Part shown: one piece after another, positions 1 through 64,000 of the stretch
How positions within the stretch are numbered: the stretch's first letter is position 1
Layout of the letters: every line of letters starts with the position of its first letter
Made by a program: the position numbers and the translations under genes
Notes under the pieces: generated by a model
Database searches by the model: none
Seen by the model: only the letters and a program-made list of their open reading frames with translations
Told to the model about the DNA's origin: nothing
NCBI GenBank assembly: GCA_024679065.1
Contig: JAGIQG010000040.1
Coordinates: 6,820,001 to 6,884,000, forward strand
Direction of reading: 5' to 3'
Origin: Sphyrna mokarran
Lineage: Eukaryota
DNA: 64,000 nucleotides

Positions 1-941
1 ATGATCTGAATATCATTGGATTTTGAACATGGAAAGAACAAGTGCCATTCACACTGGGGAGAAACCATACTTGTGTTCTGTGTGTAGATGAAGATTTAGC
101 TGATCTTTGGGCTGTCAGAGCATATATGCAGTCAGAGTGTGGAAAAGTGTGGCATTGTGGAGACTGTGGGATGGGATTCAGTTATCCAGTTCAACTAGAA
201 ACTCATCAGCGCACCCATATTGGGGAGAGACCGTTCACCTGCTCCAAGTGTGACAAGAGATTCACTCAGTCTGTCCACCTGCAGACACACTTGCGAATTC
301 ACACTGTAGAGAAGCCATTCACCTGCTCCCAGTGGGAAGAGATTCATTGATTCAACTGACCTGCTCACACACAAATGACGTCACACCAGCGAGAGACCGT
401 TTCCCTCCGAGTGCGGGAAGAGATTCAGTAATTCATTCAAGCTGCTAAGACACAAGTGGGTTCACACTGGGAAGAGGCTGTATGACTGCTCCATTGTGGG
501 AAAGGATTCACTTGGTCATCTTACCTGCTGAGATACCAGCGAGTTCACACTGTGCAGAGACCATTCACCTGTATGTGGGAAGGGATTCTCTCAGTTATCC
601 AAGCTTCCGAGACAATAGCATGATCAAAATACTATGAAAGCCTCCAGGAATTGATGTCCCATCAGCATGTTCACACCGACGAGAAACCATTCAGTGTCTC
701 TCACTGTGAGACTGAGTTCAGAGGATCATCTCAACTCACTGTACACCAGTAAGGTCATACTGGAGAGGGACCATTCACCCAGAAATGGCAAGGGATTCAC
801 TAAGTCATCCACGCTACTGACACACCAATGTCTTCACACCAACAAGAGACCTTTTAAATGCCTAGACTATGGGAAATGTTTTAAGTTCCCAGGAATTGAT
901 GTCCCATCAACATATTCACACTGTCAACAGACAATTCACAG

Positions 942-1262
942 TGGCCCAATAGCACAGTGGTTAGCACTGCTGCTTCACACCTCCAAGGATTTGGGTTTGA
1001 TTCCCGGCTTGGGTCACTGCCTGTGTGAAGTTTGCACATTCTCCTTGTGTCTGCATGGGTTTCCTCCGGGTGCTCCAGTTTCCTCCCAAAGTCCAAAGAT
1101 GTGCGGTTAGGTTGATGAGCCATGCTAAATTGACTGTAGATGTATAGGTTAGAGGATTAGTGGGTAAAATATCAACAGATATAGGGTTTGGGCCTGGGTA
1201 GGATTGTGGTTGCTGCAAACTCGATGGGCCAAACAGCCACTTTCTGTACTATAGGGTTTCTA
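942..1262 (+). mobile_element. tRNA-derived SINE (HE1/V-SINE-like)
   Basis: Head AGCACAGTGGTTAGCACTGCTGC, V-domain GGGTTTCCTCCGGGTGCTCCAGTTTCCTCCCA, CR1-like tail CTCGATGGGCCAAA. Confidence 0.8.
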
Positions 1263-1340
1263 AACAGAACCTAAAGTCTTTTTCTAAACAGGTGCTTTCA
1301 CTGTGGGACTTGGTTTTACTATCAAATTTATCAAATAGCG

Positions 1341-1432
1341 GATTTACTATCAAATAAATTGGTTGGATTTAAAATTGTTGTTGTAAATCTTTACTGAGTT
1401 TACCCCAGTCCAACGCTGGCATCTCTACATCA
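1341..1432 (-). mobile_element. Penelope-like element terminal fragment
   Basis: Shares the CCCCAGTCCAACGCTGGCATCTC terminus with the other Penelope-derived copies in the window. Confidence 0.6.
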
Positions 1433-1737
1433 GGTTTAGACAGTCATCTCGTCTCACCTCATTATTCACCAGTGAATTTACACTGTGGAGAAACCGTTCA
1501 AGGTGTACTTAGTGTGGGATGGTTCAAGACATCATCTAACTTCACTGTAGACCAGCGCATTCACACTGGGGAGAGGCTGTTCACCTGCTCTAACTGTGGG
1601 ACGAGGATCACTCAATTATCCACTCTGCAGAAACACCAGCGAGTTCACAGGTAACTACAGTTATTGTTTTCTTTTCTGTGAATCACATCCAGAACTGAAC
1701 CATGTTCACTCTTGTCTGTTTCAGTTGGTGATAATAA

Positions 1738-2231
1738 ACTAAGAACTCTCACAACACCACTTTAAAGTCCAACCAGTTTGTTTGATAGTAAACCCACAGC
1801 TTTTGGGATTTGCCCCTTCGTCAGGTGAATGGACAGTTCTGGTCTCAAACAGAGCATTTAAAGTCACACACAGTTTACAGAATACTGATTAAAATGCAAG
1901 TCTTTACAGCTAACCTTTAAGACATATCCATGTCTTAAAGATGCAGATAATGTGAGTGGATAGCATCAGGCACAGGCTAAAGAGATGTGTATTGTCTCCA
2001 GACAGGATAGTAACACAGATTAGCTATAAAGCCTTGCATTTTAATCAGTGTTTTGTAAACTGTGTGTCCCTTTAAATGCTCTGTTTGAGACTAGAACTCT
2101 CCACTCACCTGACAAAGGGACAAACCCTGAAAGCTTGCAGGATTACTATCAAATAAACTGGTTGGACTTTAATCTGGTTTTGTGGGACTTCTTACTGTGT
2201 TTACCCCAGGCCAACGCCAGCATCTCCACAT
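1738..2231. mobile_element. Non-autonomous Penelope-like element with inverted terminal sequence
   Basis: Approx. 1740-1925 and 2040-2231 are inverted copies of the terminal sequence also found 3' of the GIY-YIG fragment at 37.1-37.35 kb; degenerate hammerhead cores in both arms. Confidence 0.65.
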
Positions 2232-2690
2232 AATGGTAATAAAGTCCAGCCCAGTTACAGGGTTGATATTCTGGATAAAATTCAAACAAATCAGCATCTT
2301 GTATAAACACATGGTGAATACTTTTAATATATCTAAGACAAGTTAGCTCTTTTTGAAGATCTCTCCCTCTCCCAGTCTCCTCCATCAACAACTGTGAGGG
2401 GCTGATGGAGATTCTTTGTCACTAAGACTGAGACAATCCCATCAGCTGTCTGTGCTGCTTCCCTCACTTCCAGTAGTCCACTGGGACAAACTGTCTCTAA
2501 ATCTTCTCTTTGTCCGAGCCCTGAACTCGTATCTTTCTCCAGTTTCTCTTCTGTCTCTCCCATACCCTCTCCATGCTCATCATGTCCATGAGATACACCA
2601 TTGCTCATCAACATACTCCACACAACAATCTCATCTGAAAATACAGAGTCAGTTATCATATATACATTGACAGGACCTCATTGACATATG

Positions 2691-2992
2691 AGCTGCACGG
2701 TAGCACAGTAGTTAGCACTGCTGCTTCACAGCTCCAGGGACCTGGCTTGGGTCACTGTCTGTGTGGAGTTTGCACATTCTCGTGTCTGCGTGGATTTCCT
2801 CCCACAGTCCAAAAATGTGCATATTAGGTTGATTGGCCATGCTAAAAATTGTTCCTTAGAGTCCTGAGATGCATAGTTTAGAGGAATTAGCGGATAAGTA
2901 TGTAGGGATATGGGCCTGAGTAGGATTGTGGTCAGTGCAGACTCGATGGGCTGAAAGGTCTCCTTCTGCATGGTAGGGTTTCTACAATTTCT
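2691..2992 (+). mobile_element. tRNA-derived SINE (HE1/V-SINE-like)
   Basis: Same head, body and tail as 942-1262. Confidence 0.8.
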
Positions 2993-4157
2993 AGGACCCA
3001 GCTCTACCTCACCACTATCTCTCTCCACTCTTGTTCAATTCTCAGACTTTATCTGATATGCAGTGGTGGATGTGCACAAATTTCCTCTGATTGAATATTG
3101 GGAAGACTGAATACATTGCTTTCATTCCCAAGCTCCCAACTGCACTCCTCTTCCTGGCAACAGTTTGAATGGAAACAAGGTTTTTTTACACGCTTGATGT
3201 TAGGTGTGACCCAGGGATGAGATTCCGACTTGGGTGTGTCCCAGTAATTTGTCAGATGACCGAAATATTTCCCCACAGATAGAGCGATCAGAAATTTTGC
3301 CTTCTAAAATCGGAGGCTTGACATATTTGAATTCAATGATTCCTGAAGATCTGGTTGAAGTTTTTGTTCGAGTTTCCAGATGTAAATCATCTCTCTCTAA
3401 CCCTTGTGAACACAGGATAGAAATTCAGAACAGACTATTCTAGTTTCTGTGAAATATTCTTTTTCCTTTAATTCCCTAAATCTATAAATCCTTGCCCCAT
3501 ATTTTTCTCCTCCTCTCTGTTCATTGTTCTAGATTCAGTGTCCCATCTCTGACTAGTTCTTTTATCCTCTCCAGATTCTCTCCCTTCCTTAAAGTGCAAC
3601 TCCAGCCGTGGGTCAAACTCATTTCTTCACTCAAGCATTCTACTCCAGCTTAAATGACTTTTTCATCATTGTGACTGTTTGGAAAGAATCAACTTTTCTA
3701 AATTGTGGAGAACAGAAAGTTTAGAGGTTAGTTCAGAGATTCCTGCTCCCCACATCTGTTCAAACAAGTTGTGTATATCTCAGTTACATTGATACAGACT
3801 TACTCACTCAGTAAGTGATCAGATCTCTCTGAACTGTGACGCAAGTTGTTTCTGTCTCAGTTACTTACTATGAATTAGAATTAAATCCATTTGCTGATCT
3901 CCCAGTAATGGACTTGCTGCATCTGGATCAAAACTGTTTTCACCACTAACGCTCTGCTGTGATGTAATAGTCTCTATGACATCATCACAGCAGGACCGGA
4001 TGACATCATCAGAGTCCATTGTTTGTGAATGATCCGCATCAATAACAGGAAATACTCATCAAGCTGAGCACATTCTCTAGGCTGACACTCCAGTCATTGG
4101 GAACATACACCATCCTTCAGATGGAGTTTGTGCTCAGGCCACAATCTTCTAATCCTC

Positions 4158-4292
4158 CTTATACAAAAGTGTTGTGAAAGGAGGAAGCCCATGTTGACAT
4201 GGAGAGAATGTGCAAACTCCACACAGACATTGGCCCAAGCTGGCAATTGAACCTGGGTCCCTGGCACTGTGAGGCAGCAGTGCTGACAACAT
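4158..4292 (-). mobile_element. SINE 5' fragment (HE1/V-SINE-like)
   Basis: Reverse complement of the SINE head (GCACTGCTGCCTCACAGTGCCAGGGACCCAGGTTCAATT). Confidence 0.7.
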
Positions 4293-4798
4293 TGTACGTT
4301 TTCAAGAATATGTTAGATAGTGTTTTTAGGTCTAAAGGAATCAATGGATATTGAGTGGAGAGGAAGGATAAACAGATTACTGAATTGGATGATCAGCCAA
4401 TTTAATTTACAGCTTATTTCTAGTTTCTATGTTAACTTGTATTACAAATATTAAAAAGGCTTGACATACACAATATCAAACACCAAGCTGTCTATTTTGA
4501 ACTTTGACTAGAATATCAATATCTATAACTGATTGGAGTTTATTAACATCAGCATTAAATTGATTTTTCTCTTCACCCCACCAGGAACTGCAACACTTGA
4601 TTCTGCACCTTGACATTCTCCCCTATGTACTTTGAGTGTTACGTTTTGTCTGTATAGCACACATGAAACAATATTTTCCACTGTATCCCAGTATGTGACA
4701 AATCAAATCAAAAGATCCCAATGATCAATGTTAATTCTGCATTTGATCAGCAGCGAATCCAATCATTGTATTTACTCATGATTTCATTCATTCACCTA

Positions 4799-5782
4799 CT
4801 ACGTGGAGTAGATAAATGATCTCTCCCCTGTATGAACTTGCTGGTGTCGAGTGAGGTTAGATGATGTCTTGAACCCAGTCCCGCATTGAGGGCACCTGAA
4901 TGGTTTCTTGTCATTATAAATATGTTGATGGCGCAACAGTTCCCCGGAACTTTTAAAACACTTGCTGCAGTCTGGGCATTTAAAAGGTCTCTCATCAGTG
5001 TGAACACATTGATGTTTCAGCAGGCTGGATGACTCAGTGAATTGATTTCCACATACAGAGCAGGTGAATGGTCTTTCCCCTGTGTGAACTCGTTGGTGTC
5101 AAGTGAGGTGGGATGATTTCCTGAATCCAGTCCCACAGTGAGAGCATCTGAATGGTCTCTCGTCAGTGTGAACATGTTGATGGGACACGAGTTCCTGGGA
5201 ACTTTTAAAACACTTTCCACAGTCTGAGCATTTAAAAGGTCTCTCATCAATATGGACACGTTGGTGGTGTCTCAACAGAGTGAATGAATCTCTGAATCCC
5301 TTCCCACATTTGGAGCAGGTGAATAGTTTCTCCCCAGTGTGAATGCGCTGATGTTTACTGAGATTAGATGATGTCTTGAACCCAGTCCCACATTGACAGC
5401 ACCTGAACGATCTCTCATCAGAATGAACAAGTTGATGATGCATCAGTTCTCTGGAACTTTTAAAGCAATTTCCACAGTCTGAGCATTTAAAAGATCTCCC
5501 ATCATTGTGAATTCGCTGGTGTCTCCTAAGGCTGGATGATCCAGTGAATTCCTTCCCACACTCGGAGCAGGTGAGCGGATACTTCCCAGTGTGACTGTGC
5601 TGATATCTTTCCAGGTCAGCTGGGCAATTGAATTGATTCCCATAATCCCTAAATTTCAACAAGTTTTCCCCATTATCACTGCATTTATGTTCTGACACAG
5701 CAGGTGATTCACTGAAGCCTCGTCCACACACACAATACATACACGGTTTCTCCCCACTATTAAATGTGCTTTTTCCTTCCAT
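4799..5782 (-). CDS. C2H2 zinc-finger protein coding exon (about 11 finger units) with one in-frame TGA at 5099-5101; truncated allele or young pseudogene
   Basis: ATG at 5782 (MEGKSTF...), tandem fingers such as [21 protein letters not shown] and [21 protein letters not shown]. The frame continues past the TGA through three more finger units to TAG at 4799-4801. Splice acceptor ...TTTCACAG just upstream of 5877. Confidence 0.8.
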
Positions 5783-6359
5783 GTTCAAAATTTAATGATA
5801 TTCAGGTTGTGGTAGATTGTGTGACTGTCAGATCCTGAAGTGAGTTTCCCGGCTGCAAATCCTCCCTTTCTAATGCCCTGTGAAATTGATTTAAAACAGG
5901 AAAAAAAAAGGGAGTGAGAGAGAACCCACAAAAGGTAGGTTGTGATATTGAGCTGAATGAATCTGGTAATTTATGGAGTTGGCATAAGGAAAAATGACCA
6001 TGAAAACTGATGGAAACCAAACAGGTTCTCAATATCTATTAATAAAGTAATTTATATTATCTGGGCAGATTAAACACCCTGGCCTCCATTACAGGAAAGA
6101 GAATGAGAAAAAGAAAGAGATTAAAGACAGATACATTGATGGCAAAGGGAACAATCAAATTCTTAATGAGATTTGCCAAACCACCAGCCCAACTTCTAAT
6201 ATCACGAAAAACCAGGTTAGCAATTCTATGTTAGCAACACACTGATATCAGGTCTTGGACAAACAGATAATTCCTCTGTTAATATATCAGGAAGACTGAA
6301 AAGATTGTTTTCAGTCCTCACTGCAAATTCTCGTTCCTAACCACCAACTCCATCCCTCT

Positions 6360-7030
6360 CAGGGGATGTAAGCACATAGTTGACAATCTTGGTGTCACTA
6401 TTTAATGCAAGATGAATTCCAACTACATATCCACATCATCACTGTGCCCCTTTATTTCCAATTCAGTAATATTACCTGATTCCATCCCAGTCTCAGCTCA
6501 GCTTCTTCAGAAGCTTGGATCAACTTTGGTACTTCTAAACTTGTGTCCTAAACACCTGCAGCCATCCTTCCTCACTCAACAGTCCTCTAATCTTGAGGTT
6601 ATTCCAAATTCCCCTGCATTCACTGACCCACAAAGTACTGCATGTTAAAGAACACCAATACACCAATTTTAAAAAAAAATTATCATCCTTTATTTGCTCC
6701 ATGGTTGTAAGCATCCATATTTCTGAAATCTCCTCCAGGCACACACCCTCCCAGATTTTTACACTCATCTCATTTTGGCCTCATGAACATTCATTTTAAT
6801 TGCTCCAACATTGGTGACCATTTTTTCATTCCCCGGGGCCACAAGTTCTGGAATTTCCACTTTAAACCTCTCCACCTCACTTTCCTCCTTCAAGACTCTC
6901 CTCAACACCTCCCTCTTTGATCAAGCTTTTGGTCACCTGCCCTGAGGATTTTCACACTAACTGCTTTAGTGTTAACGTAAACCTATTTGTGACACGAATG
7001 ACTAAATTTGTATGTGGCTTAGTGTCAAAT
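6360..7030 (+). mobile_element. Decayed L2-like LINE 3' fragment
   Basis: 3' motif TCCTCCTTCAAGACTCTCCTCAACACCTCCCTCTTTGATCAAGCTTTTGG resembles L2 ends; boundaries approximate. Confidence 0.5.
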
Positions 7031-7048
7031 GTTACTTTGAGAGATTTT

Positions 7049-7125
7049 GGTCAAGTTACTTGGAAAGTTTAAATTATGTTAATTAATTAATGTCAAGTTC
7101 TTGGGTTCAATCCCCGTACTGGCCA
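7049..7125 (+). pseudogene. Degenerate tRNA-Ile(AAT)-like pseudogene
   Basis: 3' half CAAGTTCTTGGGTTCAATCCCCGTACTGGCCA matches the vertebrate tRNA-Ile-AAT 3' half (CAAGGTCGCGGGTTCGATCCCCGTACTGGCCA); the 5' half is heavily decayed. Confidence 0.5.
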
Positions 7126-7562
7126 CGTGTTCACTCCTGCTGCGGTTGCTAGCACCGTGAAATTGATTTAAAACAGGAAAAAAAGGGAGTGAGAGAGAAC
7201 CCACAAAAGGCAGGTTGTGATATTGAGCTGAATGAATCTGGTAATTTGTGGAGTTGGCATAAGGAAAAATGACCATGAAAACTGATGGGAAAGTAATTTA
7301 TTATATTATCTGGGCAGATTAAACGCCCTGGCCTCCATCACAGAAAGAGAATGAGAAAAAGAAAGAGATTAAAGACATTTTTGGCAAAAGGAACAATTTC
7401 ATTGGTTTACAACACAATCAAATTCTTAACGAGATTTGCCAAATGACCACCCCAACTTCTAACATCATGAAAGACCAGGTTAGCAATTCTATGTTAGCCA
7501 CACACTGATATCAGGTCTTGGACAAACAGAAAATTCCTCTGTTAATATATGTTAATTTATCT

Positions 7563-7942
7563 GGGGCAGCATGGTGGTAGAGTGGTTAGCACTGCTGCTT
7601 CACAGCTCCAGGGACTTGGGTTTGATTCCTGGCTTGGGTCACTATCTGTGTGGAGTCTATACGTTCTCCCTGTGTCTGCATGGCTTTCCTCCGGGTGCTT
7701 TGGTTTCCTCCCACAGGTTCGACCTCAACCTTGGTGTTGTGCAACTTCTTACTGTATTCCTCCCACAGTCCAAAGGTGTGCAAGTTAGGTTGATTGGCCA
7801 TGCTGAATTGACTGCAGATGCATAATTAGGGGATTAGTGAGTAAAATATGTAGGGATATGGGTTTGGACCTGGGCGGGGATTGTGGTCAATGCAGACTCG
7901 ATGGGCTCTTTCTATACTGTAGGGTTTCTATGATTCTATGTT
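7563..7942 (+). mobile_element. tRNA-derived SINE (HE1/V-SINE-like)
   Basis: Full head, V-domain and tail, with a small internal insertion. Confidence 0.8.
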
Positions 7943-8089
7943 AAAAGCAAAATAAAGTACGCATTATTGTCATTGCCTTGAGCATAGATCGTTGTTCTGC
8001 CTCATAAATAGGACATTATAACACCTACTGTGAATGAGTTTGATGGACATGTTATCCCCCTGCTGTCATTGAACAAAATTAGACGTTGG

Positions 8090-8520
8090 ACCACATCAAC
8101 GTAGCGACTGCACATGCGTGTTACTACAGATTGCCCCTCTCAAAGATGACCGCACATTGCCCGCAAAAAACATGGCGGCAGTGAGCTTGGGTCTGCAACT
8201 GTGAAAAAACACGGACCTGCTCGATGCAAACATGCGGACCAGAAATTTCGTTTTAGCGTTTATACAACATGTTTACGAAACTTTTCTGCCCACCTGCCTG
8301 ATTCGTCGCTCCCTACAAGCCGCCTTTCTACCCACTTACCGATTTGACATCGCATCACCGTCTCTCCATCACTATTACAGACAGTGCGCATGCTCCATAC
8401 CAAGCTCCGCCCCTCATTCGCTCCGATTGTTCGGAGGACCAGCCGCTCCCGCATTGTCCTCCAGTCCCGCCCCCTCTCTCCCTATTGGTCCGGAGCTGCT
8501 GTCAATCAGTCTGGCATTGT
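8090..8520 (-). promoter_or_regulatory. CpG-rich promoter and non-coding first exon of the minus-strand ZNF gene
   Basis: Local CpG enrichment; GC box 8466-8473, CCAAT 8484-8488 (minus strand), NRF1-like TGCGCATGC 8385-8393, YY1-like AACATGGCGG 8169-8178; minus-strand donor G|GTAAGT at 8340/8339. Confidence 0.6.
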
Positions 8521-8571
8521 GACTGTTAAGATGATGGGCAAAGCCACAGCCTCAGGCTGACTTGCTGATTA

Positions 8572-9150
8572 TTGATGAGGAGGTGCCGGTATTGGTCTGG
8601 GGTAAACTCAGTAATAAGTCTCACAACACCAGGTTAAAGTTCAACAGGTTTATTTGGTTGCACAAACCACTAGCTTTCAGAACACCTTCGTCAGGTGAGT
8701 GAGGACTTGTGTTCACAAATAGGAAAGCTCGCTTTTTTACTATCAAATAAATCAGTTGGATTATAAATTGGTGTTGCTAAATTCTTACTGAGTTCTTCAC
8801 AAATAGGGCCAGCAAAGACACAAACTCAATTTACAAGATAACGGTTGGAATGCGAGTCTTTACAGGTAATCAAGTTTTAAAGGTACAGACAATGTGAGTG
8901 GAGAAAGGGTTAAGCACAGGCTAAAAGAGATGTGTATTGTCTCCAGCCAGGACAGTTAGTGAAATTTTGCAAGCCCACACAAGTCATGGGGGTTACAGAT
9001 ATTGTGACACGAAGCCAAGATCCCAGTTGAAGCCGAAACTTGGCTATCAGTTTTTGCTCAGTGACTCTGTGTTGTGTGTTGTGAAGGCCGCTTGGAGAAC
9101 GCTTACCCAAAGATCAGAGGCCAAATACCCAAGACCGCTGATTACTGGCA
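8572..9150 (-). mobile_element. Penelope-like element 3' fragment with terminal repeats
   Basis: Minus-strand ...GLHNTQHRVTEQKLIAKF (GIY-YIG C-terminus-like) plus the shared terminal sequence and a hammerhead core at 8667-8700. Confidence 0.65.
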
Positions 9151-9597
9151 GCATTTTCTGTTTGGGGATTACAGCTAGAGATGGATGGTTAGTTTTCCTC
9201 TGTCAGGGGCTGGGGGATTCACTCTCATTTCCCCAGGATACTCATTATCATCACAACTTTACAGGAGAATGTGCCTATTTCAATTGTGTCTCCAGATTTT
9301 GTATTTATTTGGCCAAATTTAATGGGAGGCAACAGATAATATTCAATGTGGCAAAAATGAGGTGATGATTTTATTAGTTAAAAAGCTAAAACATGCACTA
9401 AATGTTAAAGGTTTACAAGTTGCAAAAGAACTGAAAACAATGGCAGAAAGGCAGGGAAATAGGGTTGTGAAAAAAGCATATGGCACACTTGCCTTTATCA
9501 ATCAGTGTATAGATTACAAAAGTACAGAAGTCATTATGGAGTTGTGTAGAACTGGAGTACTGTGTACAGTTTTGGTCGTGACATTATAGGTGAATAT

Positions 9598-9740
9598 AGA
9601 TATAGAACCCTACAGTGCAGAAACAGACCCTTCAGCCCATCAAGTCTGCATTGACCACAGTCCCACCTGGGCCCTATCTCCACACATCCCAGAACACTAA
9701 GGGGCAATTTTTAGCATGGCCAATCAACCTAACCCACACA
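9598..9740 (-). mobile_element. SINE 3' fragment (HE1-like)
   Basis: Reverse complement of the SINE tail (GGTTAGGTTGATTGGCCATGCTAAAAATTG...). Confidence 0.6.
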
Positions 9741-10499
9741 GTGCATGATCATAGACAGGAGGGAAACTGGAGAAAAATGTGGGTTCAGAGCTCAGAGAAG
9801 GGGGAATTTTAGAGACAGTATATCTTGCTGGTTAGTGGCAGTGAGGGAAGCAACAAAGGTGTATGATCGGATTGTTTCGATAAGGCGGGGGGGGGGGGGG
9901 GTGATAGTATGGCAGTATTGTAAATGGATTAGTAATCCAGAGACCCAGGGTTCAGGCTTTGGGGGCCAGGTCCCACCACAACATATGGGGAAATTTGAAT
10001 TCAATAAAAATCTGGAATAAAATGATCCATGGTTGATATTTGTAAAAGAGCCATTTGGTTCACTAATGCCCATTAGTGAACCAAATGTGTCATCTTTATT
10101 TGGTCCAGCTTGGATGGAATTACAGATCCAAAGCAAAGTGGTTGACCCTTAAATGCCCCCAGGGTTGGGCAATGAATGCTGGCTTCAGTCAACTACAGAC
10201 ACATCAGATGAACAAATTAAAAATCAATCTCAGTGACAAAGAAGCCCCATGAGTTCCTCTGACTTCTTGTTGGAGGTGAGGATGGAGGAGACAGGAAGAA
10301 GGAGTTCCCTTCAAAAAAAGTTAATTTGTGTTAGAGATATTAGAAGTACTCAAACTGTGTTTAACATAGTGAATTATTTAAGTTCACCCAATACATTAAT
10401 ATCTATAACTGAGCTTTTATTAACATAAACAGAAACAGACCCCAGTGAACATGTTGCAGTCCTAGATGTAATTAAACAAATGTATACAAGTACTTGAAT

Positions 10500-12545
10500 T
10501 ACTTGTGAATTCACTGATGTCTCTGCAGGTGAGATGAGGTATTGAATCACTTTCCACGCTGAGCCGCTGAACGGTCTTTCCCCAGTGTGACTGCGCCATT
10601 GCACAGTGAAGTTAGCTGATTGTTTGAAACCAGCCTCATAGTAAGCACCTGAAGAGTTTCTTCCCAATATGAACATGTTAATAGAATATCAATTCCCCTG
10701 AATTTTTAAAGCACTTTCAGTATTCTGGGCAGTGAAACTGTCTCTCCCCAATGTGCATTTGCTGGTGTCTCAGGAGATGGGATGACTGATTGAATCCCTT
10801 CCCACACTCAGAGCAGGTGAACAGCCTCTCCCCAGTGTGACTGCGCTCATGAACAGTGAATTTAAATCTAAGCCTAAACCCAGTCCCAGAGCAAGAACAC
10901 CTGAACAGCCTCTCATCAGTGTTAATATATTGATGGGATATCAGCTCTCTGGGACTTTTAAACCATTTCCCACAATTTAAACATTTAAAAGATCTCTCTC
11001 CAGTGTGAGCTTGCTGATGTCTCAGCAGAATGGATAACTGAGTGAATCCCTTCCCACACTAACAGCAACTGAATGGTCTGTCCCCACTATGAATGTGCTG
11101 GTGTCAAATCAGTTGAGATGATTTACTATCCTGCAGTAAGAGCAGCTGAATGGTATTTTGTCAGTGTAGAAAGTGGCAGCACAGGTGGAAAAGGTGGTGA
11201 AGAAGGCATATGGCATGCTTGCCTTCATTGGATGGAGAATCGAGTATACAAGTTGGCAAATTATGTTACCATTATATAAAATAATAATTAGGTCACATTT
11301 GGAATACTGGTCTAATTCTGGTCACCACACTAAGAGGACATGGAGGCTTTGGAGAGAGTACAGAAAATGTTTACCTGGATGTTGCTTGATCTGGAGGGAT
11401 GATCTGGAGGGATACTATGAAGAGAGATTGAATAAACTGGGATTGATCTCCTTGAAAGATGGAGGCTGAGGGACGACCTGATAGAAATTTATAAAATTGA
11501 GAGGTGTCGATATGTGATGACCAATTAGATGTTTTTTCCCCAGGGCGGAAATGAAAATTACAAGAGTGCACACATTAAAGATAAAGCAGTAGGATGTGGG
11601 GGAAAGGGGGGAAGGTTCAGTAGAGATGATTAGAGGAGATTCTTTTACAAGGGTATGGCTCACTTCTGCAATGCACTGCAAAGTGATATGTTTGAGGCAG
11701 TTATATTAGCCACATTTAAGACATCTTGATAGGCATATGAGCAAGCAGGGAACAGAAAGATATGTGTTTGGTCTAATTGGGTAAATAAGATTAGCACAGG
11801 CGCACAGCGAGCTTTCTTAAAACATATTTTAAAAATATATTCTTAAAACTTAAATTGTCTCATCTAATCTGTATGGCAGTAGGATTTGATGATATCTTGA
11901 TCCCAGTTGCTTAAGTTCTTACTTAAAAGCATCAAAATGGTCTTTTGTCAATGTGAGCACGTTGATGGACATCCGATCATTGGAACTTCAATAGCACTAC
12001 TAGAATATCTATAATACTCCCCACAGACTGGACAATTGAAAGCTGTATCCCCAATGTGAACTCGCAAGAAACTACAAAAGGTCGTGAATGTAGCCCAATC
12101 CATCTCGCAAACCAGCCTCCATCTGTTGAGTTTGTCTACACTTCCTGCTGCCTTGGCAAAGCAGCCAACATAATCAAGGACCCCATGCACCCCGGACATT
12201 CTCTCTTCCACCTTCTTCCGTCAGACAAAAGTCTGAGGTCAGGTATCAACTTACTCAATAACAATTTCTTCCCTACTGCCGTAAGACCTTTGAATGGACC
12301 TATCCAGCATTAAGTTTCTTTGTACTGTAGCTATGACTTTACATTACATTCTGCACTCTCATTTCCTTTTCTATAATCAGTATCCTCTGTCATATAGTGC
12401 ATGATAAACAATAAGTATCATTGTATGCTAATAGATGACAATAATAAATCAAATCAACATCAAATCTGGTGTGTCAACAGAGCTGATGACTGAGTGTCTT
12501 CCCACAGTCAGAGCAAGGGAAGCGCCTCTCTCTAGTGTGAATTCG
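10500..12545 (-). pseudogene. C2H2 zinc-finger pseudogene interrupted by CR1 (about 11170-11800) and Rex1 fragments
   Basis: Minus-strand fingers ([28 protein letters not shown] linkers) with several in-frame stops. Confidence 0.75.
12058..12460 (+). mobile_element. Rex1/Babar-like LINE 3' fragment
   Basis: CLGKAANIIKDPMHPGHSLFHLLPS C-terminal motif and (TCAAA)n tail; related copy at 37390-37770. Confidence 0.65.
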
Positions 12546-12788
12546 CATTCACATTTTTCCTGTTTTATATCAATTTCACAGGGTGTTAGATGAGGAGGAT
12601 CTTCAGTCAGAAATTTGACACTAAACATCACGTCAGAATCTGGCAGAGTCAGACAATTTATTGTAATTGAAATAACATTGGGAATTGAATCTGGAAGGAG
12701 AAAGCACAGTTGAGAGGCCAGATGATTGGCTGAATCTTCATCCACACACAGAACATGTGTAAGGTGAACTGTGCTTTCCCCTTCCATG

Positions 12789-15120
12789 CCAACTAGAGGT
12801 GAGGCTACATTGGATTTGGTGCTGGGCAATGAGCCAGACCAAGTGTTAGGCTTGGAAGTTAGTGAACATTTTGGTGATAGTGACCACAATTCGGTTACGT
12901 TCACCTTAGTGATGGACAGGGATAGGCATGAAGCTGGGGGCAGTAGTTATAGCTGGGGGAAGGGTAATTATGAGGCCATCAGGAGAGAATTAGGGTGCAT
13001 AGATTGGACTAGGAAACTACAGGGACTGGGAACATCTGGAATGTGGAGCTTATTCAAGGAGCAGCTGCTGCGAGTCCTTGATAAGTATGTCCCTGTCAGG
13101 CAAGGAGGAAATGGTCGAGTAAGAGAACCTTGGTGTACGAAAAAAGTTGATTTGCTGGTTAAAAGGAAAAAGGAGGCTTATGTCAGGATGAGGCTTGAAG
13201 GCTCGGTTAGTGCAATGGATAGCTATAGATTAGCCAGGAGGGAGCTAAAGTGTGAATTGAGGAGAGCTAAGAGAGGACACGAGAAGACTTTGGCTGATAG
13301 GATTAGAGAGAATCCTAAAGCTTTCTTTAGATATGTTAAGAATAGAAGATTGGTTAGGGCAAGATTAGGGCCAGTCATAGACAGCAGTGGGAAGTTGTGC
13401 GTGGAGCCTGAAGAGATTGGAGAGGCACTAAATAAATATTTCTCTTCGGTATTCACGCAGGGAGATGTAAATGTAGTTGTGGAGAACACTGAGGTACAGG
13501 GTTGCAAACTGGAAAGTATTGAAGTAGATAGGGAGGATGTGCTAGATATTCTCGAGGGTTTGAAGTTGGATAAGTCCCCTGGGCCGGACGGGATTTACCC
13601 TAGGATTCTCTGGGAGGCAAGAGAGGAGATTGCAGAGCCTCTGGCTCTGATCTTCAGGTCGTCGTTGGTTACGGGTATGGTTCCGGAAGACTGGAGGATA
13701 GCGAATGTGGTCCCATTGTTCAAGAAGGGGAAGAGAGACCTTCCAGGGAATTATAGGCCAGTGAGTCTTACTTCTGTTGTGGGCAAAGTATTGGAGAGAA
13801 TTATTAGGGATAGGATTTATAGTTATTTAGAGAGAAATGAATTGATTGGGGATAGTCAGCATGGTTTTGTGAAGGGTAGGTCGTGCCTTACTAACCTCAT
13901 TGAGTTTTTTGAAAAAGTGACCAAAGAGGTGGATGGGGGTAAGGCGGTTGATGTGGTATATATGGACTTTAGTAAGGCGTTTGATAAGGTGGCCCATGGA
14001 AGACTTCTGCAGAAAATGCAGATGTATGGGATAGAGGGTGATTTAGCTAATTGGTTAGGAATTGGCTAGCAGATAGAAGACAGAGGGTGGTGGTTGATGG
14101 GAGATATTCATCGTGGAGTTCGGTTACTAGTGGTGTACCTCAGGGATCTGTTTTGGGGCCCCTGCTGTTTGTAATTTTTATAAATGATCTGGATGAGGGT
14201 ATTGAAGGATGGATTAGTAAATTTGCAGATGACACTAAAGTCGGTGGAGTGGTAGATAGTGAAGAAGGGTGTTATAGTTTGCAGAGAGACTTGGACAAGT
14301 TGCAGAGCTGGGCCGAGAGGTGGCAAATGGCGTTTAATGTGGAAAAGTGTGAGGTAATGCACTTTGGCAGGAATAATAAATGTGTAGAGTATAGGGCTAA
14401 TGGTAGGATTCTTAATAGTGTTGATGAACAGAGGGATCTTGGTGTATATGTGCATAGATCCCTGAAAGTAGGCAGTCAAGTCGATAAGGTTGTTAAGAAG
14501 GCATACGGAGTCTTAGCTTTTATTGGTAGGGGGATTGAATTTCGGAGCCGCAACGTCATGTTGCAACTGTACAAAACTCTAGTGCGGCCGCACTTGGAGT
14601 ATTGTATGCAGTTCTGGTCCCCACATTATAAGAAAGATGTGGAGGCATTGGAGAGGGTACAGAGGAGGTTTACCAGGATGTTGCCTGGTATGGAGGGCAG
14701 TTCTTATGAAGAGAGGCTGAGGGATTTGAGGTTGTTTTCGTTAGAAAGGAGGCGGCTAAGAGGGGACCTAATCGAAACATATAAGATGATTAGAGGTTTA
14801 GATAGGGTGGACAGTGATAGCCTTTTTCCTAGGATGGAAAAAGCTAGCACGAGGGGACACAGCTTTAAATTAAGGGTGATAGTTATAGGACGGATATCAG
14901 AGGTAGGTTCTTTACCCAAAGGGTGGTTCGGGAGTGGAATGCCCTGCCTGCAGCAGTTGTAGATGCGCCAAGTTTGGTGGCGTTTAAGAGGTTAGTTGAT
15001 AAGTATATGGAAGAGAAGGGAATGGTTTAGTTTGGAGGGGCATTGCTTTTTATATTGGTCGGCGCAACATCGAAGGCCGAAGGGCCTGTTCTGTGCTGTA
15101 ATGTTCTATGTTCTATGTTC
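12789..15120 (+). mobile_element. Young CR1 LINE, 5'-truncated ORF2 (end of APE domain, tether, RT) with frameshifts
   Basis: ORFs 12771-14069 and 14051-14962: SDHN, NYRPVSLTS, QHGF, GVPQGSVLGP, FADD; (TTCTATG)n tail. Confidence 0.95.
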
Positions 15121-15304
15121 AATTCCCAATGTTATTCCAGTTACAATAAATTGCTGTTAATTAAACGGTAGGCAGATGAATCTGATAAAATAAAGTATAA
15201 CTATCGTACTTCTTTGGCATGAAATTTAATGAAAAGAAAATTAATTTCATGAAAAGTTTTTAAATTAATTAAACCCCGCCTCTAAAAAAAATCCCACAAC
15301 AGTT

Positions 15305-18300
15305 TGGCAATGATATGGGATAATCTTGGACCCGATAGTCAGGTGAATACTTCCCTCAGAATGATGAGTACATACTTTATATTGCTCACCTTTCTCTAGT
15401 AGACGGAGGAGACAGTCTGAATCACGGGATCCGTCAGACATCTGGATCCCTTGGGGGTCACAGGCAAAAAAATGTTTTTTGTTTGAAAAAGAGTATTGGC
15501 GCAAAAGTATGGTTTGGGATAGCAACTGACCCACATTCAGCAGGTTCTGCAACGACATGCTGATTATATAGAGTTTTAAAGAGTATAGCACAAAATTGTG
15601 GGTCAGGCTGCAACTTACCCACAGGTTCCACAAGGAGACGCTGATTGTATAGCGAAGGGCGTGTAAAACAGGAAACTAAGAGTTAGTTTCATTGAGACAG
15701 TGGTGCAACAATGCCACACATTTATTTGTTAAAACAGACCATTTAGACAAACTGGAGATTTAAATGGTAGTTAAAAGATGGATAAGTTGTAAAACAGAAG
15801 ATACAACTTAAAGAAAAAGAGAACATAAAAACATAAGAAATAGAAGCAGGAGTAGGCCATGTAGCCCTTCGAGCCTGCCCCACCATTTAATAAGATCATG
15901 ACTGATCTGAAGTAAACAGTTCAGGCCCCAACACCAATCCTGCGGTGTTAAGAGTTAAACGGTTATTCAACAAAACAAACTTGTAAAAAAAAATTATAAC
16001 TAAAAAGAAATCATTTAAAAAATGGTTTAAAATGACACAGTTCCAAAGTCCAAAAATGCTTTCTGTGTAAAAATGACATATTGCCAATGATTTCTGTAAA
16101 CAATCCAAGTTTGTGACAAGCAGAAACTTAACCCATTCAGTCCTAAACAGGACTTTGTGTTTTAATATTTGCAGCAATTAACATGAATTGTTAATCCAAA
16201 TCAAAATATAATAGGAAAGGGGAAGAATGTCTCGTGGAAATTACACAAAATAGAGTGGGTGGGGAAGTGTGAACTTTACATTTGCCCCTGTTGGATATTT
16301 TGTGATAACAACGCCAATTAAGTTAGGGCTATTCAACAATGGCAGTGACCTAACAGCGTTTTGATTAGATTGTGAGTAGAAATTTAAATTTAAAATCAGC
16401 AAACTAATCATGAGAATGAGATAAGTAATCCAAAACGCAGAGTTCATTTAGTTAAAAATTTTAAATAAAGTTGAAAATCACAATAGATATAAGGTGGACT
16501 CAGAAGAGAATTAATTCAATAGAATAAATAAACATGGAAGGAATTAAACAGGATGATAGATTGACATCAGAAAGCCCATATCAGTCACATAGGAAGAATG
16601 TGTTAAAGCAAGCGAATTTAATACAACAATGAGATGAATAAGAATTAAAAATTAATAAATTACTAACTGGAATCAAATTAAAAGGTAGACTTCTGTTTCA
16701 GATTTTATTATGTTATAGAAGTCAGTTTCACAGCAGAGAAACCTCGTAAATTGTTAACTGCAAAATGACAACAGTGATAATATGGATTTCTGGATGCATA
16801 TGGAGACAGGGCTAGAAGGACTGAATTGTATCAAGATAATTGATACGAGGACAATTATATCACCAACAGACTTGAATTTACCAACCATTGATCAAACAAT
16901 AGAATAACATAGAGTTACTGGGAGATTTAAATTCACAATGCTCAGTACACCAATAATTAAAAAAAAACATGTGTCAACATAAAGAAGGAAGAATTCTGGG
17001 GATAGAGTTACTGTCTAGTTGGGGGTGGTAGAACATAGAACATTACAGTGCAGAACAAGGCCTTTGGCCTTCGATGTTGCGCCGACCAATTAGGAAAAAG
17101 CAATGACCCTCTAACCTAAACCATTCCCTTTTCGTCCATAAACTTATCTACTAACCTCTTAAACGCCACCAAACTTTGCACATCTACAACTGCAGCATGC
17201 AGGGCATTCCATACCCTTACCACCCTCATTGCTTTTTAATCAATGATTTGATTTGAATCAATGATCAAAGATTTAATCAATGGAGAAAGGCTTACTAGAG
17301 AGAAAAAAAGATCAGCAAGACAAGTGAATACAGGTTTTTACTGACGTAAAATCAGCCCTAACTATGGCTCCAGCTTTAGGATCATTAAACCTCAGTAAAT
17401 CATTTCACATTTTTTGCCAAGTGATGACTTAAAAGCAGCTGTGGACAATCAGCTGTGTACAAAAGAATCACTGGAAAGAAGGGAATTACAAAGCATATTT
17501 AGCAGCTAAAAGATTATTAGAACAAACATTAGAGGAAACCCAATTAACTGATATAGCTGCTATACAAACCAAAAATGACACTGAATTAGACATAAAACAT
17601 ATTCAAGAGCATGTCTTAGAAGAAGAGTAAAATACTTGGAAAGAATTGGGAGGAAAGGAAGAATGGGATGGAATATAGAAGAAAGATGAGAAAATAATAG
17701 TGTGGAAGCAATACACCAAATACTGAATTTATATCATGGAGTAGCACACACTAGCAGAGGTAAAATGACACCTTAATTAAGAATTGTTGTTGGTGGAAGG
17801 GTATGGAGAAACGATCAACAAGTTCTGAAAAAATGCATTCAGTGTGCTCAAATTAAACAAGGTCGACATTGCAAAATAAAATGGAAAACTAACCTAGACC
17901 CAAGGGACCATGGGGAAACTTCAAATGAACTTCATAGGACCTTTACCAAGGAAGAAAAGGAAATTTATTGTTCAGTAATGATTGATCAATTCAATTCAAT
18001 TCATTCCCATGTGAAGATGCAACAGCCAAAACAGTGGCTTTGATATTAACCAATGAAATCATACCCCGAAGGGGAATACAATTACAATTGGACTCAGATC
18101 AAGGAACTCACTTCACTGGGAGGGTTTTGAGAGAAGTAGGTAGAATGTTAGGGATTAAAGAGAAATTTCACTTACCATATCATTCATTGAGCTCAGGGAT
18201 GATAGAATGAATGAACAGAATATTGAAATAACAGTTTGGTTAAAACCATATTAGAGGGAGGAAATAATTGGGTGCAGGCCAAAGAGCCACTGTTTATAAT

Positions 18301-20150
18301 AAAACGTTAAATTTGTGATTAATGTTTATAATAAAATGTTAAATTTGTCAGTAAAACTGCAGAATTGTATATACAAAAATTAAATCAACCATCCATTGAA
18401 GAAAGAAAGCAACAATGGATAACAAGCTAGAACAATCTTTGGACAAGGAACAAAAACAGCATTGCTAAAATATTGTTCTTAGCATAAATACAATTTGAGT
18501 AATAACAAATGGTAAAAAAATTATATTACATTTTGTAATAATATGTATGTTTTGTACACTGCAAGTAAATATCAGGAGTTAACAGACACATCTGTATTTG
18601 GCGTACATTTATACCAGAACAGTTGATGTATCTGAAAGTTGGTATGTAATCATATACCAATTCATGCAAGGTAGAGGTCTCCTTTATGGATAATCCCTTT
18701 AAGGTGGGAGGAATTAATGATATGCGATCAATTAACCCAATTATTCAGGAAACCTAGAGGAAGGGCAATGGGATTTACAAAGAAGTGTGAAAGTGCTGAT
18801 ATCTTTACTTGAATAAATACTTGTATTCAATATAGCCAAACGAGCACCCAATTCTAATTGGTACAAGATGAGGGGAACATGTAATATTATGCGTCACGGT
18901 GATCAGGGAAGCATAGATATTGGGATTAGTAAATTAAATCTATACCATGGACGTCAGGAGCATGATTTGCTTAAGCCCATTGGAAGATGATCACATGTAT
19001 AATATTCAATATACCCAACAGTTATTGGAACTTATTGGATTTGTAGAAGCAAATTTTTCGCAGATTAGAATGGAGTTTTTACTTAGAATATGTAGTTCCA
19101 CGTATTTACCACACTAATCAATTACCAGAGGAAACTGCCAGACATCGACGTATTGCAGTGGGCATAGACTATTTCTTTGGAATAATGATGCCAAGATATT
19201 TACATGTAATACTGACAATGGAATTGGAACATATTGTTTATCTTAGAAAGGGTAGCTAATGGCACTCGGCTACTGCTTTATTACAAATAAAATAGTAGCA
19301 ATGCGTACAGTTGTGTTACAGAATGAGATGACGTTGGACTTCATCTTGCAGCAATCGGAAACTGGATCCAAATGCTGCGCCTACATACCAGCAATTTCGG
19401 AGAATAACACCAATCTAGTAACTCATATTTGGAAGGAGGTCAAGAAGATAGAAAAAAACAGAGCTATTCTCTCTGGAAAAATGGAAACAGGATAGGTTGG
19501 AATATTGGGAAATATTAATAGGAGCGACATATCTTTTTGTTTATTGATTATTGTAACTATAATGCTACTCAAATGTTATTGTTCGAGCACATGTCAGAAA
19601 TGCAAGAGCAGTATTGATTAAGGAAGAGAAGGAAGAATTACCAATGATTTCAACTTATTTAGATGTTCCAATTTATGATATTGAATACAATAGTGTATCC
19701 TTTTAAAACAAGAACCCAAAGAGAAAATGCTGGAAAATCTCAGCAGGACTGGCAACATTTGAAAAGAGAGAAAAGAGTTGACATTTTGAGTCCAGACGAC
19801 CTTCTGCCAGAGCTTTCATAAAGGATCATCTGGACTCGAAACATCAGCTCTTTTCTCTCCTTACAGATGCTGCCAGAGCTGCTGAGATTTTCCAGCATTT
19901 TCTCTTTTGGTTTAGATTCCAGCATCCACAGTATTTTAAAATGAGAACCTTTTTTCAATAAAAACAATTAATACTTTATAAGTGTCATCGGGCTCGTTGG
20001 ACCGAAGGGCCTGTTTCCTGTGCTGTTTTGTTCTTTGTTCTTTAACACATTGAGTGTAAAGAAAATAAGTAGAATAGGATAGACAACATTAATAGAGTTT
20101 TCAGACACAATTTTGGACTTGTACTGCTTTTATACGGCCAACAGGAGGAA
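15305..20150 (+). mobile_element. Decayed endogenous retrovirus (class I, gamma/epsilon-like): PBS, pro, RT connection, integrase, env, PPT
   Basis: PBS-like TGGCAATGATATGGGAT 15305-15321 (tRNA-Ser-like) after ...AACAgtt; KSALTMAPALG (~17350); YHGVAH / KCIQCAQ zinc motif; LQMNFIGPLP and LDSDQGTHFTG integrase core (17.9-18.2 kb); env GTYWIC, RHRR, LQNEMTLDFIL...CCAYIP (19.0-19.4 kb); purine tract ACAGGAGGAA at ~20141. Confidence 0.8.
17029..17227 (-). mobile_element. Young CR1 3' end fragment inserted in the ERV
   Basis: TAGAACATAGAACA tail and 3' UTR matching the young CR1 family. Confidence 0.85.
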
Positions 20151-20354
20151 TTGCAGTTGAGAATTCTGATTAGCTGCTAATAATCTTTATGTCAGGTATT
20201 TAGAATTAATGTTTTAATATGTAGTTTGAGAATAATACAAAAATGTCTGTAACATCGTAATGTCTCCCAGAAGTGTTTTTAACATGCTGGGGAAAATAAA
20301 TCCAATAGATAAAGGTGACTTCAATAGAACCGGTTTAAATTGGTTAGAGAAAAG

Positions 20355-21745
20355 CTTAATCCAGGATAGTCAACAGAGATTCGTGAAGGGTAAATCTTGC
20401 CTCACAAATTTGATTGAATTCTTTGAGGAGGTAACTAAGTGTGTGGATGAAGGTACAGCAGTTAATGTCGAATACATGGATTTCAGTAAGGCGTTTGATA
20501 AGTTCCCCACGGGGCTCATGAAGAGGGTAAGGGGGTATGGGATAAAAGGAAATTTGGCCTATTGTGTAAGTAACTGGCTGTCTCATAGAAGACAGAGGGT
20601 GGTGGTGGAGGAAAATTTTCAGACTGGAAGCCAGTTACCAGTGGTGTACCACAGGGGTCAGTGCTGAGTCCTCTGCTCTTTGTGATTTTTATCAATGACT
20701 TGGAAAAGGGGACTGAAGGGTGGGTTAGTAAATTTGCTGATGATATCAGGATTGGTGGAGTAGTGAATGAGGTGGAAGAATCTTTCAGGCTGCAAAGAGA
20801 CATTGATAGCTTGTAGAGCTGGGCCAAAAAGTGGCAGATAAGTGCGAGGTGATTCATTTTGGTAGGACAAGCTTGAATGTGGATTACAGGATGAATGACA
20901 GGGTTCTGAGGAATGTGGAGGAACAGAGAGATATTGGGGTTCATATCCACACAACTCTGAAGGTTGCCACTTAAGTGCTTAGAGCCACGAAGAGGGCTTA
21001 TAGTGTGTTAGCATTTATGAAAGAGGGTTTGAGTTTAAGAGCCATGGGGTGATACTGCAACTATACCAGACCTTGCTGAGTCCACATTTGGAATATTGTG
21101 TTCAGTTCTGGTCACTTTACTATAAGAAGGATGTCGAAGCAGTGGAGAGAGTACAGGGGAGAATTATCAGGATGCTGCCTGGTTTAGAACATAGAACACA
21201 ACAGCACAAATAGGCTCTTCGACCCACAAGTTGCGCCGATCATACTCATACCTACTAGGCCATCTATCTGTAACTCCCAATCCCATTTAATCCCATGTAC
21301 TCATCCAGAAGTCTTTTAAAAGACCCCAGTGAGTTCGCCTCCACCTTCACAATGGCAGCTGATTCCATTCACTCACCACCCTCTGAGTGAAACACTTACC
21401 CCTAATATCTCCTCTGTACTTGCTACTCAGCACCTTAAATCTGTGTCCTCTCGTAGCGACCATTTCAGCTCTGGGAAATAGCCTCCAAGAATCCGCCCTA
21501 TCTATTCCTTCCAACATTTTATAAACCTCTATCAGCTCACCTCTCAACCTTCATCTCTCCAGGGAGAAGAGTCCCAGCTCCCTCAACCTATCTTCATAGG
21601 GCATGCCTCCCAATCCAGGCAACATCCTTGTAAATCTCCTCTGCACCCTCTCAATAGCTTCCACATCCTTCCTATAGTGAGGCGACCAGAACTGCACACA
21701 GCACTCCAAGTGGGGTCTGTCAAGAGTCTTATAAAGTTGCAAGAA
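20355..21745. mobile_element. Older CR1 RT fragment (+, ~20355-21185) and second-subfamily CR1 3' end (-, ~21186-21745)
   Basis: KSCLTNLIEFFEEVT and CVQFWSPHYRKDVEA motifs in the ORF track; CR1 tail at 21186. Confidence 0.85.
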
Positions 21746-21843
21746 ACTGCAAAACTTGTAAGAAACTGCTAATGAAATACTGCACTGAGAAAACAGCAGC
21801 AGTGATTCTCGGAACAGTGAGTGCATTCAGTCTAACGAACGCT

Positions 21844-21943
21844 TTCCCTTGGCTGTGGTTTCGCTAGATGGTAGGAAGGGACAATGGGAATCTCGTTCAT
21901 CCATTCATGCGCATCACTCATTAGATGACGAGGCATTTGGCTA
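21844..21943 (-). rRNA. 100-bp 28S rRNA fragment (orphon) starting exactly at the R2 insertion site
   Basis: Minus strand TAGCCAAATGCCTCGTCATCTAATGAGTGATGCGCATGAATGGATGAACGAGATTCCCATTGTCCCTTCCTACCATCTAGCGAAACCACAGCCAAGGGAA; about 5-6 mismatches to the conserved vertebrate 28S sequence as recalled. Confidence 0.92.
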
Positions 21944-23193
21944 TTTTCAGGAGACACCCTGGAGAGCATCTTGTTCGAATTTTATTGTCGCTGCACTTCT
22001 GAAAGGAATCAGAACTTCATCCACCAGATGTTACCACAGCCCTTAGGCGATAGGCAGAAACAGAGAATTGATCTCAGTACGATATGGCCACAACCCCCAT
22101 AATTGCAGACAAGCAGACTGAATCACACCACTGGGACGTATATTGGGAAGGCTAGTTATTGCTCATTTGTTCAGAGCCGTTTACCCATAAAACATCATTT
22201 GATGCTACAAAGCGGTTTTTATTAAGTAACACACCACAACAGTACAACAAGCAACACAACAATTCCCACAACGCAACCGTAACATGATACCCGCTTGCAC
22301 AACCCGGAAGCTATATCGATCGCCGTCTAACCATACGCCACCCCTCGGGGCATGGAAGATTTCATGTTATTTTTGGTAGTATGAGAGGTTCCTGCGAACC
22401 TACTCCTTCACATCATCATCTGGATTGTGATCACCATGAACGTGATGGGGCACCAACGACCATTCATGTCATCACACCAGGTGTGGTATATGTGACTCCC
22501 CTTGAAACCGAGTGTCTGGGCTGGAGGTCTCGATAAGGTTTCTGCTACCTTGATAGGCACAATCTGCATCCTTCGGGTCCAATGCAAATCACCAACTACC
22601 CCCGGGACAGGCTGGAATCTGTTTCGTCAAAGTTTCTTTAAATTACCGTGTTTACAAGTACAGGAGCATGTTTGGCGGTTCTCAGCTAGTCGGCTCCCTT
22701 GCAAACCTGATCAGGTTAAGGCTTACCTACCCTGCAGGGCCCTCGACCAGGCTCGACTCACTGTGGTCTAGAACGCCAAGATAACTGCGGTTAAGCAGAT
22801 TCAGCCACAAACTACTCCAACAATACCACGTGTATCATGCTGGCAGTTTGGGTGGTAGTCGTCATGGGTTAGCATGAATTGCACCTGCTATTTGTTTCTC
22901 GACCAGTCAACAAATATCATCCCTAGCGCCCTCAGGGATGATACCAGGTGGTTTCAGCGGAAGGGCATGACTCGCTGTGCTATAGAAACCAGAAAATTCA
23001 TACAGCTACCTGAGATTGGCAATTCTGGATGGAGCCTTTGCGCATGAATGGAATGAAAAACCAATCTCAACCAACCTGTTTGCAACTGCACTCTGACAGA
23101 GGACAGAAGTGCAATTTCATCCGCATTCACTCCTCAGCCAGTTGCTTTAGCCATCGCCACATGGCCGTAGCAGCGATGCTTCCGGCGGGACCA
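21944..23193 (-). mobile_element. Candidate non-autonomous (internally deleted) R2-derived element
   Basis: 3' end ...CCTGAAAA joined directly to 28S TAGCC; HDV-ribozyme 3' half at the 5' end; no RT or endonuclease ORF visible inside. Confidence 0.65.
23141..23193 (-). ncRNA. 3' half of an R2-type HDV-like self-cleaving ribozyme (truncated)
   Basis: TGG-TCCCGCC-GG-AAG-CATCGCTGC(9-nt loop)GTGGCGATG-GCTAA-AGCAAC = P3', P1', P1.1, P4, J4/2, P2'. TCCCGCC is complementary to 28S GGCGGGA at -28 from the R2 site. Confidence 0.6.
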
Positions 23194-23222
23194 TTGAATT
23201 ATTATTACCATTATTATTACCG

Positions 23223-24557
23223 TTGGAGAGAATTATTAGGGATAGGATTTATAATTATTTAGAGAGAAATGAATTGATTGGGGATAGTCAGCATGGTTTT
23301 GTGAAGGGTAGGTCGTGCCTTACTAACCTCATTGAGTTTTTTGAAAAAGTGACCAAAGAGGTGGATGGGGGTAAGGCGGTTGATGTGGTATATATGGACT
23401 TTAGTAAGGCGTTTGATAAGGTGGCCCATGGAAGACTTCTGCAGAAAATGCAGATGTATGGGATAGAGGGTGATTTAGCTAATTGGATTAGGAATTGGCT
23501 AGCAGATAGAAGACAGAGGGTGGTGGTTGATGGGAGATATTCATCGTGGAGTTCGGTGACAAGTGGTGTACCTCAGGGGTCTGTTTTGGGGCCCCTGCTG
23601 TTTGTAATTTTTATAAATGATCTGGATGAGGGTATTGAAGGATGGATTAGTAAATTTGCAGATGACACTAAAGTCGGTGGAGTGGTAGATAGTGAAGAGG
23701 GGTGTTATAGTTTGCAGAGGGACTTGGACAAGTTGCAGAGCTGGGCCGAGAGGTGGCAAATGGAGTTTAATGTGGAAAAGTGTGAGGTAATGCACTATGG
23801 CAGAAATAATAAATGTGTAGAGTATAGGGCTAATGGTAGGATTCTTAATAGTGTTGATGAACAGAGGGATCTTGGTGTATATGTGCATAGATCCCTGAAA
23901 GTAGGCAGTCAAGTCGATAAGGTTGTTAAGAAGGCATATGGAGTCTTAGCTTTTATTGGTAGGGGGATTGAATTTCGGAGCCGCAACGTCATGTTGCAAC
24001 TGTACAAAACTCTAGTGCGGCCGCACTTGGAGTATTGTGTGCAGTTCTGGTCCCCACATTATAAGAAAGATGTGGAGGCATTGGAGAGGGTACAGAGGAG
24101 GTTTACCAGGATGTTGCCTGGTATGGAGGGCAGGTCTTATGAAGAGAGGCTGAGGGATTTGCGGTTGTTTTCGTTAGAAAGGAGGCGGCTAAGAGGGGAC
24201 CTTATCGAAACATATAAGATGATTAGAGGTTTAGATAGGGTGGACAGTGATAGCCTTTTTCCTAGGATGGAGAAAGCTAGCACGAGGGGACACAGCTTTA
24301 AATTAAGGGGTGATAGTTATAGGACGGATATCAGAGGTAGGTTCTTTACCCAAAGGGTGGTTAGGGAGTGGAATGCCCTGCCTGCAGCAGTTGTAGATGC
24401 GCCAAGTTTGGTGGCGTTTAAGAGGTTAGTTGATAAGTATATGGAAGAGAAGGGAATGGTTTAGTTTGGAGGGTCATTGCTTTTTATATTGGTCGGCGCA
24501 ACATCGAAGGCAGAAGGGCCTGTTCTGTGCTGTAATGTTCTATGTTCTATGTTCTAT
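23223..24557 (+). mobile_element. Young CR1 LINE, 5'-truncated, open RT and C-terminal frame (413 aa)
   Basis: ORF 23223-24464 with QHGF/GVPQG/FADD; (TTCTATG)n tail; 12-bp tandem filler ATTATTATTACC x2 at the 5' junction. Confidence 0.95.
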
Positions 24558-25615
24558 TGGAGAAGCATGACTCACTGTATCATAGAAGCAAGAAAATTCA
24601 CACAGTTACTGTAACCATGGCTCTCCTTCATAGTTACTCCCACCAAACTTCACTGTCAAGATCGATATTGGCTTTCCAACAACTCCCTATTAATGTGTTG
24701 GAGATGTTGACATCATTATTCACCAGCGTGGGGAGCAGTTGAAACTTGCATTATATTTTAATCCTGTTCCTTTACTGTTGATTCTGCTGCTCAATGTGTT
24801 AACCGTTAAATAGTCTCGTGTCGAGCAAAATCTGCAGGTGACGTCAGAGAAACAAGACTGGGAGAGTCCAATTGCCCTAAAGATAAGGAAGTGAAGAAAT
24901 CCATCAAATTACTGTTTGGTCTATCAGGAAATTTTAGCCTCTTGTGATCGCTGTTAATTTTTTTTTATAAAACCAATTGTATCTTCTAAATTAAATTCGA
25001 TTGGATCTAATTGAAATTTTGTTCAGGACCTGGGATTTATGTTCCAACTCCTGATCTGCTGCAACAATGCATATATTGATGCAATGATCCATTTACAATT
25101 TAGCAAGAGTCTGAAGAATGTAGTGTAATTTCCATTTATTGGAAGTATGAAATTTATTAAACAGTGAACAGATATTGCATTATCTGACATTATACACAAA
25201 ATTTAGTCTCAGTCAGACACAACAATGAGGTCTGTTTTGCTTTATTCATCCTGGTAAATCCATGCCCAGAAATTGTAGAAAAAGGAAATTAAACATTTTC
25301 AGTTCCGAGGGACACTGGATCTGAATAGTTAATTCACTTAATTCAGAATGGACAGGGCAGATTATGTTCCACAGTAGGGTATCCTGATGTTAACTTGTGA
25401 CTGTAGCATTTTACATCAGCTCAAACAGAGATCCCCCAAAGAAAAATCCGCCAGTTTAGCCTCCTCCACAATCCTCAAGTCACTACTTTTTCTCATGGTC
25501 ACTGTAATCCTGCTTCTCCCCCCACCCCCCTGCGCTCCCCCATTCATGCATAGTCACTATTGAATCAAGTCATGATGAACTGATGGAGTGAGACCAGATT
25601 AATGAGTGCCGCATA

Positions 25616-25641
25616 GTGTGTGTTTGTGTGTGTGTGTGTGT
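25616..25641. repeat. (TG)n microsatellite
   Basis: Direct reading. Confidence 0.9.
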
Positions 25642-26074
25642 ACGCATCGTGAGGGAGGAATAATGGGGCAACAGTGACTATTAAATATTTTCCACAAACT
25701 TCCATGACTGTAGGTCAGGACAGAATATAATTCCATGTAAGCATTTGCCAATGCAGTCGATTCTATTTGCTAATAACTTAAATAAGTGGACAGTAATTTA
25801 TTCCAAAGTCCCCATACGTTTTTCACTGTGTGTTATAGGTCAGAGTGAGATTGTACTTTAAATATTCTGGAAAGGGAAGTTCAAATAAACAAATAGATTT
25901 TGAATATATATGACACAGAATATAGGCAGGAATGTGCAGATTTGTGAAGGGACCATGAAAAAAAATCAAAAATCAAAGCAGAAGAATGGAAAATTTAGAG
26001 AAAAGTATATTCTTCAAAGATGATTAAATAATATAAAGTCCAGATGAAAAGTAAATAAACATCTGTTTAAAACA

Positions 26075-27010
26075 ATAGAAGAGTTTTTTGAGGAAGTGAC
26101 GAAGATTATTAATGTGGGTATGGCAGTGAATGTTGCTACGTGGAATGCAGTAAGGCCTTTGACAAGTTCCCTCATGGCAGACTGGTTCAGAATGTGAAGT
26201 CGGACGGGATCAGCCGGCAAAATGAGTACAGAACTGGCTCAGTGATAGAAATGATGTGGAGATGTCAGTGTTGGACTGCGGTAAAAATAGCAAGAAGTCT
26301 CACAACACCTGCTTAAAGTCCTAGAGGTTTATTTGTAGCAAACACCACTAACTTTCAGAATAGGCTGTTCCTTCGTCAGTTGGGTGGGAGTTCTGATCAT
26401 AAACAAGGCACAATGACACAAACTCAATTTACATGAATAATGATTAGAATGGGAATCTTTATAACTAATCAAGTCTTAAAGACACAGACAATGTGAGTGG
26501 AGAGAGCATTAAGCACAGATTAAAAAGATGTGTATTATTTCCAGACAGGAAATTTAGTCAGATTTTGCAAGTCCAGGCAAGTTGTGGGGGTTACACATAT
26601 TGTGATGTGACCCAACATCTCGATTGAGGCCGCCCTCATGTGCATGAAACTTGGCTAAGGAACTTGACGAAGGAACAGACTGTTCTGAAAGCTAGTGGCA
26701 TTTGCTACAAATAAACCTGTTGGACTTTAAGTCAGTAATAGAAGGCAGAGGGTAGCAGTGGAACGGTGCATTACTGTTTGGAAGGCTATGACTAGTGACA
26801 TTCTTCAGGGATCAGTGCTGGGACCTTTTCTGTTTGTAATATATGTAAATGATTTGGAGGAAAATGTAATTGGTTTGATTAGTAAGTTTGTGGATAGAGA
26901 TAAGGATCATCAAAGGAGACAGCCAGATATTGATCAGTTGGAGGCTTGAACAGAGAGATGGCAAATGGAGTTTAATCCGGACAAATGTGAGGTAATGAAT
27001 TTTGGAAGGG
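26075..27010 (+). mobile_element. Decayed CR1 RT fragment with a nested Penelope-derived element (26253-26730)
   Basis: QGSVLGPFLFVIYVNDL motif; nested element has inverted termini and CTGACGA...GAAA cores. Confidence 0.7.
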
Positions 27011-27516
27011 TTTTTATTTGTTTTTATCCCAATTCAATCCAATGAAGTCCAATTCAGTTGAGACATTTCCAATCCAAGCTGACAAGATAGGGCCCTGAAT
27101 TCCTGGGCTTGATCTACATAATTCAATCTGATTGGAATAGACATAAGGCCTCCTCCAAGGCTTGATCTCATTTGATCTTAGCCAAAAGGCCGAGATACAG
27201 GGAGTTTTAGTTCAGCACAGGAGCATGGTCGGTGCAGGCTTGGACAGCCGAAAGGTCTGTTCCTGCGCTGTAATTTTCTTTGTTCTTTGTTCTCTGTTAG
27301 AAGGGAATGCAATGGAATAGTTTGTTAGAAACTGACACATTTATTAGCAGGAAGACTAATATCAATGCAAGCATTAAATTCACAATCTTCGGGAAAGATT
27401 TTTCTCTGAATATAACGGATGCCATTCTTTAACTCATTCTTTCATGTCACGGGAAATAAAGAATTGTATTTAACCCCGAATCTCCTCAACCCTATTTCAG
27501 TGTCTTGTGATGCCGT

Positions 27517-27805
27517 GTGCGGCGCACTGACGGAGTGGTTAGCACTGCTGCGCAGAGACCAAGTTTCAATTTCAGCCTTGGTCACTGTCTATGTCGATTT
27601 TGCATCTTTTCCCTGTGTCTGCATGGGTTTCCTGCAGGTGCTCCTGTTTCCTCCCATAGTGCAACAATGTGCGGGTTAGGATGATTGGCCATGCTCAGTT
27701 GAACCTAGTGCCAGGATGATTAATGGGATAAATGTTTTTGTGAATGAGTCCAGGGTGGCACAGAGTTGTGGGGCCAATGGCTCCTTCTGAATTATAGAGA
27801 TTCTC
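27517..27805 (+). mobile_element. Diverged HE1/V-SINE-like SINE
   Basis: GTGGTTAGCACTGCTG head and GGGTTTCCTGCAGGTGCTCCTGTTTCCTCCCA V-domain. Confidence 0.65.
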
Positions 27806-30800
27806 TGTTGAAAGAGCTCACCATCTGCTGGGGGCTCATAACTACTGTAGGTGTTGGCCTTTGTGAGTTTCCAAGAAGTTCTGAGACTTGCTGTCGCATC
27901 GAGAACCTGTTGCTGACATATGAACATTGAAGAATACTGTCAAGAATTCAAGTTTTTAGCAGGACCTTGCTTGGTGAACTTTCCTTTTATAAAAAGACAT
28001 TGCACATGAGTTCTGTTCTGCTTTCCATATATCGAGTTATTGCTTATTGTATCCTTGATTATTTCAGACTGCAATGTGTACATTCAACGCACTGATCAGA
28101 CAGAACCATCAGAAATAGAAGTAGGAGTAGACCATTCAGGTGTTTGAGCCTGCTCCACCATTCATTTTGATTATGACTGATCATCAAAATTAACAGCCTG
28201 ACCCGCCCTTTACCCCTTTAGCCCACAGCTGTATTCAATATCTTCTTGAAATCAGACAATGTTTTGTCCTCAGCTACTTTCTGTGGTAGTGAATTTCCCA
28301 GATTCATCACTCTCTGGGTGAATAAATCCCTCCTTTGCCTTAGTCAAGGAAGGTTTACCCCTTATCCTCAAAATATGACCTCTAGTTCTGGACTCTCCTA
28401 CCATTGGGAACGTTTCTTTTTTCCAAAATCAAGTCTGCCTAATCTTTTTAATAATTTATAAGTTTCTTTGAGATCCCTCTCACTCTTCTCAACTCTGCTG
28501 AATATGATCCTAACTAATTTAATTTTTTGTCATATTACAGATCTGTCATCGGTGCTATCAACATGCAGAATCAGGAACTGACTAAATATCCATCACCAAC
28601 CCAGATAGAATAATTAGATGTGGGAAATCCAAATATATATTGTATGATAATACACTAGATGTAACTTACAAATTGGCCAACTTTATTCTGATCTGTTGAT
28701 CGATTGGGCAATGCATACGTTATTGCACTTATGTCTCCTAGCTGGCAAAGCAGACAACGGGATGATTGCATTTCACTGCGAAGAGCATTAAAAAAAATCA
28801 GCAAAAGAGGAAGGTTTACCAAAAGGTTAAAATCATCATTATGACTGATTCACATTCGAGGGGGAGGGTTTGTGGCAGTTTGGCTTGGAAGATGATGTGT
28901 AATGTTAGGTCAGATATTAACGATGAAAGGTTGATTGTTGAAGATGTAAATTTGTTACTGCAGCTCAACACATTTTTGGCTGTGGAGAAATTAGACCTTA
29001 TCCATTTACAGAAGAGCATCAAGTATTAGCAGTTGTGCAGCACGAAAACAATGTTTGGGAAATTAAACAATGTTTTGATGAGTATACTACAGAAAAATGA
29101 TAAATGACCACATAAGGCTGGATTGAAAATCCAATTCCTGGCAAAGGGATGGAATGGATGGGTGTAAAAGGCAGGAACCTGGATGTTTTACTCAACATTA
29201 CGTTATCTGCTCATAGAAGGTGCTGAAACACATCATTCTGCCATTGTGGTGTTGATCAACCCTCTTGAAGATGCCTTTAAGACATTCAAAACTTCCTCCT
29301 ACACGGTCTTTACTTCTGACAGGCAGGACAAGATTCCTCTGTGAAGTGTATGATGGTGATCGTAACCACATTTCTGTTTGCCAATCGCTGAATTTTTTTT
29401 GGACATTTATCTTGTGACTAGATCCTTCCCTGGATGAGAAATGTTTTCAAATTGAAAATGTGCATTAACCAGTTAACTTGGCCAGTGATGCAGTGGACCA
29501 TGACCACAACAGGATTGATGGTACATAATTTTTATTTATTATCAGTCACAAGTAGGCTGATATTAACACTGCAATGAAGTTACAAGCAATCATGAGAGGA
29601 AGGATGCAAATAAATCTTGCCACAGCTAAACCCAGGGAATTAGAATGCTTAGAGAGAAATCGAGTCAAGGTGGCGAAATGTAATATTCCTGTTGAGAAAT
29701 AAGAATGATGGCAGTGACAGCTGCGTCTATTACAATACTGTATTACAGTCTCTGTGTTTGCTGTTACAAGAATCTGATCATACCCGAAGCGATGGAGATG
29801 GCAATGGTGGCTAATAAAGATGATAGAACGATTTTTGCCACTACCCTCCCAGTGAGTAGAAAAAAAAGGCAAAAAAATGCCAATTTTTCACATTAATTTA
29901 ATTTTGATTTGGGGACGCCCTTTTGACTTGGGGAAATCGTGAGAGAAAAGTAGAACAACAGATCCGAAGCCCACTAGATTCCACTGTGATCCCTCAAGCC
30001 ATCGGTGTGTATAATATCTGCGAATCTCTCCACTGGGACAGATAGCGCTTGATCAAGGATCCAGAAGGAGGACTGAAGCAGGATAAAAAACTTAAAATCC
30101 TGAAGATTAATGTTAAATGTTGCATTACTGATTTCAGAATGGACAGTAGAGTTCCATCTTGGCATCATGGGAAATTAACCGAATTCTACTCGGGTAATTG
30201 AAACCTTGACCGATGATATCTCCAAAGGCGGCTGACCCAGTAATTATAACAATAACAGCTTTCATATACACCAGTGGTTGAACAGGACAAAACAGATGAT
30301 TGGAGGAAACTGGAGGGCCATAAACGAGAGAAGGCCATAAGGTACGGTGGTGAGATAATGGGAATATCCACTGACTGAACAGTATGGCTAGATAAATAAA
30401 TTATTGGGAAAATCTTTGCGAATACAAGAGTTAGAAATGTGTTACAAGGCTTGTGAAATGGAACGGCATTTTTACAGATTGTATGCTTCTCTCTTTCTCT
30501 CTAGCATTTGCGTGTCTTAGAGACATTGTTGTCTGAAACTGACAGGCTTGAGCGGTCTCACATTTTACTACAACAATTCAAAAACACGGCCAGTTCATTT
30601 TGAACTCATCTTGAATTCTATTTGCCTTGACTTTTATAGGATGATTTTTTTCCCATTCTCTCAACAGAACTGATACCCACTAAATATCACTTTCAAGAAT
30701 GTGACCTTCTTCTTAAAGTGTGGTACGTGGGTCTGAACAAAATACGCAAGCGGATACGTTATCATGTATTAATAAAGGTTTGATAAAACTTTCTTGGGTT

Positions 30801-33800
30801 TTGTAGTCGATTTCTTTACTAATAAAACTAAAGTTCACGCTTGTTTTATGAAAAATGCTTCTTATTTTATTACGAGGATTTGCTTTTAACTGCGAGAATC
30901 CCGAAGCTGCATATCCTTGCTCCCTCTTTAAACTGGATCTTTTCACGGTATCCACAGTTTTCTCGCTCATCGTTCGCCAAAGCAACTTCTCAGTAGAAAT
31001 TAACAGAGCTTACATCATTAGCTGTTTAGCCATTATTATTCATATGCCAACTGTTGGGTGTGTCAGTAGTGATACCATTGTATTGCACGTTTCTTTGCTT
31101 TCTGCTTGTTATCCATCTGTGCGAACCCCATAACAACCACCCCCCGCCCTTTCCCGCCTCCCAAATTACATGGTTCACCGGAAATATCAGTCTAAGTTGC
31201 AGGTGTTAAAACAAATCAACACGGGGCGGTTTGGTCCCCAATTTACATATTTTGTGTTCCATTTCACGTGAGCTGCATATTACGATTATGAAATAGTTCA
31301 TATATTCTGCATCGCTACTTCTTTATAATTGTAAGTCAATCAATGTAGCTGAATTGAGGTTAGTTGATGGACAAACAATAATAGTATTTAATAATCACAT
31401 TTATCAGTGACTCGTTACGCAAATACACGCATTTGTGATCTAACCTTTCGATTAAAAAAACTGTAATTGTATCAGTAACTGGAAACTAGCGCTCAGTTCT
31501 CAGAATGCAAGTTACTTTCACATTACTGAACATGGGTAAGCAATCATTGCCTCATGTCCGTAGATATCAGAATAATACAACTGATGGAATTGAAAACATA
31601 TTGAATTGATATTGCCTGATTCTACTGTGATGCATTCTTTCCAATTCTTTGACTGATTTTTATAGATACAAATATTTAAACACTCATTAATCTGTACGTC
31701 CGACTAATCCACTTTTAGACCCTTGCTGACTGTTCGTTTCAGTTAAGATGTGAAGTACGTTGTACACTATTATCAACTATTTGGCAAGAAAAAATGGGGA
31801 ACGGAGATGTTTACAAAGGAATATTTTCAGTTTCCTGTCTCACAATTCACGGTCACTCGCTTTTACAGCAACTTCTGTCTGAGAAATTGAAGAGGAACCG
31901 AATTAGCATTTGGGCGCACCCAGCAATATATCTGAGATAACGCCATCTAAGTGACACGGACAGAAAATAGTATAGACGGAGTCGCATGACATTGGTTCAC
32001 TCTGTACCTATTGCAAGCAAACTATGTTTCTTCATAAATAAAGATAATTTGGGTTGTGACTAAAATGGGAGCACATATTTTCAATCGGTTGGTGACATGA
32101 AAGCAGAGATAAGCGCATCTACTTGGAAGGAGAGAATCAGTTCCTAGTTTTAGTTCCTTATGATACACAACTGCAGGTTATTAGTAACATCGGAGCGAAA
32201 TCCCCTGCATATTGTGGTGAATGTCACTGACAATGAATGGTTTTGTATATATATATATATATACTATATATATGGCATATACAGAAATAATACATACATA
32301 TATATAGCATTTTTACTATCGCATGATATTTCAAACCACATCACCAGCTATCAGTATTTTTTAAAAAGACAAAAACAGCTGAAGAATAAGAAATACCCAC
32401 AGAGAAAATATGCAAGTCAATGCATTTGTGCTCAGAGATAATGCCGTCTTTCACTGGACTTCCATTCATTGACTCACGTTCCTGAAACATTCATCAATCA
32501 AAGATAAAAATCTCTGACACTTGACAACTGTATTATGATTCCTACAATGGGTACAAATTCTGATTGTGCTGGGACATGATTCACTTTCAGGTTCTCAGCT
32601 AGAACCTGATTATTTTATTGAGGAATTTAATAATTGCGACACTCGGTGGGATGTGAATACAACTGGAGTGGCCATACATCAGAAAAAATAAGTAAATTTT
32701 GCATTGAGACGTCAGGTGATCATATCTTAGTAATGAAGAAAGCCTCCTTCCCTCAATAAGGAGGCCATAACAGAATGGGAAGTGTATGAAAGCTTATCCT
32801 TATCAATCTGTGACGAGATAAACGAGGATAGAGCCAATACTGGGCTTGGACGTCCCAATCATTTCAAAGTTATATTAATGCCAGGATTATATAATTTGGA
32901 TAAACTTCAGCCATGAACAATAAATGAGTTAATTAGTTCTCGTGATTCACTCGTCCTTAGCAATCTCAGTGCCAATAAGAGAATTGGTTTTGACTTGAGG
33001 TCATTCCAAAGATTGGTTATTCTTTGTATAGAGACGTTCAATTTAACATCAGTGATTAATATCACTGGAGGAAGGTATATGGTAGATTTTCCAAGTAACA
33101 TATTCCAGACGGATTGTTTCCCTTGGCATTTAATAAGGACTTAGAATGTAATTTAATTAGATTAAATTTTGAAATAGATTATGCAACAACAAAATATTGT
33201 GATATTTTTAAATGGACAGCATGTGAACTGAAGAGCGCCTAGCAATATTGTTTGGAATGTGTACTCATGTGGCAGGAGGAATTCATTGTAGAAACGTTTT
33301 GAAGTGTCAGGTTTTGGTAGGAAGAATGAGGGGCGATCAAAATAATTAAGCTTACTGTTCTGAATAGAATGCAGGCTCAGAGGTACCTGCAGAAACTAAT
33401 GTATGAAATAGGGTAAGATAGTTAAGCGGATAATTGAAAATTTCATCAATTTCTGGTACACAATTTCGTAAAGATGAGGAGCTACAATGTAAACATGAAG
33501 AAACAGTTTATTGAAATGCTTCTCTGAGTCAGGTACTTCAGCTGCGTCCATCATTTGGTTCCTTTAGTTCCTGAATATCACGCCTTCTGAAAACTAATTC
33601 AATTAATGTTTTAGGAAAAAACCGTTGGTCATCAGATAAGGGCGTATCTGAGTGTGCCAGCTTTTATTAATTATTGCTGCCATGGAGGAGGTAGTGATGA
33701 GTTACCTTATAGAACGGTTGCAGTCCACCTGGATTTGGAACACATCGGGTGGGATTTTTCCTTCTCACTGCGCTGGTCGAGTAGCATGGCATTGCAAGAA

Positions 33801-34166
33801 AAGAGTGACGTTAGAAAGGGAGTTCCAGGATTTTAATCAGCAACAGCAACGAAACACGGATAAGGGACCAAGTAGTGATCTTTATCTCTATAGTAGAAAC
33901 ACACCGAGATGTGCAATGGAGTTAAAGTTTTTTTTACTTAATAATCCTAAAAGCTGAAGCATAAGTGACCGTCGCCCTCAATTTTTGATGCATCAAACTT
34001 CAAACAAGAGAATATCAAACCATTTATCTTGTTTTTCCTCCCAAGAGATTTCTTTATTTTTGCCTTTCAGTGCAAACATCCTTCATTTTCAAATCTTCAG
34101 AAAGCGTTGGATCCATCTATTCTCACAGCACATTCATCTAATCAGGAAGATCTTCTTGCAATCTTT

Positions 34167-36049
34167 TAGAACATAGAACATAGAACATAGAACAATACAG
34201 CACAGAACAGGCCCTTCGGCCTTCGATGTTGTGCCGACCAAAATAAAAAGCAATGCCCCTCCAAACTAAACCATTCCCTTCTCTTCCATATACTTATCAA
34301 TTAACCTCTTAAACGCCACCAAACTTGGCGCATCTACAACAGCTGCAGGCAGGGCATTCCACTCCCTAATCACTCTTTGAGTAAAGAACCTACCTCTGAT
34401 ATCCGTCCTATAACTCATACCCCTTAATTTAAAGCTGTGTCCCCTCGTGCTAGCTTTCTCCATCCTAGGAAAAAGGCTATCACTGTCCACCCTATCTAAA
34501 CCTCTAATCATCTTATATGTTTCGATAAGATCCCCTCTTAGCCGCCTCCTTTCTAACGAAAACAACCTCAAATCCTTCAACCTCTCTTCATAGGACCTGC
34601 CCTCCATACCAGGCAACATCCTGGTAAACCTCCTCTGTACCCTCTCCAATGCCTCCACATCTTTCTTATAATGTGGGGACCAGAACTGTACACAATACTC
34701 CAAGTGCGGCCGCACTAGAGTTTTGTACAGTTGCAACATGATGCTGCGGCTCCTAAATTCAATCCCCCTACCAATAAAAGCTAAGACTCCATATGCCTTC
34801 TTAACAACTTTATCCACTTGACTGCCTACTTTCAGGGATCTATTGACACATACACCAAGATCCTTCTGTTCCTCAACACTATTAAGAGCCCTACCATTAG
34901 CCCTATACTCTACACATTTATTGTTCCTGCCAAAGTGCATTACCTCACACTTTTCCACATTAAACTCCATTTGCCACCTCTCGGCCCAGCTCTGCAACTT
35001 GTCCAAGTCACTCTGTAAACTAAAACACCCCTCTTCACTATCTACCACTCCACCGACTTTAGTGTCATCTGCAAATTTACTAATCCATCCCTCAATACCC
35101 TCATCCAGATCATTTATAAAAATTACAAACAGCAGGGGCCCCAAAACAGACCCCTGAGGCACACCACTTGTCACCGAACTCCACGATGAATATCTCCCAT
35201 CAACCACCACCCTCTGTCTTCTATCTGCCAGCCAATTCCTAATCCAATTAGCTACATCACCCTCTATTCCACACATCTGCATTTTCTGTAGAAGTCTTCC
35301 ATGGGCCACCTTATCAAACGCCTTACTAAAGTCCATATATACTACATCAACCGCCTTACCCCCATCCACCTCTCTGGTCACTTTCTCAAAAAACTCAATG
35401 AGGTTAGTAAGGCATGACCTACCCTTCACGAAACCATGCTGACTATCCCCAATCAATTCATTTCTCTCTAAATAACTATAAATCCTATCCCTAATAATTC
35501 TCTCCAATACCTTGCCCACAACAGAAGTAAGACTCACTGGCCTATAATTCCCTGGAAGGTCTCTCTTCCCCTTCTTAAACAATGGGACCACATTCGCTAT
35601 CGTCCAGTCCTCCGGAACCACACCCATAACCAACGAGGACCTGAAGATCAGAGCCAGAGGCTCTGCAATCTCCTTTCTTGCCTCCCAGAGAATCCTAGGG
35701 TAAATCCCGTCCGGCCCAGGGGACTTATCCAACTTCAAACCCTCGAGAATTTCTAACACATCCTCCCTATCTACTACAATACTCCCCAATTTGCAACCCT
35801 GTACCTCAGTGTTCTCCATAGCTACATTTCCAGCACTCTGCGTGAATACCGAAGAGAAATATTTATTCAGTGCCTCACCAATCTCTTCAGGCTCCACGCA
35901 CAACTTCCCACTGCTGTCTATGACTGGCCCTAATCTTGCCCTAACCAATCTTCTATTCTTAACATATCGAAAGAAAGCTTTAGGATTCTCCTTAATCCTA
36001 TCAGCCAACATCTTCTCGTGTCCCCTCTTAGCTCTCCTCAATTCACTTT
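34167..36049 (-). mobile_element. Young CR1 LINE, 5'-truncated, uninterrupted ~595-codon ORF2 segment
   Basis: ORF 34266-36080 with full RT motifs; (TAGAACA)n tail at ~34167-34194. Confidence 0.95.
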
Positions 36050-36548
36050 TGACCTTGGAAAAGATACAGAGGATGTTCACAAAAATGATTCCCAGAACGA
36101 AGAACTTAATGTATGAGGATTGGTTGAGAACTCTGGGTCTGTACTAGTTGGAGTTTTGAAGGATGAGCGGGCAATCTTATTGAAACTTACATGATACTGC
36201 AAGGACGGGATAGAGTGAATGTGGAGATGATGTTTCCAGTAGTGGGAAAAACTAGAGGCAGGGGCTCAACCTCAGGTTAAAGGGATGATCCTTAAGACAG
36301 ACATGAGGAGGTATTCCTTCAGCCAGAGAGTGATGAATCTGTGGGACACTTTGCTGCAGAAGACGTTGAATATTTTTAAGGCAGAGATAAGTAGGTCCTT
36401 GATTAATAAGGGGATCGGGGATTATGAGGAAAAGGCAGGAGAATGGGGATGATAAAAATATCAGCCATGATTGAATGGCAGAGCAGGCTCGATGGCATAG
36501 TCTAAGCCAAGTAGCCTAATTCTGCTCCTATGTCGTATGGTCTTATGA
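36050..36548 (+). mobile_element. Older CR1 3' fragment (host of the young CR1)
   Basis: LEKIQRMFTKMIP...YEDWLRTLGLY and a CR1-type 3' end. Confidence 0.7.
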
Positions 36549-36549
36549 G

Positions 36550-37350
36550 AAGCCCACTTCTTGCCTTCAAACAACCGTACAACCTCAAACAGACCATTGT
36601 CCACAACAAGCTACTTCCCAACCTTCAGAAGAAGAGTGACCACAGACGAGTGAAATCACAACACTGCCACAGCAATCTCTACAAGATGTACCTGACTGTC
36701 GACTCGGATGCCATCATCTCACGTGAGAACACCATCTACTAGGTACACGGTACATACTTTTGCAACTGGGCCAATGTTATCTACCTGATATGCTGCAGGA
36801 CAGGATGTCCCAAGGCATGGTACATTGGGGAGACCATGCAGGTGAAACGACAATGAATGTATGGACATTGCTCAACAATCACCAGGCAAGGCTCTTCCTG
36901 CTGGGGAACACTTCAGCAGTCATGGGCATTTGGCCTCTGATCTTCGGGTAAGCATTCTCAAGGCAGCCTTCACGACACACAGCAGCGCAGAGTCGGTGAG
37001 TAGATTCTGCACACATGAGGACGGCCTCAACTGGAATCTTGGGTTCATGTCACACTATCTGTAACCTCCACGAATTGCCCGGACTTGGAAAATCTCACTA
37101 ACTGACATGGTTGGAGACAATACACATCTCTTTAACTATTGCTTAATGCTATCTCCACTCGCATTGTCTGTATCTTTAAGACTTGATTCGCATTCCAACT
37201 ATTATTTTGTCAATTGAGTTTGTGTCTTTATATGCCCTGTTTGTGAACAGAACTCCCACTCAACTGACCGAGAAAGAGCGCTCTTGGTAGCTTTTGCTAC
37301 CAAATAAACATATTCGACTTTAATCTCTGGTGTTGTGAGACTTGTTATTA
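36550..37350 (+). mobile_element. Penelope-like element, GIY-YIG endonuclease remnant and 3' terminus
   Basis: PLLAFKQPYNLKQTIV; NVIYLICC...WYIGET; HFSSHGH; THEDGLN. Confidence 0.8.
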
Positions 37351-37389
37351 TGGTCTTATAGCCAGCCAAATTAATTTAGTACATTAATA

Positions 37390-37770
37390 CACGCCACTGT
37401 CTCTGTCCTGTCAGATATTCTGCCATGTGAATGTTTCTCCATTACTGTCTACATTTCCCGCTGCCTCGATAAAGCAGCCAGCATAATTAAGAACTTAGCG
37501 CATCCCTGACATTCTTTCTTCCACCTTCTTCCGTTGGAGAAAAAAGGTACAAAACTCTGAGGTCACACACCAACCGACTCAAGAAAAACTTCTTTCCTGC
37601 TGCATGGACCTACCTCGCAATAAGTTGCCCTTAATTATGACTGTAACATGACATTTTGCACTCTCCCTCGTTTCTTCTCTATGAATCGTATGTTTTGTCT
37701 GTATTGCAACTCAAAAAATACTTTTCACTATATGCGGCATGCGGCAATAATAAATCAAATTAAATCAAAT
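37390..37770 (+). mobile_element. Rex1/Babar-like 3' fragment
   Basis: Homologous to 12058-12460; AAATCAAAT tail. Confidence 0.6.
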
Positions 37771-39715
37771 AGAACATAGAACATAGAACAATACAGCACA
37801 AACAGGCCCTTCAGCCCACGAGTTGTGCTGATCACATCTACCAATCCACAGACCTATCTATAACCCTCTATTCTATTCTTTTCCATATACTCATCCAGAA
37901 GTCTCCCAAAAGACCCCAGTGAGTTTGCCTCAACAACTTCCGACGGCAGTCGGTTCCATTCACTCATCACTCTCTGAGTGAAAAACCTACTCCTGACATC
38001 TCCTTTGTATTTGCTTCCCTGCACCTTAAATCTGTGTCCTCTAGTAGTGACCATTTCAGCTCGGGGAAACAGTCTCTGAGAGTCCACCCTATCTATTCCT
38101 CTCAACATTTTATAAACCTCTATCAGGTCGCCTCTCAACCTACGTCTCTCCAGTGAGAAGAGTCTCAGCTCCCTCAACCTATCTTCATAAGGCCTGCCTC
38201 CCAATCCAGGCAGCATCCTTGTAAATCTCCTCTGAACCCTCTCAATAGCCTCTACATCCTTCCTATAATGAGGCGACCAGAACTGCGCACAATACTCCAA
38301 CTGGGGTCTGACAAGAGTCTTATAGAGCTGCATCATTACTCCTGACTCCTAAACTCTATTCCTCGATTAATGAAGGCCAGTACACCGTACGCCTTCTTGA
38401 CCACTTCCTCCACCTGCGAGGCCGACTTAAGAGTCCTATGGACCCGGACCCCGAGATCCTTCTGCTCTACAACACAGCTAAGACTCCTACCCCTTATAGA
38501 ACATAGAACATAGAACACTACAGCACAAACAGGCCCTTCGGCCCACAAGTTGTGCCGAACACATCAAAACCTACCCAGCCATAGACCTATCTATAACCCC
38601 CAATCCCATTGGATCCCATATACTCATCCAGAAGTCTTTTAAAACACCCCAGCGAGTTCGCCTCGACCACCACCAATGGCAGCCGATTCCATTCACTCAC
38701 CACCCTCTGAGTGAAAAACTTTCCCCTAGCATCCCCTCTGTACTTGCTACTTATATTGTACTCCTTCATCCCATTATTCCAAAATGGACCACTACACATT
38801 TATCCGCGTTGAAGTCCATCTGCCACTTCTTCGCCCAGTCTTGCATCTTGTCTGTTGCATCCTGGAGTTTAATGTGGAAAAGTGTGAGGTAATGCACTTT
38901 GGCAAGAATAATAAATGTGTAGAGTGTAGGGCTAATGGTAGGATTCTTAATAGTGTTGATGAACAGAGGGATCTTGGTGTATTTGTGCATAGATCCCTGA
39001 AAGTAGGCAGTCAAGTCGATAAGGTTGTTAAGAAGGCATACGGAGTTTTAGCTTTTATTGGTAGGGGGATTGAATATCGGAGCCGCAACGTCATGTTGCA
39101 ACTGTACAAAACTCTAGTGCGGCCGCACTTGGAGTATTGTGTGCAGTTCTGGACCCCACATTATAAGAAAGATGTGGAGGCATTGGAGAGGGTACAGAGG
39201 AGGTTTACCAGGATGTTGCATGGTATGGAGGGCAGGTCTTATGAAGAGAGGCTGAGGGATTTGAGGTTGTTTTCGTTAGAAAGAAGGCGGCTAAGAGGAG
39301 ACCTTATTGGAACATATAAGATGATTAGAGGTTTAGATAGGGTGGACAGTGATAGCCTTTTCCCTAGGATGGAGAAAGCTAGCACGAGGGGACATAGCTT
39401 TAAATTAAGGGGTGATAGTAATAGGACGGATATCAGAGGTAGGTTCTTTACCCAGAGGGTGGTTAGGGAGTGGAATGCCCTGCCTGCGGCAGTTGTAGAT
39501 GCGCCAAGTTTGGTGGCGTTTAAGAGGATAGTTGATAAGTTTATGGAAGAGAAGGGAATGGTTTAGTTTGGAGGGTCATTGCTTTTTTCATAATTGGTCG
39601 GCGCAACATCGAAGGCCAAAGGGCCTGTTCTGCACTGTAATGTTCTATGTTCTATGTCTATGTCCCGCTGCAACTTTTGGCATCCCTCCAGACCATCCAC
39701 AACACCACTGATCGG
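37770..39715. mobile_element. Nested CR1 stack: minus-strand 3' ends (37770-38497, 38497-38750, 38751-38850) and a young plus-strand copy (38863-39660)
   Basis: ORFs 37854-38336(-) and 38784-39566(+); several TTCTATG tails; host resumes at ~39660. Confidence 0.9.
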
Positions 39716-40639
39716 TGATTATTAACATCATTAAATTAAATTACATCAAATAAAGATCTGACTTTCAACAATTCCAGACTCCAGGTAACATTTGTCCAAA
39801 AATATCTTTCCTTTACTTCAAACACGAATTTGATTTGCTAAACTTCCTGTGAAAGTCCTCTATAAAGTTCACTACATTAATGGAAATCTGGTCACTTTAG
39901 TCATAGGCGCTGCATGAGTGGAGCGCTGTTACTTTTCGCACAAAATTTAATGACGTTAATAATTAGTCAGATGTTGCTCTTGAATGCTTTCCCATTTGTA
40001 GATCATTAGTAAGGTCGGGAAAACATTGAGAATATTGTGATTAATAAATAAAATTTTAATTCAGTAGAGATTTTCGCAAAACAACGAACACACAAGTTTT
40101 GTGGCATCGAAGCAGGATGTGAATTCTAACCAAAGTGTCTGGGAAACAGAAATAATCACTTTCATATCGTTGTGCCACAGGTTATTAAGACAGTTAAGCA
40201 ATTAATGTTTCAATTTGAGGTATATTAATGAAAAGTCAGCAAATTATAATAAACATGTAAATCAAATTGTTTAGTCCACTGTTAAATAATTGTATGTAGT
40301 TCTATATGACATGCTACAAAATAAATGCAAACTGAGATATCGAAGATAGTGCAGAAAATATTTTCAAGGATGATATTGGAGTGCTTCAATTTACAATCCA
40401 GCTGGCTGCTAACAGCCTGCTTCACTTCTGTCTCCATAATGGTGAGGTAATACCGGACACTGAATAAAGGAATGTTTCAGAGACTGTACAGAGGAAATGT
40501 TTTCTTTGTAAGAAAGAGCATTATTCGAGGCCGTAAATATAAAAAGGATCAGCAAGAAGTCGAACTTAGACTTCGAATGAAACTTATTCAATCGAAGAGT
40601 TCTGAGACGGCAACATTCGCTACTCTGAATTTGAATTGA

Positions 40640-43600
40640 ACTTAATATTGTGTTTCAATGGAATATAGACAGTGAATCTATGCAAAAGGGTTGCACTGTT
40701 AGAAGTAGGAAGGATGACATAAGAATAAACTACAGTGAAACAAGGAAATGCCGCATGGACAGGTTAATAGTGGACAGGAAGTGACAGAGATTTTAATGAC
40801 ACATGAATGACCTTCAACCACTGTACATCCCTCTCTAGCGTATGAGGAAAACGGAGAAGATGGTTCAACCGTGGATAACAAGGGAAATCAGGGATAACTT
40901 TAAAGTGAAGGAAGAGGCGTAATAATTGGCCAGCCAAAACAGCAAACCTGAGCACTGGAAGAACTTAAACATTCAGCAGAATAGGACAAGAGATTTAATT
41001 CAGAAGTGGAAAATACAAAAGGAGGGCATGCTTGTGGAAAACATAAAAGCTGACTGCAATAGTTTCTATAGGTATGCGAAGAGAAAAAAAATAGGCTGTT
41101 GGAGGCAAAAGGTGGGTCCTGCGTTAGAATCAAGTGAATTCACAGTGGGCAACAGAGAAATGACAGAACATCCTAACAAATACTTTGCAGGTGTATTAAT
41201 TGAGGAGGACACAAAAAAATTTCCATAAATACTCAGGGAGGTGGAGTTCAGCATGAAGGAGGAGCTGAAGGAAATCGATATTAGTTAGGGAATCATATTT
41301 TGGAACTTCCTGGAATTAAAACCCGAAAGATTCCAGGGCCTGATGTTCTGAATCTCAATGAACTTATTGACATGGCGCTAGAAATAGTGAACATCCTGGT
41401 GATCATTTTCCAGCATTCTATAGATTCTGGAAGAGTTCAAATAGATTGAAGGGTAGTTAATGCTGCCTCACTTTTTCAAAGAGTTGGGAGAGAGCAAACG
41501 GGGAATTATGGTTTAGCCTGACATTGGTGATGGACAAAATTCTGGCATCAGTTATTAAGGATGCAACAACTGAGGGATTTGGAAAGCAGTGATAGGTTGT
41601 CTCCAAGTCAGCGTAGATTCACTAAAGGAAAATCATGCTTGATAAATCTTGTGTGTGTGTTTTTGTTTAAAGACGTGACTTGCAGAGTGTACAAGGGTGA
41701 TCCAATGGATGTTATGTAGTGGGATTTCCAAAAGACATTGACAAGATCCCAAACAAGAGATTAGTGAGCAAAACCAAAGCTCATGGTTTTGGGGGTAATA
41801 TGGACAGACAATTGGTTGTTAGACACAAAACAGAGAGTGGGACTAAACAGCTCTTTTTCAGAATGGCAGGTATTGACTCATGCACCACATGGTTCAGTGC
41901 TGGGACCCAACTATTTACAATATGCACTAATGAGTTGGACAAAGAAATTTGGACAATGAAAATAGGTTAAGGAGCTAGGTCTCTTCTCACTAGAGAGACG
42001 AAGGTTGAGAGGCGATCTGATAGAGGTTTATAAAATGTTGAGAGGAATAGATAGGATGGATTCTCGGAGGCTATTTCCCAGAGCTGGAATGGTTGCTACA
42101 AGAGGACACAGTTTTAAGGTGCTGGGCCGCAAGTACGGAGGAGATGTTAGGGATACGTTTTTCACTCAGAGGGTGGTAGGTGAATGGAATTGGCTGCCAT
42201 CGGTGGTGGTCGAGGCGAACTTGCTGGAGTCTTTTAAAAGACTTCTGGATGAGTACATGGGATTAAATGGGATTGGTAGTTACAGATAATTCTATGGCCT
42301 AGTAGAAATGGGTCTGATCAGCGCAACTTGTGGGCCGAAGGGTCTGTTTGTGCCGTAATGTTCTGTGTTCTAAATTCAATGCAATATCTTCAAACTTGCA
42401 GAACACATCAAACTTGGTGACGATGTGTGCGCTATGAGGAGGATGGTAAGATGCTGCAGGTTAACTTGGGCAGGCTGACTTAGTGGGTAAATGCAACATA
42501 ATGTGGATGTCTGTGAGATTATTCAGGCTGGTGGCAAAAACTGGAAGGAAGTAGCTGAATGGTGATAGTTTAGGAAAAAAAGGAAGAGCAGCACAGTCTG
42601 GGTTTCATGGTAGAACAGTTGCTGAAGGTTTGTACACAGGCACAACAGGCCTGTTTGTACACAGGCATGCTGGCCTTCATAGAAAAGCAATTTGAGTAGA
42701 GGAGTAGGGATGACTTACTGCAGTTATACAGAGCCTTGGGTAGGCCATATTTTGAGTATTGTGTGCAGTTTCGATCTCCTAGTCTGAGGAAAGACATGCT
42801 TGCTATTAAGGGAGTCCAGCAAAGGTTTACCAGACCGATTCTCCAAATGGCAGGATTGATATATGAAGAAAGTCTGGATCAACTGGACTTCTACTGACTG
42901 GAATTTAGAAGAATAAAAGGGGGTCTAATGGAAATGTATCAAATCAAATGGGTCTGGGCAGGCCAGATGCGGGAAGAATGTTCCCATGTTAGGAAGTCCA
43001 GAACTAGGGAACACAACCTAAGACAAAAAGATATGGCATTCAGGATTGAGATGAAGAAGAACATCTTTCATAGAGTCATAGAGTCATAGAGTTTTGCAGC
43101 ATGGAAACAGGTCGTTTGACCCAACTTGTCCATGCCTCCATTTTTTAAACCCCTAAACTAACCCCAATTGTGCGTTTTTGGCCCATATCTGCCCCCTCCG
43201 CCAAACCCATCTCACCCATAAAATGGTCTAAATGCTTTTTAAAAGACAAAATTGTACTCGCCTCTACTATTACCTCTGACAGCTTGTTCCAGACACTCAT
43301 CACCCTCTGTGTGAAAAAAATTGCCCCTCTGGACGCTTTTCACCTTAAACCTATGCCCTCTAACTTTAGACTCCCCTATCTTTGGGAAAAGATGTTGACT
43401 ATCTAGTTGATCTATGCTCCTCATTATTTTAAAGACGTCTATAAGATCACCCCTTAGCCTTCTACGCTCCAGAGAGAAAAAAACCTCCCAATCTATCCAG
43501 TCTCTCCTTATAACACAAACCATCAAGAACCGGTAGCATCCCAGTAATTCTTTCTGCACTCTTTCTAGTTTAATCTTATCCTTTCTCTAATAGGGTGAAC

Positions 43601-44170
43601 TGAACTGTACATAGTACTCCAAGTGTGGCCTTACCAATGTCTTGTACAACGTCAACAAAAGTCCCAACTCCTGTATTCGATGTTCTGACCAATGAAACCA
43701 AACATGTTGAATGTCCACTTGTTGACTCCACTTTCAAGAAGATATGAACGTGTCCCCTAATTCCCTTTTTTCTGTAACTCTACTTAATGCCCTACCATTA
43801 AATGAGTAAGTCATGCCCTGGTTCAATCTACCAAAATGCATCACCTTGCATTTTGCAAAATTAAATTCAATCTGCCATTCATCAGCTCATTGCCCCAATT
43901 GATCAAGATCCCATTGCAATTGGAGATTATTAGAGATAATCTTTATTCAGAGTTATGAACCTGTAGAATTATCTACCACAGAACGCTGTTGGGGGCAGTT
44001 CGTTAGAAATATTCAAGACGGAGTGCACGTGACCCTTCCGACTGAAGGAATCAAGGGATATGGAGGGAAAGCGGGAGTTGGCCACTGAAAGTGCATGAAA
44101 GATAATATTGAAAGATGATGCAGGCGAAGAGCCAAATGCCCTACTCCTGCAACTATTTTATATGCTTTTT
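40640..44170. mobile_element. Long decayed CR1 (+) with nested CR1 3' ends (~41950-42375 +, ~43070-43925 -)
   Basis: Scattered RT and C-terminal motifs (FYRYAKRK, RGDLIEVYKML, ERRRLRGDLI); boundaries approximate. Confidence 0.75.
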
Positions 44171-47100
44171 AGGCTGATTGGTATCAATAAATTGTCCCTG
44201 AACTGGATCTCCCTTAATCTGGCGCACATATAATTCCTTAAATGCGCACCCCCTTTATTGTGGAGTTCCACTAGAGGTAGATAAAAACGTCGATGATCGA
44301 CGAAAGACTTGAATAAAACACTCACTGATGCTAAATTGTTGCGCGGACTTGATGGGCCGAAGGGCCTATTTCCTGTGCTGCGCTATTGTTTGTTCTATGC
44401 GTAGTTGGAAACGGACTTCCTCCTCTGCCGTTCATAACCCTTCAGCATTTTGAGCATACATACATTTACTATACTTGCAGGGAAAACATGTGACTTAATC
44501 TCTCTCGAATTTACCTGCTGTAGTGTTGGATGCACATTTTTAAATCCTGTATTTACCAATGAAAATTTGTGATCCCTCCTGTACCACTTATTGTGACACG
44601 TTCCCCTTCGGACATTGATATGCAAATTTCGAAACTGTCGTCCAAGTCATGAATAAATATAGTGGATATTTGAAACACCTGTGCAGATTCCTGGCATTTG
44701 TAAAGTTCTGTAAATCTGAATCTATAACATTTATCCCAACTTCCTCTATCCTTCTTTATGCAACTTATTTTCTGAGCTTAGTTGTGGAAGATTATGGAAC
44801 GACTACAGATTCCCTTACAGTGAACATTGTGGGACACACTAATCTCTACCCACTGGCATAATCCACAAACAAATCAAAGAGATTAGTAACATCTCGCATA
44901 CGCTTAACACAGAAATCTGGACCCTCGTCATCTGACGTATAATAAGTCTGTGTAAACTCAGCCAAACACATGTTACATCGTTGAGAGGGAAAAAAATAGA
45001 ATTTGGAATAACGAAGTGTTAAATGTAGGAGGATAACTATACTTGCGATTCGAAGCAGAATTATGGACATAGGTTTTACTAGGAATGCATGCTACGATTT
45101 TCGAATACTTTACTGAATTAAAAACAATCTGCACAAAAAAATCTTCACGTACAATGTTCATGGATAATGAAGCTCACCTAATCTTACATTGGCCAGGAAT
45201 TTTCAGCTAAGCATCAGGTGCCGAAACATTTAATTCTACCATTTCAACATTAGGCTACCTATGGTATTCTTACACTGCTGCCCTATGAATAAGGTTGTGC
45301 GGGAAAAAAACTATGATTGATGCGAAGAACTGCTGCAAAATTCCAAATTTCAGAGGGATCTAATTGTTCTGGTGCATGAGCCCCAAAATCTATTAATTAA
45401 GAAGACGAAAGCAAATGCATAATTTAACAAGAGAGGAAATGAACTTACAAATAACAAAGATATTATGCTTCAATTATACAGGCATTGGTGAGATTGCGTT
45501 CTGGATAATGTGAGTAGTTTTCGTCTTCTTATTTACACAAGTACATAAAAGGGCTGGAACAGATTTCTGCATCTATTCCTGCAATGAAATGGGTTTTCTT
45601 ATGAGGCTAAAGTCGAAATAATATATTTGTTTTCAGTGGGGTTTAGAATTGCGGGTTGTGACCTGGTTGAAGTACTTACGATTCTAAATAGCATTGACAC
45701 AGTAGACATGGAAAAGATGATATTCTGAGTCTTATGGGTGAACCCATAACTAGAGGGCCATCGTTTTCAAATTAGTGGTCTGCTTTTTTGGGACAGCAAT
45801 GAAGTGATTATTTTTCTATTTGCAGCTTTGGAATTCTCTGCTCAGAAAGGAGAGGAAGCCAGGTATTTGAATCTATCCAAGGCAGAAGTTGATAGATTAT
45901 TGTTCGGAAAGAGGCCAATAGTCATGGGAACGTGGCATTTAAAACACAAAGAGATTTACCAGCATATTGTCCAGTGGTGGAACAGGCTCGAGGGATTGAA
46001 TTGTCTACCTCTGCTCCTGTATCATAACGTGCTTCAAGAACGTGATTTAACACCCATAGATATTAAAGATCAAAGTATTATCACAGTCAGAGTGCCAAAA
46101 CAAAGTTAAGAGAATGGCAGAGGAAATCCAGAAATTTCAATTACAGTAATTCATTCGAAAAATTCCCGTACACTGATCGTGTACGGATCTTGTTCAACAA
46201 GAATGGAGAGGTGTAAAAGTATCCATCTCTAACCTCAATATGATGTCTACCTGTGCATTCCAAAATAAAAAGTCCCAGAATTTGTCTGGAAGTAATGCAT
46301 GTTTACTTCTGACAGCAGAAATTAACTTAAGACTATTAGAAACAGGAACAGAAGTAGGCCATTCTGTTCTTCATGTCTGCTTAATCATTTAATAATATTA
46401 AAACTGATTTACCAGTTACACAGTCCTCGTTCCTGTTTTATCTCTGTCACTCTTAATTCCCACACTTATTTAGAACCTATCAATCTGAGCCTTGGAAATG
46501 CTCAACTATTAAGTTTCCGCACCTTCTTGGGGTAAAGAATTACAAATATTCACGACCTTTTGAGACAATAAATTCTTTCCCAACTCCGTCTTTCATGATC
46601 ACAACTTTATCCTGTAACAATATGCTCTTATCCTCTACTCTCCATGAGTGCAAATATTCTCTGAAAATTTACCTCGCCAAACCCGCTAAGAATAATTTTG
46701 TTTCTTGAGTTCTGTTCGGGAGATCAAAGATTACTAGCGAGTCCGCACGTCTTCCATTTATCAATCAACCCAAGCTTAACGTGGATGTTGACATAGTTCT
46801 TGAACGAAACATTAAACATCTTGGTAAATTTTACTGATTCACAGCTTTAATTCTGAAGATAATTCATTCGATAATTTTTTTCTAAATTTAATACGTACCT
46901 TTGACACCTCCTAACAATTGAACACTCATTTCTTTTTCTTTCATCCAGCTTTTCCTCCTTTTCAATATTTTAAAACATTCTTATTGTATCAACCCGTACT
47001 CAAATTTATTTCGTAGGAATTTGAACAATTCACTTATTTGTTTATTTGTATCTATTTAACCTCTTGCTTGTGAAATCTCTGATGAACGAGAGTGACAGCA

Positions 47101-49270
47101 GTTTGACTACGTTGCAGAATAAACACTTTTACAGCTGGCCTAATAATAGAGAGGTCATTAAAAAAACACCATAACAGCTTTCGAGTTCAAAAAATTTAAA
47201 TTAATAAATCTGGAACTAAAATTTGAATGCTGACCATGAAGATGCACAATTGTCAAAAATTATTCTTTTTAGGGTACATTCTTCATTATGGAACAATATC
47301 TACTGTTCCGAACCGAAATCACTTGTAAAAAAGGCCAAAAATGCAACAATGTAATTTCCACTTAAGTTCAGGGCCACAGGGCCATCCTGCTCAGAAAGAA
47401 GCTCACGACAATTTATCATGTGTAGCGAGGGATAGACAATTAATACTGGTTTTCCCATAGACTATAAAACTATAAGTTATGTCTTGGGCAGTATTTAAAG
47501 CCTCAATCTCTACACCACGGTAACGGAACAAATGCCACTTAATCCTTCTGCTCATTCCGAACACCGAATAAAGTTCTATTTAGGATTCCATTCCTAGTAT
47601 ATGTATTTTTTGTCTACTCGCACTTTTAACATAATGAATGTCCCAACAGTTATCACCAGTTCCTTATGAAACAAATAATGGGACTGAGACAAATAAGGAA
47701 ATATTAGGTCAATTTATGAAAATACTGATAAAGAGGCAACATATAATAATTAAAATGGGAAAGCAAAGTCGCGCAGCAGACAAGTAGACGGCTTATATTG
47801 CAAAAATGGCGGAGCAATTAAAACTGGAGACTACAACTAGAGGCATGTACATTGTCAATGAGCGTTTGGCGTAGATTACAGTGATGTAAAAATCTGAAGC
47901 ATGGAAGGGTTTTGTAAACAAGGATGACAATATTGAAATTACCGGTGTTCTAGGAAAATGGGACCTTATGCGTGTTATGATGTGGACATTAGATGCTGAC
48001 ATCACCTTAAATTTACTGTGGGTATTGCGTGCGAGATCAGAATACGTTGAAATGATCGAATATAGAGGTAAGGGAGACAAAGATGAGGGGTCCATGCAAG
48101 GCGAGTTGAAATATACGTGAATCGAGCTGCTTTAGGGTTGCAAATAAGGGTCTTAGTGATATTGCAAATATGAAGTGGAGAACCCCTTAGTGATTTAGTT
48201 TATGATCGAAGTTGCAAAGAGACACTTTTAATGTAAACTTGCTGCATGGTAAAGGACACGGTCTGATGGGAAATAATCAGGGTTGATTAAAAAAAAATGA
48301 ATATATTGAGTAGACGAACATGGCCAAGAACAGATTCCTGTGGAATATTTTATTAACACATTTGCAATCGAACTGAGGCCTCTGTTTGCCCTTTCGGAAA
48401 GCAACTTCAGTGTCAAAGAGGCCATACGTGCAAAGATAGCCAGCAAAAGAGACAGAACATTAAGCAATTTGGAAAATCTTAGTAATTATGTTTTGGCTAA
48501 TATCTTTGCCGATTCTACAGTGGAAACCTATCAAAAGTGTTGGCACAATTCGAATGCACAATACAATATATAACTGAAAGTCAAACGACCACAGCAAAAA
48601 TGAGAAAGGTTTACTTCCAATAATGCAGTTAAAGAATTGCTACTTCATTCATATTGTTTGCTTGTCATCTTTTTATTTCAAGGCTGACATTTGGGCTTCA
48701 CTGATTCTACTTTCATGTATGGCCAGGTTGTTGAAAAGTGAAGAATAATTTGCAGAGACATCTTCGAAAGGACAATTCAAACACGAAGGGGAAAACAAGA
48801 ACAGCAGCAAACGGATCGGAAAAATGCGACTTGAACGTTTTCCTCCAAGCCACCCTGACTTGGAACCATGTCACTGCTCTCTCACAGTGATTGAATACAC
48901 ATAATATTATTAATCGGATCAATAAGAACTCTGTTCCTCGCAGCAGTTTATGTGCACCTGCCTTTATTTGTTTCAAGTGTATACGTTTACATAGGCGGAT
49001 CGCGACCACTTTCACATCCATGAGGTATGCTTTTCCTGCTGGCAACTACCACACCTCAGGGAATAATATTGTTTTCAATAAAAAAGGAAAATAAAACGGT
49101 GTGAATGGAAACAAACTCAACATGTTGGCAGTATTCTCTATAACTCTAACGGATTGTTCAAATTCATTGGATACAAATTCCAATAGCGTGAGTATGGATA
49201 TTATAGTCATATTGTAAGCTGTGGCACAGACTGAGCAATGCAGATTGATCATGTTCAATCACGCCGCCCT

Positions 49271-49304
49271 ATGCAAATTCACCCTGTCTCTTGAGGTTTA
49301 TAAA
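49271..49304 (+). promoter_or_regulatory. IgNAR V promoter: octamer ATGCAAAT (49271-49278) and TATA box TATAAA (49299-49304)
   Basis: Perfect Ig octamer 20 bp before the TATA box, 93-126 bp upstream of the leader ATG. Confidence 0.8.
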
Positions 49305-49396
49305 GTCAGTGCTGAACTGCCTACCGTTACACAGAGCACTCAGTGTTGAAGTCGAGTGATCGTCCTGCTGAGGTTTTCAGTGCTTGTGAAGAAACA

Positions 49397-49439
49397 ATGC
49401 ATATTCTCTGGGCTGCACTCCTTTTAACGTGGTTATCAA
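49397..49439 (+). CDS. IgNAR: IgNAR leader exon (MHILWAALLLTWLS)
   Basis: Hydrophobic signal peptide; phase-1 donor A|GTAAGT at 49440. Confidence 0.93.
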
Positions 49440-49579
49440 GTAAGTTTCTTTCAAAAGAAAAAATATGTGTCAACTGGATAAAATTGGGTGGCTGCGCATA
49501 CATTGTGGAAAATTCTTTGCCTTTAAGTTCTTGTATTGTTTCAGACAAATAATTCATTTCGTATCTTTTCTCCATACAG

Positions 49580-49853
49580 ATGCCTTCAGTACATATGTCG
49601 ATCAAACACCACGGACGGTAACTAAAGAAACAGGCGAATCTCTGACAATCAGCTGCATGCTAAGGGATAGTGGCTATAGCTTGGAGGGAACAAGCTGGTT
49701 TCGGAAAAATCCTGGTTCAACAGATTGGGAACGCATTACCATTGGCGGCCGATATTTTCAAGAAATCAGCAGGGGAAGCAAGTGGTCTTCTCTGCAAATC
49801 AAGGACTTAACAGTTGAAGACAGCGGCACATTTTACTGCAAAGCTCAAAAAAC
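49580..49853 (+). CDS. IgNAR: IgNAR variable exon (VNAR, germline, only the two canonical Cys; type IV/IIb-like)
   Basis: Acceptor ...CATACAG; YVDQTPRTVTKETGESLTISC...TSWFRKNPGSTDWERITIGGRY...LQIKDLTVEDSGTFYCKA, with the VNAR-specific FR2/CDR2 deletion. Confidence 0.97.
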
Positions 49854-49891
49854 CACAGTAATTAGGTTGAACTTTCAGTCGTACAAAAATA
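49854..49891 (+). other. V recombination signal (22-bp spacer)
   Basis: CACAGTA-22-ACAAAAATA. Confidence 0.9.
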
Positions 49892-50080
49892 TCGTCCGAT
49901 CTCTAATGAAGTTAACACAATTTTGTTCGCTCTTCTGGCTGAAACTGCATTTTAGCTGTGGAAACTATTTTGAAACGGAGACATTCGTAAATATCTGGTG
50001 AAGTTCCGGATCATAAATCCCAAGCATTTGAAATGTGAATGCGCAGTAAATGTATTCAACACCCAGATAAATAGAGAAGC

Positions 50081-50158
50081 TGTTTTTGAACGGCGCTAGA
50101 TCACTGTGCGGGACACTGCCACAGCAATCGAGAAGGCGGTTCCTGTCATACACAAACG
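50081..50158 (+). other. IgNAR: IgNAR D1 (coding 50109-50119, CGGGACACTGC) with 12-RSS and 23-RSS
   Basis: TGTTTTTGA-12-CACTGTG | D | CACAGCA-23-ACACAAACG. Confidence 0.92.
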
Positions 50159-50535
50159 ATCTACAGATTTATTTTCTTTAACACTGGAACAGTTTGACTG
50201 TTTCTCAACTGGTCTTGCGAGAAGTTATTAATGAATAATCTGGAGGTTTAACACGTTTAGTCGAAAGAAAACGATGAACAAAGGGACATTGTGATATTCT
50301 GCAAAGCCCGAGATTGCTCACAACAATAAGATAGAACTTCCAGTTCTGCAAGAGTACCTTCCGATCTCCCAATGAAGAGAAGACAATTTTATTCATCATT
50401 CTGGCTGAAACTGCATTTTAATTTGAAGCGGCCCACATTTACAATCATCTGGTGACAGTTCGAGGATCATAAATCCCAGCATTTGAAATGTGAATGCGCA
50501 GCAAATGTATTCAACACCCAGTCAAAGAGAGACGC

Positions 50536-50620
50536 TGTTTTTGAACGGGGCTAGAACACTGTGTGCATACTGGGGTGCTGTCACAGCAATCGAGAAGCCG
50601 GTTCCTGTCATACACGAACT
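50536..50620 (+). other. IgNAR: IgNAR D2 (coding 50564-50581, TGCATACTGGGGTGCTGT) with 12-RSS and 23-RSS
   Basis: TGTTTTTGA-12-CACTGTG | D | CACAGCA-23-ACACGAACT. Confidence 0.92.
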
Positions 50621-50978
50621 ATCTTCAGATTTGTTTTCTTTAACACTGGTCTTGTAGGAAGTTATTAATGAATAATCTGGAGATTTAGCACGTTTAGTCG
50701 AAAGAAAACAATAAAAAAATCACAGTATGTTCTTTAAAGCTCGAGATGGCTCCCAATATTAGGATTGAACTTGCAGTTCTGCAAAAGTATCTTCCGATCT
50801 CTCGATGTTTACAAGACTATTTTATTCGCTCTTCTGGTTGAAACTGTATTTTATCTGTGGATACTATTCTGAAACGGGGACATTTATAAAAATCTGGTAA
50901 CACTCCAGAATCATAAAACTAGCATTTGAAATATGGATTCGCAGCAACTGTATTTAACATCCAGACAAACAGAGAAGC

Positions 50979-51055
50979 AGTTTTCGAACGGGGCTACACC
51001 ACTGTGTGGGGGCTATCACAGCAATCGAGAAGACTGTTCCTGTCACACATAAACT
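50979..51055 (+). other. IgNAR: IgNAR D3 (coding 51007-51016, TGGGGGCTAT) with 12-RSS and 23-RSS
   Basis: AGTTTTCGA-12-CACTGTG | D | CACAGCA-23-ACATAAACT. Confidence 0.9.
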
Positions 51056-51647
51056 ACCTGTAGATTTGTTTTCTTTAACATTGGAACATTTTAACTATTG
51101 CTCAGCTGATTTTGCCGGAAATTACTAATGAATATTTTAGAAGGATAACACGTTTAGTTGAATGAAAACAATGAAAAAAAAAAAGAACATTGTGATGTGA
51201 AGGCAAGTCGGAGTAGACGTCTCGAACTGAGAAGCTTGGATGACTATACGTGACAAGTTTTTGCATTGATATCTGCGGCTGTGTGGCTGCATCTGCCACA
51301 TTAATGAATTATAGATTCTCTTAATACAAAAACTATCCTATACTCCTGAAGAAAAACAAACAGATTTTACTTTAAGTGGCTAAGCTAGCTCATGGTTAAA
51401 CAACTGCTATCTTCCTCAGACATCAATTGATGCATTGAAACATTTTCCCTGTCTATTTTGACAATTATGTTTATAAATATTTAAATCGCATTTATACCAT
51501 AGCACAGAGGTTTCTCCATGATTTGGACAAGTCCTCAGAAGGTGTAGACAGCTGCTCGGATCCCAGTATGAAAGGACCAATTTGCGACAATTTCCAATCG
51601 ATATTTTGGAACGATTGAAGCGTTTTCTGTGAAGGTTTGATTAATGG

Positions 51648-51714
51648 ATTTATTGTGCTGGAGTGAAGTGATGTGCGCTGGGACGACACAGTGATGCAGG
51701 CCACAACAAAAACG
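51648..51714 (+). other. IgNAR: IgNAR D4 (coding 51676-51686, CGCTGGGACGA) with 12-RSS on both sides
   Basis: ATTTATTGT-12-TGATGTG | D | CACAGTG-12-ACAAAAACG. Confidence 0.85.
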
Positions 51715-52025
51715 TCCACTATAGTTATTTCCTTTCGGACTGGCGAACCAGGCAGTATTGTACTGTTTCTAACACCTCTTAGCGTTGGAAATCCATTCCG
51801 ATGGATTTGCATTTTTGGAATGCACCATTATGATCCTTAATATTGAATCACTGGACTGTCTTTCTTGTAAGGTATTAGACGTGTACAGATGGCTCATAGA
51901 AAACCTCTCCACAGATGGAAACAGATCAAGAATTTAGGTGCATTGATGATAAATGTAACATATACAAAAGATCTTTGTATCGATGTTGCTTCAGGGCATT
52001 GAATAGCGGATTTTGCTTCATTGGC

Positions 52026-52064
52026 AGTTTGTGACATGGGCTGACTGGATGCTCACTGACCGTG
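52026..52064 (+). other. J recombination signal (23-bp spacer)
   Basis: AGTTTGTGA-23-GACCGTG. Confidence 0.75.
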
Positions 52065-52110
52065 TATTGCTACTATGATGGGCCTGGTACTCTACTGGCC
52101 GTAAATCCTG
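52065..52110 (+). CDS. IgNAR: IgNAR J segment (YCYYDGPGTLLAVNP)
   Basis: G-x-G-T FR4 motif, VNP end typical of NAR J, donor G|GTAAGT at 52111. Confidence 0.93.
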
Positions 52111-52928
52111 GTAAGTGACGTTTCTTGCTACTTCAAAATACTTTTTTGTACATAAAGGTTAAGAAGAACTAATATTTTAATGTTGCCTGAAGAATTAAGT
52201 AACATTCATAGTTCGTTTTCAGATCCCGGCTTAATTGATTTGATTTGGTTGGCATTCAGAACTATTTAGAACGTTGTGACTGAAAATGTTAGATTTCTAA
52301 CGGTAACCTAGCTGTCAATAAACACTTTAAAAACTTGATTAGGAAGGATTTGCTGGTTTTTAGCGTTAAAAAGGAACCAATCATACAATTTTCTTCCTGA
52401 CTGAGCTGATAACTTGTAAAATGAATTGATATTATTTCTAATCCAAAACAAATCTGTGCAATATTGTGGTGAGGAGTGATCTCTACAATCACGTAATAAA
52501 TGTAATGTATTGTTTCATAAAATTCTGGCTATAGTTTTATATGAGCAATTAAACACTTCTCGTTAACCATAACATGGACAGTAACATCAAGTTCTGATCG
52601 GGTCTGAAAATATGTTGGCCAATAACTTCTGTGCATTTCAGAATTTGGCTCAAAGGGAAAAAGAAAATGATCTAGTAAGAGACTGACTGGTCATGGCATT
52701 CTTCTATTCCTGTAGCGCCAGGAATACGTTAGTTATTCAGCAACCTATCTGACAAGTTTATTCCATCCTCCCCGCCTCAACACCCTCAGCTCCTACTGTG
52801 TCTCCCATTGACTTGGATTGTAGATTTAATTTCAGACTAAGAGTAAGCGACAGCAGATCAGTTTTGTGAATACCAGTGGAAAGCAGATGGACAGTAGATT
52901 AATCATTGAGGAAATCTGACTCTCGATT

Positions 52929-52948
52929 CGCCATCTGCTGGTGTGGCA
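52929..52948 (-). promoter_or_regulatory. Candidate CTCF site in the J-C1 intron
   Basis: Minus strand CCACACCAGCAGATGGCG matches the CTCF core CCAGCAGATGGCG; motif evidence only. Confidence 0.45.
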
Positions 52949-54169
52949 CAATAAATGAGACAGATTTAACCATGCATTGTGTAAGTCTGTGAGAATCCTG
53001 TTTACATCGAAACTTGTTTCCTTCAGCTAATAAGGGTTGTGTGTAAAACTTTTTGATTGAACCAAAAAGTAGACACTGAAATTGAACACAATATCCAAAG
53101 CTTTCTCTTTGTCCAATTCATTCTTAAATATATTAAGATTTGTTTTAAGTTTCGTTATGAACAGTGTTTTCTTACACTTCAGCTGTTATGTTGTCTGCTT
53201 CCTTACTTTATTTTAAGAGGCAATTTATTGATTTGGAGTGTGAGGTCGGGAAAACCGTCCTCGTGTGGCGGTGCAAAACTTGGGCATGGGTTTGACACGT
53301 TATCTTCCATTGATTGCAATGAATATTTGTATGACAGCTGGCCATTACCAATTCGCCCGTTATGCGCCATCAGCACAGATGAATATTTTACCTTTTAAAT
53401 TTCAAAGCAAACGGAAAGGTGCAGGTTGAATTAGAAACATTACTCGTGTATTGTTTACTGCAGCGGTGGAGCAGTCATTGGAAACATCAGAGAAATTGAA
53501 CTTTTCCGCTTCAGTAGTGCGCACCAATATTCGAAAATAGAATGTGTGCTGCAGCATATTAGTTACGATTAATTTTAATTGTTCTGGTTATATCAGGGCA
53601 TGTTAGCCAAGGTGTAGCCGGGATGTTAATAAAGACGGCTTTAGCCAAATAATTAATGAGAAGCCTTTGACTGGATACAGATCAAAAAGGTGATAATGCG
53701 TCACATGTGGGCTGAGGAGTTAGTTAATGTCTTGATTTTTTTATAAAAAGAAATGAACTACTAGGAGTTCTGATACAAGTTGGTGCTGAATTAATTTCCA
53801 AAGATAAATTTTACAACAATGTCGAGGCCGAAGGCAGACAAGTTTTATTTGAAAATGAGAGAATGAGACTCAATATGTGGTTTCAATAAGACCTTATGCA
53901 TAGGCCGAATCACAGATTTACCTCATTTTGTTTTCTATCACGAAGTGATTGTACGATTTTTGCTGCTGTTTATTTTACAATGCTTCTTAGATGGCCGCAA
54001 ATAGCAGAACAGTTGGAATCAGCAATATTTCGGAGGTCACAAGTGCATGAGATCAGTGAATGGGGGAGGTTTGCCGGTGTGGTTTGGGCACATTTTTATC
54101 ATGGAATCTACAGACAGCAATGCAGTGTAGTATATGTTCAGTTGTATACGGCCTTATACAAGAGCGAAG

Positions 54170-55335
54170 GCATGAGATCATTTAGTGAAAGGAATGGATA
54201 GTCTTGGGGATGTCAAGCATATCAAGTTGATGCTCAGGCAAGGGGAAGTCATGTCTGACAAATCCTTTAGATTTCTTTGAGGAGGTAGTACAGAAGTTAG
54301 AAAAAGGAGGACCAGTGGACGTGATTTATTTAGATTTCCAGAAGTCCTCACACAAGGTGTCACATTGAAGAATGCGAAATAAATTAAGAACTCATGGCGT
54401 TAAGGGTAAAATACTGGCATGGATAGAGGATTGGCTGATTGTCAGAAGACAAAAATGAAGGATCTTTTTCAAGATGGCAGCCGGTGTTGTGCCTAAGGGG
54501 TGGTGCTGGGACAACAACTTTTCACAATATACATTAACGATTTGGAAGGAGAAACTGAAGGGGCTATTGCTAAGTTTGCAGATGATACAAAGATATCTGG
54601 AGGGAAGGTAGTTCTGAGGAAGCAGGAAGTTGGGGGTTGAGGAGGGGTGGTGTGGGTGCAGAAAGATTTGGACAGACTAAGAAAATGGGCAAAGAAGTAG
54701 CAAATGGAAAACAATGTGGAAAAGTGTTAAGTTCTGCACTTTAGAAGCAGGAATGTAGGCGTAGACTATTTTCCAAATGGGAAAATAGAGAGTGAATTCA
54801 ACTATTTGACAAATTATCTTGGATCTCAATTAATCAGAATAAAATTTTAGATTCTTAATAATCAAGAAGGTAATTGGACAGAAACAATATTTGTATTGGT
54901 TCATAAAGAAAATGCACTATTTTAAAGTCATTTTGTGAAGATAATTTAGAAGAATGAAAGAGATCTTATTGAAACTTACAGAATATTGCGAGGTCTGGAT
55001 AAAGTGGGCGTGGAGACAATGTTTCCACTAGTCGGAAAAACTAGAACCAGATGGCACAATCCCAGACTAAAGGGATGATCCTTTAAAATAATGATGAGGA
55101 AGAATTTCTTCAGCTGGAGAGTGGTGAATCTGTGGAATACTTTGCTGCAAAAGGCTGTGGAGGCCAGGTCATTGAGTGACTTTAAGAAGAGATAGATAGA
55201 TATTTCATTAATAAAGGGATGAGAGGTTATGGGGAAAATGTAGGAGAATGGGGATGAGAAAACATCAGCAATGATTGAATAGTGGAGTAGATTCGACGTG
55301 CTGAATGGCCTAATTCTGTTCCTATTTCTTATGGC
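54170..55335 (+). mobile_element. Decayed CR1 (RT and 3' end) in the J-C1 intron
   Basis: IAKFADDTKI motif at ~54570-54595; CR1-type 3' end at ~55300. Confidence 0.75.
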
Positions 55336-55567
55336 CGTATAGGCAAGTGTAATATGCAAGGTCGATGTTGCAGACAGTTTAAATATACCTCAGGCAATGG
55401 CCGGGGTAGAGAGTGAATTCAGCTATTTGACAAATTATCTTGGATCTCAATTAATCAGAATAAAATTTTAGATTCTTAATAATCAAGAAGGTAATTGGAC
55501 AGAAACAATATTTGTATTGGTTGATAAAGAAAATGCACTATTTTAAAATCATTTTGTGAAGATAATT
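54786..55567. repeat. 161-bp near-perfect direct repeat (54786-54946 and 55407-55567)
   Basis: TAGAGAGTGAATTC...GTGAAGATAATT present twice, with about 3 differences. Confidence 0.9.
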
Positions 55568-55613
55568 AGTTGCATTAAGCAGCAGTTTGTATGAGTAATG
55601 AATGTCTTGCAAG

Positions 55614-55810
55614 ATGTGGAGATGCCGGCGTTGGACTGGGGTAAACACAGTAAGAAATCTGACAGCACCAGGTTTAAGACCAACCGATTTATTTGATAGT
55701 AAACTCACGAGCTTTCGAAGTGTCCTGCAAGAAACCTCGAAAGCTTGTGAGTTCACTATCAAATTAATCGGTTGGACTTAAACCTGGTGTTGTCAGACTT
55801 CTTACTGTGT
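55614..55810. mobile_element. Short foldback Penelope-derived element
   Basis: Inverted arms CAGTAAGAAATCTGACAGCACCAGGTTTAAG... / ...CTTAAACCTGGTGTTGTCAGACTTCTTACTG. Confidence 0.7.
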
Positions 55811-58298
55811 TCTGCAAGAAGCAGTGATGCCATCAGAATAATTTTAATCTTAATCCTCTGTGTTGGCATTGTGATTATTCTATCAGTCACTTACTTAACA
55901 TTTAATGCATCTCTGTTTCATAATATCTGCATTACAGACGCATTATTGCACTCTCGTATTAATGTAGGGATCCTTCTTAAAGAAAGCAACTTGCTTAATT
56001 ATTATAAAAGTAATATAATAAAACATTATTATAAAAAGAACAGTGACAACTTTAGCGTAATAATACAACCCCAAAGCAGTTCGTGGGATCGCCAAACACT
56101 GAAGTGTAACAAGGAATACTGAAGGTGACATTAATGCAATTGTCAAAAGTTTGATTAGAGGGGTAGGTTTTTTTATTATTTATATAATATTGTTTGTTGC
56201 ATTTTATTTAATGAGTATGATAAAAGGTAGAGGTCATATAGAAGGGCGGTGAGGCTTTGTCAGAGAATGACAGAACATTAGGAACGGCCGCTAATTGGAA
56301 GACGACCAATGTTGGAGCAATTGAAATCGGACACAGATAAACATGCACAGGTACTCTGTTCTTAGTGGAACATCCAGTTGCGTTTTGAGACGTAGGAGAA
56401 GAATCTCATGAAAAGATTTGCAGAGAAGGATACACATTTTAAGATAAATATGTTGATTGTCTTGGGCATGTATACGTCACTGAGCATTGAAGTCATGGGA
56501 TAAAGATATTTAGTGTCGTTAAAAATCGGTCGATAGTGGCTCTGGTGGCTTTAAATTCATGGAAGTGAGAATATAGTGTGATGATTTAGAATGGATTCGA
56601 ATAGAGAAAGGAAATCAATGAATGATGATTTCAGCAGCACTTATGCTCAGTGAAAGTGAAGCTGGATATTGTATCTGAGGTGAAACCTAATACGCTTGAG
56701 AAATGAAATGAACACTTGGTTGGAAGCTCATCTTGTGGTCAAAACAATGTTCCATTGTTGTCGTCAGTCTAATTGGGCCTCAGATGGAAAGTGGGTTCTA
56801 TAGTGGCACCTGATGATCTTTGCATTCCCAACGTTTATTTCAAGGGAACAATTGCATTTCAGTGCTGGATGTTGGACTAACAGTTGGTTAATTCAGTGAC
56901 ATTTGAGCAATTGCTGTTTGTGGGGTGTTAAGTGTTGTCAGTATACAGGTGTGTAATCTCGCTTTGGTGAGAGATGATGTCGCCGAGGTGCAAATTGATA
57001 TAAGAAGTAAGAACATATATGAGAGGAAAAATAAATTCAATGTACATATAATTTTAGACAACCACTTTACGCCAAGTCAAAAAGGATGAAATTTCTGGCA
57101 CATTGAATTCATAATCACATGGTTATCAATTTAAGTGTTGACAAGCAACTTTAAATGTTCATTATCATCTCAATTCCTTTAACACAATGTCCATACTTGA
57201 ATATTCTGCTGATAACTGGTGGCTGGGGGGTAGATATGGAGCTGACTGTCCTAAGGTTGACTTAATATTTTCTTTATTCTGTTACCAACCAGAGTGTCAG
57301 TAGTTATCAAGAGATTATCAAAAACCTAAGTTTAAAGTACGGGAACCAGCTCCCTATCTTGTTCCCTTACAGCTATTTACCAGTTGATAAATGTACACAG
57401 TAATTCTCCAGGCAGTTCCATACCTGTTATGGTTTTTTTTATATATATAAAATTGAACATTGCATCAAATAGCTTGGGAAATGCTGAATGCCCCGCTGCA
57501 ATTTGCCAAAGAAAATTGAGATAAGTCTTAAAATAAATCTCAAATTCTGTTTGCCAATGCACAGCTAAGCGAAGGTACAATTTTAAGTTGACTCTGTACC
57601 TGCTAGCATTGACCATAAACATGTAAACATGTAAAATAATTAAACCGCTTGGAAATTTCTGTAAACTCAATTAATGCCCTTGAAAGGCAGAGTCCACTAG
57701 ACTCTGCAGTATAGAGTTTTTCTCAACACAATTTCCCGATGACAGCAAGAATTTACACCCTGTAAGATGCACCTCAGTTATGTTCTATAATACTGAACTT
57801 TTCATTGGCACTAAATTCCAGGCAACTGTAATGATGAATAGGAATGGATCAGTGGGGATACAAGTATTCTGTGATGTGTCGACTATATCAACTCTTTCAA
57901 CTCAGTGCCGAGAGTCAATCATGTCATCTTACACAAAAATATCTGACCTGTATTTTTGAAAACAATTCAAGTGTTGTCAGGTTTTTAAGGCTAATGATAT
58001 AAATGGAAAATAATACACGTCAATGGATTAAGTAGGTCAACGAAGGAAAAAAACATTTTTCACATTTTCATAACGCCACAAATCTTATGCTAACCATGAA
58101 ATGCCTCTCGAATATAGACACTGATTCATTCAGACAGATAGTGCCGCTAATGTGCTCTCACATAGAGCAATTTGATATTGCCGGGATTATTAAATTTCGA
58201 TTTCGATGTTGGTTCAGGAATAAATTTTGGCTAACCATGTTGAAAACGATTTAATTCTATCATATAAGAGACTAAGACCTGTTTTGTAATTTTGGCAG

Positions 58299-58607
58299 CA
58301 ACTCCCCCAGTCATCAGTCTCTTCTTTGAAACTGATGAGTTGAGAGCAACGGGGTTTGTGCAGCTGATTTGTTTGATCCGCAAATACAAACCAAAAAGTA
58401 TTGGAGTGAGCTGGGAGAAAAATGGAAACGCCTTACGTAATGGCTTTACCACTACATCCTCACGGGAAACAGCAGATGGAAAATTCCAATCCAGCAGCAT
58501 TCTTAAGTTGCCGCTTCAGGAATGGAACAGCGGTTCCACATACAGCTGCCAAGTGACCCATTCTGCTACCAACAGCAACAAACGGAGAGAGATTAGATCA
58601 ACATCAG
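58299..58607 (+). CDS. IgNAR: IgNAR C1 exon
   Basis: TPPVISLF...FVQLICLI...VSWEKNG...LPLQEWNSGSTYSCQVTHSATNSNKRREIRSTS; AG/GT phase-1 boundaries. Confidence 0.95.
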
Positions 58608-58899
58608 GTGAGGAAATGGAATCAACTGACAAACTTCCAGATGTCATACAATCTTACTTTATTTTCAGGATTGAATTCATTGGGAAGCTGGCACAAAAAT
58701 TATTCGATAAGCATTAATCCTAGAAAGGAAACCCAGGCAATTTTGTAAAAACTCAGCAGTGTCTTTGGCGAGAGAAGACTTTGACTTTGACTTTGGAATC
58801 CGATTGACTCATCTTTAGTAATTTATTTTTTTAAATTTTATATTCACAAAATTTCACATTTTGTTGTTGGAGATACTGGAGCAGGTCAATTGGGTCATA

Positions 58900-59730
58900 T
58901 AGTCGTAGCAAATACATTGCAGAATAGGCTCTTCGGCCTCTGGAATCTGCAAGGACCCGAAAAAAGCATGAACTCCCGCTTAATGCTATTCACCAGCAGT
59001 TATCCCCTTACCGTTGAATGTGATGACGTGACAAGTGCACATGTAGACTTGTTTTAAAAGGATGTGAGACAAACTACCTCTACCATCCTCTTAGGAAGAG
59101 AGGGCCAGACCATCATGACAATCTGGGAGCAAATCGTCTTTCCTCAAATCACTGTAAAATGCCTACCCTTCAACTTGAATTTCTAACCCCTCCTAACTGA
59201 TCCTTTAACTAAGGGCACAACTTTCCTTATCCACTCTGCCCGTGCCCCTTACGATCTAATACGCCTCGATTAGGAAAGCCCTCATTTCTCTCTGTTCCAA
59301 AGAAATCAACCTAAGCTATCTATCCTTTCTTTGTAAACTAAATGCTGTAAGCCAGGCAGTATCCTGGTGAATGTCCCCCGTACCTCTCCAGTTCAATCAC
59401 ATTCTTCCTACAATCTGGCCACCAGAACTGCACACACTGCACAAGCTATGGCCTTACCAAAGTTCGATGCAACTGTAACACGATTTCCCAAATTTTGTAA
59501 TCTATACCTTGATGAAGAAAGATAAGTGCCTTTTTTTAACCACCTTGCTATCATGCCCTTCGGTCTTCAGGGATTTATGGACATATCCAGCGACGTTCCT
59601 TTTTCTGACACAAGTTCCTAGTTCAGTCAATAATTATTTGTCAAATCACTCCTTTCAACGTGTATCACGTCACATTTTTCATGGTTACATTCCATCTGCC
59701 ATTTATTTGCCCATTGAAAATCCTGTGAGT
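58900..59730 (-). mobile_element. Decayed CR1 3' fragment
   Basis: Reverse-strand VCAVLVA/QFW-like region and CR1-type tail; boundaries approximate. Confidence 0.6.
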
Positions 59731-60120
59731 GTGATCAGTTAGAGAAAATGCTGCAGTTAAGCATTACAGTAAAATTGGTTGGAATTCATTCAACATAATG
59801 GCCAAGCTGCTTAATAATGCTTTTCAGAAGAGATCGTGAGGTTTTGAAAGTCTGAATGTCCTACGTTTGCTCTCTATCTTTCTCTTTTTCAATTATGATG
59901 GCTGAAGACCCAATGTTGATTACAATTGGGAAAATGTTGCAAAAGATAATTCTCAGACGCCTTCTCATGAATGTCATACTTTGGGTAAAGAATGTATTGA
60001 GTATAATGTATTTATAATATTGGGAAAATATAGCGACAGGTCACCAAATCAATCTAGATGGAATAGAACAGAAACATAGATCGTCATTTCTTCCTCTAGC
60101 TATTTTTTTCGATTCTGACA

Positions 60121-60192
60121 CCCTCCCTCTCTCTCTCTCTCACACACACACACACAAACTGGTTTTATTTCCTCTCTGTGTATCTCTCTCTC
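60121..60192. repeat. (CT)n(CA)n compound microsatellite
   Basis: Direct reading. Confidence 0.8.
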
Positions 60193-60284
60193 TGCCACCT
60201 GATTTCTCGCACCATTGTCTCAAGCAGAAACAAACCATTTGAGAACTCGGCATCCAAGAGCTGAACTTCCAATCTAAGATACAA

Positions 60285-60600
60285 AGATCAAAACAGCACG
60301 GGAAACAGGTCCTTCTGCCCAACGAGCCCACGCCGCCAGCCCGATGTTCCCACCTCTACCCGCGATCCCTGTCCATGTTTATAGATATATGGATTAAAAA
60401 CAAAATTTGAGACAATTTAGGGAGAATTTGTTTTGCCAATTAACCTAAGAGCACATCTTTGGGATGTGGGAGGAAACCGGAGCTCCCGGAGAAAACCCAC
60501 GCAAGCACGGGGAGAATGCGCAAACTCCCATAGACACAGGCCCAAATCCATGTATCTGCACAGCACAGCGATAGTCACTGAGCTGTCGTGTTGCCCATCA
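60285..60600 (-). mobile_element. Diverged V-SINE-like SINE
   Basis: GGGAGGAAACCGGAGCTCCCGGAGAAAACCCACGCA is the reverse V-domain. Confidence 0.65.
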
Positions 60601-60799
60601 GATGGTCCAGGTCAAGCATACACTAACAACGTGAAGCAGTAGGATACTCTCAAAAAAGATCCAAGAGCAGTCCTCTCACGACCCATCGTGTGTATGTCCC
60701 TCGTTAGACAACAAGGTGGACCAAAGCACTTGTAGGATAAAAACAAGTACATCAATATCATCATCTATTTACACACTTCCCAGGGATTCCCAGGGCTCA

Positions 60800-63090
60800 T
60801 GATCCCTATTTTAAATCTGTTTTCTATACCCCTCCATTCCCATTCTGTTCATGTGCCCATCTAAGTATTTCTTAAATAACTCCAGAGTACCTGCCTTCAC
60901 CATTTTACTTGGCAGCGCATTCCATACCAGCACCACCCTCTGCGTGAAAAACCTCCCTCTAGCATCCAATTTATACCTTACCCTAAGCCCGTGACCCCTC
61001 GTGCTATTTGAGTCCATCCTAGGAAAAAGCTTAACCCTGTTTACTCTATCTATCCCCTTCAAAATCTTGTGTACCTCTATCAGATCTCCTCTAAGTCTAC
61101 GTCTTTCTAAGGAAAACAGCCCCAATTTGTCTAATCTCTCCTCGTAACTCAGACCTTCCATATCAGGCAGCATCCTGGTAAACCTCCTCTGCACTCTCTC
61201 CAGAGTCTCCACGTCCTTCCGGTAGTAAGGCGACCAGAACTGGACACAGTATTCCAAATGAGGTCTAACCAGCGTTTTAGAACATAGAACAATACAGCAC
61301 AGAACAGGCCCTTCGGCCTTCGATGTTGTGCCAACCAAAATAAAAAGCAATGCCCCTCACCTAAAAAACCTTCCCTTCTCATCCATAACTTATCAACTAA
61401 CCTCTTAAACGCCACCAAACTTGGCGCATCTACAACAGCTGCAGGCAGGGCATTCCACTCCCTAATCACTCTTTGAGTAAAGAACCTACCTCTGATATCC
61501 GTCCTATAACTCATACCCCTTAATTTAAAGCTGTGTCCCCTCGTGCTAGCTTTCTCCATCCTAGGAAAAAGGCTATCACTGTCCACCCTATCCAAACCTC
61601 TAATCATCTTATATGTTTCAATAAGATCCCCCCTTAGCCGCCTCCTTTCTAACGAAAACAACCTCAAATCCTTCAACCTCTCTTCATAAGACCTGCCCTC
61701 CATACCAGGCAACATCCTGGTAAACCTCCTCTGTACCCTCTCCAATGCCTCCACATCTTTCTTATAATGTGGCGACCAGAACTGCACACAATACTCCAAG
61801 TGCGGCCGCACTAGAGTTTTGTACAGTTGCAACATGACGCTGCGGCTCCTAAATTCAATCCCCCTACCAATAAAAGCTAAGACTCCATAAGCCTTCTTAA
61901 CAACCTTATCCACTTGACNNNNNNNNNNNNNNNNNNNNNNNNNNNNNNNNNNNNNNNNNNNNNNNNNNNNNNNNNNNNNNNNNNNNNNNNNNNNNNNNNN
62001 NNNNNNNNNNNNNNNNNNCTGAGGCACACCACTCGTCACCGAACTCCACGATGAATATCTCCCATCAACCACCACCCTCTGTCTTCTATCTGCCAGCCAA
62101 TTCCTAATCCAATTAGCTAAATCACCCTCTATTCCACACATCTGCATTTTCTGTAGAAGTCTTCCATGGGCCACCTTATCAAACGCCTTACTAAAGTCCA
62201 TATATACTACATCAACCGCCTTACCCCCATCCACCTCTCTGGTCACTTTCTCAAAAAACTCAATGAGGTTAGTAAGGCATGACCTACCCTTCACGAAACC
62301 ATGCTGACTATCCCCAATCAATTCATTTCTCTCTAAATAACTATAAATCCTATCCCTAATAATTCTCTCCAATACCTTGCCCCCACAACAGAAGTAAGAC
62401 TCACTGGCCTATAATTCCCAGGAAGGTCTCTCTTCCCCTTCTTAAACATGGGACCACATTCGCCATCCTCCAGTCCTCCGGAACCACACCCGTAACCAAC
62501 GAGGACCTGAAGATCAGAGCCAGAGGCTCTGCAATCTCCTCTCTTGCCTCCCAGAGAATCCTAGGGTAAATCCCGTCCGGCCCAGGGGACTTATCCCACT
62601 TCAAACCCTCGAGAATTTCTAACACATCCTCCCTATCTACTACAATACTCCCCAATTTGCAACCCTGCACCTCAGTGCTCTCCACAGCTACATTTCCAGC
62701 ACTCTGCGTGAATACCGAAGAGAAATATTTATTCAGTGCCTCACCAATCTCTTCAGGCTCCACGCACAACTTCCCACTGCTGTCTATGACTGGCCCTAAT
62801 CTTGCCCTAACCACTCTTCTATTCTTAACATATCGAAAGAAAGCTTTAGGATTCTCCTTAATCCTATCAGCCACCATCTTCTCGTGTCCCCTCTTAGCTC
62901 TCCTCAATTCACTTTTTACCTCCTTCCTAGCTAATCTATAGCTATCCATTGCACTACCTGAGCCTTCAAGCCTCATCCTGACATAAGCCTCCTTTTTCTT
63001 CTTAACCAGTTTTATACAACTGCAACATTAAAGGCCAGCTCTTGTATTCTATACCCCTTCCTATAAAGGCTAACATGTGCTTTCTTTACA
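60800..63090 (-). mobile_element. Young CR1 (61278-63009, containing a 100-N gap at 61919-62018) nested in another CR1 (60800-61277 and 63010-63090)
   Basis: ORFs 61149-62372, 62401-62976 and 60811-61350; the host sequence resumes after the insert (TTTTATACAACTGC). Confidence 0.92.
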
Positions 63091-63486
63091 ACCTCATTTC
63101 CTCTTCACCTATTTTTCTGCCTCCCCACTCCTGCAGCTTCCATCCATCTCCATCTCACTTTCTCCTGCTCCCTACTTTATTGTTTCTTTCTCAATCTATG
63201 TTTCTGAATCTTGCTGCACATGGCACTTTCTATTGCATTTTTTTATGCGTTACTGTATGCCATTACCCCTCAGCCAGTTGCACAGTCTAAATTCACCTTT
63301 CAGCATGTGTTTCATATCAGCATCTTGCCAAGCTGCAGAATTATAGTTCACATTCAACAAAACTCAGTAAAAACAAAAATTGCCAGGCTAACTGTTCTCA
63401 TTCACATTAAAATACTCGTTATAAACAAAATCATTACCACTAAAGCCTGCCTTTGATTCGGGATTTATGTTAATTTCCATTGGCAG

Positions 63487-63786
63487 AAATCATAGTATTT
63501 CTCAGAGAACCCTCACTTGAAGAAATTTGGATAAAGAAAACTGTCACGCTCATTTGTGAAGCGGTATCCACAGTTCCCAGTGTGGTTGGGATCTCTTGGA
63601 CAGTGGATGGTAAGAAAAGGACCGAAGGTGTTCAAACTGAAGGACCTCAACAAGGAAACAAGTATCTGACCATTAGCCGCTTGACCAGCAGTGTGGAGGA
63701 GTGGGATCGTGGGGCTGAATACAGCTGTTCAGCACAACAGAGCGAATCATCGACTTCAGTCTCAAAACGAACACGAAAGTTAAAAG
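63487..63786 (+). CDS. IgNAR: IgNAR C2 exon
   Basis: EIIVFLREPSLEEIWIKKTVTLICE...YLTISRLTSSVEEWDRGAEYSCSA...KRTRKLK; AG/GT phase-1 boundaries. Confidence 0.95.
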
Positions 63787-63874
63787 GTGAGTTATAGCAC
63801 GATGAGCAAACACAATCATTCTTTTCTTAATGACAATGGAGAGATGGAAATCACTGGTTATTATTCTGTTGCAG

Positions 63875-64000
63875 TCAAGCTATCGAAGCCCAATCTCCAA
63901 CTCCTGCCTCCATCAGCAGAGGAGCTTCAAAGTTCCAGCGTCGCTACTCTCACTTGTTTGATAAGAGGATTCTACCCGGACAAAATATCCATTTCCTGGG
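63875..64000 (+). CDS. IgNAR: IgNAR C3 exon (partial, runs off the window)
   Basis: After an 88-bp intron: VKLSKPNLQLLPPSAEELQSSSVATLTCLIRGFYPDKISISW. Confidence 0.93.

Follow-up and report, generated by a model that had tools for sequence, protein, structure and literature searches.

Dispersed copies of R2 and of a non-coding, SIDE-like passenger family in a shark genome

We analysed a 64,000-nucleotide stretch of a shark genome (the window) and found that an R2-like segment in it, joined to 28S rRNA, is an old, dead and formerly full-length member of a non-coding family that, by analogy, appears to work like the R2 SIDEs of Drosophila. Copies of this passenger family and of an autonomous R2, its putative partner, lie across the shark chromosomes and are likely off-target insertions launched from ribosomal DNA (rDNA). 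R2 is a model site-specific retrotransposon, known for insertion into ribosomal RNA genes only, and its bird relatives are in development as specific gene-insertion tools. Here, a close relative of bird R2 that keeps all DNA-binding domains is found with hundreds of natural off-site insertions and at least nine full frames. Since rDNA erases its own history, the dispersed copies are a rare dated record of the evolution of R2, of the ribozyme head and of the passenger, including what looks like a swap of the 3' tail in the passenger lineage; the off-site junctions would profile how priming proceeds in vivo away from the 28S site.

The copy in the window

On the minus strand of the window the element ends in ...CCTGAAAA at 21944 and is followed, from 21943 on, by TAGCCAAATG..., which is 28S. 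The R2-type 3' junction claimed by the original prediction is thus real: the 100-nt 28S tail (21844..21943, minus strand) starts exactly at the R2 insertion site and matches the genome's own rDNA fragment at 95 of 100 positions, and Rfam reports it as LSU with an E value of 6.7e-6, under the gathering score. This tail is likely a product of read-through. The type A body (1,250 nt, 21944..23193, minus strand) had been described as CpG-rich and free of reverse transcriptase (RT) or endonuclease remnants, and both descriptions held. Its observed/expected CpG ratio of 0.62 compares with 0.31 and 0.37 for the flanking 5 kb on either side, and none of the six reading frames holds an open frame longer than 91 codons. 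The last ~55 nt (21944..21998, minus strand) form an R2-like 3' terminus. The likeness is weak in the window copy alone, and is seen in a sister copy, which is 75–83% identical to R2 3' ends over 35–55 nt (E 6e-6 to 3e-3). The terminus is a likely binding site of the R2 protein.

The original prediction also placed an R2-type ribozyme remnant at the other end, with the element starting at 23193. The ribozyme fold was supported and the start was not, as the true 5' head (88 nt) lies at 24557..24644 on the minus strand, past a young 5'-truncated LINE that entered the L3 loop of the ribozyme (23197..24555, plus strand, flanked by a ~4-bp CAAT duplication). We take this LINE to be a CR1 from its RT frame and tail, without a library match; it is 98.1% identical to another CR1 copy over 23223-24557, and 26 additional bases precede this part (23197-23222, plus strand), at the 5' end of the LINE. 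Because the head is found beyond the CR1, the window copy must once have been full length. The head is 84% identical to that of a sister copy (E 4e-11) and contains 17 nt of 28S from -28 (the 5' strand of P1), the J1/2 hairpins and the 5' strands of P2 and P3 of an HDV-like ribozyme, all decayed. The 3' half of the ribozyme (23140..23193, minus strand), placed by alignment and pair counts, comprises P3', P1' (the partner strand of the 28S head), P1.1, P4, J4/2 and P2'. Alignment to the family puts the predicted catalytic C, which belongs to J4/2, at 23150 (minus strand). The helices are named, and the catalytic position is assigned, according to the HDV layout. Two further ribozyme-shaped units follow on the minus strand, both with approximate limits: a second at 22890..23085, whose P1–P4 pairing is kept in the family, and a third at 22660..22795, seen by eye in the family alignment.

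A VNAR exon at 49594-49860 (plus strand; best solved match E 7e-33) marks the window as an IgNAR region and lies ~26 kb from the element, in agreement with the position proposed for it. The element has no evident link to IgNAR and no effect on IgNAR was shown. Downstream of the VNAR exon, a frame at 58268-58717 (plus strand) resembles an immunoglobulin constant exon. A small fragment of an R2/B-type 3' terminus also lies in the window, at 44261-44326 (plus strand, 78–81% identity). Some 100–190 nt of the R2 3' UTR (L045:7000-7200) and of type B match an abundant short repeat that occurs many times in the window, for example at 951-1088, 7581-7715 and 60435-60540. About 20 kb past the window end (G000:C994, ~6.90-6.91 Mb; L120/L228) lies an older, decayed full-length R2 with a 9-nt match to 28S at its 3' junction.

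The passenger family and its R2 partner

The window copy had been read as stranded outside the rDNA. It is neither rare nor single: its type A body has at least 47 genome matches among the best 40 of 588 candidates scored, ~30 of them near full length and 73–80% identical, spread over many chromosome-scale contigs; R2 itself is dispersed too. A word from the A-type 3' part has 47 exact matches (control word, 4), and an 18-mer common to the 3' ends of type B and R2 has 365 (control, 0); such exact-word counts are lower bounds on copy number. The 19-mer just upstream of the R2 site has 228 exact matches in the genome, and the 23-mer just downstream only 11. We examined 90 of the 228 heads, and 89 lead into the passenger family or R2. 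All of the first 30 loci, read by eye, run into family heads; the next 60 comprise 43 of type B, 12 of type A, three with the head only, one old R2 head and one plain 28S piece. Since sampling relied either on an exact match to the head or on similarity to the query, young copies and full-length ones are over-represented.

Type A (~1.3 kb, as in the window) and type B (1.4–1.75 kb) have a 5' part of ~880 nt in common and differ in their 3' parts. The 3' 540–630 nt of type B are up to 79–83% identical to R2 3' UTRs; type A is R2-like only in the ribozyme and in its last ~55 nt. Identity to the nearest copy is 79% for the window copy, up to 93% for the youngest A and up to 99.4% for B. With an intact R2 protein as query, tblastn revealed no coding remnant in 85 family copies including the window copy (best E 0.017, on the wrong strand), and an old R2 copy used as a control gave an E value of 0. 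Neither the 880-nt 5' body nor the A-type 3' body occurs in any of the R2 copies compared, and we found no coding parent of type A in 30 loci with the A-type 3' part (from the best 40 of 186 candidates scored) or in 17 older R2 copies (18 stretches fetched).

In a tree of the shared 5' part of 59 copies the family forms a ladder, and B is one clade nested in A with a support of 1.0. The B copies in the tree were 20 taken at random and three chosen ones, one copy was dropped for want of the anchor motif, and the root was our choice, on the longest branches. The ladder with B inside A suggests one master lineage that exchanged its tail for that of the resident R2, an old type A apparently giving rise to the young type B by gaining the resident R2's 3' UTR. 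Young B copies have a duplicated 72-nt head hairpin, in which the inner 28S copy is mutated and the outer one exact. At three loci (L143, L082, L181) copies stand as head-to-tail tandems, with an element 3' end directly followed by another element head. One B copy at the edge of a small contig (L131, C299) ends in the last bases of a young R2, and the same bases open a 28S-bearing contig (C1614; L044), so that L131 and C1614 are possibly recombinant or a broken assembly join.

The 5' head of the family can be folded as an R2-type HDV-like ribozyme, which is predicted to cut at -28 and whose intact form is broken in the window copy by the CR1. Of 58 family heads, 27 begin their match to 28S at -28 and another 25 between -27 and -25; none continues into upstream 28S. 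In the accessible text of PMC3774820, -28 is the commonest R2 cleavage site, and P1 is built from 28S bases in many R2s. Over 48 pairs, 90.8% of cells in the family alignment are paired, against 34–55% in slid controls, and none of 500 shuffles scored as high for pairing and for covariation; the number of pairs with two-sided changes was not above shuffles (100 of 500 reach the observed count). Compensatory changes are seen in P2 (22 UA and 7 CG) and in the J1/2 stem (14 CG and 14 UA); P1 is just 77.5% paired. The predicted catalytic C is present in all 35 rows with letters at that position, and the core is still perfect in 28 of 43 B copies. A search of the window element against Rfam gave no ribozyme match, and the fold came from the alignment. 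In the second ribozyme-shaped unit, pairing holds for 94–98% of cells across five helices in 59 copies, a figure that carries no shuffle control; the J4/2 sequence of this unit differs from that of the first.

Judging from its domains and best matches, the autonomous partner is a lineage-A R2. A 4.97-kb copy (L045) encodes three zinc fingers, Myb, RT and endonuclease in one frame; the top matches among solved proteins are 9nl3, 9dou and 9nl2 (bird and turtle-type R2, E ~1e-160), with which the N-terminal domains align fully. Since all of these domains are present, we rejected the idea that a loss of zinc fingers or Myb caused the dispersal. The C-terminal part of R2 has at least 152 genome matches (best 150 of 640 candidates scored) and the N-terminal part 151; the dispersed copies lie on chromosome-scale contigs, many near full length (L110-L123, L080-L109, L225-L242), and at least nine have open frames of 1,345–1,358 aa. 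As a set, they form a succession of older subfamilies whose ribozyme heads change from one to the next. The presence of both a non-coding, R2-dependent family and an autonomous R2 supports the R2/SIDE-like system that had been proposed for this shark.

The R2 copies, too, lie mostly outside 28S. Their 3' junctions are not 28S in 29 of 30 cases, the exception being the query copy (L045), and 11 of the 12 full-length copies with a head are off 28S; unrelated flanks surround them, although all or some of the 28S head is kept. Older copies with a 28S head in unrelated flanks reach down to ~50% protein identity. As the partner is dispersed like its passenger, its targeting must be leaky or relaxed: the protein may be either an ordinary leaky R2 with accumulated errors or a relaxed R2.

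Insertion sites and the link to rDNA

We compared 84 3' junctions (12 of type A, 42 of type B and 30 of R2). In 83 of them the target matches 28S for 6 nt or less. TAG follows the junction in 50 of 84 and TAGC in 34 of 84; the background frequencies of the two words within these flanks are 1.6% and 0.3%. At nine empty homologous sites outside 28S, 7–37 target bases were lost upon insertion, and in six of the nine the first three bases after the nick are the same in the empty and the filled site. Target-site duplications were not above shuffles in 66 copies. We saw no 28S likeness at -50 to -11 of the nicks (170 of 640 positions versus 165 expected; 16 sites, five of them improper, being self matches or tandem heads). 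At -10 to -1 there is a small 28S-like excess (58 of 160 versus 40), which is unreliable since two improper 28S-like rows were kept in the set. The preference for TAG(C), with a small target deletion and no duplication, matches the off-target signature of avian R2, whose off-targets in cells are rDNA-like only in the bases directly 3' of the nick, according to the accessible part of PMC11371274. Two sites within CR1 repeats were struck repeatedly by A, B and R2 copies and are natural hot spots (L135, L140, L183, L109 and L121; L081, L091, L147 and L150).

The assembly holds mere rDNA scraps. No type A or B copy was found within an rDNA array; those seen are dispersed, and a few of them join 28S exactly at one end or at both. 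Because the array itself is missing, we infer that the master copies reside in rDNA. Among the 11 exact matches to downstream 28S, eight directly adjoin the 3' end of an element, with 28S tails of 38 to >1,100 nt. The small contig C1614 starts with an R2/B-type end, continues through 28S to its 3' end and then enters repeats. Three copies have 28S on both sides, an R2 (L045), a B (L033) and an A (L004), the last being the closest relative of the window copy; two of the three start near -70. No transduced non-28S flanks were found among 66 two-sided copies. Seven pairs share a 3' flank, at 67–91% identity and inside repeats, as independent insertions would give.

Dispersed fragments of 28S are also common in the genome (best 40 of 474 candidates scored). 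Some of them are plain fragments that start 8–16 nt upstream of the R2 site (L035, L036/L189, L039/L188, L185), and about one-third of the best 40 end at positions 875–882 of the query (L044:6000-7122), hinting at a 28S-derived retrocopy family whose members share their 3' end.

Proposed mechanism and known systems

We consider it probable that masters in rDNA, released by their ribozyme, were inserted off-site by the R2 protein, and that the window copy arose in this way with read-through into 28S. A master at the canonical 28S site would be co-transcribed with rRNA, and its HDV-like ribozyme would cut at -28, as predicted from its structure and from the starts of the copies; cleavage there would explain why every copy opens with a 28S head. 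The lineage-A R2 protein could then bind the 3' end in trans and prime reverse transcription at chromosomal TAG or TAGC sites; the probable reason is that pairing with the primer is needed for the few rRNA bases in which the RNA ends. In the copies and empty sites compared, the target gained no duplication and lost 7–37 bases. In a small share of events, including the one that gave the window copy, copying would have started ~100 nt into the downstream 28S; the CR1 split the ribozyme afterwards, as its place in the L3 loop shows. The dispersed copies would be fossils that trace how a single master lineage evolved, from A to B.

The best surviving alternative is a shark R2 that is a true generalist, with dispersed copies serving as sources and a passenger that is a promoterless SINE independent of rDNA. 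Its attraction is that the ribozyme, which brings its own 28S head, is complete in itself, and any host transcript could release the RNA. The 365 exact R2/B 3'-end 18-mers, set against eight element–28S junctions with the exact 23-mer, are in its favour, as are the nine dispersed R2 copies with full frames and the dispersal of R2 copies ranging from ~50% to 100% in protein identity. However, the read-through tails observed are 28S, the seven flank-sharing pairs are too dissimilar (67–91%, inside repeats) to point to dispersed sources, the tree is ladder-like with one lineage, and the DNA-binding domains of R2 are intact. In addition, insertions are lost from rDNA at a higher rate than from other parts of the genome, according to the accessible part of a recent review (PMC13580325), and this faster purging means that present locations can mislead. 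We therefore regard the generalist as quite unlikely. A lineage-A R2 that largely escaped rDNA, together with a promoterless, ribozyme-released, SINE-like passenger that carries a piece of 28S in its own ribozyme and launches from dispersed loci, we hold to be unlikely.

Launching from rDNA remains the reading that we prefer. The original prediction had allowed both for copying with read-through 28S and for a move as DNA; the former is supported and the latter is not, the window copy being one of hundreds of RNA-derived dispersed copies. Arrival as DNA, or on-target insertion into a pre-existing local 28S fragment, would draw on the commonness of dispersed 28S fragments and on the plain ones starting just upstream of the R2 site. 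Yet the 28S of the window copy stops exactly at -28, as it does in relatives without a 28S tail, and a DNA move has no reason to stop at the predicted cleavage site, which makes this route very unlikely. That the element is a decayed full-length coding R2, or an unrelated repeat adjoining 28S by chance, might be argued from its identity of at most 79% to any other copy found and from a body with no identified parent, but is barely credible and largely refuted by dozens of copies with the same 1.3-kb structure and fixed ends, by the lack of any coding remnant in 85 copies, and by the R2-type ribozyme and 3' end.

The family resembles the Drosophila R2 SIDEs and R2/R1 hybrid SIDEs, as described in the accessible part of PMC3414825, in being non-coding with a 5' R2 ribozyme and an R2 3' end, and also in its dependence on the R2 protein, presumed co-transcription with rDNA, old lineages and exchange of 3' ends. 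The non-coding state is borne out by the frames, by tblastn and by the loci with the A-type 3' part; the ribozyme, recognised by its fold, is broken in the window copy; and the R2 3' end spans 540–630 nt in B and only the last ~55 nt in A. We use the label SIDE-like because rDNA residence and an origin by internal deletion, two of the features that define SIDEs, are putative here. The shark family differs from the fly elements in belonging to a vertebrate, in its size (1.3–1.6 kb), in its three stacked ribozyme-shaped units and in the predicted cleavage at -28. Moreover, the fly SIDEs are described in that text as rare 28S insertions, whereas hundreds of shark copies lie outside rDNA. Neither is the family a classical SINE with a Pol III head: its head is 28S plus ribozyme, not tRNA, 7SL or 5S, and we found no tRNA in the window and no Rfam match at the gathering score. 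In the literature searched, which lay outside Repbase, Dfam and subscription papers, we met no report of a vertebrate R2 SIDE or of a dispersed shark R2, and as far as that search reaches R2 SIDE-like elements are hereby extended to a vertebrate. General background only came from the accessible parts of PMC5786205, PMC11204384, PMC12203849 and 10.64898/2026.06.09.731232.

The shark partner is like the lineage-A vertebrate R2s (bird R2Tg, 9dou/9nl3; 9nl2) in its three zinc fingers, Myb, RT, endonuclease and 28S-derived P1. The shark R2s of PMC13188248 are, in its accessible text, defined by their 28S flanks, and the label non-site-specific is given there to sponge elements only; here, in contrast, at least 150 copies have unrelated flanks on chromosome-scale contigs. 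In having young copies with heterogeneous flanks the shark R2 resembles R2NS-1_SMed and R2NS-1_CSi of flatworms (PMC5035012) and the R2-like BLAG elements of cockroach (PMC7650587). Those elements are of invertebrates and belong to clades D and C or to a separate clade, and the accessible parts of the two reports mention no passenger family. Unlike them, the shark element has retained its 28S head, prefers TAG(C) and includes several copies at the 28S site: non-28S flanks are the rule among its young copies, as in R2NS, yet one R2 (L045) has 28S on both sides and one R2/B-type end (C1614) is joined to 28S. Finally, the off-targets of avian R2 in PRINT make up ~0.1–1% of engineered events in cultured cells, as given in the accessible part of PMC11371274, whereas the shark insertions arose naturally in the germline and became fixed over long periods.

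Follow-up and report, generated by a model that had tools for sequence, protein, structure and literature searches.

Five candidate D segments in a germline IgNAR cluster of Sphyrna mokarran

Introduction

How many D segments can a single IgNAR minilocus hold, and what would a larger number do to the CDR3 that it encodes? The diversity of IgNAR depends almost entirely on CDR3, and in the sources consulted the cluster has three or fewer Ds. Some shark IgW or IgM clusters have up to four Ds, a number for which our literature search gave no confirmation. The canonical IgNAR cluster is V-D1-D2-D3-J-C1-5, as in nurse shark and in IgNAR1/2/5/6 of the white-spotted bamboo shark. The D count is given as three in the accessible text of PMC4622739, PMC4279169, PMC12907318 and PMC8692893 and as "up to three" in that of PMC5192425, and the departures described there have fewer, pre-joined Ds, not more (PMC4622739, PMC8692893). 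A full-text literature search, with subscription papers and figures largely outside its coverage, returned no IgNAR cluster exceeding three Ds, and the available parts of PMC12227049, PMC11767079, PMC10672104, PMC3308330 and PMC2193153 contain no IgNAR D count above three.

Here we describe a 64,000-nt stretch of Sphyrna mokarran DNA (contig JAGIQG010000040.1, positions 6,820,001 to 6,884,000; the window), in which a first-pass annotation had proposed an IgNAR cluster with four Ds. The region from 47.5 to 64 kb of the window was read through, and scans for RSSs were run; the 3' end of C3, C4, C5 and the tails lie beyond the window.

Results

The window contains an IgNAR cluster

A germline IgNAR cluster lies in the window, all of it on the forward strand. 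Motif scans placed an octamer at 49271-49278 and a TATA box at 49299-49304, which we take to be Ig promoter elements. They are followed by a phase 1 leader exon with a GT donor (49397..49439), identical to the leader of P0008 at 13 of 14 residues, by an open VNAR V exon that ends in C-K-A-Q-K (49580..49853), and by a J whose coding sequence (52065-52110; YCYYDGPGTLLAVNP) has a GT donor. The constant exons are C1 (58299..58607), C2 (63487..63786) and the 5' part of C3 (63875..64000), an exon cut by the window end and identical to P0008 at 39 of 41 residues. Among PDB sequences the best single-domain match to C1 was 4q97 (E 1.3e-34), an artificial multi-domain chain having the higher summed score, and the best match to C2 was 4q9b (E 2.9e-35); both are nurse shark IgNAR domains. 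Open reading frames run through the leader, the V and J, C1, C2 and as much of C3 as is visible, and splicing at GT-AG keeps them in frame. These visible exons (~1.1 kb) contain no stop or frameshift, and all of their splice sites are intact. Identity to full-length P0008 was 73% for V, 81% for C1, 90% for C2 and 95% for C3; identity to the IgNARs P0009 (horn shark) and P0010 (basking shark) was 66-71% for V, C1 and C2, and 66-68% for the constant exons.

Within the window, the features expected of an IgNAR cluster were found: a VNAR-type V (short, no CDR2, two canonical Cys, FR2 Trp), IgNAR constant exons 3' of J as recognized by the C1 and C2 matches, and one V and one J at a minilocus spacing of 250-500 nt with 12/23-compatible RSSs. 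The V was the only one in the window in tblastn with three full IgNARs. The D array is where the cluster leaves the canonical form of three, or up to three, Ds. Five cassettes argue against the label "canonical cluster" and not against "IgNAR". A VNAR-like V is also found in NAR-TCR, where it is set on TCR delta (PMC12227049, accessible text); that identity was rejected, since J here splices to IgNAR C1-C2-C3 and not to TCR delta V/C.

Several neighbouring features were recorded. In the J-C1 intron, a 161-nt direct repeat (54786-54946 and 55407-55567, 98% identical and 621 nt apart) flanks a retroelement-like remnant; the second copy is either of recent origin or was introduced locally by the assembly. 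Near-identical reverse-transcriptase-like ORFs at 12768-14962, 23151-24464, 34266-36143 (-), 37854-39566 and 60811-63027 (-), presumably of CR1/L2 type, probably belong to a recently active LINE family; one of them crosses a 100-N gap at 61919-62018. C2H2 zinc-finger-like coding fragments (72-1110, 4820-5791 and 10717-11058) precede the IgNAR V by ~40 kb, and the second includes a 255-nt tandem repeat at 4820-5511. Isolated RSS-like sites at 1277-1305, 19927-19966 and 28042-28078 have off-rule spacers (13, 24 and 21, respectively); no Ig exon was found near these three sites, which are probably due to chance.

The V segment lacks non-canonical cysteines

The best 30 matches of V among PDB sequences were all VNARs (best E 3.8e-32, compared to 4e-14 for the next class). 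A single-sequence AlphaFold model was uninformative (pLDDT 56). A model built from an 8-row alignment reached a mean pLDDT of 78, and all of its best 50 Foldseek matches were VNAR structures (TM ~0.8). The two canonical Cys were the only ones present, so that V has neither the FR2 Cys of type I nor the CDR1 Cys of types II and III; Tyr stands at the site of the type II CDR1 Cys. Following the definition of type IV in the available text of PMC4622739 (no non-canonical Cys in V), the germline V is type IV (IIb)-like, sharing with that type a V free of non-canonical Cys, an assignment made from the germline V alone for a property that is set by the rearranged CDR3.

The framework of V (49580-49853) has K-W-S-S-L in place of the conserved S-F-S-L motif. 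The FR3 Phe at the third position was present in 12 of 12 inspected relatives (P0001-P0010, P0012 and P0013), and also in P0011, an engineered fusion not included in that count. V carries R-Y-F-Q where most relatives carry R-Y-V-E. A cryptic right-facing RSS-like site with a 12-nt spacer (two heptamer and two nonamer mismatches) lies at the V 3' end (49827-49854) and may be due to chance.

Five D cassettes lie between V and J

RSSs are described here by their heptamer+nonamer mismatches to consensus, and all positions are on the forward strand except where marked. V ends in an RSS with a 22-nt spacer (1+2; 49854..49891). The first cassette (50081..50158) consists of a 12-RSS (0+2), Da (50109-50119; 11 nt, RDT/GTL/GHC) and a 23-RSS (2+2), and the second (50536..50620) of a 12-RSS (0+2), Db (50564-50581; 18 nt, CILGCC/AYWGA/HTGVL) and a 23-RSS (2+3). 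Dc (51007-51016; 10 nt, WGL/GGY/GA) lies between a 12-RSS (0+3) and a 23-RSS (2+2) at 50979..51055, and Dd (51284-51296; 13 nt, WLHL/GCIC/AAS) between a 12-RSS (2+2) and a 22-RSS (2+1) at 51256..51334. In the last cassette (51648..51714), De (51676-51686; 11 nt, RWD/AGT/LGR) is flanked by 12-RSSs on both sides (3+3 and 0+1). J stands behind a 23-RSS (2+3; 52026-52064), the whole element spanning 52026..52110. The layout is thus V-22 / 12-Da-23 / 12-Db-23 / 12-Dc-23 / 12-Dd-22 / 12-De-12 / 23-J, with gaps from V to J of 255, 444, 425, 267, 379 and 378 nt. No D contains a forward-frame stop. Db has a 7-nt core in common with horn shark IgM D2 as given in Fig. 3 of PMC2191167, a match so short that chance could explain it.

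These results bear directly on the earlier count. The V-RSS, the J and the four Ds that the first-pass annotation had named (Da, Db and Dc, of 12/23 type, and De, of 12/12 type; 50 nt together) were all found where it had put them, every join complies with the 12/23 rule as judged by RSS spacers, and its claim of more Ds than the textbook three holds. The number four does not, as Dd occupies the 659-nt gap left between Dc and De, and the 50 nt of D, five junctions and eight deletional paths become 63 nt, six and 16.

Dd escaped a strict RSS scan, which detected the signal at 51297 and missed its partner; it was revealed by a relaxed scan for cassettes, defined as a left-facing RSS, 4-30 nt and a right-facing RSS at a threshold of <=5 mismatches. 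The 12/12 cassette of De fell below this threshold and an overlapping 22-spacer alternative was detected instead. This left-facing RSS-like site (51620-51657, -; 2+3) overlaps the nonamer of the De 5' 12-RSS. It was rejected as the De 5' signal because the one 12-RSS upstream that could pair with it is a weak cryptic site in V. For J, another heptamer, with a 21-nt spacer, was discarded as it is without CAC.

The quality of the signals is uneven. Da, Db and Dc have perfect 5' heptamers, while their 3' heptamers are all non-consensus. The signals of Dd are better than the 5' RSS of De, which combines a weak 5' RSS with a strong 3' RSS and, as the terminal D, lies in every deletional path. The weakest signals of the cluster are the De 5' RSS (six mismatches) and the J RSS (five mismatches).

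A cassette of Dd quality occurred in 0 of 100,000 Markov-resampled copies of the 659-nt gap, and one passing the relaxed threshold in 386 of 100,000. Across 200 resampled windows the cassette scan gave a mean of 0.055 and a maximum of 2, and none had 4. An independent pattern search for the 12/22-23 type returned four cassettes in the window (Da, Db, Dc and Dd), compared to a chance mean of 0.06 and 0 of 100 shuffles with four. With Dd included, all segment spacings fall between 255 and 444 nt, inside the 250-500 bp given for shark clusters in the accessible text of PMC5192425. The five-D architecture is almost certainly real.

Da, Db and Dc lie in tandem units

Da, Db and Dc are carried by three tandem units of ~435-465 nt, each made up of a V 3' end, V-RSS, spacer, 12/23 D and ~170 nt of the next spacer. 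The present V-RSS marks the start of unit 1. Unit 2 starts with a relic V 3' end (F-C-K-A-R-D-C) and a decayed V-type 22-RSS (50294..50356), and unit 3 with a second relic (F-F-K-A-R-D-G) and a dead V-type RSS whose heptamer has lost CAC (50727..50789). The units were not reported by Tandem Repeats Finder and were shown by alignment and a repeat search. They are pairwise 79-84% identical, with indels, and their divergence is star-like (JC distance 0.20-0.25).

Conservation within these units, with three copies as the whole sample, was highest at the D signals. All 14 columns of the D heptamers were invariant, compared to 202 of 284 flank columns (Fisher p=0.0098); the values were 56 of 67 for the whole D-RSS (p=0.024), 27 of 32 for heptamer plus nonamer (p=0.079, not significant) and 10 of 16 for the V-RSS copies. 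Because the D heptamers are invariant while the V-RSS copies have decayed, the pattern suggests that selection may have kept all three D cassettes usable.

Since units 2 and 3 begin with relics of a V 3' end and a V-RSS, the extra Ds very probably arose by triplication of the first-D unit. An ordinary V-D1-D2-D3-J cluster would have had its D1 unit copied twice via unequal crossing-over, after which the two extra V-RSS copies would have decayed and the D signals would have been retained. The Dd region showed no homology above shuffles to the three units or to the De and J regions, and the De region showed none to the three units, as expected for a distinct D2 and D3; we infer that Dd is the canonical D2 and De the ordinary D3. 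The relic ends KARDC and KARDG differ from the present V end, KAQK; the units may equally have been duplicated in place, with a change of V afterwards, or been imported from a sister cluster. The relics resemble the KARDG start that is common in the available part of the topeshark CDR3 table (PMC10522858). The ~20% divergence suggests that the array is old. Extra Ds in relatives are plausible at that age, and the array may define an unrecognised cluster lineage common to related sharks.

Predicted rearrangements and CDR3

On the pattern of shark IgH biology, RAG would be expected to join the segments of this one cluster without a set order. The available text of PMC4622739 calls the order of IgNAR rearrangement undetermined; that of PMC2435157 describes intracluster, unordered joining for nurse shark IgM, with preferences attributed to RSS pairs. 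As the 3' signals from V to Dd are all 22/23 and the 5' signals of the Ds are all 12, any of Da to Dd could be kept or skipped, and De and J would be obligatory. The 16 deletional paths that are 12/23-legal have from two to six junctions, each of which would be open to trimming and N/P addition.

Measured between the FR3 Cys and the FR4 Gly, the untrimmed products of these paths are 40-92 nt long. The five-D join, untrimmed and N-free, gives 92 nt (~31 aa) compared to 63-71 nt for a three-D path (one first-type D, Dd and De), a difference of 21-29 nt of germline sequence plus two N regions. The unusually long CDR3 that had been proposed for this cluster is possible on this germline arithmetic. 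In topeshark libraries the median CDR3 is 17-18 residues and the maxima are 27-31, by the definition of CDR3 used there (PMC10522858). In horn shark IgM, each of the three reading frames of the Ds is used, according to the accessible text of PMC2191167.

Cys codons can be supplied by Da (GHC), Db (CILGCC), Dd (GCIC) and J (YCYY), up to seven in the germline, compared to the two CDR3 Cys of type V VNARs (PMC4622739 and PMC10672104, available text). With no CDR1 Cys in V and germline Cys in Da, Db, Dd and J, the products would be type IV or would have disulfides inside CDR3.

Searches for products of the cluster

Three protein searches (7, 4 and 5 matches) returned no product of this V. In a six-motif search of the whole topeshark CDR3 table (PMC10522858 supplement), AYWG, HTGV and RWD were each found 0 times and WGL 3 times. 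ILG was frequent (144 places, for the most part clonal variants); the V ends KARD/KARDG and KAQK were both present, and all 23 KAQK places were variants of one 12-aa CDR3. The table comes from a different species and is protein-level only, and was not counted as evidence on D use.

Discussion

The cluster resembles canonical IgNAR in its VNAR-type V, C1-C3, minilocus spacing, terminal 12/12 D and 12/22/23 spacer classes (PMC8692893 Fig. 1 legend, as available), and differs from it in having five Ds instead of three and relic V ends between Ds. With shark IgM (V-D1-D2-J) and IgW it would share intracluster, short-range, unordered RAG joining and D-D joins (PMC2435157 and PMC2191167, accessible text), but the isotype is different, and IgM miniloci have two Ds to the five found here.

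The array could in principle be false, reads of different clusters or alleles having been stacked into a tandem series. IgNAR loci exist in several copies and assemblies often leave gaps in them (PMC11641339, available text), the window itself has one 100-N gap, and the relic V ends belong to another V type. However, units that are 79-84% identical with indels are too dissimilar for this to be other than highly improbable, the decayed V ends and V-RSSs at the unit junctions would be absent from any intact cluster, and the sole gap is ~10 kb from the D array; the first-pass annotation had judged such an artefact unlikely on the divergence of the units, and we agree. It was also right about the isotype, the VNAR matches of V and the PDB matches of C1 and C2 both pointing to IgNAR, and about exons that are open and spliced in frame. 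Its further statement that the cluster looks functional was too strong. The De 5' RSS and the J RSS are both weak and both obligatory, making function less certain, and the loss of the conserved FR3 Phe from V counts against it, as do the R-Y-F-Q of V and the three protein searches that returned no product of this V. The exons on which the statement rests cover the gene only as far as C3.

The same two features would be accounted for if the five-D architecture were real and the cluster silent or decaying, a duplicated and little-used IgNAR pseudogene. V and C1 are further from P0008 than C2 and C3 are, and IgNAR clusters that are silent or incomplete are common: in the accessible text of the papers concerned three of seven bamboo shark IgNAR clusters are incomplete (PMC8692893) and one of three nurse shark IgNAR clusters is unexpressed (PMC11641339). 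We nevertheless consider this unlikely, as the visible exons have kept their reading frames and splice sites despite ~20% drift among the units and the D heptamers are better conserved than their flanks; the resemblance of the V model to VNAR structures, weak evidence on stability, points the same way. A functional cluster might instead use Da, Db and Dc as alternatives, joining one of them, in most cases, with Dd and De into a CDR3 of ordinary length, so that the gain would lie in combinatorial choice and not in length. Skipping of Ds is 12/23-legal, the non-consensus 3' and perfect 5' heptamers of Da-Dc might allow V, or a D nearer to V, to bypass its neighbour, the order of rearrangement in nurse shark depends on the efficiency of RSS pairs (PMC2435157, available text), and six junctions would carry a higher risk of stops and frameshifts. 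Against this, full VD1D2D3J assembly is described for IgNAR in reviews (PMC4622739, accessible text), and most of nine horn shark IgM cDNAs appear to carry both D footprints in the garbled text of Fig. 3 of PMC2191167. We regard such alternative use of the first-type Ds as quite improbable.

The reading we favour, and hold to be somewhat probable, is a five-D germline IgNAR minilocus that would operate like any shark IgH cluster, with two extra joints. The cluster is likely to be expressed, and the chance that four or five of its Ds are used in real transcripts is close to even. That a functional cluster uses all five, giving up to six N-diversified junctions per CDR3 and 16 D combinations, is proposed tentatively. 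To our knowledge, no antigen-receptor domain has more junctions.

The locus indicates that simple tandem duplication of a 12/23 D unit can raise the number of Ds, and the footprint of that duplication, in relic V ends and V-RSSs, is still legible. As its 16 paths can be told apart, they offer a natural test of whether RAG in sharks moves processively from one neighbour to the next or passes over Ds. Five-D CDR3s would be misassigned by repertoire pipelines built for three Ds, and for antibody engineering the cluster may be a source of VNAR loops that are long and rich in Cys. If all five Ds are used, one minilocus would have real combinatorial diversity in a system believed to be without it, and its long loops would be stabilised by disulfides within CDR3 and not by a CDR1-CDR3 bond.
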